Shown here: positions 1 through 64,000 of the stretch, piece by piece | How positions within the stretch are numbered: position 1 is the stretch's first letter | How the letters are laid out: the number at the start of each line of letters is the position of its first letter | NCBI GenBank assembly: GCA_047495785.1 | Contig: JBLDXI010000064.1 | Location: forward strand, 744,001-808,000 | Source of the DNA: Lepidodermella squamata | Lineage: Eukaryota; Animalia; Gastrotricha | Reading direction: 5' to 3' | DNA: 64,000 bases | The notes under the pieces: generated by a model | The model's database searches: none | Told to the model about the DNA's origin: nothing | The model's input: the letters and a program-made list of their open reading frames with translations, nothing else | Position numbers and translations under genes: made by a program

Positions 1-1259
1 TCAAATTATTAAAGAGTGCCGCTGAAAAGTCTATTTCACTGAGAAAGATGAGAAAGTTTAAAAGTTTCGTACATAATTATTTGCCTATTTGCACAGGTCA
101 CGGGTTAGTAATGTAAATCCCAAAAATTTGGGAAAGTTCAGGAATAATGTACAAATAATCAAAGACAAAATTGCAGGAAATCTGAAAACTTCATTAGGAC
201 CACGCAAAATATTCGGAATTGGTGCTGGAAAATGACCGGAACGGTTGGAAAGAAATGTTTACTTTTTGAAAAGGCATGATTAAGTACAAGTGGGCCCTTT
301 GATTAATGAATAATATGAGGCGATTTCGGCTTCACATTTCCATAAGATAGAGACAGGGCCGAAGTCGCTTGCTACGACTCATATTGCTTTTCGAAGTTGG
401 AAACATATTAATAATGTACTTCAACTGCTATTTCAGACGCGAATTTGAGTTGGTGAGTTTTATCGCCATGCTTCTCTCGTTTCTAAACGCTTCCTGTCTC
501 AACTACTACTAATAGTAAAATGAAGCCTTACCGGTCGCGAATACCGGTAAAAATGCCATAGAAACAATTAATTCCCAGAATATTCCCGAGTACCGCAGCG
601 GATGGCTGGGATCATTCGAACAAGTTCACTCGGTCCGTGTCTCGGCACTCCGAAGACCCGGCCAAAGGCAAAAGGCTCGGTACACCTTATGACGATTTCC
701 ATCATCCTTACCAGTTCTGCAGTCCTAGTACCTAGATGGTGAAATAACCTGGTCGATTTCAAGAAATGGCTTTTAAAAAATCAAACTTTTCATGTAAATG
801 TGTTATCCAAGGTTGTCGAAAAATTCGGCGAATAAAATTAAGGAGGGGTTTTTCATTCATTTTTTGTTTAAATGTAGCATCGTGAGTGTGCACTCTGATC
901 ACTACGTACTACGGTCTATATGCTTAAAACAATTCAGGTGTTATGTAAAATGTGAATGAAGCGTCGATATTTAGGCCAAATAAGCCCGACAAATATGTCA
1001 TATTAATCAGTTTTTATGTGTACCAATATATGTAGCAGAGCCGACATATGGCGATACAGAAAATGGCGGATTGACACGTTTTTTTACTTCCGCTTCTAAC
1101 TCGTAATTCGATCCCATATGTGGCGTAGAATCAAAGCTGGGATATTGTGGCTGAGCTCGAACGGAAGCAGGTAAAGCATCATCCACCCATTCAGGAATGG
1201 ACGCAAGGCTCATGGGAAGTTATAGACAATTACTTCAGTAACATTGAAGCCATTCAAAA

Positions 1260-2805
1260 ATGACGAATGCTTCAGCGTCCTTGATTCCGTTCACAAGCTC
1301 GTGGATTCTGGCTGATTTGCCTGACCGTGGCTTCAATGGCTCGAGGCCGTACTTCATCGGCTGGTTCCACGACTTGAGCGCTCAATCGATCGAAGACCGG
1401 CTCCCGTACACGCTAACTGTTTTAATAATGGCGATTCTCGGAAGTCTAGCCAGCATCGCGAACGTCGTAATCTACCACCGCCGCAATGTCAAACGAGACT
1501 TCCTGATGCTGTGCTCTCTGGTTGCGATTAGGAATGTTTTATGGTCCGCAAACTGGTCCTACGCTGTGCTGGTACCTTTGAAGACGGGCTTCTGGGAGGC
1601 AGGCTCAGCAGCTTGCTCTACTGTTTATTGGAACACGGCTACACTGGGCGGCTTCGGCTGTTTCGCGAACATGCTCATCAGCTACGAGAGGCGACTGTGC
1701 GCATGCTCAACATCGCTATACCGCTCCAGTGCATCGAAAGTAAGTCTTTTCCTTGGTCAAGAAGCAACACATGAATCGGGATGCGACACTGTATTGACCT
1801 TAATTAAAGTCAACAGGAAAAATGTCATCCTCTGTCTCGTCTTAGGCATAGAAAATATTCCCCCTCTGTTATTCGACAAAATCTTACAAAAAACCCTCTA
1901 GTTAGAGCTGGCCATATGCAAAAATTGATGCGCTGCATTCCTAGAGTAAATTTGAAAAATCTTCCTTCAACCTCCTTTGTAGGGCAGACATAACTATTGA
2001 ATAACCAAACAGCCAGGAATTTCAATATATGTGATGTTTATTGAGCAGCTTCTTCTGCTAGCTGGTGGGCTCTTGTTACTGTGCGGCGGCTGTGCGGTGG
2101 TTTTCGTATTCGAGCCATACGAAGCGCTGTCCTATCAACGCCTAATCATCGATGGGATGGCGAACAACACGGCTGTGCCTCTTTGCGGGTCTTTCGACCA
2201 TAAATTGATGCGCGAGGCTGATACTGTCGTGCTGATCATAGCGTACTACCTCTTTGCAGTTCAAGCTTCGTCTATCGGACTGGCATGCAACTACTGGTGA
2301 GCGCGGTATAAATCGCAAATTTAAAATGGCTATAATGTGATTTTTTTAAAGGAGGATGTTTGCCCAAATCCGAGCTGTGCGCTTGAGATGGCGAGAGACG
2401 TCGACTATCGAGGAGAAATGGCAAAAGCGTGAGGTTTTTATCGCCAAGCAGTCAATTGCTGCTTTCTTAGTGTACAACGCATTCCACCTACCACTGGCTG
2501 TTCATTTCGCTCTTCAGCTAAGCTACGTCGAAATCGGGCCGCGATTCGCATCCGGCAACCTCATGAAGTACGGCCACGTGTGTTTGCTGGTCGAGATGGT
2601 CGTTTCATCAGTGATCAGATCGCTCAAGCCAGGCTTCACGCGCAGTTTGCTGTGTCTTGGCTACTCGCGTCGCGTCAAAATTGCGCCGTCCAGTGGCAAT
2701 AACAGTAGCACTGGTCAGACCGCAGCGGCGGTGGTTCAGGCATACGCTACACGTGAACAGGATTGGTTTAGCAGGACCAAAGTGCTGATATTCGGTCGAA
2801 AGTGA
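1260..2805 (+). CDS. 7TM class-A-like GPCR, copy 1 (subfamily A); exons 1260-1739, 2049-2296, 2352-2805
   Basis: Hydrophobic helices, TM3 Cys (AACS), ISYERRLC at the E/DRY position, ECL2 Cys (VPLCGSF), TM6 FHLP; phase 0 and phase 2 GT-AG introns shared by all paralogs. Confidence 0.85.
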
Positions 2806-3564
2806 GATCGAAGAGTTGCCTAAGTGATGGTTAACATTTAAAAATTGGTTTAAGTTTAAGCTGGGCAATCATATCCAGGCCAGTTTGACATTATCTATGA
2901 AACAGTTGTGCAAATGGTTTCACATCCCTGCGGTTGTATTTTGTATTTGTCATCATGAAATGTCAATAGTAAGGTAGAGTAATATATACCATTTTCTTTC
3001 TTTAATTTTGCCTATAATGTTTTCACCGATTTGTTACCATAAAAGAGCTTGAGAGTGTGCATATTCTACATTCTAAATAGTCTATTCTACATATGTCGGC
3101 TTGGCGCTTGGATGGTTTATATATGCTTTATGTACTAATTTTTAGCTATTATGTCCTAGCGTTTAGTGTTGAAACAGAAAAAGTAGATCTCTAGAACTGT
3201 CAGGTACAAGGATGAAATAGTCGTTTTAATGAAATCATGCAACCCAAGTCCGTGCACCGCGCATGCGTGAAAACAAAAGCTTCATCTAAGTTCAATCGGA
3301 AAACACTTTGATACTCATCGTTTCCCTGTCTACTTGAACACGCCTAAACGCTTCGAGCAAGCATTGTCGTGGAAATGCCCAACCTTAGCCGTTGCTTCCG
3401 AAATGAAGCAAGCATGTTTGCTCGGGATGAATACCTGTTCCATTAATCATTAATCGAACACGCGTAGGTGGGGCGAATGTAACCTGACGAAAGCATTGAG
3501 AGCATCCGGCCGGCTGATGCGGACGAATCGACACTAGCACTTTGTATTTTACAGACGCCATACA

Positions 3565-4923
3565 ATGAACGGGAGCACTCTTCATCAGGCAGCTCAATCG
3601 AAGCCGGCAGCAGCAGTTTTGCTGCCAGGCGGAGCTTGGATTGCGGCCGATATCGAAGACCGTGGCTTTAATGGCTCGCGGCCGTACCTTGTCGGCTTTT
3701 TCCACGACCTGAGCAGGCCCTCAATCGAAGGTCGACTGCCGTATACACTTACCATAGTCATAGTTGCTGTCTTAGCGATCGCAGCCACCATCGCTAACTT
3801 GGTTGCCTACTACAAACGCGGCGTCAACAGCAGTTTCATTATGCTGTGCTGCTTGATCGCCTTTCGCAATATTATCTGCGCCCTGAATTGTTGCATCAGC
3901 TTGCTGATCACCCTGCCAACAGGCTACTGGGAAGCCAGCCCGGCATCTTGTTCCATCGTATTCTGGATAACAGGCACGGTCGGAGGTTTCGGTAGTTTTG
4001 TCAACTGTCTCATCAGCTATGAACGCCGCCTCTGTGTCACTTCGACCAGCATGTATCGGACCAGCTCCACCAAAGTAAGAATAATCCAAACAGCGGTCGA
4101 CGGGTTTATTGAGCTAGATGTCTTCCAAATAGTTTTTTCCGACTTCGTGTGTCCCCATAGATAAAAACCATTATTTTTATAATCGAGTATTTTCAAAAAT
4201 GTGCATTCTTTTCAGCTTTTGATTCTTGCCGCCTGCTCTTTCGTCTTTTGCGGAATTTGTTTTGGACTATTCACGTTCGCACCGTTGCCGATAATGGCCC
4301 ACCAGCGAATGGTCGTCGATGGCATCAACAACAACACAGCCGTTGATTTGTGCGGCGTGTTCCCGTACCGCTTCGTCGGCTCCTCAGATACTAGCGTCCT
4401 ACTGCTTATTGTTTTTTTCATTGTCATCCAAGCGACAACTTTTGGTTTAGCCCTCAACTACTGGTAAGCACCTCCCAAGCAGTTTTGTGAATCTCATTTG
4501 TTCGATTGCAGGAAAGTGTTCTCTCAAATTCGGTCAGTTCGTTTGGGCTGGCGTTCGAAGCTGCAAGGATCCGATCGGGAGGCGCTTTGGTACCAGCGCG
4601 AGTTGTTCTTCGCCAAACAATCAGTCGCTGCTGTCCTCGTGTACAACGTGTGCCAACTGCCGATGGCTGTTCATCTGGCGATGCAGATTGGCTATGCAGA
4701 AATCGGACCTCGTTTCCTGACCGGCGACTACACCAAGTACGGCCATGCAGTTATCTTGTTCGAGATCGCAGCTTCAGCTGTCGTCCGTAGTTTGAAACCG
4801 TCGAATCGCGTCACAGTTGTTATGCCTCCAAGTGCGAACCGTACAACGAAAACAGTAGTTGCCACTCAAGATGATCGGCAGAATACAACAACTTTCAATT
4901 TGACCAAAGTTTTAAAGCGATGA
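3565..4923 (+). CDS. 7TM GPCR, copy 2 (subfamily B); exons 3565-4074, 4216-4463, 4512-4923
   Basis: Same motifs (PGGAWIAADIEDRGFNGSRPY, ISYERRLC, NYW|K junction, SLKP); open spliced frame. Confidence 0.85.
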
Positions 4924-5589
4924 AAGCGTATGAATTAGCAGGAAGAATTAATAATAAATTCATAAAATAATTTCTCGAGGTGTTTATCTGTAAAACGTAC
5001 GAGCAAATGAGACATGAAATCCGAATGTTGCAGGCGAGACGTCAATGCATCATCCAAGAATTACAACACGAGAATAGATCGGAAGTAAACAAATCGAAAC
5101 TAGATTTTCACGAGCGAAATGCCTCGAAATGCCCATGCTGCGTTGAAAATGACCTCGACTAGGCCGTGGAATAGACCATCCCATTTCCAGGACACGTCCT
5201 GTTCGCATCCGCCTCTGTGACATCCGCTTGAAATCATCAGCTGGGAACAACAACCCATAACACAGCAATAGACGCAGGGGAAATGAGTCGCATACGCTGA
5301 TCATTCACATGCGTACCGAGGAAGAAAGCATGCAGCACAAAAAGTGACAATCTACAGACGGCCGACGCCCACGGTGATGCTCCCCGGCATTTCAAATAAC
5401 GTACCAGCACGATTCAAAACATTAAAACTGGGAAAATCCGATAAGTACATTGCAAAAATGAGCTAAATCTCTTCCGCATCAGCAAAATCCGAGCGGAAAC
5501 GAGGAGATGAAGCGCTTCATAAAAACACTTAGAAAATCACCCGTATAGATGACCATTTACACTTTTCAAACTTTCAGTAAAGTGAACAA

Positions 5590-8546
5590 ATGTCGAACAT
5601 CACAATAGCGGCGGCGCCTCTGATGCCGTTCACAAGCTCTTGGATTCTTGCTGATCTGCCCGACCGCGGTTTCAATGGCTCGAGGCCGTATTTCATCGGC
5701 TGGCTGCACGACCTGAGCGCCCAATCAATCGAAGACAGACTGCCATACACGCTAACTATAGTGATTCTGGCGATTCTTAGTAGCCTAGCCAGTATTGCGA
5801 ACATCGTAATCTACTACCGCCGCAATGTTAAACGAGACTTTTTGATACTGTCCTCTGTTGTGGTTGTTAGAAACGTCCTGTGGTGTGCCAACTGGTGCTA
5901 CGTTGTGCTGGTGCCGCTGAGAACTGGCTTCTGGGAGGCAGGTCCAGCTGCGTGCTCCACAGCTTTCACGATAATGGCTGTCTTAGGCGGGTTCGGCTGT
6001 TTCGCGAACATGCTCATCAGCCACGAGAGACGGCTGTGCGTTTGCTCGGTGTCTCTTCACCGGCCAAGCTCAGTAAAAGTAAGTCAACGAATGACAATTG
6101 TCCTCTGCTATCGAGCGTTCAGCAGGACTATTTGGCATATTTGCATATTTGAATCTCCTACACCGGTGAACCTCCGGTAAATGACCTAACCAAAAATAGT
6201 GTATATACCTTTCCTTTCTATTGTTCTAAGTGCTTACATCAATTAAAAATTTCTATTCGTACATAGTATGTACGCGAAAATTGCTATTCGTACATAGTTT
6301 CAAAATGAAATTTCTGGAATCAATAACTATGTCAATTTGCATCCGATCAGTCTAATTTTTTGCGTGCACATAGCGGAGTATCAGGCCTATCACCCCCCAA
6401 AAGATCATGCATAGACCCCCTATGGAAGAGTCGCAAAGCTGCAAAATCTGATTTCAATTCTGGGAGGCTTACTTGAACACTTTTGGTGATGAACCAACGA
6501 AATTCAGCCACTAAATAGGTCTCGCTTTGGTGCGTCCAACTGTAAAATTTCATGATGCTTCCGTCTAAATTCTAAATTCAAATATTTATTGTTCGGTGAC
6601 ATCATATAAACAGGGGAGACGAAATAATTGAAAGACATCAACGACGCGGGGTCGCAAGAATACATGCGCTTGCCGGCGGCAGTGCGCTGTGGACACAAGT
6701 GGGCGGGATGATGGATGATTTATCGAAGGCAGACAGACACGTTAACACAGCGAGGGAGAATGGGAGGGAGAAGAAGGGTATAGAGAAGAGAAAGCAAAGG
6801 ATAGAGGGAGAGGGAGAGGCGGCAAGATCAGACATCGAAAGTGGGCAAAGGACCCCGAGGAAGCCTGCTGGCGATCAAGGCCAGGGGGGAACGGGGCACC
6901 GGGTTCGCGGAGAGGCGGAGTCGCTCAACTTCTTCTCTAAGAGGGAGGACGAACCGGACTGCATTCGCAGCATAGCGGCGCTGGGTCTGTTCGAAAACGG
7001 CAGGCAGGCTCTTCACGCCACAGCGGCGCTCCAGCTCCGAGACACGGACCCGGTCATCGCGGCGGATGTTTAGCAGGCTGCGCAGACAGTCGTTCTGCAA
7101 CACATCAAGCCGCTTCAGCTGCCTCTTGGGCGCGGTACAAAACACGACGTTGCCGTAAGTGGCGGCGGAGCGGACAAGGCTGAGGTAGGCCGTGCGACGC
7201 CATCGGCGAGAGAGGCCGAGAGAGGCAATACGGAGAAAGTGGGACAGGTTCCGGGTGCAGCGGTTGACGACCCGGTCGACGTGCGACTTCCAAGTCAGCT
7301 TGGCGTCAAGGTGCACGCCGAGGACACGAATCACGGCAACTTGAGGGATCATCGAGCCGTCGAAGTGCAGACGGGTCTGGTACGAGCGCCAGGCAAACGG
7401 CATTGCTTCGCTTTTCGACTCATTAAACTTCTGGCGCCACTCGCGGGCCCACTGCGAGATGCAATCGATCTCTGCCTGGGTGCAGCGTTCGGCCTCCTGG
7501 AAATTCGCACCCTCGCCGACGACTGTGAGATCGTCAAATTTCGAATTTCCACACCTTGCTGAAAAATCGGGAAAAACTATGTACGAATAGCATTTTCTGC
7601 GTACATAGTTATGTACGAATAGCTCGACCCTAAACATTTTATAAAATTTTTGTAATTGGTTAACATTTCATCAAATTCTAGCTCATGTCCCTCTCGGCTG
7701 GTCTCTTGCTGATCTGCTGCGGATTCGCAGTGATTTTCAACTTCGCGCCATATCAATCGCAAGCCCTAGAACAGTTGGTCATCCCTGGCATCAACAACAA
7801 TACCGCTGTGCCGCTGTGTGGCTCCTTCAACAACAGGTTTATCGGTGATGCAGACACGGCAGTCCTCAATGTGGCGTACTTTTTCATCGCAGTGCAAACA
7901 TCTTCCCTCGCATTGGCTTACAACTACTGGTGAGTCATTTCACTATCAAAGTTGACGGATTGTTTTTTATTGGCCCGGCCCTTGAATTTGGATCGAATTT
8001 CGAAGAATTTATAAAGGATCAGCTAGTTAACGTTTCCCGCGTACAGTTAAATCTTCCAGTAGCTACCCGCCTTCACTTTCAGAACAATGATGCAGTAGAA
8101 TTTAGTCTATGCGTGTTTTCAGGAAGATGTTTGCTCATATACGAGCTGTTCGCCTCGGATGGCAAGATCACCAATCGAATACCTTAAAATCGAAAATCCA
8201 AGAGAACTGGCGGCAGCGTGAAGTTTTCATCGCCAAGCAGTCAATCGCTGCATTCGTGGTGTACAACGCATTCCATCTACCACTGGCTGTTCATTTCGCC
8301 TTTCAGCTAGGCTACGTCGAAATCGGGCCGCGATTCGCATCCGGCAACTTCATGAAGTTCGGGTTCGTTTGCGAGCTCATAGAAGTAGTCGTTTCGTCGG
8401 TTATCAAATCGCTGAAGCCTGGCTTCACGCGCAACCTGCCGTGGTCGCGCCGCAATAATAAAATGAATGCTCTAGCCACGGTCCGTGTGCTCGTCGCAAA
8501 TCGCCAGCCGCCACCCGTCAGCAACTGTAAAAAATTAAGATTTTGA
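5590..8546 (+). CDS. 7TM GPCR, copy 3 (subfamily A); exons 5590-6078, 7682-7929, 8123-8546
   Basis: Close paralog of copy 1; intron 1 expanded to 1.6 kb by a TE. Confidence 0.8.
6253..7622. mobile_element. Non-autonomous TIR element in GPCR copy 3 intron 1
   Basis: ~48-bp imperfect inverted repeats: 6253-6300 (ctattcgtacatagtatgtacgcgaaaattgctattcgtacatagttt) and 7574-7622. Confidence 0.7.
6828..7560 (-). mobile_element. 5'-truncated non-LTR retrotransposon RT C-terminal fragment
   Basis: ORF with LGVHLDAKLTWKSHV, YLSLVRSAATYG, LDVLQNDCLR; GC-rich relative to flanks. Confidence 0.85.
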
Positions 8547-9089
8547 ATGAAGTTGAAACGTGAACTTTAGCTGACGAGGATACAAATAACAATAAAATAA
8601 TAGAAATAGAAATATTTCCTTGAACAATTTGCCAGCGCTGCTGACAAAACGCTGGACAAATGGAAAGTGGAAAAATGACGGGGAATATGCATAATTATCA
8701 ACCCTCTGAAATCACAGGGCAATATATTATAAATATTTCTGCGCCTACGTAGAAGAAGAGAGGAGACTCGTTCATTTTGGTCATTTTGGTCCGACGAAAC
8801 AGAAAAGTAAGGACTGTCCATGCTACCGACTCGTAATTCAAACCGATGTATGACGTGACGAGACGAAAGGAAAACGGAGAGGTGTTGAAGCTCAATTGAC
8901 ATATCGTCGGTCAATTATTATCGAAAAGGTTCGTGAAATAGCGAACTCATCGAATTTGAGCAAAGCCCTTAAAAGCATTTTTTCATATTAGTGGAACGAA
9001 CTAAAAGATGACGATAAACGCGCCGAATGTCACGATATTAAGAGCGTCTTTGATGCCATTAACGAGTTAATAAGCCGATTTTTTGGCAG

Positions 9090-9574
9090 GAGACTGTTTA
9101 CTCAAATCCGGGCTGTTCGCCTGAGATGGCGAGAGACTTTAACAATCGAGGAGAAATGGCAAAAGCGCGAAGTTTTCATCGCCAAGCAGTCAATTGTGTT
9201 CGTGGTCTACAACGCATTCCACGTCCATCCAGCTCGGGTATGCCGATCTCCGGCCGCGATTCGCCTCCGGCAACCTCATGAAGTACGGCATCGTGTGCGT
9301 GCTCATCGAGATGGTCGTGTCTTCGGTGATGAAATCGCTAAAGCCGGGCTACACCCGCGACTTGCCGTGGCTTGGTTCCTCCTGTCGCATCAATGTCGCG
9401 CCGTTCAGTGGCAAAAACAGCTGCGGTGGACAGACCGCAGCGGCGATGGTGCAGATGTGCACCATATACCAGAGCAGTTTACGCCGGATCAAAGTGCTGA
9501 TATTCGGAAACAAAATGAGGAAAAAAGTCATGATAGCTACTGGCTGTTTACGAGGTGTCAAGTCAACTTCTTAA
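9090..9574 (+). pseudogene. Orphan, frameshifted GPCR exon 3 (subfamily A)
   Basis: Acceptor ttggcag|g then LFTQIRAVRLRWRET..., similar to 2352-2805 with deletions near 9195-9235; no exons 1-2 upstream. Confidence 0.8.
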
Positions 9575-10069
9575 AACTTTATGAACGCTTATCGAAAGAA
9601 CTCTACAGCTGAATAACGCAGTGGCAGCAGTGGCTAAACTGAGTTGTATTTGTTGGGTCAGATTGGTCGAAGTGACGCGCGGTATTGAAGTTAACGCCAT
9701 TGAACTTGATTAGGCAATAATTAAGAAACACAGGAGAGTGTAAACCTAGCTGGATATATCGCGTGCAAATTTGAGAACTGATTGAGATACGCATTTTTGT
9801 AATTCGAATCCCGTAAAATAAAATTCCTTGCCAGACATTTTAAACTGTACGCATCGACCTTGCACTTCGAAAAGTATTTCAGGAGCCACAGGCTGGAAAG
9901 AGGAAGAACATTGAAGACAAACCGTTAATCGAACCACCTGCGATTTCCTCGACCGCCCATCACGAATATTGATTTGACGCAGGCAAACTTCCGGCGGCTT
10001 GAAATCCTAAAATGTTTTACTGAAAGTTTCAGCGATTGCAGTTGTTAGAAAATTAATGTTATTGAGCCA

Positions 10070-11332
10070 ATGCCGCGCAATAATTCAACGTCGGCTATTG
10101 TGATGCCGGGTGGCGGCTGGGTGATGGCGTACATCGAAGATCGCGGCTTCGACAGCCCGAGGCCGTACTTTATCGGTTGGTTCCACGATTTGAGCACGAA
10201 ATCAGTCGCAGATCGACTGGCATACACAGTAGCTATAGTAGTCATCTGCATCCTCGGAACCGTCGCCAGCGTAGCCAACATCGTGGTTTACTACCGCAGA
10301 AACGTCAAACGAAATTTCTTGGTCCTGAACGGGCTTCTCGTCGCAAGAAATGTCATCTGGGCTATCAATTGGTCATGCGCAATGCTTGCCACCCTGCAGA
10401 CTGGCTATTGGGACGTTGGACCGGCAGCGTGTGCCGTAGTTTGGTGGATCGCAACAGCTATCGGTCCATTCGGCTGTTTTCTCAACCTGATCATTAGTTA
10501 CGAACGAAGAATGTGCGTTAGCTCGAAGACTCTCTACCGATCTAGCAGCCGCAAGGTATAGGCGACTCGATTCAGAGTCAGTAATATTGCAGCTTTCTAG
10601 TGACATTTCGTTGGATTATATTTTAAATTTAAATCAAGAAACTAAAGGTTTACACAATTTTTCAGCTGATTTTGATGACTCTGGGCTGTTTTGTCTTCTG
10701 CGCGGTGTGCACGAGTAGCTATGTGATTGCCCCCCTTAAAGCGTATGGCTATCAGCAACTCGTGTTTGGAAATCAATCGACCCCAGCTGTTGGACTCTGC
10801 GGTTCATTCGATTACAAATTGGTAGGCGATGCTGATACACTGGTGATTGTCCTCATCTATCTTTTGCTCGCTGTTAATGTATCATCGATCGGCCTAGCTT
10901 TCAACTACTGGTTAGATATATTTGTAACCATCACGTTTTCCGGTTTGTCATACCTATTTTTGTATATACAGGAAAATGTTTTCGCAGGTCAGGGCGATTC
11001 GGTTGGCTTGGAGATCGCAAGGAACCGGCGGAACGTCGCCCATGCGGAACGATTGGCGGAAGCGAGAGGTTTTCATCGCGAAACAGTCCATTGTTGGCGT
11101 TGTGCTGTACACCGCTTTCCACATGCCTCTCGCTATTAGTGTCATTCTGCAGCTTGGCTACACTGGCATTGGGCCGCAGTACGCCAGTGCGAATCTCAAC
11201 AAATATTCGAGCGTTTGTGCAGCGCTGGAAATGGTTGTCTCTTCGATCGTCAAGTCGCTGAAACCGGGATTCTCACTAACGCGAGTGTTAGCACGGAAAA
11301 ATACAACCAAAGTTGAAGCTAGTGGACTCTAG
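10070..11332 (+). CDS. 7TM GPCR, copy 5 (subfamily C); exons 10070-10555, 10666-10910, 10972-11332
   Basis: Family motifs and conserved intron phases. Confidence 0.85.
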
Positions 11333-11632
11333 AAAATAGAAGAAACGTGATAAAAAATGACTTCGTCGAACTATCAGCCTGCCTGAAATGCAACGGGCCA
11401 ATATTCTTCCCGAACTCACAGACATTGTCCGACCAGGGTACTGGGATGTTTACGAAGTGATATTTTACCTGAATTAGCTATAAAAATCGATTATGCCCTA
11501 GAATAGATCAAATATAGTCGAGGCGGAAGGAGATGTTTACGGTGAGAACATTAAAAGCTTCCTGTCCGTTTCATCATGCATCTAAAGCTGACCTGATCTT
11601 TCGCCGCATTTTCAAGATCCTATCAAAGATAC

Positions 11633-12948
11633 ATGAACGATACGCTCGAGGCTCAAGCATCGGCTCAGTCGAAGCCAGCAGCAATATTGCTGCCAGGCGG
11701 AGCTTGGATCGCGGCTTATATCGAAGACCGTGGCTTCAATGGCTCACGGCCGTACTTTATCGGCTGGTTCCACGACCTGAGCCGACCCTCAATTGAAGAT
11801 CGACTGCCGTATACGTTGTCTATCGTCATACTAGCCGTTATCGGGATCGCAGCCAGCATTGCTAACATAGTGGTCTACCACAGGCGACGAGTTGGTAGCA
11901 GTTTTATCATCTTATGCTGCATGGTCACTGTTCGCAACATTATCTGCGCCGTGAATTGCTGCATCAGCATGCTAGTCACTTTACCAACTGGTTACTGGGA
12001 AGCCGGCCCAGCTGCTTGTTCGATCGTGTTCTGGATATCAGGCGCCGTCGGAGCTTTCGGCTGTTTCGTCAACTTTCTCATCAGCTGTGAACGGCGCCTT
12101 TGCGTTACTTCGACTATCGTGTATCAAACCAGCTCCACCAAAGTAAGTTTGAACAACAAATCATACATGTTCGCAATGATGAAAATATGTCTCAAGATAT
12201 TGCTTCTAGCTTCGAGCTCGTTTGTCTTTTGCGCCGTTTCAACTATCATATTTTCATTCGCTCCACTGCCCCTCATGGCCCACCAGCGGCTGGTCGTCGA
12301 CGGCATCAACAACAATACAGCCATCGATTTGTGCGGGTGGTTCCCGTACCGCTTTGTCGGGTCTTCCGATTCAATCGTCCTAGTACTAATTTTCTACCTG
12401 GTAATTGTCCAAACCACAACGTTTGGCTTGGCTCTGAACTATTGGTGAGTTTGTCGCAGAAAATGTAACAATTCCAAATAAAATTATGATTACTATACAG
12501 GAAAATATTCTCAGAGATTCGCTTGGTCCGGCTTCGTTGGCGCTCGCAACAAATCGGGGCTCCAACAACGGATCGGGAGGCGCAGTGGTACCAGCGCGAG
12601 TTGTTCATCGCCAAACAGTCAGTAGCTGCTGTTCTCGTGTACAACGTGTTCCAAATGCCGCTTGCTGTTCACATTGCCATGCAGATGGGCTACGCTGAGA
12701 TCGGGCCTCGATTTGCGACCGGTGACTTCAACAAGTACAGTCAAGTGTGTGTCATGATTGAAATAACTGCATCGGCCATAGTTCGCATGCTGAAACCCAG
12801 GCTATCAACAAATCGCGTCAGCAATGATAGTAAACTCGCTCTCAACGGGAATCATCGAAAGACGCATCGACAAGGGCGGGCAAGCGCGATTCTGCGGCAA
12901 ATTTCACGATGGATTCGAAACATTGACCCGGCTGTAATTTATCAGTGA
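11633..12948 (+). CDS. 7TM GPCR, copy 6 (subfamily B); exons 11633-12142, 12197-12444, 12501-12948
   Basis: Family motifs; intron 1 is 54 nt, in frame and stop-free. Confidence 0.85.
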
Positions 12949-13734
12949 TTGAGAATAAAAGCGGAATGAAGTTTCATACATGTATATCAGGCATATCGCA
13001 TATCCTAATTACATCCTAGAAGCTGTGAAAAGAAACGGTCGATATCAATGTTAGCTGTGCGACTCAAGCTCGGAAGCCGGAAATTGCTGTAGCAGGAAGC
13101 TATCTAACGAAGCTGTCGGGGATCCTGCAGGGTTTTCGTATTTCTTTGTACATGCTTTGTATATATATCGTGATATGTGATAGATAGAAAAATCAGCCAC
13201 TAGGTTTCAGTCTTGCTCATCATGAGGCGGCTGACGCGCTACTTCAATTTCGCAAAAGGTACGCTTGCCCTGCCGCGCAATATCCGAGCTGGTCATGACA
13301 ACAGCACACTGAAAACCGCCTGCAGTAAATCTGCCTGATCTCGAAACTTTGAAATGACGTAATTTTGGGTTGTTGGGCGGCGGTTAGATCAAGGCTGGGA
13401 CACATCAAAGACAGCGGTTTCGACGCTCCCAGGCGCAAGGTCATAATTTATTGAGGCCGTCGCCGCCATTGCCGACATTACTATGCTCTGCGTGATGTCC
13501 TTAGGGTAATAGTTGGTCATGTGCCATGAGCCTATTACTATATGTGATTTTGAAAACCAACGCACCAATGATTCATCGACCACGAGAATTGTACGTTCTG
13601 CTGATGTGCTCACAGATCGATAATTTCAAGAAACGGAGGTATTTTCACGAAGGCGTTGAAAGCTTCCGTTCTGCTGAGTGGCAGGTGGCATCGCTATTCG
13701 CATTCTCAACATCCTTTATTCAAGACAGAGGGGA

Positions 13735-15017
13735 ATGAACGACACACTAAACGCTCAGTCGAAGCCACCAGCAGTTGCGCTGCCAGGCGGGGCTTGGATA
13801 TCGGCCGATATCGAAGACCGTGGCTTCAACGGCTCACGGCCGTACTTCATCGGCTGGTTCCACGACCTGAGCAGGCCCTCAATCGAAGATCGACTGCCGT
13901 ATACGTTGACTATTGTCATACTAGCCGTTATCGGGATCGCAACAAGCATCGCTAACATCGCCGTCTACTACAAACGCGGCGTAAACAGCAGTTTCATCAT
14001 GCTGTGCTGCTTGCTCGCCGTTCGAAACATCATCTGGGCACTGAATTGTTGTATCAGCATGCTGATCACGCTACCAACTGGATATTGGGATGCTAGTCCA
14101 AGCTCATGTTCGCTCGTGTTTTGGATATCGGGTACCGTCGGTGGTTTCGGCGGCTGCGTCAACTTTCTCATCAGCTACGAACGCCGCCTCTGCGTCACCT
14201 CGGCTAGCATGTACCGAACCAGCTCTGCTAAAGTAAGAATTTGCGTCTTTTATCTTAACATGTAGATCATGTGCTTTCATTTCAGCTTCTGATCCTCGCC
14301 GCGTTTTTGTTCGCACTTTGCACAGTTCCTAATATAATATTTTCGTTCGCCCCGTTGCCGACGATGATGCACCAGCGGCTGGTCGTCGAAGGCATCAACA
14401 ACAACACAGCCATCGACTTGTGCAGCTTTTTTCCGTATCGTTACGCCGGTTCGGCAGACTCTGTCGTTCTAGTGGTGATCGTTTATCTGGTAGTTGTTCA
14501 AGCTACAACAATTGGCCTAGCTCTTAATTATTGGTAAACTTGCCGTAAAATAAGAGATGTGAGCCATATTCTTGTTTAATTTAGGAAAATATTCTCGCAA
14601 ATTCGACTGGTCCGGCGTCGTTGGCGTTCCCAGCAAAATAGAGCTCCGATGGCTAACCAGGAGGCGCAGTGGTACCAGCGTGAATTGTTCTTCGCCAAAC
14701 AGTCGATCGCCTCAGTTCTCGCGTACAACGTGTGTCAAATGCCACTGGCTGTTCAGATTGCTCTGCAGCTTGGATACGCTGAGATCGGGCCACGTTTCGC
14801 GATCGGCGATTTCAACAAGTACAGCCATGCGTGTATCATGATAGAAATAACCGCATCGGCCATAGTTCGCATGCTGAAACCGGGAGTCGGCAATAATAGC
14901 GTCGGCAATGCTTCGCTAAACAGCAGTAAACTGGCTGCTATTGTGAGGAAAACAGATAAAGCCGCGTCAACGATGGCGAGCAAGGGCGATTCCAAGGCAA
15001 ATGTTTCAAATAATTAA
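13735..15017 (+). CDS. 7TM GPCR, copy 7 (subfamily B); exons 13735-14232, 14286-14533, 14585-15017
   Basis: Family motifs; ATG chosen by homology with copy 6 (MNDTL). Confidence 0.85.
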
Positions 15018-15645
15018 AAATATGGATGCGTCTAATATCAACTACTATCATTGATCGAGAATAAAAAGCACCCCGCTTCGCTTATCATAGATCGCTATTT
15101 CGATCTCTAATTAAACTAGAATTTACTATAGCAAAAACTCGGAGGCCGAATGATCGAGGAACCTTTTTATTGAATTATCGCAAAATTTGTTCGAATTTGT
15201 TAACTTATCGAATATATATCCCAATGCTCAAAGCTGTTCTTCTCATAGAGTGGGAAGTAGGAGAATTCTATTGACGGTCATGCTCATCAATTTTTGCTTC
15301 ACGCTTTTGTGCCGCCATGCCGTAATGCGCCACCATGTGTCTTGATGGATAATAGTCAAAATCAGCCTGAATTTTGCGTAATGCTAGATGCCAGCGGGTG
15401 AGCAACCTGTATTTCCCGAGAGCTTTCATCAGCATATCATATAGCGGAGGCGACCAAAGACCAAAAGAGCTCGTACTCCGCTCTCTGCTGCGCAATATCT
15501 GAAATCGCAATCGCTGAAACGTGAGCTGATCGAAACCTCGCATACGTTGATCGATTCGCGAAACACTCCGCCTGCTTCAATTGTTTTACTCGTTTCCGCA
15601 CAAGCAGTTGCTAGGCCTTTCTAAAAGTATCTTCCTAAGCTAAAA

Positions 15646-16882
15646 ATGTTGTACAGCACTTCAACTACGGCTGATGCGATGGCAGGCGGTGGCTGGGTCA
15701 TTGCTCATATCGAAGATAGCGGCTTCGACACTGCCAGGCCGTACTTCATCGGGTGGTTCCACGATTTGAACTCGGCATCAGTCGCAGACCGGCTACCCTT
15801 TACCGTGGCTGCAGTCATCATGAGCTTCCTCGCAACCGTTGCCAGCATCGCAAACATTGCAGTTTACCACAGACGAAAGGTGAAGCGCAACTTTCTGGTT
15901 CTCAACGCGATGCTCGCCGCGCGTAACGTCATCTGGGCCATCAGTTGGTCGTGCGCCATGCTCTTCACTCTGCAGACTGGCTACTGGGAGGCAGGGCCTG
16001 TTGCTTGTTCCGTTTTTTGGTGGATTGGAACTGGCATCGGCGCGTTCGGCTGCTACGTCAACCTGATAATAAGTTACGAGCGCAGACTGTGCGTCACCTC
16101 GATGACCCTCTACCAATCGAGCACACGCAAGGTAAATGACCGGCTTTTAAATCACCTTGATGTATAGCTCAAAAATGAATGAATAACTTTAATAACTTGC
16201 TGAATTTCCATTTTTTCAATGACAGCTCGTTACAATGACTCTCGGCTGCTTCGTCTTCTGCGCTGTCTACACATGTGCCTATTTGGTTGGGCCCTTGACG
16301 GCATTTGGGTTCGAAGAGCTTATCATCGCTAATAACAGTAGCCAGAATGGATCGACAACAATTAGGCTGTGCGGGTCATTTTCGAACAAACTGGTAGGCG
16401 AAGCAGACACGCTGGTCGTTGTTCTCGTCTACTTTCTGTTCACAGTTGCAGTGACATCGATCGGCCTAGCTTTCAACTACCGGTAAGATTCGACCATCAT
16501 TGCATTTATCATATTTTATGAACGGTTAACCTATAGGAAAATGTTGTCGCAAGTTAAGATGTCTCGTTTGGCTTGGAAATTGCAAGGCTGCCAGTCGCCG
16601 ATGCACAGCTGGCGGAAGCGAGAAGTTTTCATCGCAAAACAGTCGATTGTTGGCGTCGTGCTGTACACCACGTTCCATGTGCCACTCGCTGTGTGCGTCA
16701 TCCTACAGCTCGGCTACTTCGACGTTGGTCCACTGTTTGTCAGTGCCAGTCTCGGCAAAATTTCCTGCCTATGTGTCGCTCTTGAAATGGTTTTGTCTTC
16801 AATAGTGAGGTCTCTGAAACCAGGGTTTTCGCTTTGTCGATTACTTTCTCGAAAAGACAACACTGTCGATTTTAAAAAATAG
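15646..16882 (+). CDS. 7TM GPCR, copy 8 (subfamily C); exons 15646-16131, 16226-16482, 16537-16882
   Basis: Family motifs; junction codon is Arg (NYR) instead of the usual Trp. Confidence 0.8.
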
Positions 16883-17141
16883 TTAATTACGTCCTAAGCT
16901 TACACTTTTATTCGCACTGCGAATCTCAGCGATTTAAATATCAGTCCATGGAGAGAATTTGAAATGAAATTGATCTCTAGTCACCAGGCTTCATCTGTTG
17001 AATTTAGGAGATTTAGCTGTTAGTAAAAGCGGAAAACTAGTTGAAGCAGGAAGCTTTTAGAAAACAGACGGATCATTTTTACCGACTCTAATTGAAGCGA
17101 CTTTTCTAAAACTGCTCTTTCAACTTGCATCATCGCGGACA

Positions 17142-18463
17142 ATGTCGAATTCGTCGCGTTCGAACGCCAATAATATGGCTTTTGTGATGCCTGGCGGGGC
17201 TTGGATTATGGCAAACATCCCGGATCGCGGCTTCAACGGCTCGAGGCCGTATTTCATCGGATGGTTCCACGATTTGGGGGCGGAAAGCGTTCACGATCGA
17301 CTGCACTACAGCATAACTGCGGTGGTTGTGTCTCTCCTTGGCATCATCGCCAGCATTACAAACGTTGTTTCTTACTATCAGAGCAATGTGAATGGCGATT
17401 TCCTGATGCTCAGCGTGATGATAGCCGTGCGCAACATTGTCTTGGCCATCAATTTGTCTTTCGCTTTCCTAGTCACTCTGCCGACCGGGTTTTGGGAGGC
17501 TGGTCGCGCCGCCTGCTCAAGCGTGTTCTGGATCTCGTCCACAGTAGGCACGTTCGGCTGCGTCATCAATTGGCTCATCAGCTACGAACGCCGCATGTGC
17601 ATCGCCTCGACGTCATCATACCGTTCGAATAAAGCTAAGGTAAGTAATTTGAATAGTTAAATCTTTAATTTTTACTGGATAAATCTGTTTTTTTCAAAGC
17701 TTATGATAATGGCTGTAGTACTGTTCGCGTTGTCTGGTTGCTACCCGATCGCGTTCATCATCGAGCCATATCAAACGCTGGGCTATCAAGAAATCATAAT
17801 TGCCGGAGTGAACAACAACTCAGCCATTCCGTTGTGCGGCTCGTTCAACTACAAATTCTTTCGTTCTACGGACACTACGGTGGCTATTCTGCTGTACTAC
17901 CTAGTGGTGGTTCAGCTGTCCTCTTGCGGCCTCTCCTACAACTATTGGTTGGTCGCTAATTTCTTACAAATTGGTTTTCTGTATCATTCGATCTATATAG
18001 GAAAATTTTCGCTCAAATTCGGGCTGTTCGCCTTGGATGGCGGTCGACGCAGCGTAGCATGCAGACCGTGGCCATAGAGACGCAATGGCGGCAGCGGGAA
18101 GTGTTTTTTGCAAAGCAATCCGTAGCCGCCGTGCTCGTGTACAACACATTCCACCTGCCCATGGCCGTGCATTTAGTGTTCCAGCTCGATTACTGGAACT
18201 GGGGCCCGAGCTACGCCAGCGGTGACCTGCTCAAGTACAGCAACATTTGCACAGTTGCAGAAATGGTCTTTTCGTGCTTTGTCAAAATGGTGAAACCCGG
18301 ATTCTCGCAGCGGATGCCTTCCATCGGAAGGAAGCTTCTGCAGCATCGGGGTCTTCGACAGCGACCGAGTCGGATTAACGTGGCTAGCACAAATAAGGCA
18401 ACAGCAGCTACGGCTACATTTGCCGTAACAACTCGAGAGTCCTTGAATACCAATAATTATTGA
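17142..18463 (+). CDS. 7TM GPCR, copy 9 (subfamily D); exons 17142-17639, 17700-17947, 18001-18463
   Basis: Family motifs; open spliced frame. Confidence 0.85.
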
Positions 18464-18857
18464 AAACTTATCAAGAAATTCACAGTTAATAATTTAATCC
18501 ATTCAATCTATAAATAATCCATTTACCATTTAATTCGTTCAGTTTGGAATAGTTCAGGCCAGAATTTCTCTTCTTCACAATTGGAAACGCTTGTACGCTT
18601 AAGGAGAATGAAAACTGATTCGAGACGTAGGTCAAATAGGAAAATAGCTTGAAATGTTGCTGAAGCTAATGTCATGTTTACTGACTGTCTCGTCTTGAAG
18701 TTAGCCAACTGTGTAACTCTCATTCGAACAACTGATTGTTTGACGTTATGACTTTGAGAGAAGCTAATGCATGGACGGCACCACACATTGGAGATCAAGA
18801 ACCCAGTCTTTCCGCATTGATCGTGATCTGTTCCACTGTTTCCACATTTCAAGCTAT

Positions 18858-19776
18858 TTTCGGCTGCTACGTCAACCTGATCATAAGTTACGAGCGCAGA
18901 CTGTGCGTCACCTCGGCGACTGTCTACAGATCGAGCACTCCTAGGGTATGTCACTTAATTTGTCTTAGCATTTCCTGTCCACCTGAGATGGTACCTTAAC
19001 GCTTGTGGGTTTAGGGGCGCGAGAGATTACAACGCAAATAACCAACTCTCGTTCGGCTCACTTTATTTTTGCCTATAGCTCAACTTGCATTTATGATTAT
19101 ACTATTTCCAGCTCGTTTTAATAACTCTCGGCTGTTTTGCCTTCTGCACCGGCTACACTTGCGCTTATTTAATTGAGCCCCTGAAGGCATTCGGGTACGA
19201 AGAACTTGTCATCGCTAACAACAGCAGCCAGAATGGATCGACAACCATTAGGCTTTGCGGGTCATTTTCAAATAAACTGGTCGGCGAAGCAGACACGCTA
19301 GTGGTTGTTCTCGTCTACCTTCTGTTCACAGTTACAGTGACATCGATCGGCCTAGCTTTCAACCACTGGTAAGAAACTGATGCGACCATCATAGATTGTC
19401 ATCATCAGATTGTGTGAATCTTTGATATAGGAAAATGTTGTCGCAAGTGAGGTCGTCTCGTTTGGCTTGGAAATTGCAGGGCTGCCAGTCGCCGATGCAC
19501 AGCTGGCGGAAACGAGAAGTGTTCATCGCGAAACAGTCCATTGTTGGCTTTGTGCTGTACACTGCCTTTCACCTGCCGCTCGCTGTGTGCATCATTCTCC
19601 AGCTCGGCTATTCTGCTATTGGCCCGCAGTATGTCAGTGCGAGTCTCGGCAAAATTGCGAGCCTTTGTGCCGCCCTGGAAATGGTTTTGTCTTCCATATT
19701 GAGGTCGCTGAAACCAGGATTCTCGCTTAGTAGATTGCTGCCTCGGAAACGCAACACTGTCGACTTGAAAAAGTAG
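18858..19776 (+). pseudogene. 5'-truncated GPCR, copy 10 (paralog of copy 8); partial exon 1 to ~18945, exons 19112-19368, 19431-19776
   Basis: Homology begins only at FGCYVNLIISYERR; N-terminus and TM1-2 absent. Confidence 0.75.
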
Positions 19777-20548
19777 CTCATCGCGCTACAAGCTTAAACT
19801 CATAAGATAACAAATCTGACTTCCGAGTAAAAAGTTGTACGATAAGTCATTCTGAAAACGAAGTTGATGAATAAAATTCAATGTCCATTGGAACGGCTAT
19901 AAAATCGAATCATCATAAAACTTGGTGTTTGCCTCAAAAATAGGGTGTCTAAGAAATGATGAATGGAAACTTATTGATTGCCGCAGGTTAGTGTAAGAGC
20001 CCGCGCGTGTCCTTCTCGTCCTGTCAACTACGACTTTATTTTTTGAGAGGGTCTCCTGAGATGTTCAAGTGCCATCTGCCCTTTCACCTCCAACTACTAG
20101 GACACCCTTGCGATTTCCTGTTTTTATGAACCAAGTTGAGAGTGGCAAAAATAGACGTCTCATACTCGAAGAAGCAGCTTCTTCGACTTCGAGTCTCGGC
20201 AAATAATAAGCGGGTCTTCGCCCCGCTATTGAAATAGTCTAATCTTCAAGAGTCAAGAGTCAAGAGTCAAGTCCCTGAAACCTAGTTTCAAGCTTAATTA
20301 GCTAAATTGCAGTACTCGGTTTTATGAAACCGTGTGGCTTGTGAACAAAGCAAATAATAAATAATAGCCGTGTGAATCTCAGCGACCTCAGTGAAATTGA
20401 TCACTCGTGCTTAGTGATCAGACATCAGACATTTAGCTATTATTAAAATCGCAAAAATAGTTGAAACAGGAAGCTTTTAGAAACAGAGACGATCAAATTC
20501 ACCAAGAAGTCGCTTCTAAAGCTGCTTTTTCACTCAAATCGTCGAAAA

Positions 20549-21531
20549 ATGTGGAATTTGTCACATTCCAACGGCAGTAGTCTACTGTGATGCCTGGCGG
20601 GGCTTGGATTATGGCCGACATCCCGGATCGCGGTTTCAACGGCTCGAGGCCGTACTTCATCGGCTGGTTCCACGATTTGGAAGCGGCAAGCGTTCACGAT
20701 CGACTGCACTACACCATCACTGCGGTCGTAGTGTCTCTTCTTGGCATCATCGCCAGCATAACGAACGTTGTTTCGTACTACCAGAGCAATGTCAATGGCG
20801 ATTTTTTGATGCTCAGCGTGATGATAGCTGTGCACAACATTGTCTGGGCCACCAATTTGTCATTCGCTTTCCTAGTCACTCTGCCGACCGGGTTTTGGGA
20901 GGCTGGCCGCACCGCCTGCTCAGGCATGTTCTGGATCTCGTCCACAGTTGGCACGTTCGACTGCGTGGTCAATTGGCTGATCAGCTACGAACGCCGCATG
21001 TGCATCGCCTCGATGTCTCTATACCGCTCAAATAAAGCTAAGGTATGACATTTGCATATTTTATACATTTTAGAAAACAAATCCCTCGTTTTGAAAGCTG
21101 ATGATGATGGCTGTGGTGCTGTTCGCTTTGTGTGGCTGCTACCCGATCGCGTTCATCATCGAGCCATATCAAACGCTCGGCTATCAAGAAATCATAATCG
21201 TCGGAGTGAACAACAACTCAGCTGTGCCATTGTGCGGCTCGTTCAACTACAAATTCATTCGTTCCTCAGCCACTACGGTTGCTATTCTGCTGTACTACCT
21301 GGTGGTGGTTCAACTGTCTTCCTTCGGTCTCTCCTATTACAACTATTGGTTAGTCGCCAATTTCTTACTTGGTTTTCTGTATCATTCGATCTATACAGGA
21401 GAATGTTCGCTCAAATTCGGGCTGTTCGCACTGGATGGCGGTCGACGCAGCGCAATCGACCGCCAGCTGTGGCAGTCGACAGCAGCGCAAGTGTAACTCT
21501 CATTCAACCAACTAATTGTTTAACGTTATGA
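20549..21531 (+). pseudogene. GPCR pseudogene, copy 11 (paralog of copy 9)
   Basis: The ATG homologous to that of copy 9 (20549) runs into TGA at 20588 (frameshift); exon 3 is truncated at ~21490. Confidence 0.75.
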
Positions 21532-21939
21532 CTTCGACGCAAAAAAGTCACTGATTCTGCCATCACCTCTTGTCACCATATAGGTAACGCAAATATGTGA
21601 TAGCTGAGACACATATATCTCCGTTTACAGACGTAAGCCACCCGTTCGTTCAACCAGTGCGTCCCATGAAATCGATTTCATTGAGTGAAACCGTTGGGCT
21701 AGTGGCTGCACAAGCCTCCGTCTTTCGACATTTGAATCGCAGATTCACTCGGAGTGCAGCGTGGTAGCAACTGCCCGTATTCATAGGTGGCAGGAAAAAC
21801 ACACTGCGGAAAAACATGCTGCTCTGTCAGCGCAGACACCGATTCGAATTTAAGAGTGAATAAAAAGGGACGATTTTATTTTGCACTTAAACATTCGCGA
21901 ATAGAAGAAATGATGAATTTGCGTGATTCCGCTGCGGTT

Positions 21940-23019
21940 TTAACAAGACGACATTGCTCGAATTGCTCCTCGCGACCTCAGCAAATCGACCACATCGGTA
22001 TTGTTTTTGCTGCTGTTGCAGATCGCTAAATCAAGAGCTGTTTCACGATTATCAAAAAGTCTGATATCCTTATTTGCACCTCTATCTAGCAACAGTCGAA
22101 CTGTTTCGACATGCCCATTCGAAGCAGTCTTCATCAACGCCGTATAGCCTTTGTTATACCTGGCCTCGATGGCAGCGTTGCGATCAAGTAACAGTCGTAC
22201 AACGTCGACTTTCCCATTCTGAAACGCCAACATCAACGCCGTATCGCCATCGTTATTCTTGGCCTCGATGGCAGCGTTGCGATCCAGCAACAGTCTAACA
22301 ACGTCGACGTACCCATTCTCAGCCGCCATCAACAACGCTGTCCAGCCAATGTTAGACTTGGCCTCGATGGCAGCCCCGCGATCTAGCAACAGCCGAGCTA
22401 CTTGGACTCGCCCATTCCTCGCTGCTAAAATCAACGCCGTCCAGCCATTATAATTATTCTTGGCCTCGATTGCAGCGTTGCGATCCAACAACAGCCGAAC
22501 TACTTCGACGTGCCCATTCTCAGCCGCAATCATCAACGCCGTCTTGCCATTGATGAATTCCTTGGCAGCGTTGCGATCAAGCAACAGTCGTACAACGTCG
22601 ACTTTCCCATTCTCAGCCGCCAACAACAACGCCGTATCACCATAGTTATTCTTGGCCTCGGTGGCAGCGTTGCGATCTAGCAGTAGTCGAACTACTTCGA
22701 AATGCCCATTAATAGCCGCCCACATCAACACCGTCCAGCCAAAATAATCCTCCTTGGAATTGACATCAGCTCCTCGATCGACGAACAGCTGAGCAATTTG
22801 CATTCGCTGGTCGGACTGCATCGGCATGCACGCAACGCTGTGCAGCAGGCTGCAATTTATGGTAGTCCAAGGAGCGCAGTGAATCTCCCTTGGGTCGCGC
22901 CAGTTCGGGTCGAATTCGCCGCCAGTGGATTCGTCGATCTCCGCAACGAGTTGCCGCACCTGCGCCACGTCGGCAGTGTCATGTGTCACATTCCACAACT
23001 GCTCGTACACTTCGCGGAC
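21940..23019 (-). CDS. Terminal ankyrin-array exon, unit 1 (N-cap, 7 internal repeats, C-cap)
   Basis: TALxxAAxxGxVEVVRLLLDRNAAIEAK repeats; no ATG; phase-0 acceptor tttag|GTC CGC GAA GTG. Confidence 0.85.
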   Translation of the reverse strand, partial: VREVYEQLWNVTHDTADVAQVRQLVAEIDESTGGEFDPNWRDPREIHCAPWTTINCSLLHSVACMPMQSDQRMQIAQLFVDRGADVNSKEDYFGWTVLMWAAINGHFEVVRLLLDRNAATEAKNNYGDTALLLAAENGKVDVVRLLLDRNAAKEFINGKTALMIAAENGHVEVVRLLLDRNAAIEAKNNYNGWTALILAARNGRVQVARLLLDRGAAIEAKSNIGWTALLMAAENGYVDVVRLLLDRNAAIEAKNNDGDTALMLAFQNGKVDVVRLLLDRNAAIEARYNKGYTALMKTASNGHVETVRLLLDRGANKDIRLFDNRETALDLAICNSSKNNTDVVDLLRSRGAIRAMSSC

Positions 23020-23823
23020 CTAAATTTAATAAAGACATTGGAAATTTAACTTGACGCAAGAGACTGAGCGCATAGAGTTTAGTACAAAAAAATACAAGGT
23101 TGTCAGTGTAAAACAGACGTGTAAAAGTATGCGCGTAAAAACATGTAAAAGCATGCAAAAATAACTCCAGCTTTTCCACGTGTAAAAACAATGAGACACC
23201 CATATTCAATCGATAATCGATAGAGAATTAAATGAATTTTTATCACTTTTATCAATTATTTAGGGTCTATCCTTTATTTTGGTTCTGCCCTTCTTCTGAA
23301 AACTGCCTAGATCAACAGTTAAAACCACCGAATAACCACTATAGCTCCACTTGTGACTACACGCGTGAAGTGTTTCTCCAAGTGGATTATGGTAGATTAA
23401 GGCGAGCGCGTGGGTGCGATAGGCGGTGGAACTGTCGCTGCAAAGGACACAGACCGCACACTGCTAGGCGGTTATCAACTGGCGCTGAGAGGTGGCGGAC
23501 TACCTATGGCACGCGTTACAAAGGGCGGCGGGCCGCAAGCAGAGACAAGTGGTGCTGAATAATGAAGTTTAAATTAAATAAAAAGAATACATCGAGTTTT
23601 TACACGTCTTCTGTAAAAAACTTTGAGCAATTTCCCATTATTACTGTAAAAACATTTAAAAACACTAGTTTTTCCAGAACTGTACATCTCTGAAAAAATA
23701 TCAAACAGGTTGCGCATATTATGATCAACCATTATAATCGAAATTTTCAACGCTTTCGGCTATAGGTCTTTCACCGGGCCCTTGATTGCTCATTTTCAGC
23801 TTAATACCGTTAATACGTAAATA

Positions 23824-24386
23824 CCGTACTGCCCGAAAATAATGCCCGCCTCGAATAAATGTCAGAGGTTAGAGGTCGTTCGAAAGATACATGTCGTTAG
23901 CGACGCGCCGAAACAACCACTTTACTATTTGTAGATGTTATGAGGAAAGTACGTTCGAAATAAGAAAGAAATCGGTGCTCAAAAGGCCTAACGTACTTCA
24001 CCATTACGTTAGGCGACTGAAAGTACGATCGAATGAGTCATCTAAGTGGTTGTTTTGGCGCGTCATTAACGATGTCAGGCCCGAAATAAATGTCAGGTCA
24101 GTGGCGGGGACAATACTGAAGATCACTAATAAGGTAGTTTTAGCCATTCTGATTGGCTATAATTTCTACTCTTGGCACTTGGAAAGGTTAGGGACCAATT
24201 TTGTGGGCGGTACAAATACGTAGAATCTCAGGGAAAAGTATTCCATTTTGGTTATCTAAGCTATTATTCGTTGGTTCGGATAAATAAATGTCAGGCCCGA
24301 AATAAATGTCAGTCTCTTTTAAATGTCAGGGGTTCATCTACGTTTGAAAAAAATTAATGTCAGGATTTTTGTTCCGGGCAGTACGG
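23824..24386. mobile_element. Tc1/pogo-like MITE
   Basis: TIR CCGTACTGCCCG...CGGGCAGTACGG with TA on both sides; internal aataaatgtcag repeats. Confidence 0.75.
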
Positions 24387-24769
24387 TAATTTTGGACTAC
24401 GATGTATATTTTGTTATGAACATAGCACTAGCATAACTCTATTTTCGAAAATATATAATAGTGTCATGGATCTGCTTTTCCATCTGTGTTTGAGCTCTGA
24501 GCACGCTGACGGTCTGACTGATAATATACTCGATGTAATCTCCAATGATGATGCAATTATTGCAATTAATTATAGGTCGTCGCTAGCTGCACCCGCGCGC
24601 TGGGTGCATAGAATTTGCTTGCTACACCGCGCGCGCAGGCCGATTTCAATGTGCAAATCGAAAACAACATTAATAGGATTAAGATGGTCGCGAGTTGGGC
24701 GCTATACATCGAAACCCTTTTCATTTTGATTTAAACATCAATATTCACGTATTTTCTACAATCGCGTGC

Positions 24770-25451
24770 CTAAAATGGTGCTGGAAAAAAGACCTCAGCG
24801 ATATAAACAAAAGCGTTGAGGCAGCTATCGAAAAAGCCTTTGGCCCTGTCATGGGCCGGCTAGATCAGCTACTCTCCCGTATCGATTTCCTCGAGACGAA
24901 AATCGAAAAACAGAGCGAAGTAATTCGCTCGCAAGAAAAACGTCTGTATCAGCTCGAAATTCGGCTTAACGAGGCCGATGAACTCCGGCTTCGCAATACT
25001 GTGATTCTTCACAACGTCGAGCCAGTTGCTGACGAAACGGCCACTGCTTTGGCCCAGCAAGTTGAGACTTAAGTTCCTCGACCTGGCTGGTGCCGAATAC
25101 GAATGTTACCGTTTCTCGAAAAAGTCGCCGAAACTGGTTGAAGTTGTTGTCAAGGGCCAGAAAGCGGAACAGGTGGTTCGGAAAGTGCTGGCTGGTGGGT
25201 CGGCGAAAAAGTTCCAGACGGCTTTCAGGCGCAAGGTTAACAAGGCTCTCTCGGCCAAAATCCATGCTTTGGAGGCTCTACAAACCGGTGAAGGTAAACT
25301 GAAATTCAAAATTCGCCAAAATGGGTATCGCCTTGAAACCGATGATCACGGCTCGTTTCTGTACGACGGCAAAGCTGACCAATTCGTCTCGCTAGAAAGC
25401 GTGCAAGCAACTGGTAATGTGACGTTAACTCGTCGCACTCAACAGCTGTAG
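24770..25451 (+). mobile_element. LINE ORF1-like remnant (coiled coil plus RRM-like start), frameshifted
   Basis: Heptad stretch LLSRIDFLETKIEKQ...LEIRLNEADE followed by RNTVILHNVEP. Confidence 0.5.
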
Positions 25452-25529
25452 GAACCTGCAGGTCTAACTCTGAACCCGTCTGACATTTGTGTACTATTAC
25501 GATTATTAGAGCGATCGATCAGAGGGGAC

Positions 25530-26510
25530 GAATATAGCACGCTTATAGGTATGACTGACGATGAGATTAGAACTCTCCTTGACATTTTCAATAAGGCATG
25601 TATAGAGCTCGGACTTAAAATTAATGGATGTGGCTATGTGAACACAGGAAAAGTGTATCGCCCAATGGCTATGCGTACACTAAGTGCGTGACACACAGCC
25701 AAATTTAAGCGCGCGCTGTGTTCAAGTAGCCAATCACGCACACACAATGTGTATGCATAGCCAATAGGTAATACACAATCCTGTGTTCACATAGCCATGT
25801 CCAAAATTAATGTTGCGAAAACCCAATACATGGTTGTAGGAGGCAAGGGAGATGAAGAACTATTTTTAGGTGATCAGAAACTCGAAAAAGTCGACTCTTT
25901 TAAATATTTAGGAAGCATAATTACTAATGACGGAAAAATGGATAAAGAACTGAACGCTCGAATCGCCAAGGCAGGGTGCTGCTTTGGGGCAATGAACAAA
26001 TTTATGTGCAACAGAAACCATATAAGTATAGAAACAAAAATGAAGGTTCTAAATTGTCTGATTATTCCTACCATCATGTATGCGAGTGAAACATGGAATC
26101 TAACAGCCGCACAAGAAAATAGCCTGAATTTAATTGAGATGTGATGGCTTCGAACAATTTTGGGCATAAAATTATTGGACTTCATACCTAACTACGACCT
26201 CAGATTGGTTTGCGGTGGAGTCATAGAGGTCGGAAGGTTGATAGAAAAACAAAGAATGAGATACTTAGGCCACATTATTCGAGAAGATGAATATAACGTT
26301 AGCAGCTTGACAAACGCAATGCTAAATTGGAATAACCCCGGAAAATGGAAAAAACCCAAAGGCGCACCTAAAACTACCTGGCGTCACGCAATTAATAGGA
26401 GTCTCAGAAAAACAGGATTGGTCAAACTACAATACAATAATATTTATGAAGGACCCCCGAAAGTGGGGAGACTGGCGAAAACAGCGGTCGTGATAAGGGT
26501 TCAAACTTAG
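25530..26510 (+). mobile_element. RTE-like LINE RT C-terminal fragment (degenerate)
   Basis: GLKINVAKT, FKYLGSII, YASETW, KPKGAPKTTW; internal stop codon. Confidence 0.85.
25626..25802. mobile_element. 177-bp Mutator-like MITE with 9-bp TSD
   Basis: TIR ggatgtggctatgtgaacacagga / tcctgtgttcacatagccatgtcc; TSD AAAATTAAT; removal restores GLKINVAKT. Confidence 0.85.
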
Positions 26511-26956
26511 GAAGTAGCTGATTGGGAACTGACACAAATAGCAGCGCGAGATCGCAACGAATGGCAAATGCTAACTTTAACAATAGCGAATTTCGAATTT
26601 CATGCGAAAAGCAGGCTCTTCACGAATGTGACCGATGGCGGCACCCCGTGATCGCTGATCGTCACCCTCCCCTAAACCTTTGCGGTAAAACGGTTCCTCT
26701 TGTTGTGCGAATATTATCATCACAAGCCACCAGCGGAGGAGGAAAAATAAAACTTTTCATTGTTTCATTATTTCATTGTAAATCTGCCGCCCAAAAATGT
26801 ACAAGTTCGCCCCATTTGTGTCGCCCAAAAAAATAAAGCTGCACTCATTGTGTAATCGAAGCACAAATCCACCTTAATCCGCCCCTTAAAGCGAAAGGCC
26901 GCGCCTGCATGACAATCAGCCGCCCTAAAATATATAAATCCGCCCTGTTTGAATAA

Positions 26957-27673
26957 ATGTTTGAGGCTTGCCAGAGTCTAGGGCTCAAAATAAATGTACC
27001 AAAAACCAAATTCATGGTTATTAACAAAGGAGATGAAATTGTTGAGCCTTTTATTATTTACAACGAACGACTGGAAGAAGTTAGTAGCTTCACATATTTA
27101 GGTAGTATAATTACCTCAGATGGAGCTTCAAAAAACGACATCAGGGCCAGAATAGAGAAAAGCTGCAAAGCTTTCGGTGCCTTGAAAAAATATATTTTTG
27201 GAAATAAATCTATTCCTATTAGCGTAAAAATGAAGTGTCTTCGAGGTACAGTAGAACCGGTTGCGAAATTTGAGGGTGAAAATTGGACGATGACCAGTGA
27301 GGATGAACGGCGACTGAACGTTTGTCAGATGCGATGCCTACGTAGCATTTGCGGTGTCACTCTGAGAGACAGAGTTAGGAATGATTATATTAGAGAGAAA
27401 TGTGAAACTCAAAAATTATCTTCGATAGTAGCAAGACATCAACTTAGGTGGTACGGCCATGTTGCTCGCATGGACCCCGAACGGCTAACCCACCGAGTAC
27501 GGTATTGGAACGTGCCGGAGGGTTGGAAACGGCCTAGAGGCAGACCTAAGCTAAGGTGGCTCGACTGTATTAAGAAAAATTTGGGGCGGGTGGGAATTCA
27601 AAATTTAGAGGATGCAGATGATCTAGCGAAGGACAGAAATGAGTGGAGGCTGAAAATTCTTAGTCTGGGGTGA
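26957..27673 (+). mobile_element. RTE-like LINE 3' fragment
   Basis: GLKINVPKTK, FTYLGSII, LRWYGHVARM, RPRGRPKLRW. Confidence 0.9.
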
Positions 27674-27763
27674 TGAATATGATTCTTCTCGAGGGTTTTT
27701 TTGCATATTTTGTATTACTGATGAAAAATGATTTCGGGTTGACTAGGATGAAAAATGAGTCAC

Positions 27764-29994
27764 CTTTTGCTTCACAGCTACCAGTCGCAGACCAGCTGCC
27801 GTTTGCCTGGCATTGAATTGTACCCTGGCCAACGAGTTTGAAGCCCGGATTGCACACCAATGTCATCGTGGATAAGTACGCTGTGGATCTGTTGGAGCTA
27901 GCCAAATAGCCGTTACTCAGTACAGGAGCGGGGCCGCAGTCTACATCACACTTATGGAGAATCAGTTAAGAAAAGTTGTTATTACTTACTTAATAGATTA
28001 CACCTGCCATTTATCACCGGTCGAAATGGAGGTACGCACAGGGCGATCGAAACAGAAGACGAATAGTTGTACCCAGGGTTGCATTTCACGCTAACAGCCC
28101 CTCCTCTTTCCACTGCAGCTCCAGGCCTCAGAACTGCGCCAGTATCTTCCGAAGTTTCCGGGTCCACTCGGGTCACAAATCCCGCCGATATGCTTGGTAC
28201 AGGGCAAGACTGCTCGGGTGTGCTCGTCTGGCTGCGAACATCTGCGTTGTCGGAAATCCGATCGAGAACTTTGCAGACTCTGCTGTAGATGCCAGGAATA
28301 TATCCGGTGCAAAACGCATCGCCATTCGAAATTATGCCAAGCAGGTAAATCTGTCTCGATTGCAAACACATGAGAGGGCCGCCAGAATCTCCGAAGCAAA
28401 CGTCGCTGATGCCCTCGGCGGCTAAACACATCTTCGAGTCGGTGATGGTGACAGATTCCGAGCGTATGCGGGAATACTCCATCGAGCAATTTCGGTACGA
28501 TCGAACTCGAAGATCCAGCTTCCTCGGAGTCTCAGATATTATAGCTGAAATATCAGAAAGCATTTTGGCTATGTAACAACACCGGAATTTTCTATATACA
28601 GCATTCATTCGAAAAGGGCTGCATAAACGTCACACCTGCGATTAATCGACGCGAAAGTGTAACTTCGGCATGATTATAAACTAGCAAGAAAGACCATATG
28701 TGAATAATCCGTTTCCAAATCCGATCTCTTTTCTACCTTAGCTTGATCTAAATTTGATATGGGATAAATTTGTACGGGTTCGACCTTACGTAGACAGAAG
28801 GGTAGAGTTAGGACCCAGTCATGCGCATTGTCCATGGATCTTGTCTATCAGATCGATACTAGGTCATAAAAACTGCAATTTTGAACGAATACATAGTCTG
28901 CCTTTTTGATCTAATGCTCTAGGACTACCGGTTACCAGCTGGGCCATGTGGGCCTCAGAAAAATCTCTTCGGACCTGCCTAAGTTTCCCTTCCCTCAAAA
29001 CATCTTTCCGAGCTGGCCGGAATGATTCTTCAAAACCAATCTACACGATACAGCATACCAGTTCAGATTTCTTCATAAGTCTCTAAATTTTACACGTTTT
29101 CATGCACTAGGAAATTTGGGAGACTATTAAAAAATAAATAATATCTAAAAAGATAATTAATACAAAAATAAATAATAATAAATAATCTCTCTCTCTCTCT
29201 CTCCCTCTCTCTCAGCTCTTTCTTAAAAATAAATTACTGTGTACATTAGAACGTCATTTATGGTTGTTCTTTGTACACTATAAACTAAAGTACAGAGGAA
29301 TTTGAGCATACTGCTTTTAAAGTAACCCCAGCCAACTGCAACCGCTGAATCGCATCCGTCAATTGAATTCGCGGTGACAGAGTTGGCTCGGCACATGGTA
29401 GCCGCGTCAGGCAAACAAATCGGTTTGACTTGCTGCGAGAATCTGGGAACTGGGGTCGTCAGTCGCAGCAGAGCAAAATCAAAGTCGTGGAAATTCTGAC
29501 TGCCGTTGTAAAGTGGATGCACCAAAGTGGATGCCACGAGAGATTCGTAAGAGCCAGCCTCAAAACGAACATTGACGTTATGGCGACCAATCAGCGCTTT
29601 GATACTGTAAAAATGAAAAATATTACATCGAACAGGTAGTAAATGAACACTTCCACGAACAAAGTCGGAGTCTTGCCAGCATTCCAAACGCAATGAGCAG
29701 CTGTAATCAGCCATTGCTTCGAGATGAGAGAAGCTCCACAGTAAGACGCTGAAGTTTCGCCACTTTGGTAAATTTCAAGAAAAACCTAGAACAAGCATCC
29801 TGCTTGTTTAGCATTAATATTAAATGGAAGCGAACCAGCCACGGAAACTCGTGCTCTCCTGCTGGTTGACTGCCTGTTGATTTCGCCATTTGTGAAGGGT
29901 TCATGACACCGCATCCGATCGCATTATCTTGAGCAACGACTAATCCAGATACCAGGACAAGAAAGCCGATTATCAAAGCTGTTAGGTAACGCAT
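27764..29994 (-). CDS. Secreted trypsin-like (S1) protease plus CCP domains, unit 1; exons 29994-29836, 29785-29661, 29604-29312, 28544-27990, 27940-27764; third CCP exon not found
   Basis: Signal peptide, TAAHC, DFALL, GDSGGP, two Sushi-like modules; intron phases match unit 2. Confidence 0.8.
29186..29213. repeat. (CT)n microsatellite in protease intron 3
   Basis: Direct reading. Confidence 0.9.
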
Positions 29995-30269
29995 TTTGGA
30001 AACTTTACAAAAAAGCTATGATAAAGCTACAAACAAAGGCTTGATAAATTTTTCTCCATATACGCGTAAACGTGCAGCCTAAGTATTTTGCATATATTAA
30101 GCTTTTATTCGTGTCTTTTTGAATAGTGATATATTACCATCACTATATTACTATTCGTGTTTTTTCTTAGTTTATAATATTGACGGAATACGCAATAGTC
30201 AAAGACCATGTTGGCAATACTCAAACTAGATTATCGTTGAAGATCTCGGAATAGATTGAAAACATCCAG

Positions 30270-30430
30270 TTAATGTTTGCGCTGCAGCTTGGCTATTCTG
30301 AGGTCGGGCCTCGATCGCTTCGCAACCGGCGACTTCAACCAGTACAGCAAAGCGTGTGTTATGATTGTAATAACCGCATCGGTCATAGTTCGCATGCTGA
30401 AACCCGGACTCGTCGATAGCGTCGGCTATG
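30270..30430 (+). pseudogene. GPCR exon-3 remnant (subfamily B)
   Basis: LQLGYSEVGP...GDFNQYS...ITASVIVRMLKPG, homologous to 14760-14890. Confidence 0.75.
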
Positions 30431-30559
30431 CTTAAATGTATCATTCATCACAGATCGCTTCGCTAATTAGATCCCAGTGAACCCTACACTAGAATTTACT
30501 AGAGATAGAACGGTATATATATATCCATATTGGCATTGTGGCCAAGGCTCGAAATCGTA

Positions 30560-30720
30560 GAGCGGAGTTTCTCTCATCTCGAAGCAATGGCTGATAACAG
30601 CTGCGCATTGCGTTTGGAATGCTGGAGAGACTCCGACTTTGTGCATGGAAGTGTTCATTTACCTCTTTGATGGTATATTTTTCATTGGCATAGTATCAAA
30701 GCGCTGATAGGTCGCCATAC
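30560..30720 (+). pseudogene. Inverted protease remnant (exon 2, intron, start of exon 3)
   Basis: SLISKQWLITAAHCVWNAGETPT, then IKALIGRH, on the + strand. Confidence 0.8.
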
Positions 30721-31558
30721 TCCCATTTTGCCTGAAAGTGGATAACTGATGTAGCCATCGCGAGATGTAATTTTCTCAATTTTGTGTGTAACTTGATTGC
30801 CGTTTTTAACTTGAGAAGTCCACACTGAAGAATAGCCTAGAAAAGCCCAGAAAACTCCTAGAAAAAAAGAAGCCTAGAAAAATTGATACTCAGATATTTC
30901 TTTCCGCAGGGATCCCAGAATGTAGTGAGATCTCGGCAACCTTGATGAAGTGGAAGGGCACTAGCGCAGTCGATTTTTGAAAAGAAGCGCATACCGAAGA
31001 ACGTTTAGGTGAGTTCTTCCCATTACTGTGGGTGACACAGTTTTGGAAGCAATATCTTATTGAGGGCGGGCCGGTAATCAATCGTTAGACGTGTTGCATC
31101 CGGGTCAGTTTCAGAGTGCTTACGGACGAGTACCGCGTTTGACTGTTTGCTATCGTTGCGTTTGAGAGCTTGATCAGATCTAGATCCAGCAGATTATCAA
31201 TATGTATTCCAAGTTGCCTGGTTTTCTCCGGCCCCATGAAGGCGAGCCGTTTGTCTCGAGAAGAATTTGAGTGGCAATTTGAGCCTTAGCCTTCAAATAA
31301 AAAGCCTTAGTTTTCTCTTTCGGGCGTGTTCTTGCTAAATCGACATCTCTTTATACATGAGCTGAATCATGAGCTGAATCGAGCCTTCTGCACTTTCCCC
31401 GCCCGCCCAGGTCATATTACCTTGATGAACGCACGCAAACTTCCGGCTGTTTGGCAAACTAAATTTTCTCACATCTGTCTCGGCGATTGCAGTTGCAAGA
31501 AATTCAAAGTCTGAGCAAATGCCGTACAACAATTCAGCGATGGCTAATGGCTAGTGGA

Positions 31559-31890
31559 ATGCCAGGCGGCGGCTGCGTGGAGGCGTACATCGAAGACGGG
31601 GGCTTCGCCACGGTTAGGCAGTACTCCACGATTTGAGCGCCAAATCGGTCGCAGATCGGTTAAACTATATAGTGGCTTGTTCCGAAATTTGGTGTATTGG
31701 AACTGCGATCTCCCCGTTCCATAGTTTAGTAAACCTGATCATCAGCTACTTTTGTCTCGCTGTTCTCTGTTCTCTCTGTGCTCTCTGCAGCTGGCGTCAG
31801 CCCACGGTACGCCACTGCAAATTCAGGCAGATACGCGTGTGCCGCCCTCGAGATGGTTGTCTCTTCGATTTTCAAGTCATTGAATCATTC
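31559..31890 (+). pseudogene. Collapsed GPCR remnant (subfamily C)
   Basis: MPGGGCVEAYIEDGGF, HDLSAKSVADRL, NLIISY, LEMVVSS pieces in order with large deletions. Confidence 0.7.
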
Positions 31891-32487
31891 CCGATGATTA
31901 TAGCATTTTTAACCAGAGACCTGATATCCTTGACTAGAATCGAAGAGAACCCGGGCAGCAAGGAAAAAGTTACATATTACACGTTTGCCTACAAGAACCG
32001 CCAGATATTTTAAGTAAGCATCGAGAAACGCCAAGCCAATGGTCGTTGCCGACGCTGTGACTACATAGTTAAGATGAACGGCAATTTTCTATTTGTTATC
32101 GAATCTATTTTCGCTTATCGTAGCCTGCTATTTTTCGGAGGCCGAACATATGCCACTATTGTCGGCCACCACAATGCCTTGATAACGTCCAACGTCTCGG
32201 CTCAATATTCCGTTTTTCGTTTTTGAGGCTGCTAAATTTCCGACGATTGAGAAGGGCGTAGTTGTTTGGACTAACAAAAAGTATAGAGCGCAATTCACTT
32301 TTGTGATTTTCTTTGTGGACCCAGTGAGTCCACAATTTTCTGATTGGCCGGGTGGTTTGAAGTCTGTGATTGGTTGGTTCAAAAATAAGCACACGACAGG
32401 CATCACCTTTTAAATTTTTTTCTGTGATAGAAATTTCCAAGCTGGGAATATAAGTTGTGTGAATTCCATGGTTCACACTGTGTCCAT

Positions 32488-32559
32488 TGGTTATTGCGCA
32501 TCGGGCGAAGCGTCTGATTAAGGATCAGAAGATTCCTGGTACGCCTCTTGGCAGCTTCT
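32488..32559 (+). pseudogene. Degenerate tRNA-Arg(ACG)-type body with AAG anticodon (left IR)
   Basis: tctga-ttAAGga-tcaga agattcctgg; damaged A and B boxes. Confidence 0.6.
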
Positions 32560-32632
32560 AAATTTTTTCAATCCATACCAGTAATAAGGAAATACGAAAT
32601 TTAGCGGAAATTGACAACTCATCTGCCATAAA

Positions 32633-32705
32633 GCCGAGATAGCTCAGTTGAGAGAGCGTTAGACTGAAGATCTAAAGGTCCCTGGTTCGATCCCGGGACT
32701 CGGCG
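32633..32705 (+). tRNA. tRNA-Phe(GAA)
   Basis: Near-canonical eukaryotic Phe sequence; one D-loop change and one acceptor-stem mismatch. Confidence 0.85.
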
Positions 32706-32776
32706 TATTACGTTTTGCGTCATCTCCGGCCTATACTGATTGGTATACCTGCAGCCCACGATGACTTTACAACGCA

Positions 32777-32847
32777 GGCCCTTTAGTCTAGGGGTATGAT
32801 TTCGCTTCGGGTGGGAGAGGTCTCGGGTTCAATTCCCGAATGGTCCC
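32777..32847 (+). tRNA. tRNA-Pro(CGG), degenerate
   Basis: gtctaggggtatgatt..cgcttCGGgtg..gggttcaattccc, followed by oligo-T; several stem mismatches. Confidence 0.7.
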
Positions 32848-32923
32848 ACTTTTTTTTCTTCATTTTGAATTCCAACAAGCCATTGGAAATTCATCGCATA
32901 ATCTAAGTATTTATCTTCACATC

Positions 32924-32995
32924 TCCTTGATGGTCTAGTGGTTAGGATTCCGCGCTTTCACCGCGGCGGCCCGGGTTCGATTCCCGGTCAGGGAA
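32924..32995 (+). tRNA. tRNA-Glu(TTC)
   Basis: Intact cloverleaf with A and B boxes. Confidence 0.92.
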
Positions 32996-33062
32996 AGTTT
33001 TGCTCTGAAGTTAGCGTTTTGCTGAAATTTAAAATCGCTGGGTCTCGCAAAAAGTCGAGAAA

Positions 33063-33133
33063 AGCTCACGGTGGATTGAACTCTCAATCTTCTGCTTACT
33101 AGGCAGACGCTCTATCACTAAGCTACTCACCTC
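33063..33133 (-). tRNA. tRNA-Thr(AGT), degenerate
   Basis: tctgc-ctAGTaa-gcaga arm, gagttcaatc; poor acceptor stem. Confidence 0.6.
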
Positions 33134-33224
33134 TTGGCTTATATACCGGCCATTCAGGTCCGTATTTTAAATGCGCAAGCTGAAGATTAGGGCAGTTTGT
33201 CTTGTTCTACGGCAAAAAGTATTG

Positions 33225-33297
33225 TGGAGGATACGGGCGTCGATCCCGTTACCTCTCGCATGCTAAGCGAGCGCTCTACCATTTGAGCTAATCCCCC
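33225..33297 (-). tRNA. tRNA-Ala(AGC)
   Basis: gggggattagctcaaatggtagagcgctcgcttAGCatgcgag...; intact. Confidence 0.92.
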
Positions 33298-33384
33298 TTA
33301 CGTCTGAATCAACACCAACGTTAACAAAGCTATTCTATATTCTAAACAATAACGTAAAACTGGCAGTAAGTTTCTAAAAAGCTA

Positions 33385-33430
33385 GCGGCTTCTGGGAGAC
33401 TCGAACCCCCGACTCTGCGATTAATTTGTA
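33385..33430 (-). pseudogene. tRNA 3'-half remnant, isotype unclear
   Basis: gggggttcgagtctccc T-arm, followed by oligo-T. Confidence 0.4.
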
Positions 33431-33534
33431 TACCCGCATCATACTGGAGGACAGAGTTCGATACTCTGCCAGGAAGATAGTTTTTTTCCAAAGTATTGAA
33501 GCTGAACCCTGCGATTTTGCCAAAAATGTACAGC

Positions 33535-33607
33535 CGCCCGATGTAGGGCTGGAACCCACGACCCTGGGATTAGGAGTCCCATGCTCTACCGACTGAGCTA
33601 ACCGGGC
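33535..33607 (-). tRNA. tRNA-Lys(CTT)-type body carrying a CCT (Arg) anticodon
   Basis: gcccggttagctcagtcggtagagcatggga-ctCCTaa-tcccagggtcgtgggttccagc; B-box substitution. Confidence 0.7.
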
Positions 33608-33673
33608 TGAGACTGAGTAGTGTTCACGGCTACATTTCATATTTCCTTACTGGTATTATGGATTAACAAATTT

Positions 33674-33746
33674 CGAAGCTGCTAAGGGGCGAACCAGGAA
33701 TCTTCTGATCCTTAATCAGACACTTTGTCCATTGCGCCACAACCCC
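33674..33746 (-). pseudogene. tRNA-Arg(ACG)-type body with AAG anticodon (right IR)
   Basis: gtggcgcaatggacaaagtgtctga-ttAAGga-tcagaagattcctggttcg. Confidence 0.65.
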
Positions 33747-34719
33747 GCCTTCTTAGTGGAACCATGGAATCCTAACCACTATATAATCATGCCCTAGAAA
33801 TCGCAGAAAAAATCAACTGACGCGTGTCGCGTGCTGTTTGAACCAACCAATCACAGACTTCAAACCACCTGACCAATCAGAAAATTGTGGATTCACTGGT
33901 TCCACTAAGTTAAATTACGACACTACTATTCAATCCTCTCTTTAATTTATCGTGCTATAGTTGTATGTTGTATACTATTTTTGCGAATAAAAATGCTATT
34001 TTCTGATCAGGATTGAATGAATCCTGATTTTTGTAAGGTTACTAGTTTTTTGTTGAATGACGGAGTGACGAACTGACGAAATGACGAAGCAACGAAGAAA
34101 CCATCACCGCCTCAAAAGCTAGCTATTTTTTCATGTCACGTGGGCACGCGCACTTTGATCCTGCAAAACCGAAGTATAATGAAAAAAACCGGTTTTTTCA
34201 CCGGTTTAAACCGGTTTATACCGGTGGGTGGTTTTTTCAACAAAAAAACCGGTCGGTATTATACCATGTCAGAAACTGAACTCGTTTCATGTACGCGAGA
34301 ATAAGCTTTTGGTTTTGTTTAGACAGAAAAGCTTTCTGGTCTGGTCTTGTAAAACTTGGTTTAGATTTAAACCGCTTACCGGTTCCTCGACGTAGTAGGA
34401 CGTAGTAGACGTAGGACGTTCCTGTAGCCGACACAGTACTTAGCTGATGTTGCGCATGATGGTTCATCATCCGGAACCAACACGGCCTCGAAAAACAACC
34501 CATCCTTGATAGTATATAAACCCTGTTAATAATGTTGTCAGATACACAAGTTAGGTAGGTGTTTATAGTATAATAAATCCTGTCAGTTGTTGGAATCCGC
34601 CGTCTCTTGCCTCGACCATTCGAACCCGTTACATTTGTGGGAACTGTAAGTTTCCGATGTTGTATTAGAGCACTGCTTCTAATTTTACAATGCAAATCGC
34701 ACTATTTCTAATTTTGAGT

Positions 34720-36525
34720 TTTTCCACTTAGAACGCGTGCGTTGTTCTAATTAGCGAATTAGAACACGTGCGTTTGATTTTTATTATAGTGCGCGCATTT
34801 TTCTCATTCATAAAACAGCAACGCATTTTTACACACACAAATAATTTTATTTCTACTGCACACACAAAAACGCTGTAAATAACCGAGGCGAAAGCCGAGG
34901 TTACAAAAGGCGAGCGCAGCGATGCCTTTAAATAAAACGAGGCGAAGCCGAGTCTAGTTGTGGAAGGCGAGTGAAGCGAGCCTGAATGAGACGGTGAAAC
35001 GAGTCGAAACAAGAGTGGAACGAGGCGCAGCCGAGTGTAACGAGTGCGGAGACGAGTTTCAACGTTTTCCACTTGTTTAAGTCACTTTTCTGACGGCTGT
35101 TTATTGAACGTAGTATCGCCAAGCAAGAAACTCATTCATAGCGCGGCGCGCTAACCAGCTACTGTATAACTAATGATATGGCACGATGCTATTCTCAATT
35201 ACTATGTTAAAAAAAGCTGAATAAGGAAATAGGAAATAATTTGTGTACATCTCACTCCCTTACTGTATTGACCAAAAACTAAAACAAGTGAAGACTTTAT
35301 AATTTTCTCTCTTGGATGCGCCCTAAGCCCACCAGTGGCCGGCGTTAATTTATATTACAATTTCGAAATAAAACACCCTGCTGCTTCATAGCGCGGCGAG
35401 TGCAAAATTATTGCCCTCAATAAAACACGCGCATACACTATTTGGACAAAAAGATTGGCACAAAGTGAAAATACATTAAAAAATGCCCGTATATTATTTT
35501 GGAGCGGTCTAGGAACAGAAACTGTCCCAAAATGTATATGCGCCATCACGCCTCTTACAAAATCAAACTTTTGACATGAATTCAATCGTCAGGCATGCAC
35601 ACACCGACTAAATTGTGGAATGGCACATGGGTGGAATTTCATGCCTTTCTATAGCCAAAAGGCTAGGTTTGCAGGCAGGTACAGTTTATATAATCTTGGA
35701 ATTATCTAAAAACTCAAGGTAATAAAGGGCAATACTAGTCCTGAGTGCCCCATGAAGTTTGCTGACCCGGCTGTGCGTCTACTCGCCCATGAGGCGCGGT
35801 CGCACTAAAGAGGTTGTCAAATGCAGAGCTGGTTGGTAGGTTCTATGGTGAATATTTCCTATCTTTGCCATGCTGTAGCCTACATTATACCGCCTATTGA
35901 GCCTGATTTAAGTTTATCTCGAACTGCAAAAGGGTCATCACACCCAAGAAAACGACATATCCATTGAAAAGTGGAGCCCAGAGCATTGAAAGGCAACCAT
36001 AAGGAACCTTCCGACCAGCTTTGAAGTCGGCAATCTTCTGTTCAACCGCGCCTCGCGGGTGAGTCGACTCACGGCACTACGCACACACCAGTGTTAGCAA
36101 TAATGCGAGCTTTGCAAAACTAGCACGAATTTCGCATTACTAATTGCAGCGATTTCAGTAAATTGGCATCGCTCTATAACGTGGTAATGCTTACGCTGAG
36201 CTGGGAATGTTCGGCAAGGTACTAGTTGACGCACACTTGAAGCAGGAAATGTGATTAAAATGAGGTGTAAAAACTCGTACTTAGTCCCTGAAAATTAGAA
36301 GCCGTGCTCTAATAATGTTAGCTCACTCGTTTAGATCCTAATCTCGAAAACGCTCCCTCTCGTAAACTTCGACTCGAGAAAAAAATCGCGCTCCACTCGG
36401 CTGCGCCTCGTTCCGCTTGCTCGTTTTTCACTCGTCTTCGTTTACTCGAAATTATTAAAAAATCCGCCATAACGGCGGATTTTTTTCTAATTACGCGTTT
36501 TCTCGATTAGAATCTAAACTCGGTG
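34720..36525. repeat. Unclassified interspersed non-coding element (shorter copy at 48612-49110)
   Basis: Shared blocks gagtggaacgaggcgcagccgagtgtaacgagtgcggagac and agtccctgaaaattagaagccgtgctctaataatgttag; internal inverted motif at ~36395. Confidence 0.65.
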
Positions 36526-36766
36526 CTCTAACATATATTATAATTATTATTGTCTATGCTTTCGACATTGAAACCGCAGATTTCCTCGGTGCAGCGCGGT
36601 AGCAACAGCACGTATTCATAGGTGTCAGGGAAACATAATAAAAAACATGCTGCTGAATCGGCACAGACACTCAGAGTGAATATAAAAAGGAACGATTTTT
36701 CTTTGCGCTTGTTTTGCAAACATTATCGAATAGAAGAAATGAGTTATTTGAGTGATTCCGCTGGTT

Positions 36767-39700
36767 TCAACAAGACGACTTTGCTCGACTTGCTCCTCTC
36801 GACCTCAGCAAATCGGCCACATCGGTTTTGTTTATGCAAATCGCCAAATCAAGAGCTGTTTTGCCTTCTGTATTTGCGACATCCTTATTTGCGCCTCTAT
36901 CAAGCAACAGTCGAGCTACTTCGACTTCTCCACTCCGAGCCGCAATCATCAACGCCGTCCAGCCATCGTTATCCTTGGCCTCGATGGCAGCGTTGCGATC
37001 CAGCAGCAGTCGAACAGCTTCGACTTGCCCATTATAAGCCGCATGTATCAACGCCGTCCAGCCACTGTTATCCTTGGCCTCGATGGCAGCGTTGCGATCC
37101 AGCAACAGTCTAACTACTTCGACTCCCCCATACCGAGCCGCATGTATCAACGCCGTCCAGCCACTGTTATCCCTGGCCTCGATGGCAGCGTTGCGATCCA
37201 GCAACAGTCTAACTACTTTGACTTGCCCATTCAAAGCCGCATAGATCAACGCCGTCATGCCATTGTTATCCTTGGCCTCGATGGCAGCGTTGCGATCCAG
37301 CAACAGTCGAGCTACTTCGACTTGCCCATACAAAGCCGCAAGCATCAACGCTGTCGTGTTATCTTTATCCCTGGCCTCGGTCGTAACGTTGCGATCCAGC
37401 AACAGTCGAGCTACTTCTAATCGGCCATTCCGAGCAGCAGCCATCAACGCCGTCATGCCATCGTTATTCTTGGCCTCAATAGCAGCCCCGCGATCAAGCA
37501 GCAGTCGAGCTACTTCGACTTGCCCCCAACTAGCCGCAAACATCAACGCTGTCTTGTTATTGTAATTTTCCTTTAAATTCACATCGGCTCCACGATCGAC
37601 AAACAGCTGAGCGATCTGCAATCGCTGGTCGGATCGTGTCCAATTGCACGTAACACTGTGCAGCAGGGTGCCATTTGTCACATAATTCCAATTACCACAG
37701 TAAGTCGTATTTGGGTTGCGCCAGTTCGGCTCGAATTTGCCGCCTGTGGCTTCGTCGATCTCCGCAACGAGTTGCCGCACCTGCGCCACGTCGGCAGTGT
37801 TAAATGTCACATTCCACAACTGTTCGTACACTTCACGGACCTAAATTTAAAAAGACATTAGAAAAATGACGCAATAGAAAATAGATAAAAAAGACTGCGT
37901 AAATAATCCACTACATATTTAGCATACTTATTAATAATTACTAGCATAACAGACGCCCTGGTATCTATCGAAAATCGAAAAACTCGGAAAGGCTATGCAG
38001 GCGACAACGCCACACGAGATGCGAACAATGGTCAGCGAGGCGAACGTTAAGGTTAGCACGCATGCTCCCGTTAGGTCCCGCTACTTCTCTCACTGATATG
38101 CATGTGCATATCCTTCCGCGCCAAACGAAATTTGTTAAATCGGTATTGCGGCATAAAAACTGCTTTTGATTGACCATCCATTTCATTGTTTTAAACTAAT
38201 AATCACCACTAAAGAAAAGGGAACAACACGGCGAAAGGCGGCTAATGTAGACAATTCAGCCAATTAAAGTAGTAAGACAATTGCTAAGTAAGGCACTTGG
38301 TTTCAATAAAATCTCGAGAAATCGATTGAGATACGGCCTGAAAACTGAAAATTATAATGAGCTACTATTCACTCATCATTGGCTTGTATCAGATAGATCT
38401 CCTCAGCTTCAATGAATTCATCGTGTTCTCCTACAACACATTCACATCTTTGGCAGAGCTTTGGATTTGATTTACATTGTAGTCCGGCTTTGCAGGGTCA
38501 AAGTCCATTTTATTCATCACATGTGTTTTTATCGTTTATATAATGTGCCACTGGTGGTGCGGTCGTGAGGTGGCGAGGTGGTATTTTTTTGTACTCTTGC
38601 CTCACTGTTGTCAAATGATTTACCCCATTTATGCACAATAATAATCGCGCCTTGCCGTATGTGTACCATAAAAGTCCGCCCCACATTCATACTGACCTGA
38701 GCTATCGCAAATGATAATGGGCTTTTATAATCAAAACAACGCAAGTCGCGTCTTCTAATTACCCCTGATGTGACACAAAAAGCAGTTGCGACGACAGGAA
38801 AATACGATATATATGATATAAAATGGGTAAACTGTGTGTTTTCGTTTTGTAAAATGCCCGCTGCTTACAGTTTTGAGGTGAGCGTTGACTTGGACTCGAT
38901 AAAGCACCGTTTGGAGCGGATGCCAGCTTCGATTACTGATGTGCAGATTCGTACTCGTAGAGCGCGAGCTGAATTGGCGCAGACTCTTGCTTTGAAGACT
39001 CTACCTTCTACATGGCCATTTTCGCAGATAATGAATGGGGCCATTATGAAATCGGCCAAATTAACCATCGAGTATGATGACATTGGGGTTGTGGAAATCG
39101 AAGTACCCAGCGAAAAGCCAGCTAAATCTAGGGAAAGCGCAAACAATCGTGCTAAAAGGTTATAGAAATTGTCAAGTTATCGAATTTTATTAAATATTTA
39201 TTACTCTAGTCTCGTGATTCTGGGATTGCGTTACGGAATTAACGCCAGCAAGTTGCTAGCAATGCGTCGTTCCATTGGTTTCGAGTCAGTGTCAAAAGAT
39301 TTATTCTATAAAGTTAGGAACGAGCTGGCTGTTTTGCACCCTATAAGCACGATAAGCGACGGAAAGGCGGCTTTCCGATCGGTATTTTCGCTTGCCAGTA
39401 CTTGGGCCCGTAAAGGTGAGTTGAAACCGTCGGTCACTAACGACATTCGACTCCAGGTATAAATAAATTAAAATTCGAGGTAGAATTGAAACTTTATAAG
39501 TGACTGTTTAAGGTGGATGGGATGGCGAGCCGGACGAATTACGCTGACCCCCTTGTCACCGCCTATGTCTGTGTGGCGAGCAGGAAAAGGAAAGCCGGGA
39601 TCGATAATGAAGACCAATTGGCTGTCTATAATGATAACGAGTCAGCGAGTAATTTTCGAGAATATTTACAACCCCCTGTCGACGAGCTTGTAAAACTGGT

Positions 39701-42700
39701 CGAGCAAGGCATAACAGTCGACGGAAAAAGCTACAGTTTCAGACTGCTGACCTGCTGTGATTACCCGGCGCTGGTAAAAATATTTGGCTGTGGTCATCAG
39801 TCGAGTGAAAATCGTTGTGTTATTTGCGAGATGAGCGTCTGAAACCCAACTTTGCCAGCTAAAAGACGCAAGTTCGATGAATATTCGGCCGAAATGGCTG
39901 GGAAGCTGGGGTGGTCGGAAGATTTCGGGCCTATGATTCGGCTAAGCGAGGACAAATTGCTGATAATACCGGACTTCTTCCATCTTCAAGTCAATATTGC
40001 GAAACCACTGATTACCCAGGTTAGCATAGCAAGCGGAAAACTCTTCGAAAAGACATTTCATCCGAAAAATAACTTTAGGTTCTCGGAAAGTTGAGAGCGT
40101 TCAGTCAACGCGAAGCAATCAAAAAAGTCATCGAATTCTTGAAGATTGGGTCGAATTACAAATCATCAGCGGCTTCTTCAAGACGGATCAAGCGAACTCC
40201 GAAAAACTCGAAGCTGTCTATTGACGTCCGCCGAACTTTGAAGGGGAAAGTCAAAGTCAGCATTAAAAATTCGAATCACTACGGCGTTGTTCAGGTAGAA
40301 TTGTGGTAGAGTGAAAATAAAACTTAATTTTGGATTTAAAATTTCAGGCATTCAAGCGATTTACTGAACATATGAGCCAAAATTCGTTGACTGATGCGTT
40401 TTTCTTGCCAAAAAATTGGCAGAGAAAGAAAGTTTTCGGAAAAGTGAAGTCATCTGCCCGAATCAAAGAAAACGACTTTCTTACTTCTTTAGCCGGTCTT
40501 CGGAAGCTTTGCATCGCATCATGTGCCGCGTTTGACGATATCAAGGAAAATCGGAAAAAAGGAAAGGGCAAGTTCTTCATGCCGCGTTATGCATCGCTCT
40601 GGAAGACGCATGTTGGTCCTGTCACGTCATACGCACATCTCCTTTCGAGCCACACATACGAGCTGTTGAAACGAAATATTAATCTGGCCGCTTTGTCCGC
40701 TGAAAGCATCGAACTACTCATCAAAGAGCTGCGCGCAACAGTTAGCAGTCAAACTTCTAATTTCTGGCCGTTGTCTTCTCAGCTCATGAGAATTCAGAAC
40801 ATGAAAGACAATCTGAAAATTTGATACTTCAATTTTGTCAGCTTTACTTCTCATTTCAAGTTTTAATTTTTAAAAGTAAAATTCGAAAATGTAGAAAGAA
40901 TGTTTTTTATTCAGCCTCTACTCTTGAACTCATCATCATCAGATAACACGGCAAAATATCATCTTTTCGTGTACACATACTCATCTCGAGCTCGATCGAA
41001 ATGCAATTCATATTTATCTTGTGCGGACCAGACGAAAGAAAAAAGCCCGGCTCGGCAGAGCTCATCGAGTTTCGAAATTTGCCGGCAGATTGCGTTTTGG
41101 CTTCTGCCAAGTTCAGCATCAAGGTTTTTATCGGACAGAGTAATCCGCATCCAGAATTTTAATAAGCTTTTGGGAGCAGTCGCCAATTTACCGCGTTTCG
41201 TGTAGAAGGCGAACACATGTCGCAATCGATTCCGGTCGCTAAAGGTCCACTCAACGCGTGAATTCGCGGCATGAACTATATAAATTCGGACTATTTAGGA
41301 CTCTCAGTGTCAAGTATTTCCAGATACTAACCTTTGTCAAACCGCTTTGACACCGCCCTGATGTAGTTCCAAGAGCCATAACTTGCCGTAGAAACCGAAG
41401 AGTCGAGCGTTGTATCGCTGATTTCGATGGGCTCGATTTGCTCGGCTTGATGCGCGCCTGCTTGTTCCTGCTGTCCAAATTCCTCATGAAGAAACGATTC
41501 ATCGCCTTCATTTTCCGATAAACCGGTTTCAGACTGCTGATTATTTTTCGATTTGGCGAACATTGATCGAATATCGGCCTGTTTTTCAAAGCGATTGTGC
41601 TGTTGTTGCTGATGATGAGCAGCTCTGCGCTCACTCCTGCGTTGCCTTTTTCGCCGATTGCGTGATCGCGATTTCGCAGTTTCACTCATTTTATTCAGAT
41701 GAATTTCGCAAATAGCTCGAAAAACGAATGGCTTTACGACTGATAAAAATAACAAGTGAACGACTGCACGACCTCACCACCGCACCACCAGCGCGCATAG
41801 CTAAACATAAGACTACTACACACATGATATATAGCAATAATAATTGCACATGAATCATCTAGGTCACTCTGCAAAACCCGGACTTGTATGTAATTTGATT
41901 TACCGCTTAAAACACGGGCCTCCTTCAATTAATCAAGATCAATCGTTGTCCCACGCTAGTACGGGACTAAATCAATCAAATCAAATCATGAAATAGGGAA
42001 CCTTAAGACCATTAAATTAAGACCTTGAGGCCATTAAATTCGTTTAGCGCCTGAATACCGTATTTTATTGAATAGTATCTCGGGTTATCATTTTTTCTGA
42101 ACACGAAAAGTAGTAAAAATATCGGGTAATTATTTGAGGGGGCTTTTGTTTAAGGCAGGCTATTATTTATTCTAAAACGTGAAATCATCACTTCAACCGA
42201 CATTTTTAGTCATCAGCTTGAATATACTCCTCTTTCCTCTTTGGCGCAGTAATTAAGCTTGAATCACCGTAGTTACCGTCCTCGATTTCGCAGTTTCTCT
42301 TCTCTACGCCCCAATGTTTTCTTCTGGCACGCTAGCCACCTCTCCCATTCTTTCCTTGAGCTGATCACACGAGACACTAGACCTATGTGGTATGTGGCTA
42401 TTTACCTCTGGACCCAATATTGGATGCATTTTGGGCCTATTTTTGTTTTCGGAGACAGCTTTTTGCAAAGCTTCGAGCGACTGCGAAGTGAATTTGACGG
42501 AACAGCCCAATTTGCACTTGCATTTTGTCAGCTGAGCTACGGTTTCGAATAACCAACCCTGTTTACTTCAAACTAATTCCTCTCTAACGTGCGTAACTCC
42601 CAATCTCAATCGTTTGGTCTCTTCAACGAACCAGCGGTTCTGTCGATTTGGACGTATAGGGATTACATTCCAGAAATCTTTTTGATCAGCTTTACGAAGT

Positions 42701-44980
42701 ATTTCATCTTTCAACGTGTACTCGTTTTCGCGACTGAAAGCCCACTCTCCCTGCTACAACAATGTCGACTAATGGCTTGCAGTATTCGCCAGTCACATCG
42801 AAAATCGTCGAAAAACATGTAACATCTGCGGCGAGGCGCCTCGAAATCACATACTGCTGATCATAGAAATGTACCATTTGCTAACTGTTCATAACAATTT
42901 GCAATTTGCAATTGACCGGAATAGATGCTTCACACCGGAGCTATTTGCCACAATCATTTCGGAAACTCGAATAAGCAAATGAAGCAAAGTGCGAAGAGAA
43001 AATTTCGCAAACAGTGGCGCTTCGCTCTTAGCAGCAGTCTTCCGTTTGGCATAATAATCTAGATATGTTGACAATTACTGGAATGAGGCTGGAAGATCTC
43101 GTGTTCTTTTTACTCTGATTTCACTGATTTCACATTCCACTATTGTAACACTATGTCGACTTAACCTACGACAAGTTTCATTTAGTGAAAAACTTACAGG
43201 TCTTCGCTGACTCGAGACGCAGGAACCAGGCTGGGACCAGGTTGCGTTCAAGAGGCACGATACGGCAGCATTTCCTCGGAGCTCGAAATTCGGGTTGCAT
43301 GATATGGATCGAGTGGCTCCGACGCTCGTCAGACCAGGAGATACACCGCCATTTTGTATCGTAGGCGGCTGTCCACAAACTTTATACGGTAATTTGTTAG
43401 AAGAATCAACAGTGAGTGGAAAATGAGTCACCTGCTGTTTCACAGCTCCCAGCTGCAGACCATGTGCCGTTTGCTTGGCACTGACTTGTTCCCAGGCCAA
43501 TGACTTTGAAGCCTGGATTGCAGACCAACGTCATTGTGGACAAGTACGCTGTCGATCTGTTGGAGCTCGTCAAATAGCCGTTACTTATTACAGGGGCGGG
43601 GCCGCAGTCTTCATCATACTTGTGGAGAATCAGTTTAGAAGAGTTGCTATTACTTACTTAACGGGTTACACCTGCCATTTATCAGCGGTCGAAATGGAGG
43701 TACGCACAGGGCGATCGAAACAGAAGACGAATAGTTGTACCCAGGGTTGCATTTCACGCTAACAGCCCCTCCTCTTTCCACTGCAGCTCCAGGCCTCAGA
43801 ACTGCGCCAGTATCTTCTGATGTTTTAGGATCCACTCGGGTCACAAATCCCGCCGACACGTTAGGCACGGGGCAAGACTGCTCCGGAGTACTCACGGTAG
43901 TCTGGCTTCGAACATCTGTGTTGTCGGAAATCCAATCGAGAACCTTGCAGACTCTGCTGTAGATGCCAGGAGTGTATCCGTTGCATGAATCATCGCCATT
44001 CGAAATAATGCCTAGTAGGTAAATCTGTCTCGATTTCAAACACATGAGAGGGCCTCCAGAATCCCCGAAACAGACGTCGCTGTCGTCGGCGGCAAAGCAC
44101 ATCTTCGAATCTGTGATGGTGACCGCGTCAGAGCGGCCTCGCGAATATTCCATTGAGCAGTTTCGGTACGATCGAACTTGAAGATCCAGCTTCCTCGGGA
44201 TCTCTGATAATCTGGCTAGAATACAAGAGACAGATTAGAAAAACGTAGAACGGGGCTGGAATGATGTCAAATTGACAAAACATACTGTATGCAAAGTGTC
44301 CCCAGCCAACGGCAACTGCTGAATCGCATCCGTCGATCGAATATGCAGTGACAGAGTTGGCCCGGCACATGGTTGCTGCGTCGGGCAAACAAATCGGTTT
44401 GATCTGCTGCGAGAATCTGGTAACTGGGGTCGTCAGGCGCAGAAGAGCGAAATCAAAGTCGTAGAAATTCTGACTCCCTTTGTAAAGCGGATGCACTAAT
44501 GGAGGCAGCGACACGAGAGATTCGTAAGAGCCCGTCTCAGACCGGAAACTGATATTGTGGCGACCTAGTAGGGCTTTGATCCTAGGCACAGATAAGAGAT
44601 TGGACCATCAAACAGGGCAAAACAACGGGAAAATCTTACAAAATCGGAGTTTCTCCGGCATCCCAAACACAATGCGCAGCTGTAATCAGCCATTGCCTCG
44701 AGATGAGAGAAGCTCCGCAGTACGAAGCTGATGTTTCACCGTTTTTGTACATTTCAAGAAAGACCTATGGCGACATCCTGTTTGTGTTAAATTGCATTAA
44801 CATTGTATTGAAACAAACCAGCCATGGGTAGTCGTTTGGTCCTGCTGGATGGCTGCCAGGGCCTCGCGATTTCGCCATAGCCGTGGGGTTTACAGCACCA
44901 CATTCGGCATTGTCTTGAGCAAAGACTACTCCGGATACCAGCCCAAGGAAGGCAATTATCCTAGCTGTAACAAGGTGCAT
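36767..44980 (-). CDS. Predicted signal peptide-trypsin-CCPx3-ankyrin array protein, unit 2 (~857 aa); exons 44980-44819, 44764-44640, 44581-44286, 44215-43658, 43608-43432, 43379-43198, 37840-36767
   Basis: All six introns GT-AG with compatible phases; total 2574 nt, open; catalytic H/D/S intact; the last splice across 5.4 kb is inferred. Confidence 0.7.
38854..40824 (+). pseudogene. RAG1/Transib-like DDE transposase (~583 codons); exons 38854-39158, 39210-39456, 39513-40019, 40079-40294, 40348-40824; one in-frame TGA at 39840
   Basis: Ordered motifs VDGM, CCDYP, CVIC, DFFH, YAHLLSSH, SAESIE resemble RAG1 core CDGM, GYDEK, CTLC, DALH, YFHKTLAH, SEGNE. Confidence 0.65.
40959..41689 (-). CDS. 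Unknown 224-aa protein, convergent partner of the transposase; exons 41689-41332, 41275-40959
   Basis: Phase-1 intron joins two ORFs in frame; basic NLS-like N-terminus, acidic linker, helical C-terminal domain (EWTFSDRNRL). Confidence 0.6.
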
Positions 44981-45160
44981 TTTGTCAATTGCACAAGAAA
45001 TTCTGAGGTAGAGCTACTAAAATGGCTTGATAAAACCTTCTTCGTGCGCGCATAAACGTGCAGCTTTCTCTTTAAAGAGTATGTTTCTATTATTATGAAG
45101 TTTTTATTCGTGTTTACATCTCTGTTTGTAGTTTGTAATAATATGATGAGATACATGTAA

Positions 45161-46087
45161 AGGTGGGTTCACAGACTCGGCGACAGGGCGACACGACAGG
45201 GTGGCGACGCGACAACTAAAATGTCGCGCGCGATTATCGCGAGGGTGTTCACAGACTCGACGGTGTCGCGTGAGTCGCGCGTGTCGCATCAGCGTCGCTG
45301 GCGACTTATCGCGAGGGTGTTCACAGACTGGGCGATCTGTCGCGCGCTCTAACAATAGCGTTGCGTAACAGCTGGCGACGTCGAAAACAATGGATGTTGT
45401 CGCTTGTCGCAGCAACTGGCTCGAAAATAGGGGATTTTCGACCTCGCGACGCGACAAGGCGACAAGGTGTGTGATCAAAGTATAGAGGCCGCGGCGATTA
45501 ATTTTCCTGATTTTTCAGAACGGGGTAAAAAATGCGGCGAATATTTAGATGCGGCGATTATTCGAGTGCGGTCTTTATTTTCTTTAATGACAGTTTATTC
45601 ACCAGTAGACAGGTGTAACAGGTGCGCCAGAGGGCGGTTTTTACTGTAATCAAAATTTGCAGCTAGCGCAATGAGTTTACATATCCGCTAAGAAATACGG
45701 ATAATCCGCCTACTCGGAGTCACCTATGTGTCTCATTGAGGGTGACTGCTAAACGCTGGTAAGTGCGGCGATTATTCGCGCGCGGCCTTTATTATTGCCA
45801 AATTGTTGAAAATGGGATGTTATTGCGGCGATTACTCGAGTGCGGCCTTCATACTGTAGTTTACGGTACCCAATGAAGAAATGAAGTACTACGACGAGGA
45901 GGAATAAAATAAGGCTGCTTCTATTACAATTTCTTATAATTTCGCACAATGGGTTTGTCGCGCGACAGCGTGTCTCAACCGTGACTATCTATGTGAGTCG
46001 CTCGGCTGTTTCAGCGCGACAAGTGCGCGACAGTCGCGATGTCGCGCGCGACAGTGTCGCCCTGTCGCCGAGTCTGTGAACCCACCT
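45161..46087. mobile_element. PIF/Harbinger (Tourist-like) MITE upstream of unit 2 protease
   Basis: TIR aggtgggttcacagactcggcgacagggcgacac; TAA TSD; absent from the homologous unit 1 flank (~30060-30220). Confidence 0.85.
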
Positions 46088-46129
46088 TAAGATTTCAAAG
46101 CCTGAGATGGCAAAGCGGAGAATACTCTG

Positions 46130-46250
46130 CGGCTAGGTTTGAAACATCCTGCATCCTGTTAAAATAACCTAATGTAACGGCCAGGTCTGCGTATTACTAG
46201 AAATTATTCTGTCCGCCTTCATCAAACCGCTTAAGCCTGGGTCAAACTTT
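46130..46250 (+). pseudogene. GPCR exon-3 remnant
   Basis: GQVCVLLEIILSAFIKPLKPG. Confidence 0.55.
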
Positions 46251-46729
46251 CCGTGGCTGGGCGCCAAGTGGCGGGCATTTACTATCCTCATTAAGGCATC
46301 TCGAAAACAAAATGGGCCAGCAAAAATTGTGCCCACTAATAATATGCTTTAGTAACGAATAAAGAAGGACTAATTTTCACACGTTGTTTTTTCTCTCAAT
46401 TTGTTGTTTCTCTTACAGGGACAACATTTGTTTCGTGCTTTGAGCAGTCGAGAAAGTCCAGTATGCGGAAGCCTTCGTGTCGTTGTTCAACTTGGTTCCT
46501 CGAAGCGTGCTAGCGCGGTCTGGAAGTTCTTTACTCACCAGCCGTAGAGAAGTTGTTTTTCCCCACTCGATAGTGTTCCTATTTTCTCTTCATGGAAATC
46601 GAACTTAGTTTCATCTGACATCCCGCCCGCGGAATTGTACATCGCCTTTCCTGGGATTGCTAATACTCACCTGCGCTAAAGTGTCAGTTCTCACTGATTT
46701 GGCAGTTTTCTAGATGTATTGTCTAGTGT

Positions 46730-46860
46730 ACTCTGATCCTGTCGACAGCCTGGTCGTAGCCCTTGCTTACTTTCTTTTCGCGTCTCAGGCCGCCTGCTCA
46801 GGCCTGGCGTACAACTACTGGAAGATTTTCCAAACTATCCGGGTCGCTCGTCTCAGATCA
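46730..46860 (+). pseudogene. GPCR remnant spanning the exon 2/3 junction without an intron
   Basis: DSLVVALAYFLFASQAACSGLAYNYWKIFQTIRVARLR is contiguous. Confidence 0.7.
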
Positions 46861-48001
46861 AGACGTTGTTGGTCCCAGTAGCCGCAGAACTCTCACTGAG
46901 GCTAATTCACAGGTCAAAACTTTACATTTATGACTTCTATTTTTATGATTGGATATTTCAACTATGACTCGCTTTTTCCCGTTCATTACTAACAAACCGT
47001 TGTGAATTTTACGAAAAGTAGGACAGCAATTCATATCACCATTCATCTGATAACGAGGAATCGAATTTAATGCGAATTAAGTAAAATCGGGGAGAAGGGA
47101 GAAACTGCGTCTGGGTTGCTCTCAGCTTTCCGCCGCCCGTGCACCCTCACGAAAACAGGAAGGTGACATTTCACTGCGAAGTAGATCCTTTTGTCTTTTC
47201 ATGTGGCTAATGCTTTCTAGACATCGAAACAGTAGTTAATGTAAATGAGCTTGGCTGCTGGCTAGACTCAATACTCCAAGAAGTGAAGCCAGTGTGAGAA
47301 CGAAAAGGGGCCTCGAGAAAACCCGGTCCAGGCGAGAAAACCCGAAAAAACCCAAATTTGTCCGAAAATTACTGAAAGTACCCCTGGATCGAGAAACATG
47401 AACATACACACGCTTGTTTGTATCACGGCAAATCTTTGTTATGCCTAATTAGAGCAGCATTAATACCAATACCTTTCATGGTCAACTGTTGAGAGGAAGA
47501 CCGACTTCACAAAATTCAGCGGAAATTATTTGCTGAACAGAATAAAAACTGCGGATCTCGGCGCCATTTCAGGGCAGTTGTTTCTTGGTTGAGGCTTTCT
47601 ACAACTGACGCCTTCCTTTTGAAACGTGGATTACTTAACCCACTGCCAAACTGATGACAGATGATGATGATGACGAGTTATTCAACGACGCCAACGATAT
47701 CATCTTGCACTTGATGAATACCTTCAGCAGAGCTGTGATTGATTATAGTTTTAGTTTTATGCATTCAAGAATATGCGTAGTTTCCTTCAAAGTTTACCGT
47801 CCTTCAAGTTTCCTTCAGGTTCAACATGTACCGCTATTAAAACTATGTTGAGAAGTGGGTGGACATCTTCCTGTCGTTCGCCAGCAAAAACAGTGTCAAA
47901 GCTGGGAGGGGCACCTTGAAGCAAATTGATGCTCGAAGCGACTTCCTTTCCTGTCTACTTGTTCTCGAAATATTTTTATTTAAAAAGAGTCAATCCATCG
48001 A

Positions 48002-48232
48002 ATGTCGCAGATGAATGCAAGTGTGCTGCCAGGAGGCACGTGGCTCGTCGCCGATGTGCCTCGAAGCGATCGCGACGGACCAAGGCCGTATTTCGTTGGC
48101 TTGGTTCACGACCTAAGCACTAGCTCAATGGTTGACCGTTTCTATGTGCAGTGCTCGCCGTTTTCGCCGTTTCCGCTAGCCTGGCTAACCAAACCATCGG
48201 CATACATCGTCCTCACAATGGGTGTTCTCTAA
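48002..48232 (+). pseudogene. GPCR exon-1 remnant
   Basis: LPGGTWLVADVP...RPYFVGLVHDLS. Confidence 0.7.
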
Positions 48233-48579
48233 TTCCTTTGGTTCAATCATGGATTTCGCAACTCCAATTAAATTTTATAATTTTCTCCCGCCAGACCGAG
48301 CTGGCACCCCTGTACTTCGCACCCTGGCCGGAACGTCCTACTTAAAATCTCTAAATAATGAAACGAGAATTACTAGGTGAATGCGATATTTGGATCCAAA
48401 TCCTGGCTCCGGGAAAATTTCTTTTATTTCGGGTCGACGATGCCTCGTAGGGCAGAGACTTTTTTACTTGTCACTTATTCACCTTTAAATGGATGTAAAT
48501 AAGCCTAAATTCGAGTTATTCAACGATAAACTAATAATATATTAATCTAATATATTAATCTTGGTGTACCGCCAAGGAG

Positions 48580-50720
48580 ATCTTTCGTCCAGAGCAATTC
48601 GGCTTCACGCCAAGAGTGGAACGAGGCGCAGCCGAGTGTAACGAGTGCGGAGACGAGTTTCAACGTTTCCTACTTTTTCAGGCCACTTTTTCTGCCTACT
48701 GTTTATTGAACGTAGTATCGCCAACCAAGAGACTCATTCTTCGTGCGGCGAGTGTAACACACACACACAGACGAACACACTGTGTTAGCAATAATGCGTG
48801 CGTTGCAAAACTAGCACGAATTTGGCGTGGTTGCAGCGATTTCAGTAAATTGGATACGCTCTCGAAGTTGGTAATAATTTCTATGAGCTAAGCGTGTTCG
48901 GCAGGTGCTAGTTGATGCTCAATTACAGCAGCAAATTTGATTAAAGTGAGGTGAAAAACTTGCGTAACTCAGTCCCTGAAAATTAGAAGCCGTGCTCTAA
49001 TAATGTTAGATCACTCGTTTTGATACTAATCTCGAAAACGCTCCTTAACGGCGGATTTTTTTCTAATTACGCGTTTTCTCGATTAGAATCAAAACTCGGT
49101 GTTCTAACATATATTAGAAACATGTACGCAGAAAATAAGCTATTTTTGAGGTTGAAGGCGTCGATATGGTTTAGCAACCCGATCACGTCGAATGTAGGCG
49201 TGCGGCAGGGCGACCCGCTCTCCCCGCTCTTATTTTGCATATTCATAAACGATTTGATTCCTCATCTAATGAAAGTCTTCCCGGGACTAACCTTCAGAGA
49301 ATACGTGATTTTAGCGATACTTTACGCAGACGACCTCGCGTTGATGGCGGAGAGCCCGGAACAATTACAACTAATGCTAGATGAACTTCAAGCGTATGCA
49401 TGTCAGAATTCGCTTAAAATTAACGTAGAGAAAACGAAGATTATGGTTTTTGAAAAGAGATTCTCAGAAAAATTCGATTTCAATTTTTATCTGAACGGAG
49501 AAAAGCTCGAAAAAGTTAAAGAATTTAAATACCTAGGTGTTTATTTTACCCATAACCTGAATTTTGATAAAATGGTTGAGGTTGTCAATGCGAACACGAA
49601 AAGAATATCTGCTATGCTACCAAATTTGATCGAAAAATTAACACCTTATCTACCCCCTAACACTTTTAATTTGTTATACAACTCCTACCTTGTCGGAAAC
49701 TATACCTACGGAGGTGGTTTCTGGGGTCAAACGAAGAAATCAAAAGTTTTCCCTTTCAATACACATTTCGTTAAACAACTCTGTCGCTTGCCTTCATCGG
49801 CGAGAGATGAGCTGGTTAAACGTGAATTTTACCTCGAACCCCCATCTTTGATTTTAACAAAGGCGGCCGTTCGGTATTTTTTGAGACTGAAATTCGAGGA
49901 CAAACACGTACTTTTGAAAACAGCTTTCCAAACTATTGATTCAAATAAAAAATTATATAAACATATATTTATGAATTTGACTGACGACGTGAATAAATTA
50001 GGAGGAGAGGAAATCTTTGAAGCCACTTCTCAATTTGAGGGTCTTGCCCTACTTGCGAAATGGTTTGAAAGATGGGTGAACGACGACAAATTGTCGACAA
50101 TCTCCTCCTTAAAAACATTATACCAAAATCCGGTATATACCGATGAAAATTATAACAAATTATTGCTATACTCCAGTACTAGGAAAGCTTTCTGGTCGAT
50201 GAAAAACATTCAAACTTTAGCTACGCTCCGAACTAACTCTATTCATAAACCTTTCTGTTATATAAATAATTTTGGTATTAAATGTATTTTCTGTTTCAAA
50301 TTCAGCGATGATCTTCTTTCTTCCGTCAAAGTTTATCTAGATGCGACCGACCTCTTAACTCACCTGTACACTGATTGTAAGCATACTCCGTATTACAAAA
50401 ATAATATTGATGACAATTCTGACGATACTATTGTCGACCCGAAAGATATCTACGAATCAATCAACTGCTGTAAATCTGTGAAAAATGTAAATTTATCTAG
50501 AATAATATCTTTAGCTCATCTCTATCGTACAACGCTAAAATCTACTGTGTATCCACCCGTCGCTATTTTCGAAACAACGTAATACCTCGATAATTATAAA
50601 CTATAACTAATATATAATAATCTACAATTATCATTACTTGTAATCACGTGCGAAGTGGCACTTTGATGTGTGCGCCCAAAGCCCACCCGTGGCCGGTGCT
50701 TTATATAATAACCTAAAGAA
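48580..50720 (+). mobile_element. Non-LTR retrotransposon ORF2 (RT plus C-terminal CxxC..HxxxxC), 5'-truncated and interrupted at 48612-49110
   Basis: RPEQFGF, GVRQGDPLSPLLF, LYADD, FKYLGV. Confidence 0.9.
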
Positions 50721-50903
50721 TAAAAATACACAGCTTATATAATAACCTAAAGAATAAAAATACACAGCTTGCTACCACGCAATCAGTGCAGGTTATCGAC
50801 AAAAATGTGTCATACGCATGCGATCAGAAGTCAACACGTGGCATTTAAAGTCGACTGAAGCGTCGATGAGCGTGAGCAGAACGATAATCTGAATTCACTT
50901 ATC

Positions 50904-53900
50904 TTGAAATTGTATCGAACCGGCAATAGGGCCCTGTACGTTAAAAAACAGAAGCAAGCAATCTCTGAGCATTTATCATTTTTCGACGACGAATGTCAAA
51001 CCAAACGCGAATTAATTAGAAAATCCAGGAAATTAGCTCTTAGACATCCTTCAAATCCGCTATACAAAGCTGATATGGACAGACACGAAGTAGAATATAG
51101 ACAGTTACTCCGCTCGAAAAAAGAACAGCATGAAGGTAGACTGCAAGCGGAGGCCGTAGAATTTGCCGAATTAATTGAGACACACCCAGCCGACTTTTTC
51201 AAACTAGCAAAAGAACTAGATCGCCTGAAGAGCATTGAAACCAACGTCGAGATGCCTGATGCCAGCGAAATAATTAGCTTTTTCAGTCAGCTTTTCACCG
51301 CGTCAACAACGGGGCCGGCTAGCCCTACGTCTCCAACAGCTGCGGCACGGGCAACGAACGACCCACATGACCTAGCTCTCGTAAAACCAGTATCAGTAGT
51401 AGAAATTGAATTAATTGTAGCTAAAGCTAAATCCAGTTCTAGTGCGGGTATAGACCAGATTGACTACGAATGTCTGAAATTAGACGGCTGTAAGCGAGGA
51501 CTATATCCCTTCCTAGCAGTTTTATACAGGGTGTTTCAGAACTCGCGCACTATATGAATAGCATGCGGCAAATGCGCGCGCATTGTTATGCGCTTATACT
51601 ATTATACGCGTATACTATTTTACCTATAAATGTACTACACACTACTGTAGTCAGCGTATAAAATATGCGTAATACATAAATGTACAGCATACATAATAGC
51701 ACTGCCGCACTTTTTTTCTGGCGGAAACCTTCGAGCCTCGATAAATTTGAGCCGAGTTTCATTAAATATCTTTTTTATTTCGAGGATGATGTCATGTTTT
51801 TCTGTAACGTGCTGATAGATTGGACTCTGAAGCGAGAGGATTCGAAACAATTTCTCAATTTCCGCGGCTGGATATTTCAGAAAATGATGATTTCTGAGAA
51901 AATTCTGATTTTACTTGATGTTGAATTCGTTGAAAAATCTATCATTGATTAGTCTCCTGCCTTTGCATCATTATTTTTTTCACGTTGCGTGAATACAAGA
52001 CTTCGACTGCACAAGCTTAGCAAAAATGACGTAGTTTTAACCACTGGCATGAGTTCTACATCGAGTAAAGAACGAAAATCAAGATTTCAGGTTCATAACG
52101 TCGAATAAAGGCAGCGATTCCATTTCGTGGATAACTAATCAAAATTGTCACGAAATGACAGCCAAGAAATCTAGGACAAAATGATGGACAGTAAAGAACA
52201 ACAAACTCATGGCTAGAATTTTCATGATCATCCGAAAATCCGAGAAAAAGTGAAAAATTGACGTTTTCCAGACTTTAAGCTACGGCATCTCCGAAAGACC
52301 GAGGGTGACAATTACATTTTTTCATATCACAAGACAGCCAAAGATGTCCTCTACCAGGCTGGTTGGTCGCGCAAAAAGTCTATCCACAGGGTTCGCAAGG
52401 AATCGCATGTCAAATGTCACAAAAATCGACGTAGTTAGGCCGTTTTCAGCCGCAAACGGGTCATCTTTGCGACCATCCCTCTTGAGAGCCCGTGGATGGA
52501 TTTTTTATTTCTTGATATCGTTGGAAAGCCCAAGAACTGGTCTACAAGGCTGGTTGGTCGCGCAAAAAGTCTATCCACAGGGTTAGTGAGGAATTGCATG
52601 TCAAATGTCACGAAAAACGTCGTGGAGAGGCTGTTTAAGGTAACTTCAATGTTTTTGCGTCGATTATTATGCGAGTGGTAAACGAAATTTTCCCGTGGAA
52701 GCGACTGAGTTTCTGCTTACAAATTTTAGCTCACGGAAATGTTTAAACTCAATCAGAGTGTTGCAACATCACATTTTCTCACGACTTTCTTCACTTCTTC
52801 TCAATTTTTACTGCTCTTTTCAAGAGTGAATGATCGTGAAATAAAATTCATGGAATTAAACAACAGCAACGGATTAAAAATCACATCATCTGGAATAATT
52901 TTCATCGTATTTGTATTGCAAACCCGAAATTTATTCATAGCCGCATTAAAAGCCTGTCCTGTTAGAGGTTTCTTCATTGAGAAATCGGCAAATTTCCAGA
53001 TATTTTGCAAGAGCAAGTCTTATTGCCTAGCGATATCCCTATTAATGCAGCAGCGTTACGGTACATACGAGTTCGATTTGCGCATTTTATAATGCCCGCA
53101 TACCGCTTGCACGCCATATGGGAAGTATAACGCCAACTACATAGCATATACGCATTACCGTTTGCGCTAGCCGCGCCTTACACTATGCATCAATATAAAC
53201 ATAAGTATGTGCGCGGAATGTATGCGCAGCGCGCGCACGTTTACTCTGGATACCATGGCAACCATTTGCCGCAGGTTATTCTAGTGCGCAAGTTCTGAAA
53301 CACCCTGTATACTAAGATCCTGGAAACGGGAGAATACCCAGAATGCTGGCGCAAAGCATTGCTGATCCCCATCTATAAGAAAAACAGCCGACTAGATCCT
53401 AAAAATTATAGACCTATCTCACTTCTGTCCGTATTTGCCAAAATATTTTCAAGTATCCTAGAGAAACGCTTGCGAGAATGGTGCACGGCTAAAAATATAT
53501 TGCGACCCGAACAGTTCGGATTCACGCCAAAAATAGGCACAGTAGATGCGTGTACTCTATTCTACGCCATAGTGGCTTTTTACCTCACTAGGAAAAAGAA
53601 AGTATACGCTGCCTTCGTAGATTTTTCAAATGCGTTCGACAAAATTAGCCGTGCTCTCTTGATGAAGAAGCTCAGAAAAATAGGACTGCCTTCGTCCTTT
53701 ATTGAGGTGATTAGGAAGAAAAAATGTGATGAGTGATAAGGAGAAAAATCTATATAAACACATCTTCAAAAATTTACCAGAAGATGTTGAAAAATTAGGC
53801 GGAAAAGAAATTTTTAACGCTACATCTAAATTTGAGGGCCTAGCCCTGCTTGAGAGATGGTACGAGAAATGGGTCGAAAATGATAAATTTTCGACGGCCT

Positions 53901-54620
53901 CATCTCTGAAATCGCTCTACCAAAATCCTGTCTACTCTGAAGAGAAATTCGACAAACTATTAATATACTCTAGTACGCGGCAAGCGTTCTCGTCAATTAA
54001 AAATATTCAAACTCTAGCGATGATCAGAACTAATTCCTTACACAAACCGTTTTGCTACATAAATAACTTCGGCCTTAGATGTATCTTCTGCTTGAAAAAT
54101 AGTAATAATCCCGCCCTATCTCTAAATAGCTTCTCGGACTCTGTCGAATTGCTAACACACCTATATGTAGAATGTAACCACTTGCCATTGCTATATAATA
54201 TTAATAACGCCGAAATAAAACCCGATAAACGCGACATTATCAATTCTATAATTCGTTGCGAATCCAGCGGCTCTGCCCATCTTTCAAAAATACTATCTCT
54301 CGCCTACAGTTACCGTACGACGTTAAAGCTACATATATATCCTTCTATTTTGGTTAAAATAAATGTAAGTAAAATATCGCTCTCATAAATTATATTAAAT
54401 TATATTATCTGCACGTGTGATTGTGACGTCTGAATCTGTAATATATTTCGAACGACGCACGCGTATACCTCTCGACGCCTATCTATATGTTATATCTATC
54501 TATATGTTATCTATAAGTTATACGTTATATCTATATGTCATATCGCCAAAGAGTTGTGATATTTGTGGTGCGCCCAAAGCCCAACCGTGGCCGGTGATTT
54601 TTATTTCTTTTGAAACAATA
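50904..54620 (+). mobile_element. Second, internally deleted copy of the same LINE family, split by a Tc1-like element
   Basis: SAGIDQI, PIYKK..DPKNYRPISLLS, FVDFSNAFD; C-terminus and 3' motif gtgcgcccaaagccca..cgtggccgg shared with the first copy. Confidence 0.85.
51527..53307. mobile_element. Non-autonomous Tc1/mariner-like element, copy 1
   Basis: TIR CAGGGTGTTTCAGAACT, TA TSD; LINE frame resumes on removal. Confidence 0.9.
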
Positions 54621-54629
54621 AAACAAACA

Positions 54630-54840
54630 GCTTGCTTTAAAGTCGACTTTAAGGCGATAAAGTCGAGGCCGGTCGACTTTATCGGCCGTAGTACATTTAT
54701 GTTTGCGAGATAAAACCGACTTTAGTGAATTAAAGTTGACTTTACGTTCGTAAATCATACCGGTCATAAAGTCGACTTTATTTCTAGGCGATAAAGTCGA
54801 CTTTATGGGATAAAGTTAACTTTATCGATAAAGACGGCTT
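54630..54840. repeat. Cluster of palindromic aaagtcgacttt motifs (MITE-like)
   Basis: Several exact and variant copies. Confidence 0.5.
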
Positions 54841-55242
54841 CGAAAATAACCCCCATAGGTTGTTACAACAACATAGAGCTTGTGAGGAATAGTGTTATGG
54901 AGACCACACTCATGGATAAAGCTGTTAACGCGAAATGGAAAATCAATAATTTGTGGATGAGGCAAAAAATCAGCAAAAAATGGTTATTTACAATTTATCA
55001 CGCCGCCTTTTTCAGCCACTCGCCATTACGCTCATAAAAAATGCCAGTGCCAGGTAGTAGGCGCCAGTTTTCTCCGGTTTGGATGCCGATTTTACCAATT
55101 TTGAACACATTTTCAGAATCCTCAGCTCATTTCCAATCGTACCCATGTAACAAAAGTTTCTAAATAAACGCAAAAAGTTACATTTCCAACTTGGTAAACA
55201 TTCCAGAACAGAAATGTGATTAGTCTGCGTGATTCATTGGTT

Positions 55243-56322
55243 TCAACACGTTGACGTCGCTCGACTTGCTCCTCTCGACCTCAGCAAATCGGCCACGTCG
55301 GCTTTCTTTGCGCAAATCGCGCGATCAAGAGCTGTTGTACCTAATGTTGCAGTGACGTCCTTATTTGCACCTCTATCCAGCAACAGTCGAACTACTTCGA
55401 CTTGCCCAAGAAGAGCTGCATACATCAACGCCGTCGAGCCACCGTTATCCTTGGCCTCGATGTCAGCGTTGCGATCCAGCAACAGTCGAACTACTCCGAC
55501 TGTCCCGTTCGAAACCGCCCCGATCAACGACGTCCAGCCAATGTTATCCTTGGCCTCGATGGCAGCGTTGCGATCCAGCAACAGTCGAGCTACTTCGACT
55601 TGCCCATACCTAGCCGCCTGCATCAACGCCGTCCTGCCGAAGCCATCCTTCGCCTCGATGTTAGCTCGGCGATCCAGCAACAGTCGAGCTACTTCGACTT
55701 GCCCATACAAAGCCGCCCACATCAACGCCGTCGAGCCATCATCAGCCTTCGCCTCGACGTCAGCGTTGCGATCCAGCAACAGTCGAGCTACTTCGACTTG
55801 CCCAAACAAAGCCGCATGCATCAACGACCTCCAGCCAATGTTAGTCTTGGCCTCGATGGCAGCGTTGCGATCCAGCAACAGTCGAGCTACTTCGACGCGC
55901 CCATTCTGAGCCGCATTCATCAACGCCGTCGAGCCATCTTTAGCCTTGGCCTCGACGTCAGCGTTGCGATCCAGCAACAGTCGAACTACTTCGACTTGCC
56001 CACTCTCAGCCGCCCACATCAACGCCGTCCTGTCCCTGGAATCTTCCTTTAAATTCACGTCGGCTCCACGATCGACAAACAGCTGAGCGACCTGCATTTG
56101 CTGGTCGGATCGTGTCTGATTGCATGTAAATGTAACACTATGCAGCAGGCTGCCATTAGTCACATGATACCAACCACCACAGTTAATCGCCTCTGGGTTG
56201 CGCCAGTTCGGGTCGAATTTGCCGCCTGTGGATTCGTCGATCTCCGCAACGAGTTGCCGCACCTGCGCCACGTCGGCGGTGTTTCTTGTCACATTCCACA
56301 ACTGCACGTACACCTCGCGGAC
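55243..56322 (-). CDS. Terminal ankyrin-array exon, unit 3
   Basis: Same N-cap/7-repeat/C-cap layout; phase-0 acceptor tttag|GTC CGC GAG GTG. Confidence 0.85.
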   Translation of the reverse strand, partial: VREVYVQLWNVTRNTADVAQVRQLVAEIDESTGGKFDPNWRNPEAINCGGWYHVTNGSLLHSVTFTCNQTRSDQQMQVAQLFVDRGADVNLKEDSRDRTALMWAAESGQVEVVRLLLDRNADVEAKAKDGSTALMNAAQNGRVEVARLLLDRNAAIEAKTNIGWRSLMHAALFGQVEVARLLLDRNADVEAKADDGSTALMWAALYGQVEVARLLLDRRANIEAKDGFGRTALMQAARYGQVEVARLLLDRNAAIEAKDNIGWTSLIGAVSNGTVGVVRLLLDRNADIEAKDNGGSTALMYAALLGQVEVVRLLLDRGANKDVTATLGTTALDRAICAKKADVADLLRSRGASRATSTC

Positions 56323-57133
56323 CTAAATGTAACAAAGAACAAAAAGAAATTGTAATCCCTATAGAGCCTGGCTATTTGAGAAATCCTAAAGCTGAAGGCG
56401 CACTATTTCTTTGCAGGCAAGCAAAGAAGTAACTATAACTAACGACATTATAGGTTCGATTTGGAAGAGAAGGAAGGTTCTGGCACAAAACAACAATAAC
56501 ATATCGTTAGGGACGTTGAATAACCCGGATTTAGGCTTGTTTACTTCCGTTTCAAGGTCATGGGTGACAAGTAAGAAGCGGCTTTTTAACCTTTCAGTTC
56601 CTATTCTCGGCCGGTCCGGCCATTTTTGTTTTCAAGTTGATAATTTTTTATGTTTACCGAGACGTGTGATCTTGAGCAGCTGTGACTTTTACTAAAATTT
56701 TGTGCGGAATCCGAATATGAAGTTTGTTTTGACATATCTGTCACCGTTGAGGAGTGGCAAGCGATTTGTCAAAGGGTGGTAAACGTCAAATTTTCAAAAT
56801 GGCGTAACATCATTATTTCTTTGAGTATTAAGGTTGATAAGTCAACTTATTTTGACATATTTAGCAGTCATTAGCAGCATAGCAGCATAGCATTTTCTTT
56901 ATTTTATCTTTTCCTTCATTAATTGATCAACAATAACATAACAATAACAATTGAGTTCAAGTACAGAAACGAAGAAACAAAAATGAGAAGGAAAAATGAT
57001 AAAATAAAATTCACTCCGGTGTACCCAATTTGCCGGGCGTGATGTAAATTTTGTTCACGCCAAGCGAACCGAGTGTCGGAGGAGGACCGGTAGCAAGCTA
57101 CCTATCCTGATCGTCCACCTCGAAAATTCATCC

Positions 57134-60100
57134 TTAATCTGATATTTCAATTTTACCCAAATAACTATGAATTTTTTCTCTCCAAGTAGTTCTATCCTGG
57201 GCCAGGGCGTCGGCCTCCTCAAAACTGTTAATCCCTATTTTGTTCAGATGTTTTTTGATGCAATCAATCCACCTTAATTTTGGTCGCCCTCGAGGTCTAC
57301 TCCAAGTGTCATCCGGCGGCTGCCAGTACCGCATCTGGCTTGCCAGCCTTACGGGGTCCATGCGAGCGACGTGCCCGTACCAGCGAAGTTGCCGCCTAGC
57401 AATTTTGAATGTAAATTGTTCTGAACCACACAAATTTCTAATGACCTCATTGCGAATCCTGTCCCTAAGTGTTACTCCGCATATCTTACGCAAATAACGC
57501 ATATAGCCTACGTCGAGTCGCCTCGCATCCTCAGAAGTTATAGTCCAACTTTCGCTGCCATGCATGATAGTCGCATCCACAACGCCCTTTAAACATTTCA
57601 TTTTTTCTTTAGTCGGGACAGATCGATTGCCAAAAATATATTTCCGCATAGCGCCAAACGCTTTGTTGCCTTTTTCTAAACGAGTCCTTACATCAGCCTC
57701 ATTTACCCTCATAAATTTAGTTTTTGGAACATTAATTTTCAAGCCCAAGTGTCCACATGCTTCAACAAAAATATCAATAATTAGCTGCATTTCCCCCCAA
57801 TCCTGCGATAATAAAGCAGTATCATCCGCGAATGCTAGTAACATTGAAGAAACCTTTTTTCGGCAGAAAAGTACTTTTTTCCGCAGAAAATTTCTCTTTT
57901 CGGCAGAGAGTACTCTTTTCGGCAGAGAATACTTTTTTCAGCAGAAAATTCTACTCTTTTCCGCAGGAAATTTTTGTTTGTCGATTAAAATTAAATTTTT
58001 TTACCATAATGATCACCGTTCATTCCTGAGTCGTCCTATGTGTTCATTTCGATGCTATCACCAAAGGAAATCCAGGCGAAAGCTACGCGTCGGCTGGCGA
58101 TGAACTTCAAATCGTTTGGCCACTTTTACTACAGCCTGTCGAACATTTACCTCGTCAACTTCTCGGCGCATGCGGCTTGCACGTGCATCTTGGGGTCGAA
58201 GAAAACAATCTGCGTCCACCAAGTCATGGTTCGCCATTTGGCCAAGTTTCCGGACAGTGAAGTACCGAAGCACTGTCGTGTTAGCAGCCTGGGTGGTGTA
58301 ACCGGAGGTCGACCCAGGAAGATGTCGAAAGCACTCAACTTCGATCTGAAGGACCGTCCGAAGAGACCTATCCGGCAATCAGCTTTGAAAGCAAAAGAAA
58401 ACACATTCGATGACGATGAAGATGATACTCCGATTCGCTCCAAACGAAAAGCGCCAGCAAGAATAATCGAATCTGACAACGAAGAAAATCTTGAACCGAA
58501 TTCAGAGTCGAAGTCATCTGAAGAGAGTGTTGAAGTCGCCTTCCCTCGAAATGGCGAGAAGTTCGATCGCTATACAGTTGTCGACGTTCAAGGGGACGGA
58601 AATTGCGTTTACCGATCGTTTGCCCATCTTTTGAACGGTTCAGAGGAAGACCACTTGGAGTTTCGCAACAAAACAGTGACTTGGTTGATGGACAACGAGG
58701 AATCAACGGAGCCATTTGTTGCTAGGCTGTATAAGAAGGATGCGAAACGCACATTTGACTTGCACGATTTCACGAAGTCGACCACAGCAAACTTGAAATA
58801 TCCCCGATCAAAAGCTCTTCAGTTGGTCGCAAACGACAATACCACGTCTTTTACACGGGTGTTCACTATATGGCTTTGAGTCGCTAATTATTCGTGTCGT
58901 GACGTCGAAATAATGAACATGACAAAATAAACACATAGGACGACTCAGGAATGAACGGTGATCATTATGGTAAAAAAAATTTAATTTTAATCGACAAACA
59001 AAAATTTTCTGCGGAAAAGAGTAGAATTTTCTGCTGAAAAAAGTATTCTCTGCCGAAAAGAGTACTCTCTGCCGAAAAGAGAAATTTTCTGCGGAAAAAG
59101 TACTTTTCTGCCGAAAAAAGTATGCCTTTAACTTCGTCGGTTAAAGGCATACCTGTCTTTTCTAATTTTACTCTCTTGCAGACTACATTAAATACCGCTA
59201 TAAATAACAGGGGCGACAATGGGCAGCCTTGTCTCAGTCCCTTGGTCACCCGGAAGGGTTTCGCGCTTACGCCATTTACTCGGACAGTAGCAATGCTATC
59301 CCTGTATAATGCCTTGATGTTATCTATAAGATCGCGAGAAACCCCTAGGTCTTCGAGCGCTTTCCACACTTGTTCGCGGTCGACAAAATCATAAGCTTTT
59401 TCCAGGTCCATAAATGTAATAAAAATACTCCTGTTGAATTCAATAATTTTTTCCATGATTTGCCTTAATATAAAAGTACAATCACCCGTTCCCTTATTTT
59501 GCATAAAACCATGTTGAAATTCTTCTAATTTTATATTTATTTCATCCCGAAGCCGCTTTTCAAGAATTCGCGCGTAACATTTTGCAATGATACTAATTAG
59601 ACTTATGCCGCGGTAATTATTGCACATATTTTAATCTCCTTTTTTGGCACTGGGATCAGAATTAAATTCAGAAAATCATCAGGAACGCGTTTTTCAGCCC
59701 ATATTTTATTGAAGAGAAACTCTAGCCATTCAATTTTCGAATTTTGTAGCGCATTAAGCATTTCTAATCTAATTTCATCGAGACCGGGTGATTTTCTTAA
59801 TTTTTCCTTTGAAATTGCGAGCTGAATCTCGTCGCGTGTTATCGGTTTCATGACGCGCGTTTCACATTTACTAGTAAATTCTAAATTTTCATTCAATTTA
59901 TTTATTTCCCCAGCTAATATTTCCACCCCATCTACAACTCCCATAAAATAACGTCTCCATCTGTCTGCTACTTGAATTTTGTCTGATAAAATTCTCCCAT
60001 TTTCGTGTTCGATTACAATTTTATAGTCGTGCTTGTCCGACCCTTTAGTTAGAGAAGCTATTAGATGCCAAAAGAACGACTTTGCTTCCTGAGGCTTATC

Positions 60101-60510
60101 TCTGAGCGCGTAGAACTTATTTCCAAGTTCCTTTTTGACTTCGTCCTTAGCCTGTCTTATAACCTTCTTTTCGCTGTTGCGCTCCTCAACGTAATCGTCC
60201 CACAGTTTATTCAAATCTGCGCTAGTAGCAACGCCGAGTTCATCTAACCGTTTCCTTTCCTTCGCGAATAGTTTAAATTTCCGCTTTTTTGCCGCTGCTT
60301 TTCTCCTAGTTTTATTGCCCCACCACCTAGTTCGCTTACCATTTTTCCTAACTCGTTTTTTCCCGCAGATTTTTGCACTTTCCGCCTCCAGCGTCTTCAG
60401 TTTTAGCCACACATCCTCAGCTGAAGTTGTCCTATCTACGTCACTTAATTTCTGGTCCATCACCTGCTTCAATTTATTAGAAAAAGTTGGCTGTTCTAGC
60501 CGCTCATGAG
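57134..60510 (-). mobile_element. RTE-like LINE ORF2, frameshifted and interrupted
   Basis: KSPGLDEI, NYRGISL, DLEKAYD, GLRQGCPLSPLLF, FADD, LRWYGHVARM. Confidence 0.9.
57855..59120 (+). mobile_element. Internally deleted Mutator-like element with ~190-bp TIRs; ORF 58040-58879 has SWIM-like and OTU-like motifs
   Basis: Near-perfect long inverted repeats; CTC..C.H, GRPRK, GDGNCVYRS. Confidence 0.75.
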
Positions 60511-61706
60511 CCGTGCGCCATGTCTCTTCAACTATATCTTCAACTTGTCATTTTTGCGGTCTAGATCGAATCTCATCCGTACACATAATAACAAATGATC
60601 AGGGCCCAAACAAGCATCTGGTCCATCTGGTCCATCTGGTCCAAACAAGCCCAAACAAGCATCTGCTATCGTTTCGCAGGCGAAAACGTTTTTTCTTAAG
60701 TATTGTCGCCCAAGTCCGAAAGCGACCACATCGCGCTCTGGTCGACCAGGATGCGACGGGCCTACAATCTCTCCTATCAAACACCAATGTCGGGCTTCGG
60801 CTCGTAGGTGTCGACCGAGGTACGGTGGGCTCCAAATCGAGGACAGTGGACGCGCGCGCGCGCATTGTCCCGCCGTGCTCTAGCTCACGCGCGCTCTAGC
60901 TGATTTAATTTGATTTGCCGCCTAAATCACGGGCATCCTTCAATCAATCAAGATGAATCGTTGTCCCACTTGTACGTTGTCCCACATGTAAATCAAATCA
61001 AATCATGGAATAGGGAACCTTGAGACCGCTTTTTCCACGTTGAACTGCTTACCACAGTGATGCGCAAACTCTTGAGGCTTGTGCAGTCGGCGATTTGGTA
61101 TAATAGCTCTGGTTGAGTAAACCATAGATCTAGGCGCCTTAATTTCATGGGGCAATTTTTGCACTTGTACAATTATTTCAGCAGTGTGGCCGGTTAGGGA
61201 CATTTCCGGCCGCCAATATTGTCGGTAATTAAAAAAGTTTGCGCTTCAACTGCGTTCAACTAGCTGAATCACATCACGCCATTCTTCTGTTGCTGATACA
61301 ATGTTCTCTCGACGCTTGAATTCGTGTTTAGGTTTTCAGCTATTTCACAGGAGACTATTGGCGATGCTCGCGTTAATATGAATCAGAAATTCACTGCAAT
61401 TTTTAGGACTCAGTTTTACACGTTTTACACGTGCGCACGGGCGGAAGTTTAAAAGCCGCAGGAAAAAATCATAACATTTCAAAGAAATTTATAGACAAGC
61501 CTGCCATTTTTACACTATTTTCAGCTCGAATTGTTAAGAAATACCGTTAGCTAAAGCTGGCTTTGCTCGCATATTCAGTAATTTAGTTTTTAATTCAGCT
61601 GGCAAGTTGACTACTGGAAAATTCCATAGTTTAAGAGTTTCCATCACTGATAGCAATTGCAAAAGTGCTAGAGAATAAAGAAAATGTTATGTTATGTGTT
61701 ATGATA

Positions 61707-63364
61707 CAGGGTGTTTCAGAACTTGCGCAATAGAATAACCTGCGGCAAATGGTTGCCTTGGTATCCAGAGTAAACGTTCGCGCGCTGCGCATACATTCCG
61801 CGCACATATGTTTATATTCATGCATAGTATAAGGCGCGGCTAGCGCAAACGGTAATGCGTGTAATGCGTATATGCTATGTAGTTGGCGTTATACGTCCCA
61901 TATGGCGTGCAAGCGGTATGCGCGCATTATAACATGCGCAAATCGAACTCGTATATACCGTTACGCTGCTGCAGTAATGGGGATATCGCTAGGAAATAAG
62001 ACTTGCTCTTGCAAAATATCTGGAAATTAGCCGATTTCTCAATGAAGAAACCTCCAACAGGACAGGCTATGAATAAATTTCGAGTTTTCAATACCATTAT
62101 CATGAACATTATTCCAGATAATACGATTTTTACGCCGTTGCTGTTGTTTTATTCCTTGAATTTGATTTCACGTTCATTCACTTTTGAAAAGAGCAGTAAC
62201 AATTAAGAAGAACTGAGAAAAGTCGTGAGAAAAGGTAATGTTGCAACGCTCTGATTGAGTTTAAAAATTTCTGTGAACAGAAAATTTGAAAGCAAAAGCT
62301 TGTACGCTTCCACGGGAAAATGTCGTTTAACACTTGCAGAAGAATGGACGCAAAAACATTGACGTTACCTTAAACAGCCTCTCATCGACGAATTTTGTGA
62401 CATTTGACATGCGATTCCTTGCGAACACTGTGGATAGACTTTCGGCGCGACCAACCAGCCTGGTAGACCAGCTCTTGGGCTTTCCAACGATATCAAGAAA
62501 TCGAAAATCCATCCACGGGATCTCGAATGGGAGGGTCGCAAAGATGACCCGTTTGCGGCTGAAAACGGCGCAACTACGACGAATTTAGTGACATTTGACA
62601 TGCCATTCCTTACGAACCCGATGGATAGACTTTTTGCGCGACCAACCAGCCTTGTAGACCGGGTCCTTAGCTATCTCACGATACGAATAAATGCAATTGC
62701 TACCCATGGTTCTTTGGAGATGCAGTAAATTCGTAGACATTTCGAATAGTTATCCACGAAATTGAATTGCTGCGTTAGGTCGACGTAATGAACTGCAAAC
62801 CTTGATTATTTGTCTTTGTTCGATGTAGAACATTTGCAAGTGGTTTAAACTACATCATTTTTTATCAACTTGTGTAGTCGGGGCCTTGTATTCATGCAAC
62901 GTGAAAGAAATTCTGATGCAAAGGCAGGAGACTAATTAACCAACGATTTTTCGACAAATTCAACATCAAGTAAAATCAGAATTTTCTCAGAAATAATCAG
63001 TTTCTGAAATATCCAGCCACAGATATTGAGAAATTGTTTCTAAACCTCTCGCTTCAGAGTCCAATCAATCAGCATGTTTCAGGAAAACATGACATCATCC
63101 TCGAAATAAAAAAGATATTCAATGTAACTCGGCTCAAATTTATCGAGGCTCGAAACTCGAAAGTTTCCGCCAGAAAATAACTACGGCAGTGCTATTATGT
63201 ATGCTGTACATTTATGTATTACGCATATTTTATACGCAGACTACAGTATTGTGTAGTACATCTATAGGTAAAATAGTATACGCGTATAATTGTATAGGCG
63301 CATAACAATGCGCGCCCATTTGCCGCATGCTATTCATATAGTGCGCGAGTTCTGAAACACCCTG
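61707..63364. mobile_element. Non-autonomous Tc1/mariner-like element, copy 2 (inverted relative to copy 1)
   Basis: Same TIR and TA TSD; internal homology to 51527-53307. Confidence 0.9.
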
Positions 63365-64000
63365 TAGCTCTTGGATCCGTGAGCTCACCCTGAAAATATG
63401 ACCCAGGCACTTTTCTGACGGGGGTCTGACAGAGCCTCTTCTTAGTGTTCATGGGAATCACGTTGATCAAGTTGGCCACCACGAAACACACTTCTGCGTA
63501 AATAAATATACATACTGCATAATGTACATATATCCTTGCGCTTTTGTAGCACCTTACGAAGAAGAAATTTGACAGCGAAAAAATCTTGATAAGTGAGCAG
63601 AGCGGGCTACAATTTCTGGTTTTGTTGCTGAATTTTTACAGCTGAGGATAGCCTAAAGATTAATTCAAATCAAATAATTTTCACGACTTTGCGGTTGGAA
63701 CAGGAATAGATGCTTCACGGGGTTCATAAAACCGGAGCTATTTGCCACAATCATTTCGGAAACTCGAATATGCAAATGAAGCTAAGTGCGAAGAGACGTC
63801 ATCTCGGTACTGGAGTCGAAGCAAGCCAAGAAAGAAAAAGAAAAGGCGGATCATATGGTGGAAAAAATCCTTAACCAGGATCTGTTGGAAATCTCTGGCA
63901 TCCCAGAAACCAACTGGCGAGAAGAGGTGCGAAAACTTATCCCGCAAGAAATCACGAGCTGGATGATAAAAGAAAGAAAAGCGGACGGTACGATCATTAT

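Follow-up and report, generated by a model that had tools for sequence, protein, structure and literature searches.

A candidate trypsin–CCP–ankyrin fusion gene and its ankyrin paralogues in the gastrotrich Lepidodermella squamata

The window analysed here is a 64,000-nt stretch of the Lepidodermella squamata genome (contig JBLDXI010000064.1, positions 744,001 to 808,000), and all coordinates below are those of the window, with a slash marking a splice or cleavage junction. At the locus of interest, herein locus B, a protease gene and an ankyrin-repeat exon lie on the minus strand. The protease gene (44980-43198) comprises six exons that encode 500 aa, made up of a signal peptide, a trypsin fold and, after a divergent CCP-like module, two clear CCPs. 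Its first five introns are all GT-AG and measure 54, 58, 70, 49 and 52 nt. Exon 1 (44819..44980) supplies the ATG, the signal peptide MHLVTARIIAFLGLVSGVVFA/QD, which carries V-F-A at -3 to -1, and a propeptide containing a single Cys, with R39 as a basic site and GPGS after it. This exon ends at a phase-0 donor, CTG/GTTTGT, and gave no Pfam match in a profile search, as expected of a leader. The trypsin fold begins in exon 2 (44640..44764), where TAAHC carries the catalytic His, and continues in exon 3 (44286..44581; Pfam Trypsin E 7e-06), where DFALLRL carries the catalytic Asp. Exon 4 (43658..44215; Trypsin E 3.6e-17) encodes the C-terminal half of the trypsin fold, with D189 and GDSGGP, together with CCP1. 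CCP2 forms exon 5 (43432..43608; phase 1-1; Pfam Sushi E 8.9e-10), and exon 6 (43198..43379; Sushi E 6.3e-11) encodes CCP3 and the linker SSQRRP, with a phase-0 end.

Exons 3 and 4 both exceed the cut-off of the S1A profile (PF00089), and the PDB sequence matches of the protease, obtained with exon 4, include chymotrypsin, HGFA and kallikrein. In the spliced product the triad His57/Asp102/Ser195 is intact (TAAHC, DFALLRL, GDSGGP). A secreted trypsin–CCP portion is well supported by the signal peptide with its V-F-A motif, the triad and D189, the last of which suggests Arg/Lys specificity; the Cys in the propeptide points to a tethered pro-segment. The Ile/Val-Val-Gly-Gly activation N-terminus is absent: numbered backwards from PW, R39 falls at position 15 and GPGS at positions 16-19, and the equivalent site of a second protease gene in the window (paralogue A, below) reads K/STGS. 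Because the activation N-terminus is non-canonical in both, protease activity is uncertain. Regarding the CCP modules, three had been proposed originally, of which CCP2 (39.3 bits) and CCP3 (42.9 bits) pass the Sushi cut-off of 20.7 (PF00084). CCP1 falls below it (E 0.057, 14.3 bits) and has no Trp, with four Cys, a CPxP start and a CNPGY motif, such that only the last two modules of the array can be taken as clear CCPs.

Exon 6 contains no stop and ends CCT/GTAAGT in phase 0, the consensus donor GTAAGT occupying 43197-43192. The original prediction that the third CCP exon closes at a phase-0 consensus donor, at 43198, is therefore borne out by the reading of the sequence. Its companion claim, that the gene has no natural terminal exon, was overstated: unspliced read-through (43075..43197, minus strand) adds a 40-codon tail ending in a TAA at 43077-43075, and introns of 47 or 58 nt past CCP3 would give tails of 6 or 9 residues. 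The read-through tail matches 0 Pfam families, and neither AATAAA nor ATTAAA occurs within ~1 kb past CCP3.

The ankyrin exon (36767..37840, minus strand) encodes 357 aa, opening at a phase-0 acceptor, TTTAG/GTC, and running through an N-cap, eight clear repeats and a C-cap to a TGA. The ankyrin profiles match it strongly (Pfam Ank_2 E 5.7e-66, Ank E 6.4e-64). The N-cap consists of two helices and a β-hairpin, with C48 and C65, and the C-cap contains C335 and the terminal C357. An AF2 model of the exon reached a pLDDT of 93.7 and superposes on ankyrin-1 with a TM score of 0.85 and an rmsd of 2.0; the exon is confidently predicted to form one complete domain, its fold starting at residue 2. An in-frame TAG lies directly upstream and codons 1-99 contain no ATG, the first Met being residue 100, which argues that this is not a first exon. 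The missing start codon, the upstream TAG and the phase-0 acceptor at 37840 were all seen as originally described.

Two further ankyrin exons with intact ORFs occur on the minus strand of the window, in paralogue A (21940..23019) and paralogue C (55243..56322), each with the acceptor found in B. The acceptor sequence AAATTTAG/GTCCGYGARGTGTACG is present in the window only at these three ankyrin paralogues, with 0 occurrences expected by chance. The three copies become similar ~35 nt upstream of the acceptor and are conserved as protein from codon 1 onward. The common acceptor and this conservation strongly support the view that another exon precedes the ankyrin exon. The three paralogues have four invariant cysteines, every one of them in a cap, and the internal repeats contain no cysteine; C65 and C335 both occupy repeat position 11, in the first and last repeat respectively. 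The B exon also contains 8 N-glycan sequons against 2.9 expected (P 0.0045), two of which are common to all three copies. Cap cysteines and sequon excess are hallmarks of the secretory pathway, and their presence favours a fusion with the secreted protease. All three ORFs are intact, the probability of neutral survival of an open frame being P ~0.01-0.05 per lineage. The dN/dS of the exon is 0.8-0.9 overall and 0.4-0.7 in the caps, and variation between repeats and paralogues centres on positions 1, 2, 3, 5, 10, 13, 14 and 16, which form the binding groove.

The surroundings of the three ankyrin exons differ. Paralogue A includes a protease gene (27764..29994, minus strand) with signal peptide, trypsin, CCP1 and CCP2, followed by a LINE fragment after the CCP2 donor; no CCP3 for it was found within the window. 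Order and strand, protease then ankyrin, are the same at A and B, and when the regions upstream of the two ankyrin exons were compared, the protease exons were the only conserved blocks. Since CCP3 is missing and the CCP2 donor is in phase 1, paralogue A is unable to make an in-frame fusion. Its ankyrin ORF is intact although A is out of phase in this way, and an AATAAA follows the ankyrin stop by 63 nt. At paralogue C the upstream region runs past the window; its nearest 4 kb are filled with sense-strand LINE sequence, and no protease was found upstream within the window.

Between the CCP3 donor and the ankyrin acceptor of locus B lies a putative intron 6 (37841..43197, minus strand) of 5357 nt, ~100 times longer than the other five introns of 49-70 nt. 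No other domain-coding exon was found inside it, and TM-like in-phase exons occur only as chance-level candidates that are not conserved. About 3.3 kb of the intron is identifiable insertion, and part of the remainder predates the B/C duplication. The insertion is DNA-transposon-like (38520..41826, plus strand, antisense to the gene), with degraded ORFs and inverted-repeat arms at 38551-38582 and 41760-41791 (32 nt, 81%). It gave a weak, below-cut-off match to Transposase_21 (E 2.8e-4) and no PDB relative such as RAG1, and a Transib/RAG1 identity, considered for this element, is unsupported by these results. Closer to the protease gene, starting 199 nt past the CCP3 donor, is a conserved block (42905..42999, minus strand) that is ~97% identical to 63688-63796, upstream of paralogue C, against ~83% for the B and C ankyrin exons, with a 12-nt in-frame indel; the sequence around it otherwise aligns poorly between B and C. 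The block has an ATG at 42957, eight codons (MIVANSSG) and then a phase-0 donor, GGT/GTGAAG, and both ATG and donor are present in the B and C copies. It is absent upstream of paralogue A, and neither RNA folding nor Rfam revealed a structure or family in it. It may be a first exon or a promoter belonging to the ankyrin gene itself, or else a regulatory element. The block opens small ORFs on the plus strand too.

Joining 43198 to 37840 gives 500 + 357 = 857 aa in frame, reading SSQRRP/VREVYEQLW across the junction, as originally predicted. Our best model, which we consider somewhat more probable than not, is that locus B is one protease–CCP–ankyrin fusion gene. The CCP3-to-ankyrin splice appears to be the most economical reading because it pairs an orphan donor with an orphan acceptor of matching phase on one strand with no domain exon between them, and because of the cap cysteines, the sequons and the lack of a poly(A) signal after CCP3; the nearest same-strand coding exon upstream of the ankyrin exon is the one that ends in a perfect GTAAGT, in matching phase and without a stop. 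In this model the phase-0 donor would be joined to the acceptor across 5.36 kb of intron, enlarged by the 3.3-kb transposon and older sequence, and the 857-aa product, having no membrane span, would be routed into the secretory pathway. Its ankyrin solenoid, probably N-glycosylated and stapled by a cysteine pair at each cap (expected to be C48-C65 and C335-C357), may then act as the target-binding module, the protease serving as effector and the CCPs as a semi-rigid spacer. Such a division of labour would fit the variation at canonical ankyrin binding-face positions. Against the fusion stand the size of intron 6, paralogue A with its missing CCP3 and mismatched phase, the conserved block and the alternative protease endings. 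Furthermore, the predicted product mixes extracellular with cytoplasmic-type domains and has no membrane span, a combination recognised as a mark of mispredicted fusions (MisPred rule 2, PMC3927609).

Alternatively, locus B may hold two genes, the protease ending just past CCP3, at the read-through TAA at 43075 or in a tiny terminal exon, and the ankyrin gene having its own promoter and a mini first exon, MIVANSSG, in the conserved block, with a 5.09-kb first intron and a ~365-aa cytoplasmic product. We regard this as unlikely. Long first introns are common, and candidate protease endings exist as described. The block itself speaks for two genes through its ~97% B/C identity, its retained ATG, the in-frame 12-nt indel and the phase-0 donor in both copies, but it is missing upstream of paralogue A, its GTGAAG donor is weaker than CCT/GTAAGT, and, as it also opens small plus-strand ORFs, its strand and role may be other than supposed here. 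Separate genes would remove the topological oddity of MisPred rule 2 (PMC3927609), at the price of giving no account of the paired cysteines in the caps or of the surplus of sequons, as the ankyrin protein would have no signal peptide. They would also require another, unseen partner for the orphan donor behind CCP3, which is a perfect one, and the stretch from CCP3 to the block holds no poly(A) signal.

The same difficulty with cap cysteines and sequons meets a further arrangement, in which the ankyrin exons stand alone and have a spliced leader added at the acceptor by trans-splicing, starting from the leader or a non-AUG codon, or are joined to a distant exon beyond the region. Its appeal is that the acceptor is kept in all three paralogues whatever lies upstream, A having no in-phase donor and C being LINE-filled. 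A spliced leader would, however, have to supply an in-frame AUG, since codons 1-99 contain no ATG and the coding sequence is conserved from codon 1, and an Rfam scan of the whole window returned 4 tRNAs only and no SL RNA; we consider this arrangement improbable. Equally improbable, in our judgement, is that the fusion is ancestral and that B, like A, is decaying, with a swollen, poorly spliced intron yielding at most a truncated protease–CCP protein. The ~100-fold enlargement of intron 6 with its 3.3-kb insertion, the loss of CCP3 in A and the overall ankyrin dN/dS of 0.8-0.9 would fit decay, but the B exons are all intact with consensus splice sites, the open ankyrin frames would be unlikely under neutrality, and the variation is focused at binding-face positions rather than evenly spread, the caps having a dN/dS of 0.4-0.7. 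A minor variant, in which a cryptic intronic TM exon produces a type I membrane protein, meets the chance-level frequency and lack of conservation of such exons.

In database searches, the whole ankyrin exon matched generic ankyrin proteins in the protein collection at ≤53% identity, and no Trypsin or Sushi domain accompanied the repeats in any of the 120 matches listed. N-cap residues 1-58 gave no protein match in the 197-626 aa range, and a metagenome scan with an N-cap alignment gave none. Residues 1-100, searched against 1.84 billion representatives, matched multi-repeat ankyrin proteins on residues 56-100 among the 150 matches listed, a query that included first-repeat residues and in which weaker N-cap-only matches may rank lower. 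Exon 4 had no match in the protein collection at E ≤ 1e-5. Overall, the protein collections searched yielded no relative with the N-cap, no fused protein and no protein from this genome itself, and the literature searched no description of a trypsin–CCP–ankyrin architecture.

The closest known parallels are C1r, C1s, the MASPs, factor B and Limulus factor C, likewise secreted chymotrypsin-fold proteases, whose CCP modules set the position of the enzyme with respect to a recognition part. In proteases of the C1r/C1s/MASP/factor B type the CCPs are N-terminal to the protease, and recognition relies on CUB, EGF, vWA or lectin parts or on partner proteins. Locus B, in contrast, has its CCPs on the C-terminal side of the protease and R/GPGS instead of R/IVGG as activation site, and CUB, EGF and vWA gave no Pfam match. 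We know of no mosaic protease of the complement or coagulation type with ankyrin repeats. Toxoplasma RON9 combines a signal peptide, six ankyrin repeats, one Sushi and a C-terminal TM segment, confirmed by cDNA, and is thus a case of ankyrin repeats and a CCP within one secretory-pathway protein (PMC3299665); it differs in being apicomplexan, in having no protease, a TM segment and another domain order, and in showing no detectable sequence kinship to locus B. The latrotoxins of spider venom, which are among the PDB matches of the ankyrin exon, also have long ankyrin arrays that act outside the producing cell, but they are pore-forming, lack a signal-peptide, CCP or protease context, and resemble the exon only in the generic ankyrin consensus.

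Ankyrin repeats are textbook cytoplasmic modules. Taken alone, locus B is of lower value, with an unproven join, an atypical intron and a concrete rival in the own first exon. A broader proposal, to which we give slightly less credence than even, is that the splice is real and that locus B belongs to a large lineage-restricted family exporting disulfide-stapled, glycosylated ankyrin solenoids, which would serve outside the cell as diversified recognition modules and in this case be linked by CCPs to a trypsin-like effector. If true, the export of ankyrins in fusion with CCPs and a protease by an animal family would widen the working range of the ankyrin fold and offer a candidate non-Ig, non-LRR recognition–effector system, an ankyrin-based counterpart to those built on LRRs or Ig domains. 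Such a family would give nature's own parallel to the engineered DARPins. These and the membrane-binding domains of ankyrin-R/B have consensus-like repeats and the same fold as the exon (TM 0.85 to ankyrin-1), but are artificial or cytoplasmic, and the β-hairpin N-cap and cysteine-bearing caps set the ankyrin exon apart from both.

The window is eukaryotic in character, with GT-AG introns of ~50–70 nt, LINE/RT fragments and tRNA genes. The protease-CCP part of locus B, the gene under study, comprises six minus-strand exons (exon 1, 44980–44819; exon 2, 44764–44640; exon 3, 44581–44286; exon 4, 44215–43658; exon 5, 43608–43432; exon 6, 43379–43198) which, after removal of introns of 54, 58, 70, 49 and 52 nt, give a 1500-nt coding sequence for 500 aa. 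The product opens with a signal peptide of typical form, whose hydrophobic core leads up to V-F-A|QD, after which comes a chymotrypsin-fold domain with Pfam Trypsin matches in exons 3 and 4 and PDB matches to chymotrypsin, HGFA and kallikrein. TAAHC, DFALLRL and GDSGGP are all found in this domain, and its residue 189 is Asp. It lacks the usual protease activation N-terminus; the site reads R39|GPGS (counted back from the conserved PW), and K|STGS in paralogue A. C-terminal to the protease lie two canonical CCPs, or sushi modules (Pfam Sushi, E 8.9e-10 and 6.3e-11), preceded within exon 4 by a four-Cys module. Of the three CCPs in the original prediction, two are thus clear, while the first is divergent, its weak Sushi likeness falling below the cut-off (E 0.057).

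As had been predicted, the third-CCP exon ends in SSQRRP at a consensus phase-0 donor, CCT|GTAAGT, without a stop. The claim that the protease gene has no natural terminal exon proved too strong: the unspliced frame runs for 40 codons to a TAA at 43077–43075, and acceptors 47 or 58 nt downstream of the donor would give short-intron endings with tails of 6 or 9 residues. Neither the read-through tail nor the two short-intron endings has a Pfam match. The ankyrin exon (37840–36767, minus strand) encodes 357 residues, consisting of an N-cap, eight clear 33-residue repeats and a C-cap. Its AlphaFold2 model (pLDDT 93.7) has a helix from exon residue 2 and an N-cap β hairpin at residues 41–58, and compares with ankyrin-1 at TM 0.85 and rmsd 2.0. 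The exon indeed lacks a start, with TAG directly upstream in frame and the first ATG at residue 100, and the proposed join of 43198 to 37840 is in frame, for a total of 857 aa.

Two further minus-strand ankyrin exons belong to paralogue A (23019–21940) and paralogue C (56322–55243) and are 68–73% identical in protein to that of locus B. The acceptor is identical at all three, its pattern, AAATTTAGGTCCGYGARGTGTACG, matching only these three places (0 expected by chance); at the DNA level, similarity sets in ~35 nt ahead of the AG, and the proteins are conserved from their first codon (VREVY). The ankyrin exons are therefore spliced, non-first exons. Upstream of ankyrin A, with strand and order as in locus B, lies a protease paralogue (29994–27764, minus strand), intact for signal peptide, triad, CCP1 and CCP2. 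CCP3 is absent from it, a LINE fragment following the CCP2 donor, and since this donor is phase 1, an in-frame fusion is impossible for copy A. Upstream of their ankyrin exons, A and B have nothing in common except the protease exons themselves, which speaks against any sizeable, conserved 5′ exon private to the ankyrin exons; ~200 nt of ankyrin 3′ flank are common to both. At ~760 nt, with a GA microsatellite and inserted sequence in it, intron 3 of the protease paralogue (29310–28546) is far longer than the 70-nt intron 3 of B, so that insertion-driven intron swelling recurs in the protease family. The duplication history also left behind an inverted, partial copy of the exon 2 region of the protease (30531–30717, plus strand; 67% protein and 77% DNA identity), immediately upstream of paralogue A.

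The reading frame is open in all three ankyrin exons; in simulations with substitutions only, an open frame survived with P ~0.01–0.05 per lineage. Pairwise dN/dS is 0.82–0.91 overall, ~1 in the repeat array and 0.4–0.7 in the caps. Variability, both within and between the three exons, falls at repeat positions 1, 2, 3, 5, 10, 13, 14 and 16, and positions 22–28 are nearly invariant. This variation fits a conserved scaffold with what may be a diversifying binding face, not decay. Comparison of the three paralogues shows four invariant Cys, each of them in a cap, while the internal repeats have none. C65 and C335 occupy repeat position 11 of the first and last repeat, respectively, and their putative partners in the adjoining extensions are C48 and the terminal C357. 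The exon of locus B is enriched in N-x-S/T sequons, with eight where 2.9 are expected (P 0.0045), those at residues 10 and 56 being common to all three copies. Judged by its cap Cys and sequons, the ankyrin exon seems adapted to the secretory pathway.

The putative 5357-nt intron contains an element bounded by inverted repeats (arms 38551–38582 and 41760–41791; ~3.3 kb), antisense to the gene, whose Transposase_21 match is sub-threshold and which has no PDB relative. Within this intron, B and C have two collinear blocks in common (41888–42010 with 60903–61027, 83% identity; 42905–42999 with 63688–63796, ~97% apart from one 12-nt indel), so part of the long spacer is older than the B/C duplication; the comparison reaches as far as the window edge, where the sequence upstream of C runs off. 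The second, conserved block is ~97% identical versus ~83% for the B/C ankyrin exons, and the sequence around it barely aligns. Folding predicts no RNA structure for this block and Rfam gives no match; its plus strand carries small basic ORFs.

On balance, we lean towards locus B being a single protease-CCP-ankyrin fusion gene, a reading built from sequence features. The splice would join an orphan perfect donor to a conserved, start-less acceptor on one strand and in matching phase, the CCP3 donor being without a nearby partner that gives a domain. No other domain exon was found between CCP3 and the ankyrin exon, and TM-like in-phase exons in the intron occur only at chance level (2 observed versus ~1 expected) and are not conserved. 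Neither AATAAA nor ATTAAA lies within ~1 kb after CCP3, yet in paralogue A an AATAAA stands 63 nt past the ankyrin stop. The suitability of the cap Cys and sequons for the secretory pathway points the same way. Against the fusion stand the length of its intron, ~100 times that of the others and accounted for only in part by the ~3.3-kb element, the out-of-phase copy A, and the pairing of extracellular with cytoplasmic-type domains in a protein that has no membrane span, a known mark of mispredicted fusions (MisPred rule 2, PMC3927609). Also counting against it, no relative of the N-cap and no fused protein was found in protein collections or metagenomes (one N-cap listing was swamped by generic repeats).

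The conserved block, the chief complication, supplies a concrete alternative, in which the ankyrin gene starts at a first exon of its own. On the gene strand, an ATG in it (42957) opens a run of eight codons, MIVANSSG, up to a phase-0 donor, GGT|GTGAAG, and both frame and donor are preserved in C despite the 12-nt insertion; the first intron would be 5.09 kb. Such a mini-exon supplies no signal peptide, however, and the block was not found near paralogue A; we consider this start rather unlikely. Joining of the ankyrin exon by trans-splicing or to a distant exon seems less probable still, trans-splicing likewise supplying no signal peptide. Just as little weight falls on locus B being a decayed copy, given that the ankyrin variation better fits a diversifying scaffold, or on a cryptic TM exon, given the chance-level, non-conserved candidates.

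Known here from sequence, the locus B gene would in its working mode most resemble the complement/coagulation mosaic proteases. Their defining order places the CCPs before the protease, whereas in locus B the CCPs follow it. No protease of that group is known to carry ankyrin repeats, which the fusion model of locus B has. The original prediction came with no known family of this architecture, and literature searches gave no Trypsin-Sushi-Ank description. In the cDNA-confirmed Toxoplasma RON9, a secretory-pathway protein with a signal peptide, ankyrin repeats coexist with a Sushi domain, but RON9 differs from the locus B model in having a TM segment and no protease (PMC3299665).

Elsewhere in the window, a plus-strand tandem array (1260–21500) comprises at least 10 paralogous genes for multi-pass membrane proteins with a common N-terminal motif, DRGFNGSRPYFIGWFHDLS; neither of the two members tested has a Pfam match. 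Four tRNA genes (Rfam), two on each strand, form a convergent cluster at 32633–33607. LINE/RT fragments with RVT_1 matches lie at 6828–7637, 26957–27700, 49020–51557 and 57134–60472, those upstream of ankyrin paralogue C in sense orientation, and an OTU-like ORF (58040–58879) is found among them.

Follow-up and report, generated by a model that had tools for sequence, protein, structure and literature searches.

A compact two-gene transposon with a RAG1-type transposase core in Lepidodermella squamata, a likely member of the CMCT clade

Introduction

The DNA transposon clade CMCT, as described by Kojima in 2025, includes EnSpm/CACTA, Mirage, Chapaev, Transib, Plavaka, ESTA as well as Lanisha, and a C(2)C motif followed by an H(3-4)H motif, CA..TG termini and target-site duplications (TSDs) of 2–5 bp are general to its members (PMC12730594). 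The transposases of ESTA, a group of EnSpm-like elements with TA TSDs found in rust fungi, resemble RAG1 in profile comparison (PMC12730594). Within the clade, solved transposase structures are limited to Transib/RAG. The En/Spm (CACTA) elements have CACTA ends, a 3-bp TSD, short subterminal repeat arrays and a second encoded protein. The two En/Spm proteins are produced by alternative splicing of one transcript.

The element described here is located in a stretch of 64,000 nucleotides from the gastrotrich Lepidodermella squamata, referred to as the window. Like the members of the CMCT clade, it has the zinc motifs (RCVIC and HLLSSH, then LSAE), 5'-CA..TG-3' ends and a TSD within the 2–5 bp range, but no curated model matched it above threshold, its partner gene is family-specific, and the assignment stops at the clade level. 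It shares with En/Spm a Transposase_21 signal, which is the best one found although sub-threshold, as well as the subterminal arrays and the second protein. However, its ends are CATTG rather than CACTA, its TSD is a 2-bp TA, its transposase is far smaller, and its two proteins are encoded by separate convergent genes. A TA or 2-bp duplication is also found in ESTA, compared by description only, and in Mirage, but the present element comes from a small animal and not from a rust fungus. The pre-RNase H, RNase H and ZnC2 core fold and the order of the zinc motifs are common to Transib, RAG1 and ProtoRAG, from which the element differs in the lack of a CACWATG heptamer-like end, of a 5-bp TSD and of detectable profile similarity. 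ProtoRAG has the same convergent two-gene layout, but the partner there is a kelch propeller while here it is a 224-amino acid helical protein. We consider it likely that the locus is an autonomous-type cut-and-paste DNA transposon of the CMCT clade, inserted by chance in a host intron, with a second gene (gene B) travelling along. It is a rare lineage of a known kind, which matched no curated family in the searches made.

Results and Discussion

The transposon occupies positions 38475–41890 (3416 bp), as determined from contigs of the public run X1, the alignment of its terminal inverted repeats (TIRs) and the termini of the relatives L006, L007 and L008. Its termini are 5'-CA..TG-3', and a TA dinucleotide is found immediately outside each of them, at 38473–38474 and 41891–41892. 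An earlier note, made from the sequence of the window alone, had placed the limits at 38520 and 41826, with TGT...ACA ends and a 4-bp CATG TSD. None of the three held, since a multi-copy X1 contig runs uninterrupted through 38520 and stops exactly at 38475, X1 contigs continue beyond 41890 into a different flank, and the likeness between the inverted repeats reaches outward to 38475 and 41890. The left TIR (38475–38600, plus strand), whose terminal 26 nt start with CATTGTAGTCCGG, and the reverse complement of the right one (41765–41890, minus strand) are long and imperfect, and can be aligned over about 110–125 nt with indels. The termini of the element can be written as CATTGTAG...(CTACAATG), flanked by TA/TA, and read CATTG...TATG in the window copy. 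Homologous termini, starting with CATTATAAC, mark the two ends of L006, open the contig L008 and occur in L007 as well; the left TIR and the L006 terminus share approximately 75% identity over 33 nt. L006 ends in CATTA...TAATG between ATG/ATG flanks, which suggests a putative 3-bp duplication in this relative. Two of the relatives whose termini match come from metagenomes.

The same note had described TIRs flanked by CATG. The inverted repeat at 38551–38582 and 41760–41791 and both CATG sequences do exist, but the latter belong within the long imperfect TIRs, and the repeat consists of two subterminal arrays of 8-nt units. The left array (plus strand) has about four units with the consensus NGGTSGTG, and in the right one (minus strand) TRF detected a period of 8 with 3.0 copies at 41766–41789. 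A search for the array pattern returned 2 sites against 0 expected. In the relatives L004 and L006 the 8-nt arrays are located as far from the end of the element as in the window copy.

These features bear on a nested arrangement, in which an inner element at 38520–41826 would sit inside a short unrelated MITE that contributed the outer 45–65 bp on each side. The X1 depth is greater over 38427–38553 than within the element, and some X1 contigs share just the terminal 32–43 nt and diverge beyond them, which indicates that short relatives bear the same ends. However, MITEs normally have the same ends as their autonomous partner, the multi-copy contig passes 38520 unbroken, and the inner limits fit no TSD. 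Furthermore, the outer termini of the independent relatives L006 and L004 are homologous and lie about 60–80 nt ahead of the 8-nt arrays and the transposase gene in each. We regard the nested arrangement as very improbable.

The TA duplication was assessed by comparison with the paralogous unit of the host gene cluster, where the site is empty. At 60903–60917 the sequence reads GATT-TA-ATTTGATTT, with the TA present once. The right flank of the transposon (41888–42010) and 60903–61027 share 83% identity, and the homology starts at 41888–41893. Junctions of other copies in X1 (...CAATG|TA|GTTGC, ...GTATG|TA|ATTCTC and CTC|TA|CATTG) also have the TA, whereas one X2 junction has TT instead. The duplication is based on one complete copy and one-sided contig junctions. 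That 9 bp (ATTTGATTT) are duplicated in the flanks was considered and rejected, because the paralogue shows that this sequence is a near-repeat around a single TA that predates the insertion. A joint between 38473 and 41960 observed in X1 did not match a precise excision and was taken as an alignment effect of inverted flank repeats.

The host gene, of the trypsin-sushi-ankyrin type, is on the minus strand, and a large intron in it contains the transposon. The contig depths in X1, about 477 for a contig that is unbroken over 38475–41136 and about 49 for the flank, indicate a family of approximately ten copies, a rough measure, and the copies are near-identical. Neither other copies nor solo ends were found elsewhere in the 64,000-nt window. 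The family looks young. Since it is multi-copy and the paralogous unit has the site empty, its location inside this intron is incidental, as the earlier note had supposed. The window copy is probably non-autonomous: it carries a private CGA-to-TGA change in the transposase gene and a diverged right terminus, which reads CCGGACTTGTATG where another X1 copy has CCGGACTACAATG. That both genes could instead be domesticated, immobile host genes is scarcely credible. In favor of this, the two frames are both long and interrupted by introns, and gene B is seemingly transcribed in X2, but the TIRs and the TA duplication, the empty site in the paralogue, a depth about ten-fold over that of the flanks, and near-identical copies with a nonsense codon in the window copy alone all argue against it.

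Gene A, on the plus strand, has five exons separated by GT-AG introns of 51–59 nt and comprises 583 codons with one in-frame TGA. Exon 1 (38854–39158) was located by its ATG and an N-terminus that aligns with the start of the L004 homologue, and ends at a GT donor. Exon 2 (39210–39456), which includes the pre-RNase H region, has AG/GT sites and is joined to exon 3 in P0004, L004 and L006. Exon 3 (39513–40019) includes the first D (QVDG), the second D (CCDY) and the CxxC motif (RCVIC), and was identified by these motifs, the Transposase_21 signal and an AF2 model. Exon 4 (40079–40294) was defined by its GT-AG sites and frame, and its end aligns with L004 and L006 over the junction with exon 5. 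Exon 5 (40348–40824) includes the HxxxxH motif (HLLSSH) and the catalytic E (LSAE), both unchanged in the L004 homologue. Homologues that run uninterrupted over the two junctions bear out introns 2 and 4. The five motifs, present in gene A in the order of the RAG1 core as had been read from the sequence, are conserved among the relatives. In the AF2 model of the homologue P0004, both D residues are located at the ends of beta1 and beta4. The in-frame TGA, codon 294 at 39840–39842, was confirmed as the single nonsense codon; it is at a CpG position, and because the majority X1 contig has a C at 39840, making the codon CGA (Arg), it is private to the window copy.

Gene B, on the minus strand, has two exons and encodes 224 amino acids. 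Its stop codon is 134 bp from that of gene A, in agreement with the tail-to-tail arrangement between TIRs that had been proposed. Exon 1 (41332–41689) encodes a basic NLS-like stretch and then an acidic low-complexity region, and exon 2 (40959–41275) encodes the conserved C-terminal domain, which has homologues in L004 and L006. An X2 contig omits 41276–41331, which is exactly the predicted intron. Gene B appears to be transcribed on the basis of this spliced contig, X2 being only guessed to be RNA. The gene B homologues in L004 (E 4e-10) and L006 (E 9e-8), with about 40% identity, are also convergent to the transposase.

The partner had been described as not kelch-like, and this was upheld: gene B matched neither kelch nor any other family in Pfam, and its AF2 model is mostly helical (pLDDT 51). 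A Foldseek search of the PDB with this model returned nothing significant. Three weak leads were obtained: features pointed to Rap1-Myb (0.87), shape to an HU/CCDC81-like fold (TM<0.5), and a profile to an NtrC Fis-type HTH (E 0.17). We left the fold unnamed because these leads disagree with one another. An accessory role in DNA binding or assembly may be supposed for gene B, perhaps at the 8-nt subterminal arrays.

The structural comparisons and database searches for the transposase were carried out with the homologue P0004 and with single exons in place of full-length spliced proteins. In the Foldseek comparison with RAG1 and HzTransib that the earlier note had proposed, the best 47 PDB matches of the P0004 model were all RAG1, RAGL or Transib. 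VIA-align gave a Z of 10.6 for RAG1 (222 amino acids aligned), 8.4 for BbRAGL and 7.5 for HzTransib, and 6.2 for the next unrelated chain. However, the PDB has no CMC transposase, and therefore this ranking cannot separate Transib from CMC. When the Atlas was searched by shape, plant Transposase_21/DUF4218 clusters and RAG1 clusters alike gave TM values of 0.64–0.69, that is, the model is matched no less well by predicted plant CACTA transposases than by RAG1. By language-model features, Transposase_21 was found in 14 of the 30 nearest Atlas clusters and RAG1 families in two. For the C-terminal (exon 5) piece the nearest named Atlas cluster was RAG1_ZnH2 (0.92, flagged as often a chance result). 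Because the CACTA clusters fit equally and the motifs are clade-wide, neither fold nor motifs discriminate in favor of RAG1/Transib.

The sequence comparisons gave weak signals, all of them to CMC families in Pfam, whose equivalences to the CMC groups are known (PMC3985635). Exon 3 of gene A matched Transposase_21 with a sub-threshold E of 2.8e-4, and the same family was matched by 3 of 12 members and by 7 of 44 (best 9e-5), the signal being near the second D and the CxxC. DUF1258 (Mirage) was matched to 8e-5, with only one or two weak matches, and DUF1280 (Chapaev) at 0.009–0.016. The gathering threshold (28.6) was reached by no CMC family, the best matches, which recurred across members, being at about 20 bits. 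The Pfam RAG1 families gave no match at E<=1, and a search of all PDB sequences at E<=10 with a core profile (A1) and a C-terminal one (A4) turned up no chain of RAG1, RAGL or Transib.

In the light of these results, the proposal of a RAG1-related lineage was sustained as to the RAG1-like fold but not as to sequence affinity. A true element of the Transib/RAG1 lineage, with Transib rather than CACTA, Mirage or Chapaev as its closer kin, a TA duplication that is non-canonical and a partner other than RAG2, would be consistent with RAG1, BbRAGL and HzTransib as the top solved-structure matches and with the RAG1_ZnH2 result. Transib relatives with 3-bp and TA duplications exist, and because the TSD varies within Transib its length cannot exclude this group (preprint 10.64898/2026.08.26.747230). 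Against this origin stand the equal fit of the predicted CACTA transposases, a PDB ranking made non-discriminating by the lack of CMC structures, termini that are not CACWATG-like, profiles of the family that retrieve no chain of this lineage, and weak matches to three CMC families where Pfam RAG1 gives none. We find it unlikely. It is somewhat more doubtful still that the family is a deep separate CMCT branch, closer to Transib/RAG1 than are the classical CMC groups, with the partner as an obligate cofactor, and that non-kelch two-gene RAG-like systems arose independently of ProtoRAG.

In the favored explanation, a transposon of the CMCT clade, the product of gene A is a DDE transposase about 583 amino acids long with a RAG1-type pre-RNase H/RNase H core and a C2H2 zinc site. 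This enzyme would bind the long imperfect TIRs, cut at the 5'-CA..TG-3' termini, and integrate the element at TA with a 2-bp stagger. The convergently transcribed gene B, with its basic N-terminus and conserved helical C-terminal domain, accompanies the transposase in diverged relatives, and its putative accessory role would be analogous to that of En/Spm TnpA or the Harbinger Myb-like protein.

A RAG1-type fold with this order of zinc motifs is no evidence of RAG1 ancestry, as both are found in a rare lineage of animal transposons that is weakly tied by sequence to CACTA, Mirage and Chapaev. The analysis also corrects the annotation of the window with respect to the true ends, the TA duplication and the private nonsense codon. 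A compact 3.4-kb family that looks young and has conserved termini, 8-nt arrays and a partner gene is tractable for questions about accessory proteins in the CMCT clade.

Searches for further relatives differed in their yield. A word search with exon 5 alone as the query gave no matches, and two conserved peptide patterns run against JGI metagenome contigs found no relative. With exon 3a as the query, an exhaustive phmmer search of 1.84 billion representatives identified only seven matches. All were unnamed fragments, of which metagenome collections (ENA, JGI) contributed six and a Logan assembly made from a public run the seventh.

Gene organization

The 38.4-41.9 kb region holds a convergent pair of spliced genes. 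Gene A, the transposase gene, lies on the plus strand and consists of five exons (38854-39158, 39210-39456, 39513-40019, 40079-40294 and 40348-40824) with GT-AG introns of 51-59 nt; it has 583 codons, including one in-frame TGA at 39840-39842. Its partner on the minus strand, gene B, has two exons (41689-41332 and 41275-40959) and encodes a 224-aa product. Between the two stop codons lie 134 bp. This layout, five exons facing two and a single nonsense codon, is the one described in an earlier note on this DNA. The ATG at 38854 aligns with the start of the homologue on contig L004, and the gene A introns at the exon 2/3 and exon 4/5 junctions are confirmed because homologues on metagenome contigs continue uninterrupted over both. 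The predicted gene B intron (41276-41331) is exactly absent from one contig of the public sequencing run X2, which we guess to be RNA. Coverage by X2 is far better for gene B than for gene A. The X2 contigs also join opposite strands at 38570/38671, 41041/41144, 41238/41402 and 41605/41715; these joins may be low-coverage assembly artefacts or fold-back molecules.

Limits of the element and target site

The earlier note drew the element at 38520-41826, with TGT...ACA ends and a 4-bp CATG duplication. The inner inverted repeat (38551-38582 / 41760-41791) is real, and the similarity between the arms extends outward, with indels, as far as 38475 and 41890. The 38520 boundary did not hold: one contig of a second public run, X1, spans 38475-41136 at a depth of about 477, is unbroken over 38520 and stops exactly at 38475. 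Both CATG copies are interior TIR sequence. A second X1 contig runs to the element's right end and then into another flank (...GTATG, TA, ATTCTC...), and in another contig the copy's terminus is perfect (...CCGGACTACAATG, TA, GTTGC...), a form from which the right terminus of the window copy departs. On the left side, an X2 contig reads CTC, TA, CATTG. In the window, TA lies immediately outside both ends. From about 41888 onward, the right flank matches 60903-61027 at 83% identity; those positions belong to a different unit of the host gene cluster, in which the paralogous site reads GATT-TA-ATTTGATTT with one TA only.

Relatives on other contigs have comparable termini. Both ends of the relative on L006 read CATTATAACTYGRTTTT, contig L008 starts exactly at this terminus, and over its first 33 nt the L006 end shares about 75% identity with the window left end, while the transposases share only about 40%. 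Taken together, the arm alignment, the X1 and X2 contigs, the flanks with the paralogous site and the termini of the relatives place the element at 38475-41890 (3416 bp). Its termini are 5'-CA..TG-3', its TIRs are long and imperfect, and it is flanked by a TA duplication, based on one complete copy and one-sided contig junctions. A 9-bp flank match (ATTTGATTT) was also considered as the duplication and rejected; it is a pre-existing near-repeat, since the paralogous site carries it with a single TA. Just upstream of that empty site, a GC-rich stretch with a GCGCGC run (60840-60900) is without counterpart in the insertion's left flank, so a further indel separates the units at this point.

The host gene lies on the minus strand and comprises signal peptide and trypsin-like protease exons (about 44980-43650), a sushi-like exon (about 43500-43075) and a long ankyrin-repeat exon (37831-36767). 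The element sits in the intron between the last two, with gene A antisense to the host gene. Its position there is incidental, as had been thought probable, because the site is empty in the paralogous unit and the family is multi-copy.

Copies and relatives

Unique flank contigs in X1 have a depth of about 49. The depth ratio suggests a family of roughly ten copies; contig depths being means, this number is approximate. Over 2660 nt, six positions and one 2-nt indel distinguish the window copy from the X1 majority contig. At 39840 the majority has C, within a CpG, and the codon reads CGA (Arg) instead of TGA; thus, the nonsense codon is private to the window copy or rare. The remaining differences fall in non-coding sequence, are synonymous or give N379K. 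The majority form looks open, and the family young. Around the two ends (38427-38553 and 41850-41892), the terminal 32-43 nt have a higher summed depth in X1 than the inside of the element, and some contigs leave the element sequence a little way in from these termini, which suggests short non-autonomous (MITE-like) relatives with the same ends.

The relative at L006:264-3511, on an ENA metagenome contig, is complete (3248 bp). It has 17-nt TIRs (CATTATAACTYGRTTTT); its transposase gene is interrupted by fewer introns, and a gene B homologue lies convergent to it. Its flanks are ATG/ATG, so its duplication may be of 3 bp. About 75 nt inward from the window left end there are roughly four tandem 8-nt units (NGGTSGTG), with a matching array in the right arm. 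L004 and L006 carry 8-nt arrays of other sequence 60-80 nt from their left termini: about eight GAGTGTCG-like units in L006, and CCGGCACA-like units at L004:4603-4650, upstream of the transposase. L004 also holds an unrelated minus-strand ORF of 644 aa (1233-3167) with no Pfam match.

The transposase

The motifs QVDG, C(C/S/A)DY, R-C-x-I-C, PD-x-FH-x-x-x-NI, HLL-x-x-H and LSAE are kept in the window copy and its relatives. Among 1.84 billion representative proteins, phmmer with exon 3a as the query matched seven, four of them at E<1e-10. All seven are fragments without a name; one comes from a Logan assembly of a public run, and the other six belong to metagenome collections (ENA, JGI). More distant matches came from a profile word search: hypothetical proteins of fungi, an alga and insects, none of them assigned to a Pfam family.

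For folding we used P0004, an uninterrupted 253-aa homologue spanning exons 2-3, with a 12-row alignment. The model (mean pLDDT 64; core 80-93) predicts an RNase H-like fold, with one of the two aspartates at the end of beta1 and the other at the end of beta4. The top 47 Foldseek matches in the PDB were only RAG1, BbRAGL and HzTransib (best E 9.7e-5). An exhaustive VIA-align pass gave Z 10.6 for RAG1 (222 residues aligned, rmsd 4.2), 8.4 for BbRAGL and 7.5 for HzTransib, the next unrelated chain scoring 6.2. This match to the RAG1 core is non-discriminating, because no structure of a CACTA, Mirage or Chapaev transposase is in the PDB and because, in the ESM Atlas, RAG1 clusters (TM 0.65-0.69) and plant Transposase_21/DUF4218 clusters (0.65) fit the model equally well. 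Clusters from Mucoromycota and Rotifera, which are unnamed, fit similarly.

The earlier note had suggested a possible distinct RAG1-related lineage. The fold is RAG1-like, but at E<=10 profiles of the core and C-terminal part matched neither RAG1 nor Transib chains in the PDB, and no RAG1 family was found in Pfam at E<=1. Recurrent sub-threshold Pfam matches were to Transposase_21 (best 9e-5; 7 of the 44 members of a wider set), DUF1258 (8e-5) and DUF1280 (about 0.01). Majorek et al. (PMC3985635) identify these three families with the CACTA, Mirage and Chapaev transposases. By language-model features, Transposase_21 clusters were nearest to exon 3a (14/30); RAG1_ZnH2 was nearest to exon 5, which is a lead only. 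The TA duplication alone is indecisive, since duplication length varies even within Transib (2026 preprint, 10.64898/2026.08.26.747230). The enzyme is a member of the CACTA/Mirage/Chapaev/Transib clade, placed to clade level only, and its weak sequence ties are on the CACTA, Mirage and Chapaev side.

The partner gene

Both L004 (E 4e-10) and L006 (E 9e-8) carry a gene B homologue in convergent orientation with the transposase gene; therefore, the two-gene layout is a trait of the lineage. In the gene B protein, a basic stretch at the N-terminus and an acidic region accompany a conserved C-terminal domain of about 100 aa, with no Pfam family found. It is clearly no kelch propeller, as the earlier note had held. 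The AF2 model of exon 2 was poor (pLDDT 51; helices, then a hairpin), and fold searches with it gave no significant match. Three weak leads, all pointing to small DNA-binding domains, are mutually discordant: features suggest Rap1-Myb, shape HU/CCDC81 and the profile an NtrC-type HTH. By analogy, the protein may be an accessory DNA-binding or assembly factor.

Follow-up and report, generated by a model that had tools for sequence, protein, structure and literature searches.

Three exons in a 64-kb window of Lepidodermella squamata (the window being the whole 64,000-nucleotide stretch of DNA analysed) encode ankyrin arrays in which a uniform scaffold is combined with a few positions that differ from repeat to repeat and from copy to copy. 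Does this variation reflect a binding surface that is selected to change and, if so, what might that surface recognise? The sequence-only reading of the window had proposed a germline repertoire of binders under diversifying selection, varying at the positions randomised in DARPin libraries and loosely analogous to LRR-based immune receptors.

Anatomy of the three ankyrin exons

The three exons are paralogous last exons on the minus strand (gene A, 21940-23019; gene B, 36767-37840, i.e., exon 7 of its gene model; gene C, 55243-56322) and are mutually 77-83% identical at the DNA level. Each follows a TTTAG acceptor in phase 0, with identical first codons at 23019, 37840 and 56322, and each ends with a stop codon. 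Seven internal repeats plus caps, at nearly equal length, had been reported for all three, and this description is exact in its coordinates, the exons comprising 360, 358 and 360 codons including the stop (359 codons plus stop in gene C). Repeat spacing is 33 residues throughout, the exceptions being two small in-frame indels in gene A (one 2-residue deletion and one 1-residue insertion). In gene C, the N-cap (56047-56322) consists of a helix pair, a variable loop (residues 42-56) and a degenerate repeat, with Cys48, Cys67 and three N-glycosylation sequons; the array itself (55351-56046) is built of 99-nt units whose position-6 codons start at 56028, 55929, 55830, 55731, 55632, 55533 and 55434; and the C-cap (55243-55350) carries Cys337 and the terminal Cys359. 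The N-cap measures ca. 90 residues in each ankyrin exon, every cap has two conserved cysteines, and 4-8 N-glycosylation sequons are present per exon. The first cap-cysteine loop (residues 42-56 of gene C, at 56155-56199, and its counterparts in the paralogues) is aromatic-rich and variable, with pN of 0.26-0.44 versus 0.06 for residues 1-41, and may enlarge the binding face.

Pfam (Ank families at E 1e-60 or better), the predicted fold and a fold search all identify an ankyrin-repeat domain, i.e., 33-residue helix-turn-helix-hairpin repeats. An AlphaFold model of the gene C exon, made with a 15-sequence alignment, reached pLDDT 92.9 and pTM 0.90 (the fold from the single sequence was poor, pLDDT 67), and places helix 1 at repeat positions 7-14 and helix 2 at positions 17-25; the best PDB matches of this model in Foldseek are ankyrins and DARPins. 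The binding face was mapped from the secondary structure of the model together with published ankyrin geometry, and the cap disulfides are putative. Homologue searches with the ankyrin exon retrieved generic ankyrin proteins only (best 47% identity), the first ca. 55 residues of the N-cap found no outside relative among 1.8 billion representatives, and an N-cap search in Atlas returned generic ankyrin look-alikes only.

Variability along the repeat

Across the 21 repeats, entropy amounts to 3.4 bits at position 10, 2.9 at position 3, 2.6 at positions 5 and 13, 2.5 at position 16, 2.4 at position 1, 1.9 at position 14 and 1.8 at position 2, and positions 8, 15 and 21-26 are invariant. All six-residue surface codes are distinct (21/21); besides the consensus Asn their commonest residues are Tyr and Trp, and Cys and Pro are absent. 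The framework VEVxRLLLDRNAAIEAK, described earlier as nearly constant, matches at no fewer than 14 of 16 residues in 16 of the 21 repeats; it is exact in five, and the tail of repeat 7 differs. Likewise, the positions listed as variable do vary, but the lists were incomplete, as position 10 also takes L, I and M, and positions 1 and 16 vary too. Within genes, internal repeats are 67-75% identical in amino acids and 79-83% in nucleotides. Judged on this percent identity and not on Psim, they show the likeness within the array that marks high-internal-conservation (HIC) arrays, although they do not reach the 85% applied to the Podospora set.

The original DARPin library randomises positions 2, 3, 5, 13, 14 and 33 (PMC8248824), and a second ankyrin library randomises 2, 3, 5, 10, 13 and 14, on the grounds that position 10 faces the binding surface and position 33 does not (PMC3308923). 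The six positions singled out by the sequence-only reading are exactly those of the second library, so both library sets could be used as a-priori classes; the agreement stops at position 33, which is constant here, and at position 16 (the turn after helix 1), which is variable here and randomised in neither library. Such placement is, however, not in itself unusual, contrary to what had been implied: in 37 unrelated ankyrin arrays from the homologue search, a set biased towards arrays resembling the query, the face shows a median difference of 0.85 versus 0.48 elsewhere, and the variability profiles agree with ours (Spearman 0.73). What sets A, B and C apart from the median of these arrays is their framework difference of 0.26; an equally uniform framework occurs in 9 of the 37, seven of which have a face difference of 0.68-0.79 or 0.49. 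The pattern of variable positions is thus generic to ankyrins and the DARPin match by itself partly circular, and since unrelated arrays vary at the same positions, the protein-level pattern does not suffice to infer selection.

Face codons change faster than neutral in genes B and C

Rates were estimated with a Goldman-Yang-type codon model (own code) with one synonymous rate across all site classes. Read within its limits (33 columns, scaled and not re-optimised branch lengths, NEB site calls, few indel-flanking codons masked), the site-model comparison of M2a with M1a on the 21 repeats gave LR 100.9 and omega 6.4 for 15% of sites, namely positions 3, 5, 10, 13 and 16; internal repeats 2-6 alone gave LR 61.1 with the same sites, and positions 2 and 14 of the gene C array were also selected in some subsets. 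M8 versus M8a gave LR 72.5 and omega 5.4, and LR 45-51 for gene pairs taken singly. For the a-priori classes, omega was 3.5-5.4 at the original DARPin six and 5.6-10.5 at the second-library six over three trees (ML, framework-only and star) and two frequency models. A tree-free measure points the same way, diversity at codon positions 1-2 of the face being 0.52-0.59 versus 0.19 at 15 four-fold sites (p 4e-4 and 5e-5).

Two artefacts that could have produced a high omega were considered and rejected. Recombination is the first: in neutral simulations that drew a fresh coalescent tree for every codon or for every five codons, only 0.4-1.6% of the runs (250 per setting) reached the observed ratio, and none of 48 fits gave an omega above 2.3, compared with the observed 3.5 and 4.7. 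The second is the synonymous rate itself. Because homogenisation could lower synonymous change inside the arrays, we used the dS of the caps and of the protease exons as yardsticks, and the excess remained: with paralogues compared at the same repeat index, the ratio of face dN to cap dS is 2.2-4.1 (Fisher p 0.003 to 6e-6), and it is 1.5-2.1 (p 0.03 and 2e-4) when the A and B protease and CCP exons supply the dS. Nor does a deeper local history explain the face rate, since the codons interleaved with the variable ones have a low synonymous diversity (0.15).

The repeat core is under purifying selection (pN 0.033 versus pS 0.254), and many non-core positions lie near omega 1. Taken per gene, omega is 10-15 in C (imprecise, because dS is small), 3.4-4.2 in B and 1.5-1.9 in A, which carries the weakest signal and is not significant by itself (M2a p 0.06). 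Every test run here supports the proposed diversifying selection on the concave face; it holds for genes B and C, and is not significant for gene A alone under M2a. We conclude that the data support a scaffold that is kept while concave-face residues change faster than neutral in genes B and C.

Six unrelated control arrays with available DNA (L001-L006) were put through the same test. Omega was 4.8 in L001, 3.8 in L002, ca. 6-6.5 in L004 and 2.0 in L005, and 1.4-1.5 and not significant in L003 and L006; as three of the six are positive and the others lower, the test can tell arrays apart, and the regime also occurs outside this genome. L001 is a PNP_UDP-NACHT-ANK protein, i.e., a fungal NLR layout, its value measured at the same six sites, and L002 has a NACHT-type neighbour. 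L004 (1501-2982) is a TAL-type ankyrin array on a metagenome contig, with a high face omega and no NACHT neighbour in view.

Exchange among repeats

Framework pS between genes for repeats 2-6 is practically the same for repeats of the same index (0.189) and of other indices (0.187), and is 0.164 within genes. Repeat 7 alone groups by index (support 100). Repeats often have their best partner at a different index of a different gene, and a run of 68 nt is identical in B4 and C5. Within the 99-nt unit the PHI test is weak (p 0.04 and 0.23). This pattern of similarity fits repeat exchange within and between genes (concerted evolution); array growth close in time to the gene duplication could also account for the lack of an index signal.

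Upstream exons and gene models

Upstream of the gene B array, on the same minus strand, lie six exons of a predicted secreted protease. Exon 1 (44819-44980) holds an ATG, a signal-peptide-like hydrophobic start (by eye and hydropathy) and the beginning of the protease; exon 2 (44640-44764) the trypsin catalytic His motif; exon 3 (44286-44581) the catalytic Asp region; and exon 4 (43658-44215) the catalytic Ser motif and the S1 Asp, followed by a CCP-like module with an insertion, which was called on its Cys pattern and has no Pfam match. Exons 5 (43432-43608) and 6 (43198-43379) each encode a Sushi/CCP module recognised by Pfam, and exon 6 ends in a phase-0 donor. Introns between exons 1 and 6 (44980-43198) measure 49-70 nt and have canonical phases; two of them (43609-43657 and 43380-43431) end in AAG acceptors. 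Joined to the ankyrin exon across an intron of 5357 nt, the model reads through 857 codons with zero internal stops. Several ORFs lie inside this long intron at 38520-41826, two of which gave no Pfam match.

The protease belongs to the trypsin family (S1A), with the His-Asp-Ser triad and the S1 Asp intact. The canonical R/K-IVGG activation site is missing, exon 1 having Arg or Lys followed by Gly/Ser-rich residues, and the IVGG N-terminus is absent from both proteases of the window (44819-44980 and 29836-29994), even though triad and S1 Asp are intact in both; activation may be unusual or absent. A homologue search with the trypsin exon gave a single weak match.

Gene A repeats this arrangement in exons 1-5 (27764-29994, minus strand), which encode a putative signal, trypsin and two CCP modules with an enlarged intron 3; A and B have kept much the same sequence in introns 1, 2 and 4 (44/49 in intron 4). 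No counterpart of exon 6 was found in gene A, and because it is missing, the last donor (phase 1) mismatches the phase-0 ankyrin acceptor. Gene A further has a Trp to Arg change near the protease C-terminus and LINE sequence in an intron; omega between the protease exons of A and B is 0.21. Gene A is probably in decay, which agrees with its weak selection signal, the alternative being another natural splice. Just upstream of it, at 30540-30718, lies an inverted, stop-containing partial copy of trypsin exons 2-3.

For gene C, no protease or CCP exon was found in the 7.7 kb between the ankyrin exon and the window end. Since its upstream exons are not in the window, the architecture of C is taken from B, and by this analogy it would have the same upstream exons. 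The gene C exon was found in none of the public RNA runs searched, and the reads placed from two DNA-like public runs included neither a gene C allele nor a splice joint.

Relatives of the exons and neighbouring elements

The same two public runs contain 22-24% of gene C words. At 80% likeness, 305 and 1001 contigs, respectively, fall on 54900-57200, introns and flanks included, and because introns and flanks are covered, both runs behave as DNA. Contig depth is heaped on caps and repeats, and short pieces between framework matches are, by eye, repeats with face residues absent from A, B and C. The contigs support, as a reading of sequence likeness, the presence of many paralogues in Lepidodermella squamata or close species, with no copy number implied. 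A family of few paralogues had been named as the outcome that would weaken the repertoire idea; DNA runs of the same or a close species contain many paralogous repeat pieces instead.

Other features of the window include a tandem cluster of ca. 12 rhodopsin-like GPCR genes at 1260-21500 (weak 7tm_1 match, conserved N-terminal motif), which are probably chemoreceptors. An element at 57854-59120 has terminal inverted repeats of ca. 200 bp built of 19-20-bp subrepeats and interrupts a LINE reverse transcriptase (57134-57844 and 58965-60472); the ORF inside it (58040-58879) shows SWIM-like and OTU-like motifs by eye, Pfam being blank, and the element is probably Mutator/foldback-like. A different element is present in two copies (61704-63366 and 51525-53310) that are ca. 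87% identical; its terminal inverted repeats measure 28 bp, and a stretch of ca. 190 bp is duplicated inside it.

What the variable face may recognise

We consider it fairly probable that the arrays are variable targeting domains on a secreted trypsin-CCPx3 protein that is directed at a foreign extracellular target. The ankyrin exon would be the part that varies and binds the target. Its 99-nt units would undergo unequal crossover or gene conversion, both inside a gene and from one paralogue to another, which would keep the scaffold uniform and reshuffle repeats, while positive selection would fix new residues in the hairpin (positions 3 and 5, more weakly 1 and 2), in helix 1 (10 and 13, more weakly 14) and in the turn between helices 1 and 2 (16), giving each gene a distinct concave surface. 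In gene B, the array would form the C-terminal end of the predicted secreted protein, bind a changing foreign target (putatively a molecule of a microbe, parasite, prey or host) and bring the protease to it. Splicing, secretion, proteolytic activity, binding, the foreignness of the target and the upstream exons of gene C are what we infer here. Against this interpretation we count the constant number of seven repeats in all three paralogues, unlike fungal NLR arrays, as well as the lack of significance of gene A alone, the weak PHI result, the missing activation N-terminus, the small number of codon columns (33), the absence of the exon from the RNA runs, which bears on the putative 5.4-kb splice, and the lack of a protease or CCP exon in the 7.7 kb of the window upstream of gene C.

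The selection could be just as real with a self or conspecific partner (gamete or mate recognition, allorecognition, specialisation of the paralogues on different endogenous substrates, processing of glue or cuticle), which we regard as unlikely. The argument against a self partner is indirect: a large family whose members show many different faces is usually one that recognises foreign targets. A fixed repeat number, on the other hand, suits a partner of constrained shape, the target is not readable from sequence, and allorecognition genes are known among fungal arrays of the same type (PMC13449251).

The ankyrin exon might instead be a stand-alone or alternatively attached cassette and the adjoining proteases mere neighbours, a view that is compatible with the selection result and that we rate as unlikely. 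The phase mismatch in gene A, the lack of upstream exons of gene C in the window and the transposon-filled introns of 4.7-7.7 kb before the ankyrin exons, versus 49-70 nt elsewhere, are all in its favour. Exon 6 of gene B, however, runs without a stop to a donor of matching phase, the order of protease then ankyrin occurs twice in the window, and no short signal exon common to the three ankyrin exons was found in the sequence upstream of them.

Ordinary ankyrin variation, i.e., a recent array whose surface drifts neutrally around a constrained core, with a circular match to DARPins, would agree with the variability of the 37 unrelated arrays, with the choice of DARPin positions from natural surface variability, with the many non-core positions near omega 1 and with gene A. 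It is improbable as a general account, given that four separate measures put the face codons above the neutral rate and that the interleaved codons argue against a deeper local history, and for genes B and C neutral drift is largely refuted by the rate tests. Barely credible, finally, is a programmed mutator (DGR-like adenine mutagenesis or somatic diversification) that writes the variable codons: many of these resemble AAT or AAG derivatives and at positions 3, 5, 13 and 14 the third base is kept more than expected under an omega 6-10 model (p 0.02-0.19 each), but this third-base deficit is mild and consistent with amino-acid preference, no template repeat was seen, and silent adenines are conserved in the units (GTA in 16/21 at position 19, third-base A in 19/21 at position 21), so that the adenine-specific variation of a diversity-generating retroelement target is not found.

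Returning to a variable targeting domain aimed at foreign molecules, we would tentatively suggest a germline system of extracellular ankyrin recognition, in which a large family of disulfide-capped cassettes, shuffled through exchange of repeats, diversified under selection and fused to secreted proteases, aims proteolysis at different foreign targets. Such a system could conceivably be a natural DARPin-protease repertoire in the role that LRR, lectin or Ig domains play elsewhere in animals. If this were true, ankyrins would be a further fold with which animals achieve variable recognition outside the cell, and the locus would point to an arms race in an unstudied lineage. The arrays also offer protein engineers a natural data set in which selection uses positions 10 and 16 and not 33, and their cysteine-bearing, putatively glycosylated caps may fit ankyrins for the extracellular space.

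Comparison with known systems

In VLRs and LRR repertoires, a variable concave solenoid face lies between cysteine-bearing caps, as here, but on an LRR fold and through somatic assembly of cassettes. The exons described here are complete in the germline; a VLR-like somatic assembly is rejected, as each exon is a complete open frame and no loose ankyrin units occur elsewhere in the window. Secreted trypsin-fold proteases that combine CCP modules with a recognition part are known from MASP, C1r and C1s, factor B and C2, and horseshoe crab factor C, and factor B and C2 likewise lack the usual activation N-terminus. These MASP/factor B-type proteases carry the protease C-terminally and recognise through CUB, lectin or partner proteins, whereas in gene B the protease is N-terminal and recognition would fall to ankyrins. 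Latrotoxins, which appear among the PDB matches, are also extracellular ankyrin arrays in an animal, but they match the generic repeats only, their arrays are far longer and divergent, and their pore-forming N-terminal domain is missing here. An open-access literature search for secreted animal ankyrin families and trypsin-CCP-ankyrin fusions found none, which is weak evidence.

With DARPins and designed libraries the arrays share a constant framework, a capped architecture and variation at positions 2, 3, 5, 13 and 14, and at position 10 of the second library (PMC8248824; PMC3308923). They differ in being natural and not designed, in having 7 instead of 2-3 internal repeats and a TAL instead of a TPLH motif, and in keeping position 33 constant while 16 varies strongly.

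Closer to the present exons than the LRR-based receptors invoked earlier, or than VLRs, are the ankyrin arrays of fungal NLRs (PMC4986451), and the exons would work like a fungal HIC-ankyrin sensor. In Podospora NLRs, conserved ankyrin repeats have five selected positions, nearly all on the concave face, and a polymorphic repeat number (PMC4986451; PMC13449251). Near-identical repeats, concerted evolution and five selected positions, almost all on the concave face (inner helix and hairpin), are common to both; the fungal proteins, however, are cytosolic STAND ATPases with polymorphic repeat number, whereas here an animal-type gene has 7 repeats in all copies. Membership in the NLR (STAND) class itself is rejected, as there is no NACHT or NB-ARC domain and gene B has trypsin and Sushi exons ahead of its array. 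Only the present arrays have cysteine-bearing caps with sequons, predicted secretion and (in gene B) a trypsin-CCP N-terminus. The evolutionary regime thus has a precedent, and its setting on a putative secreted protease is the new part.
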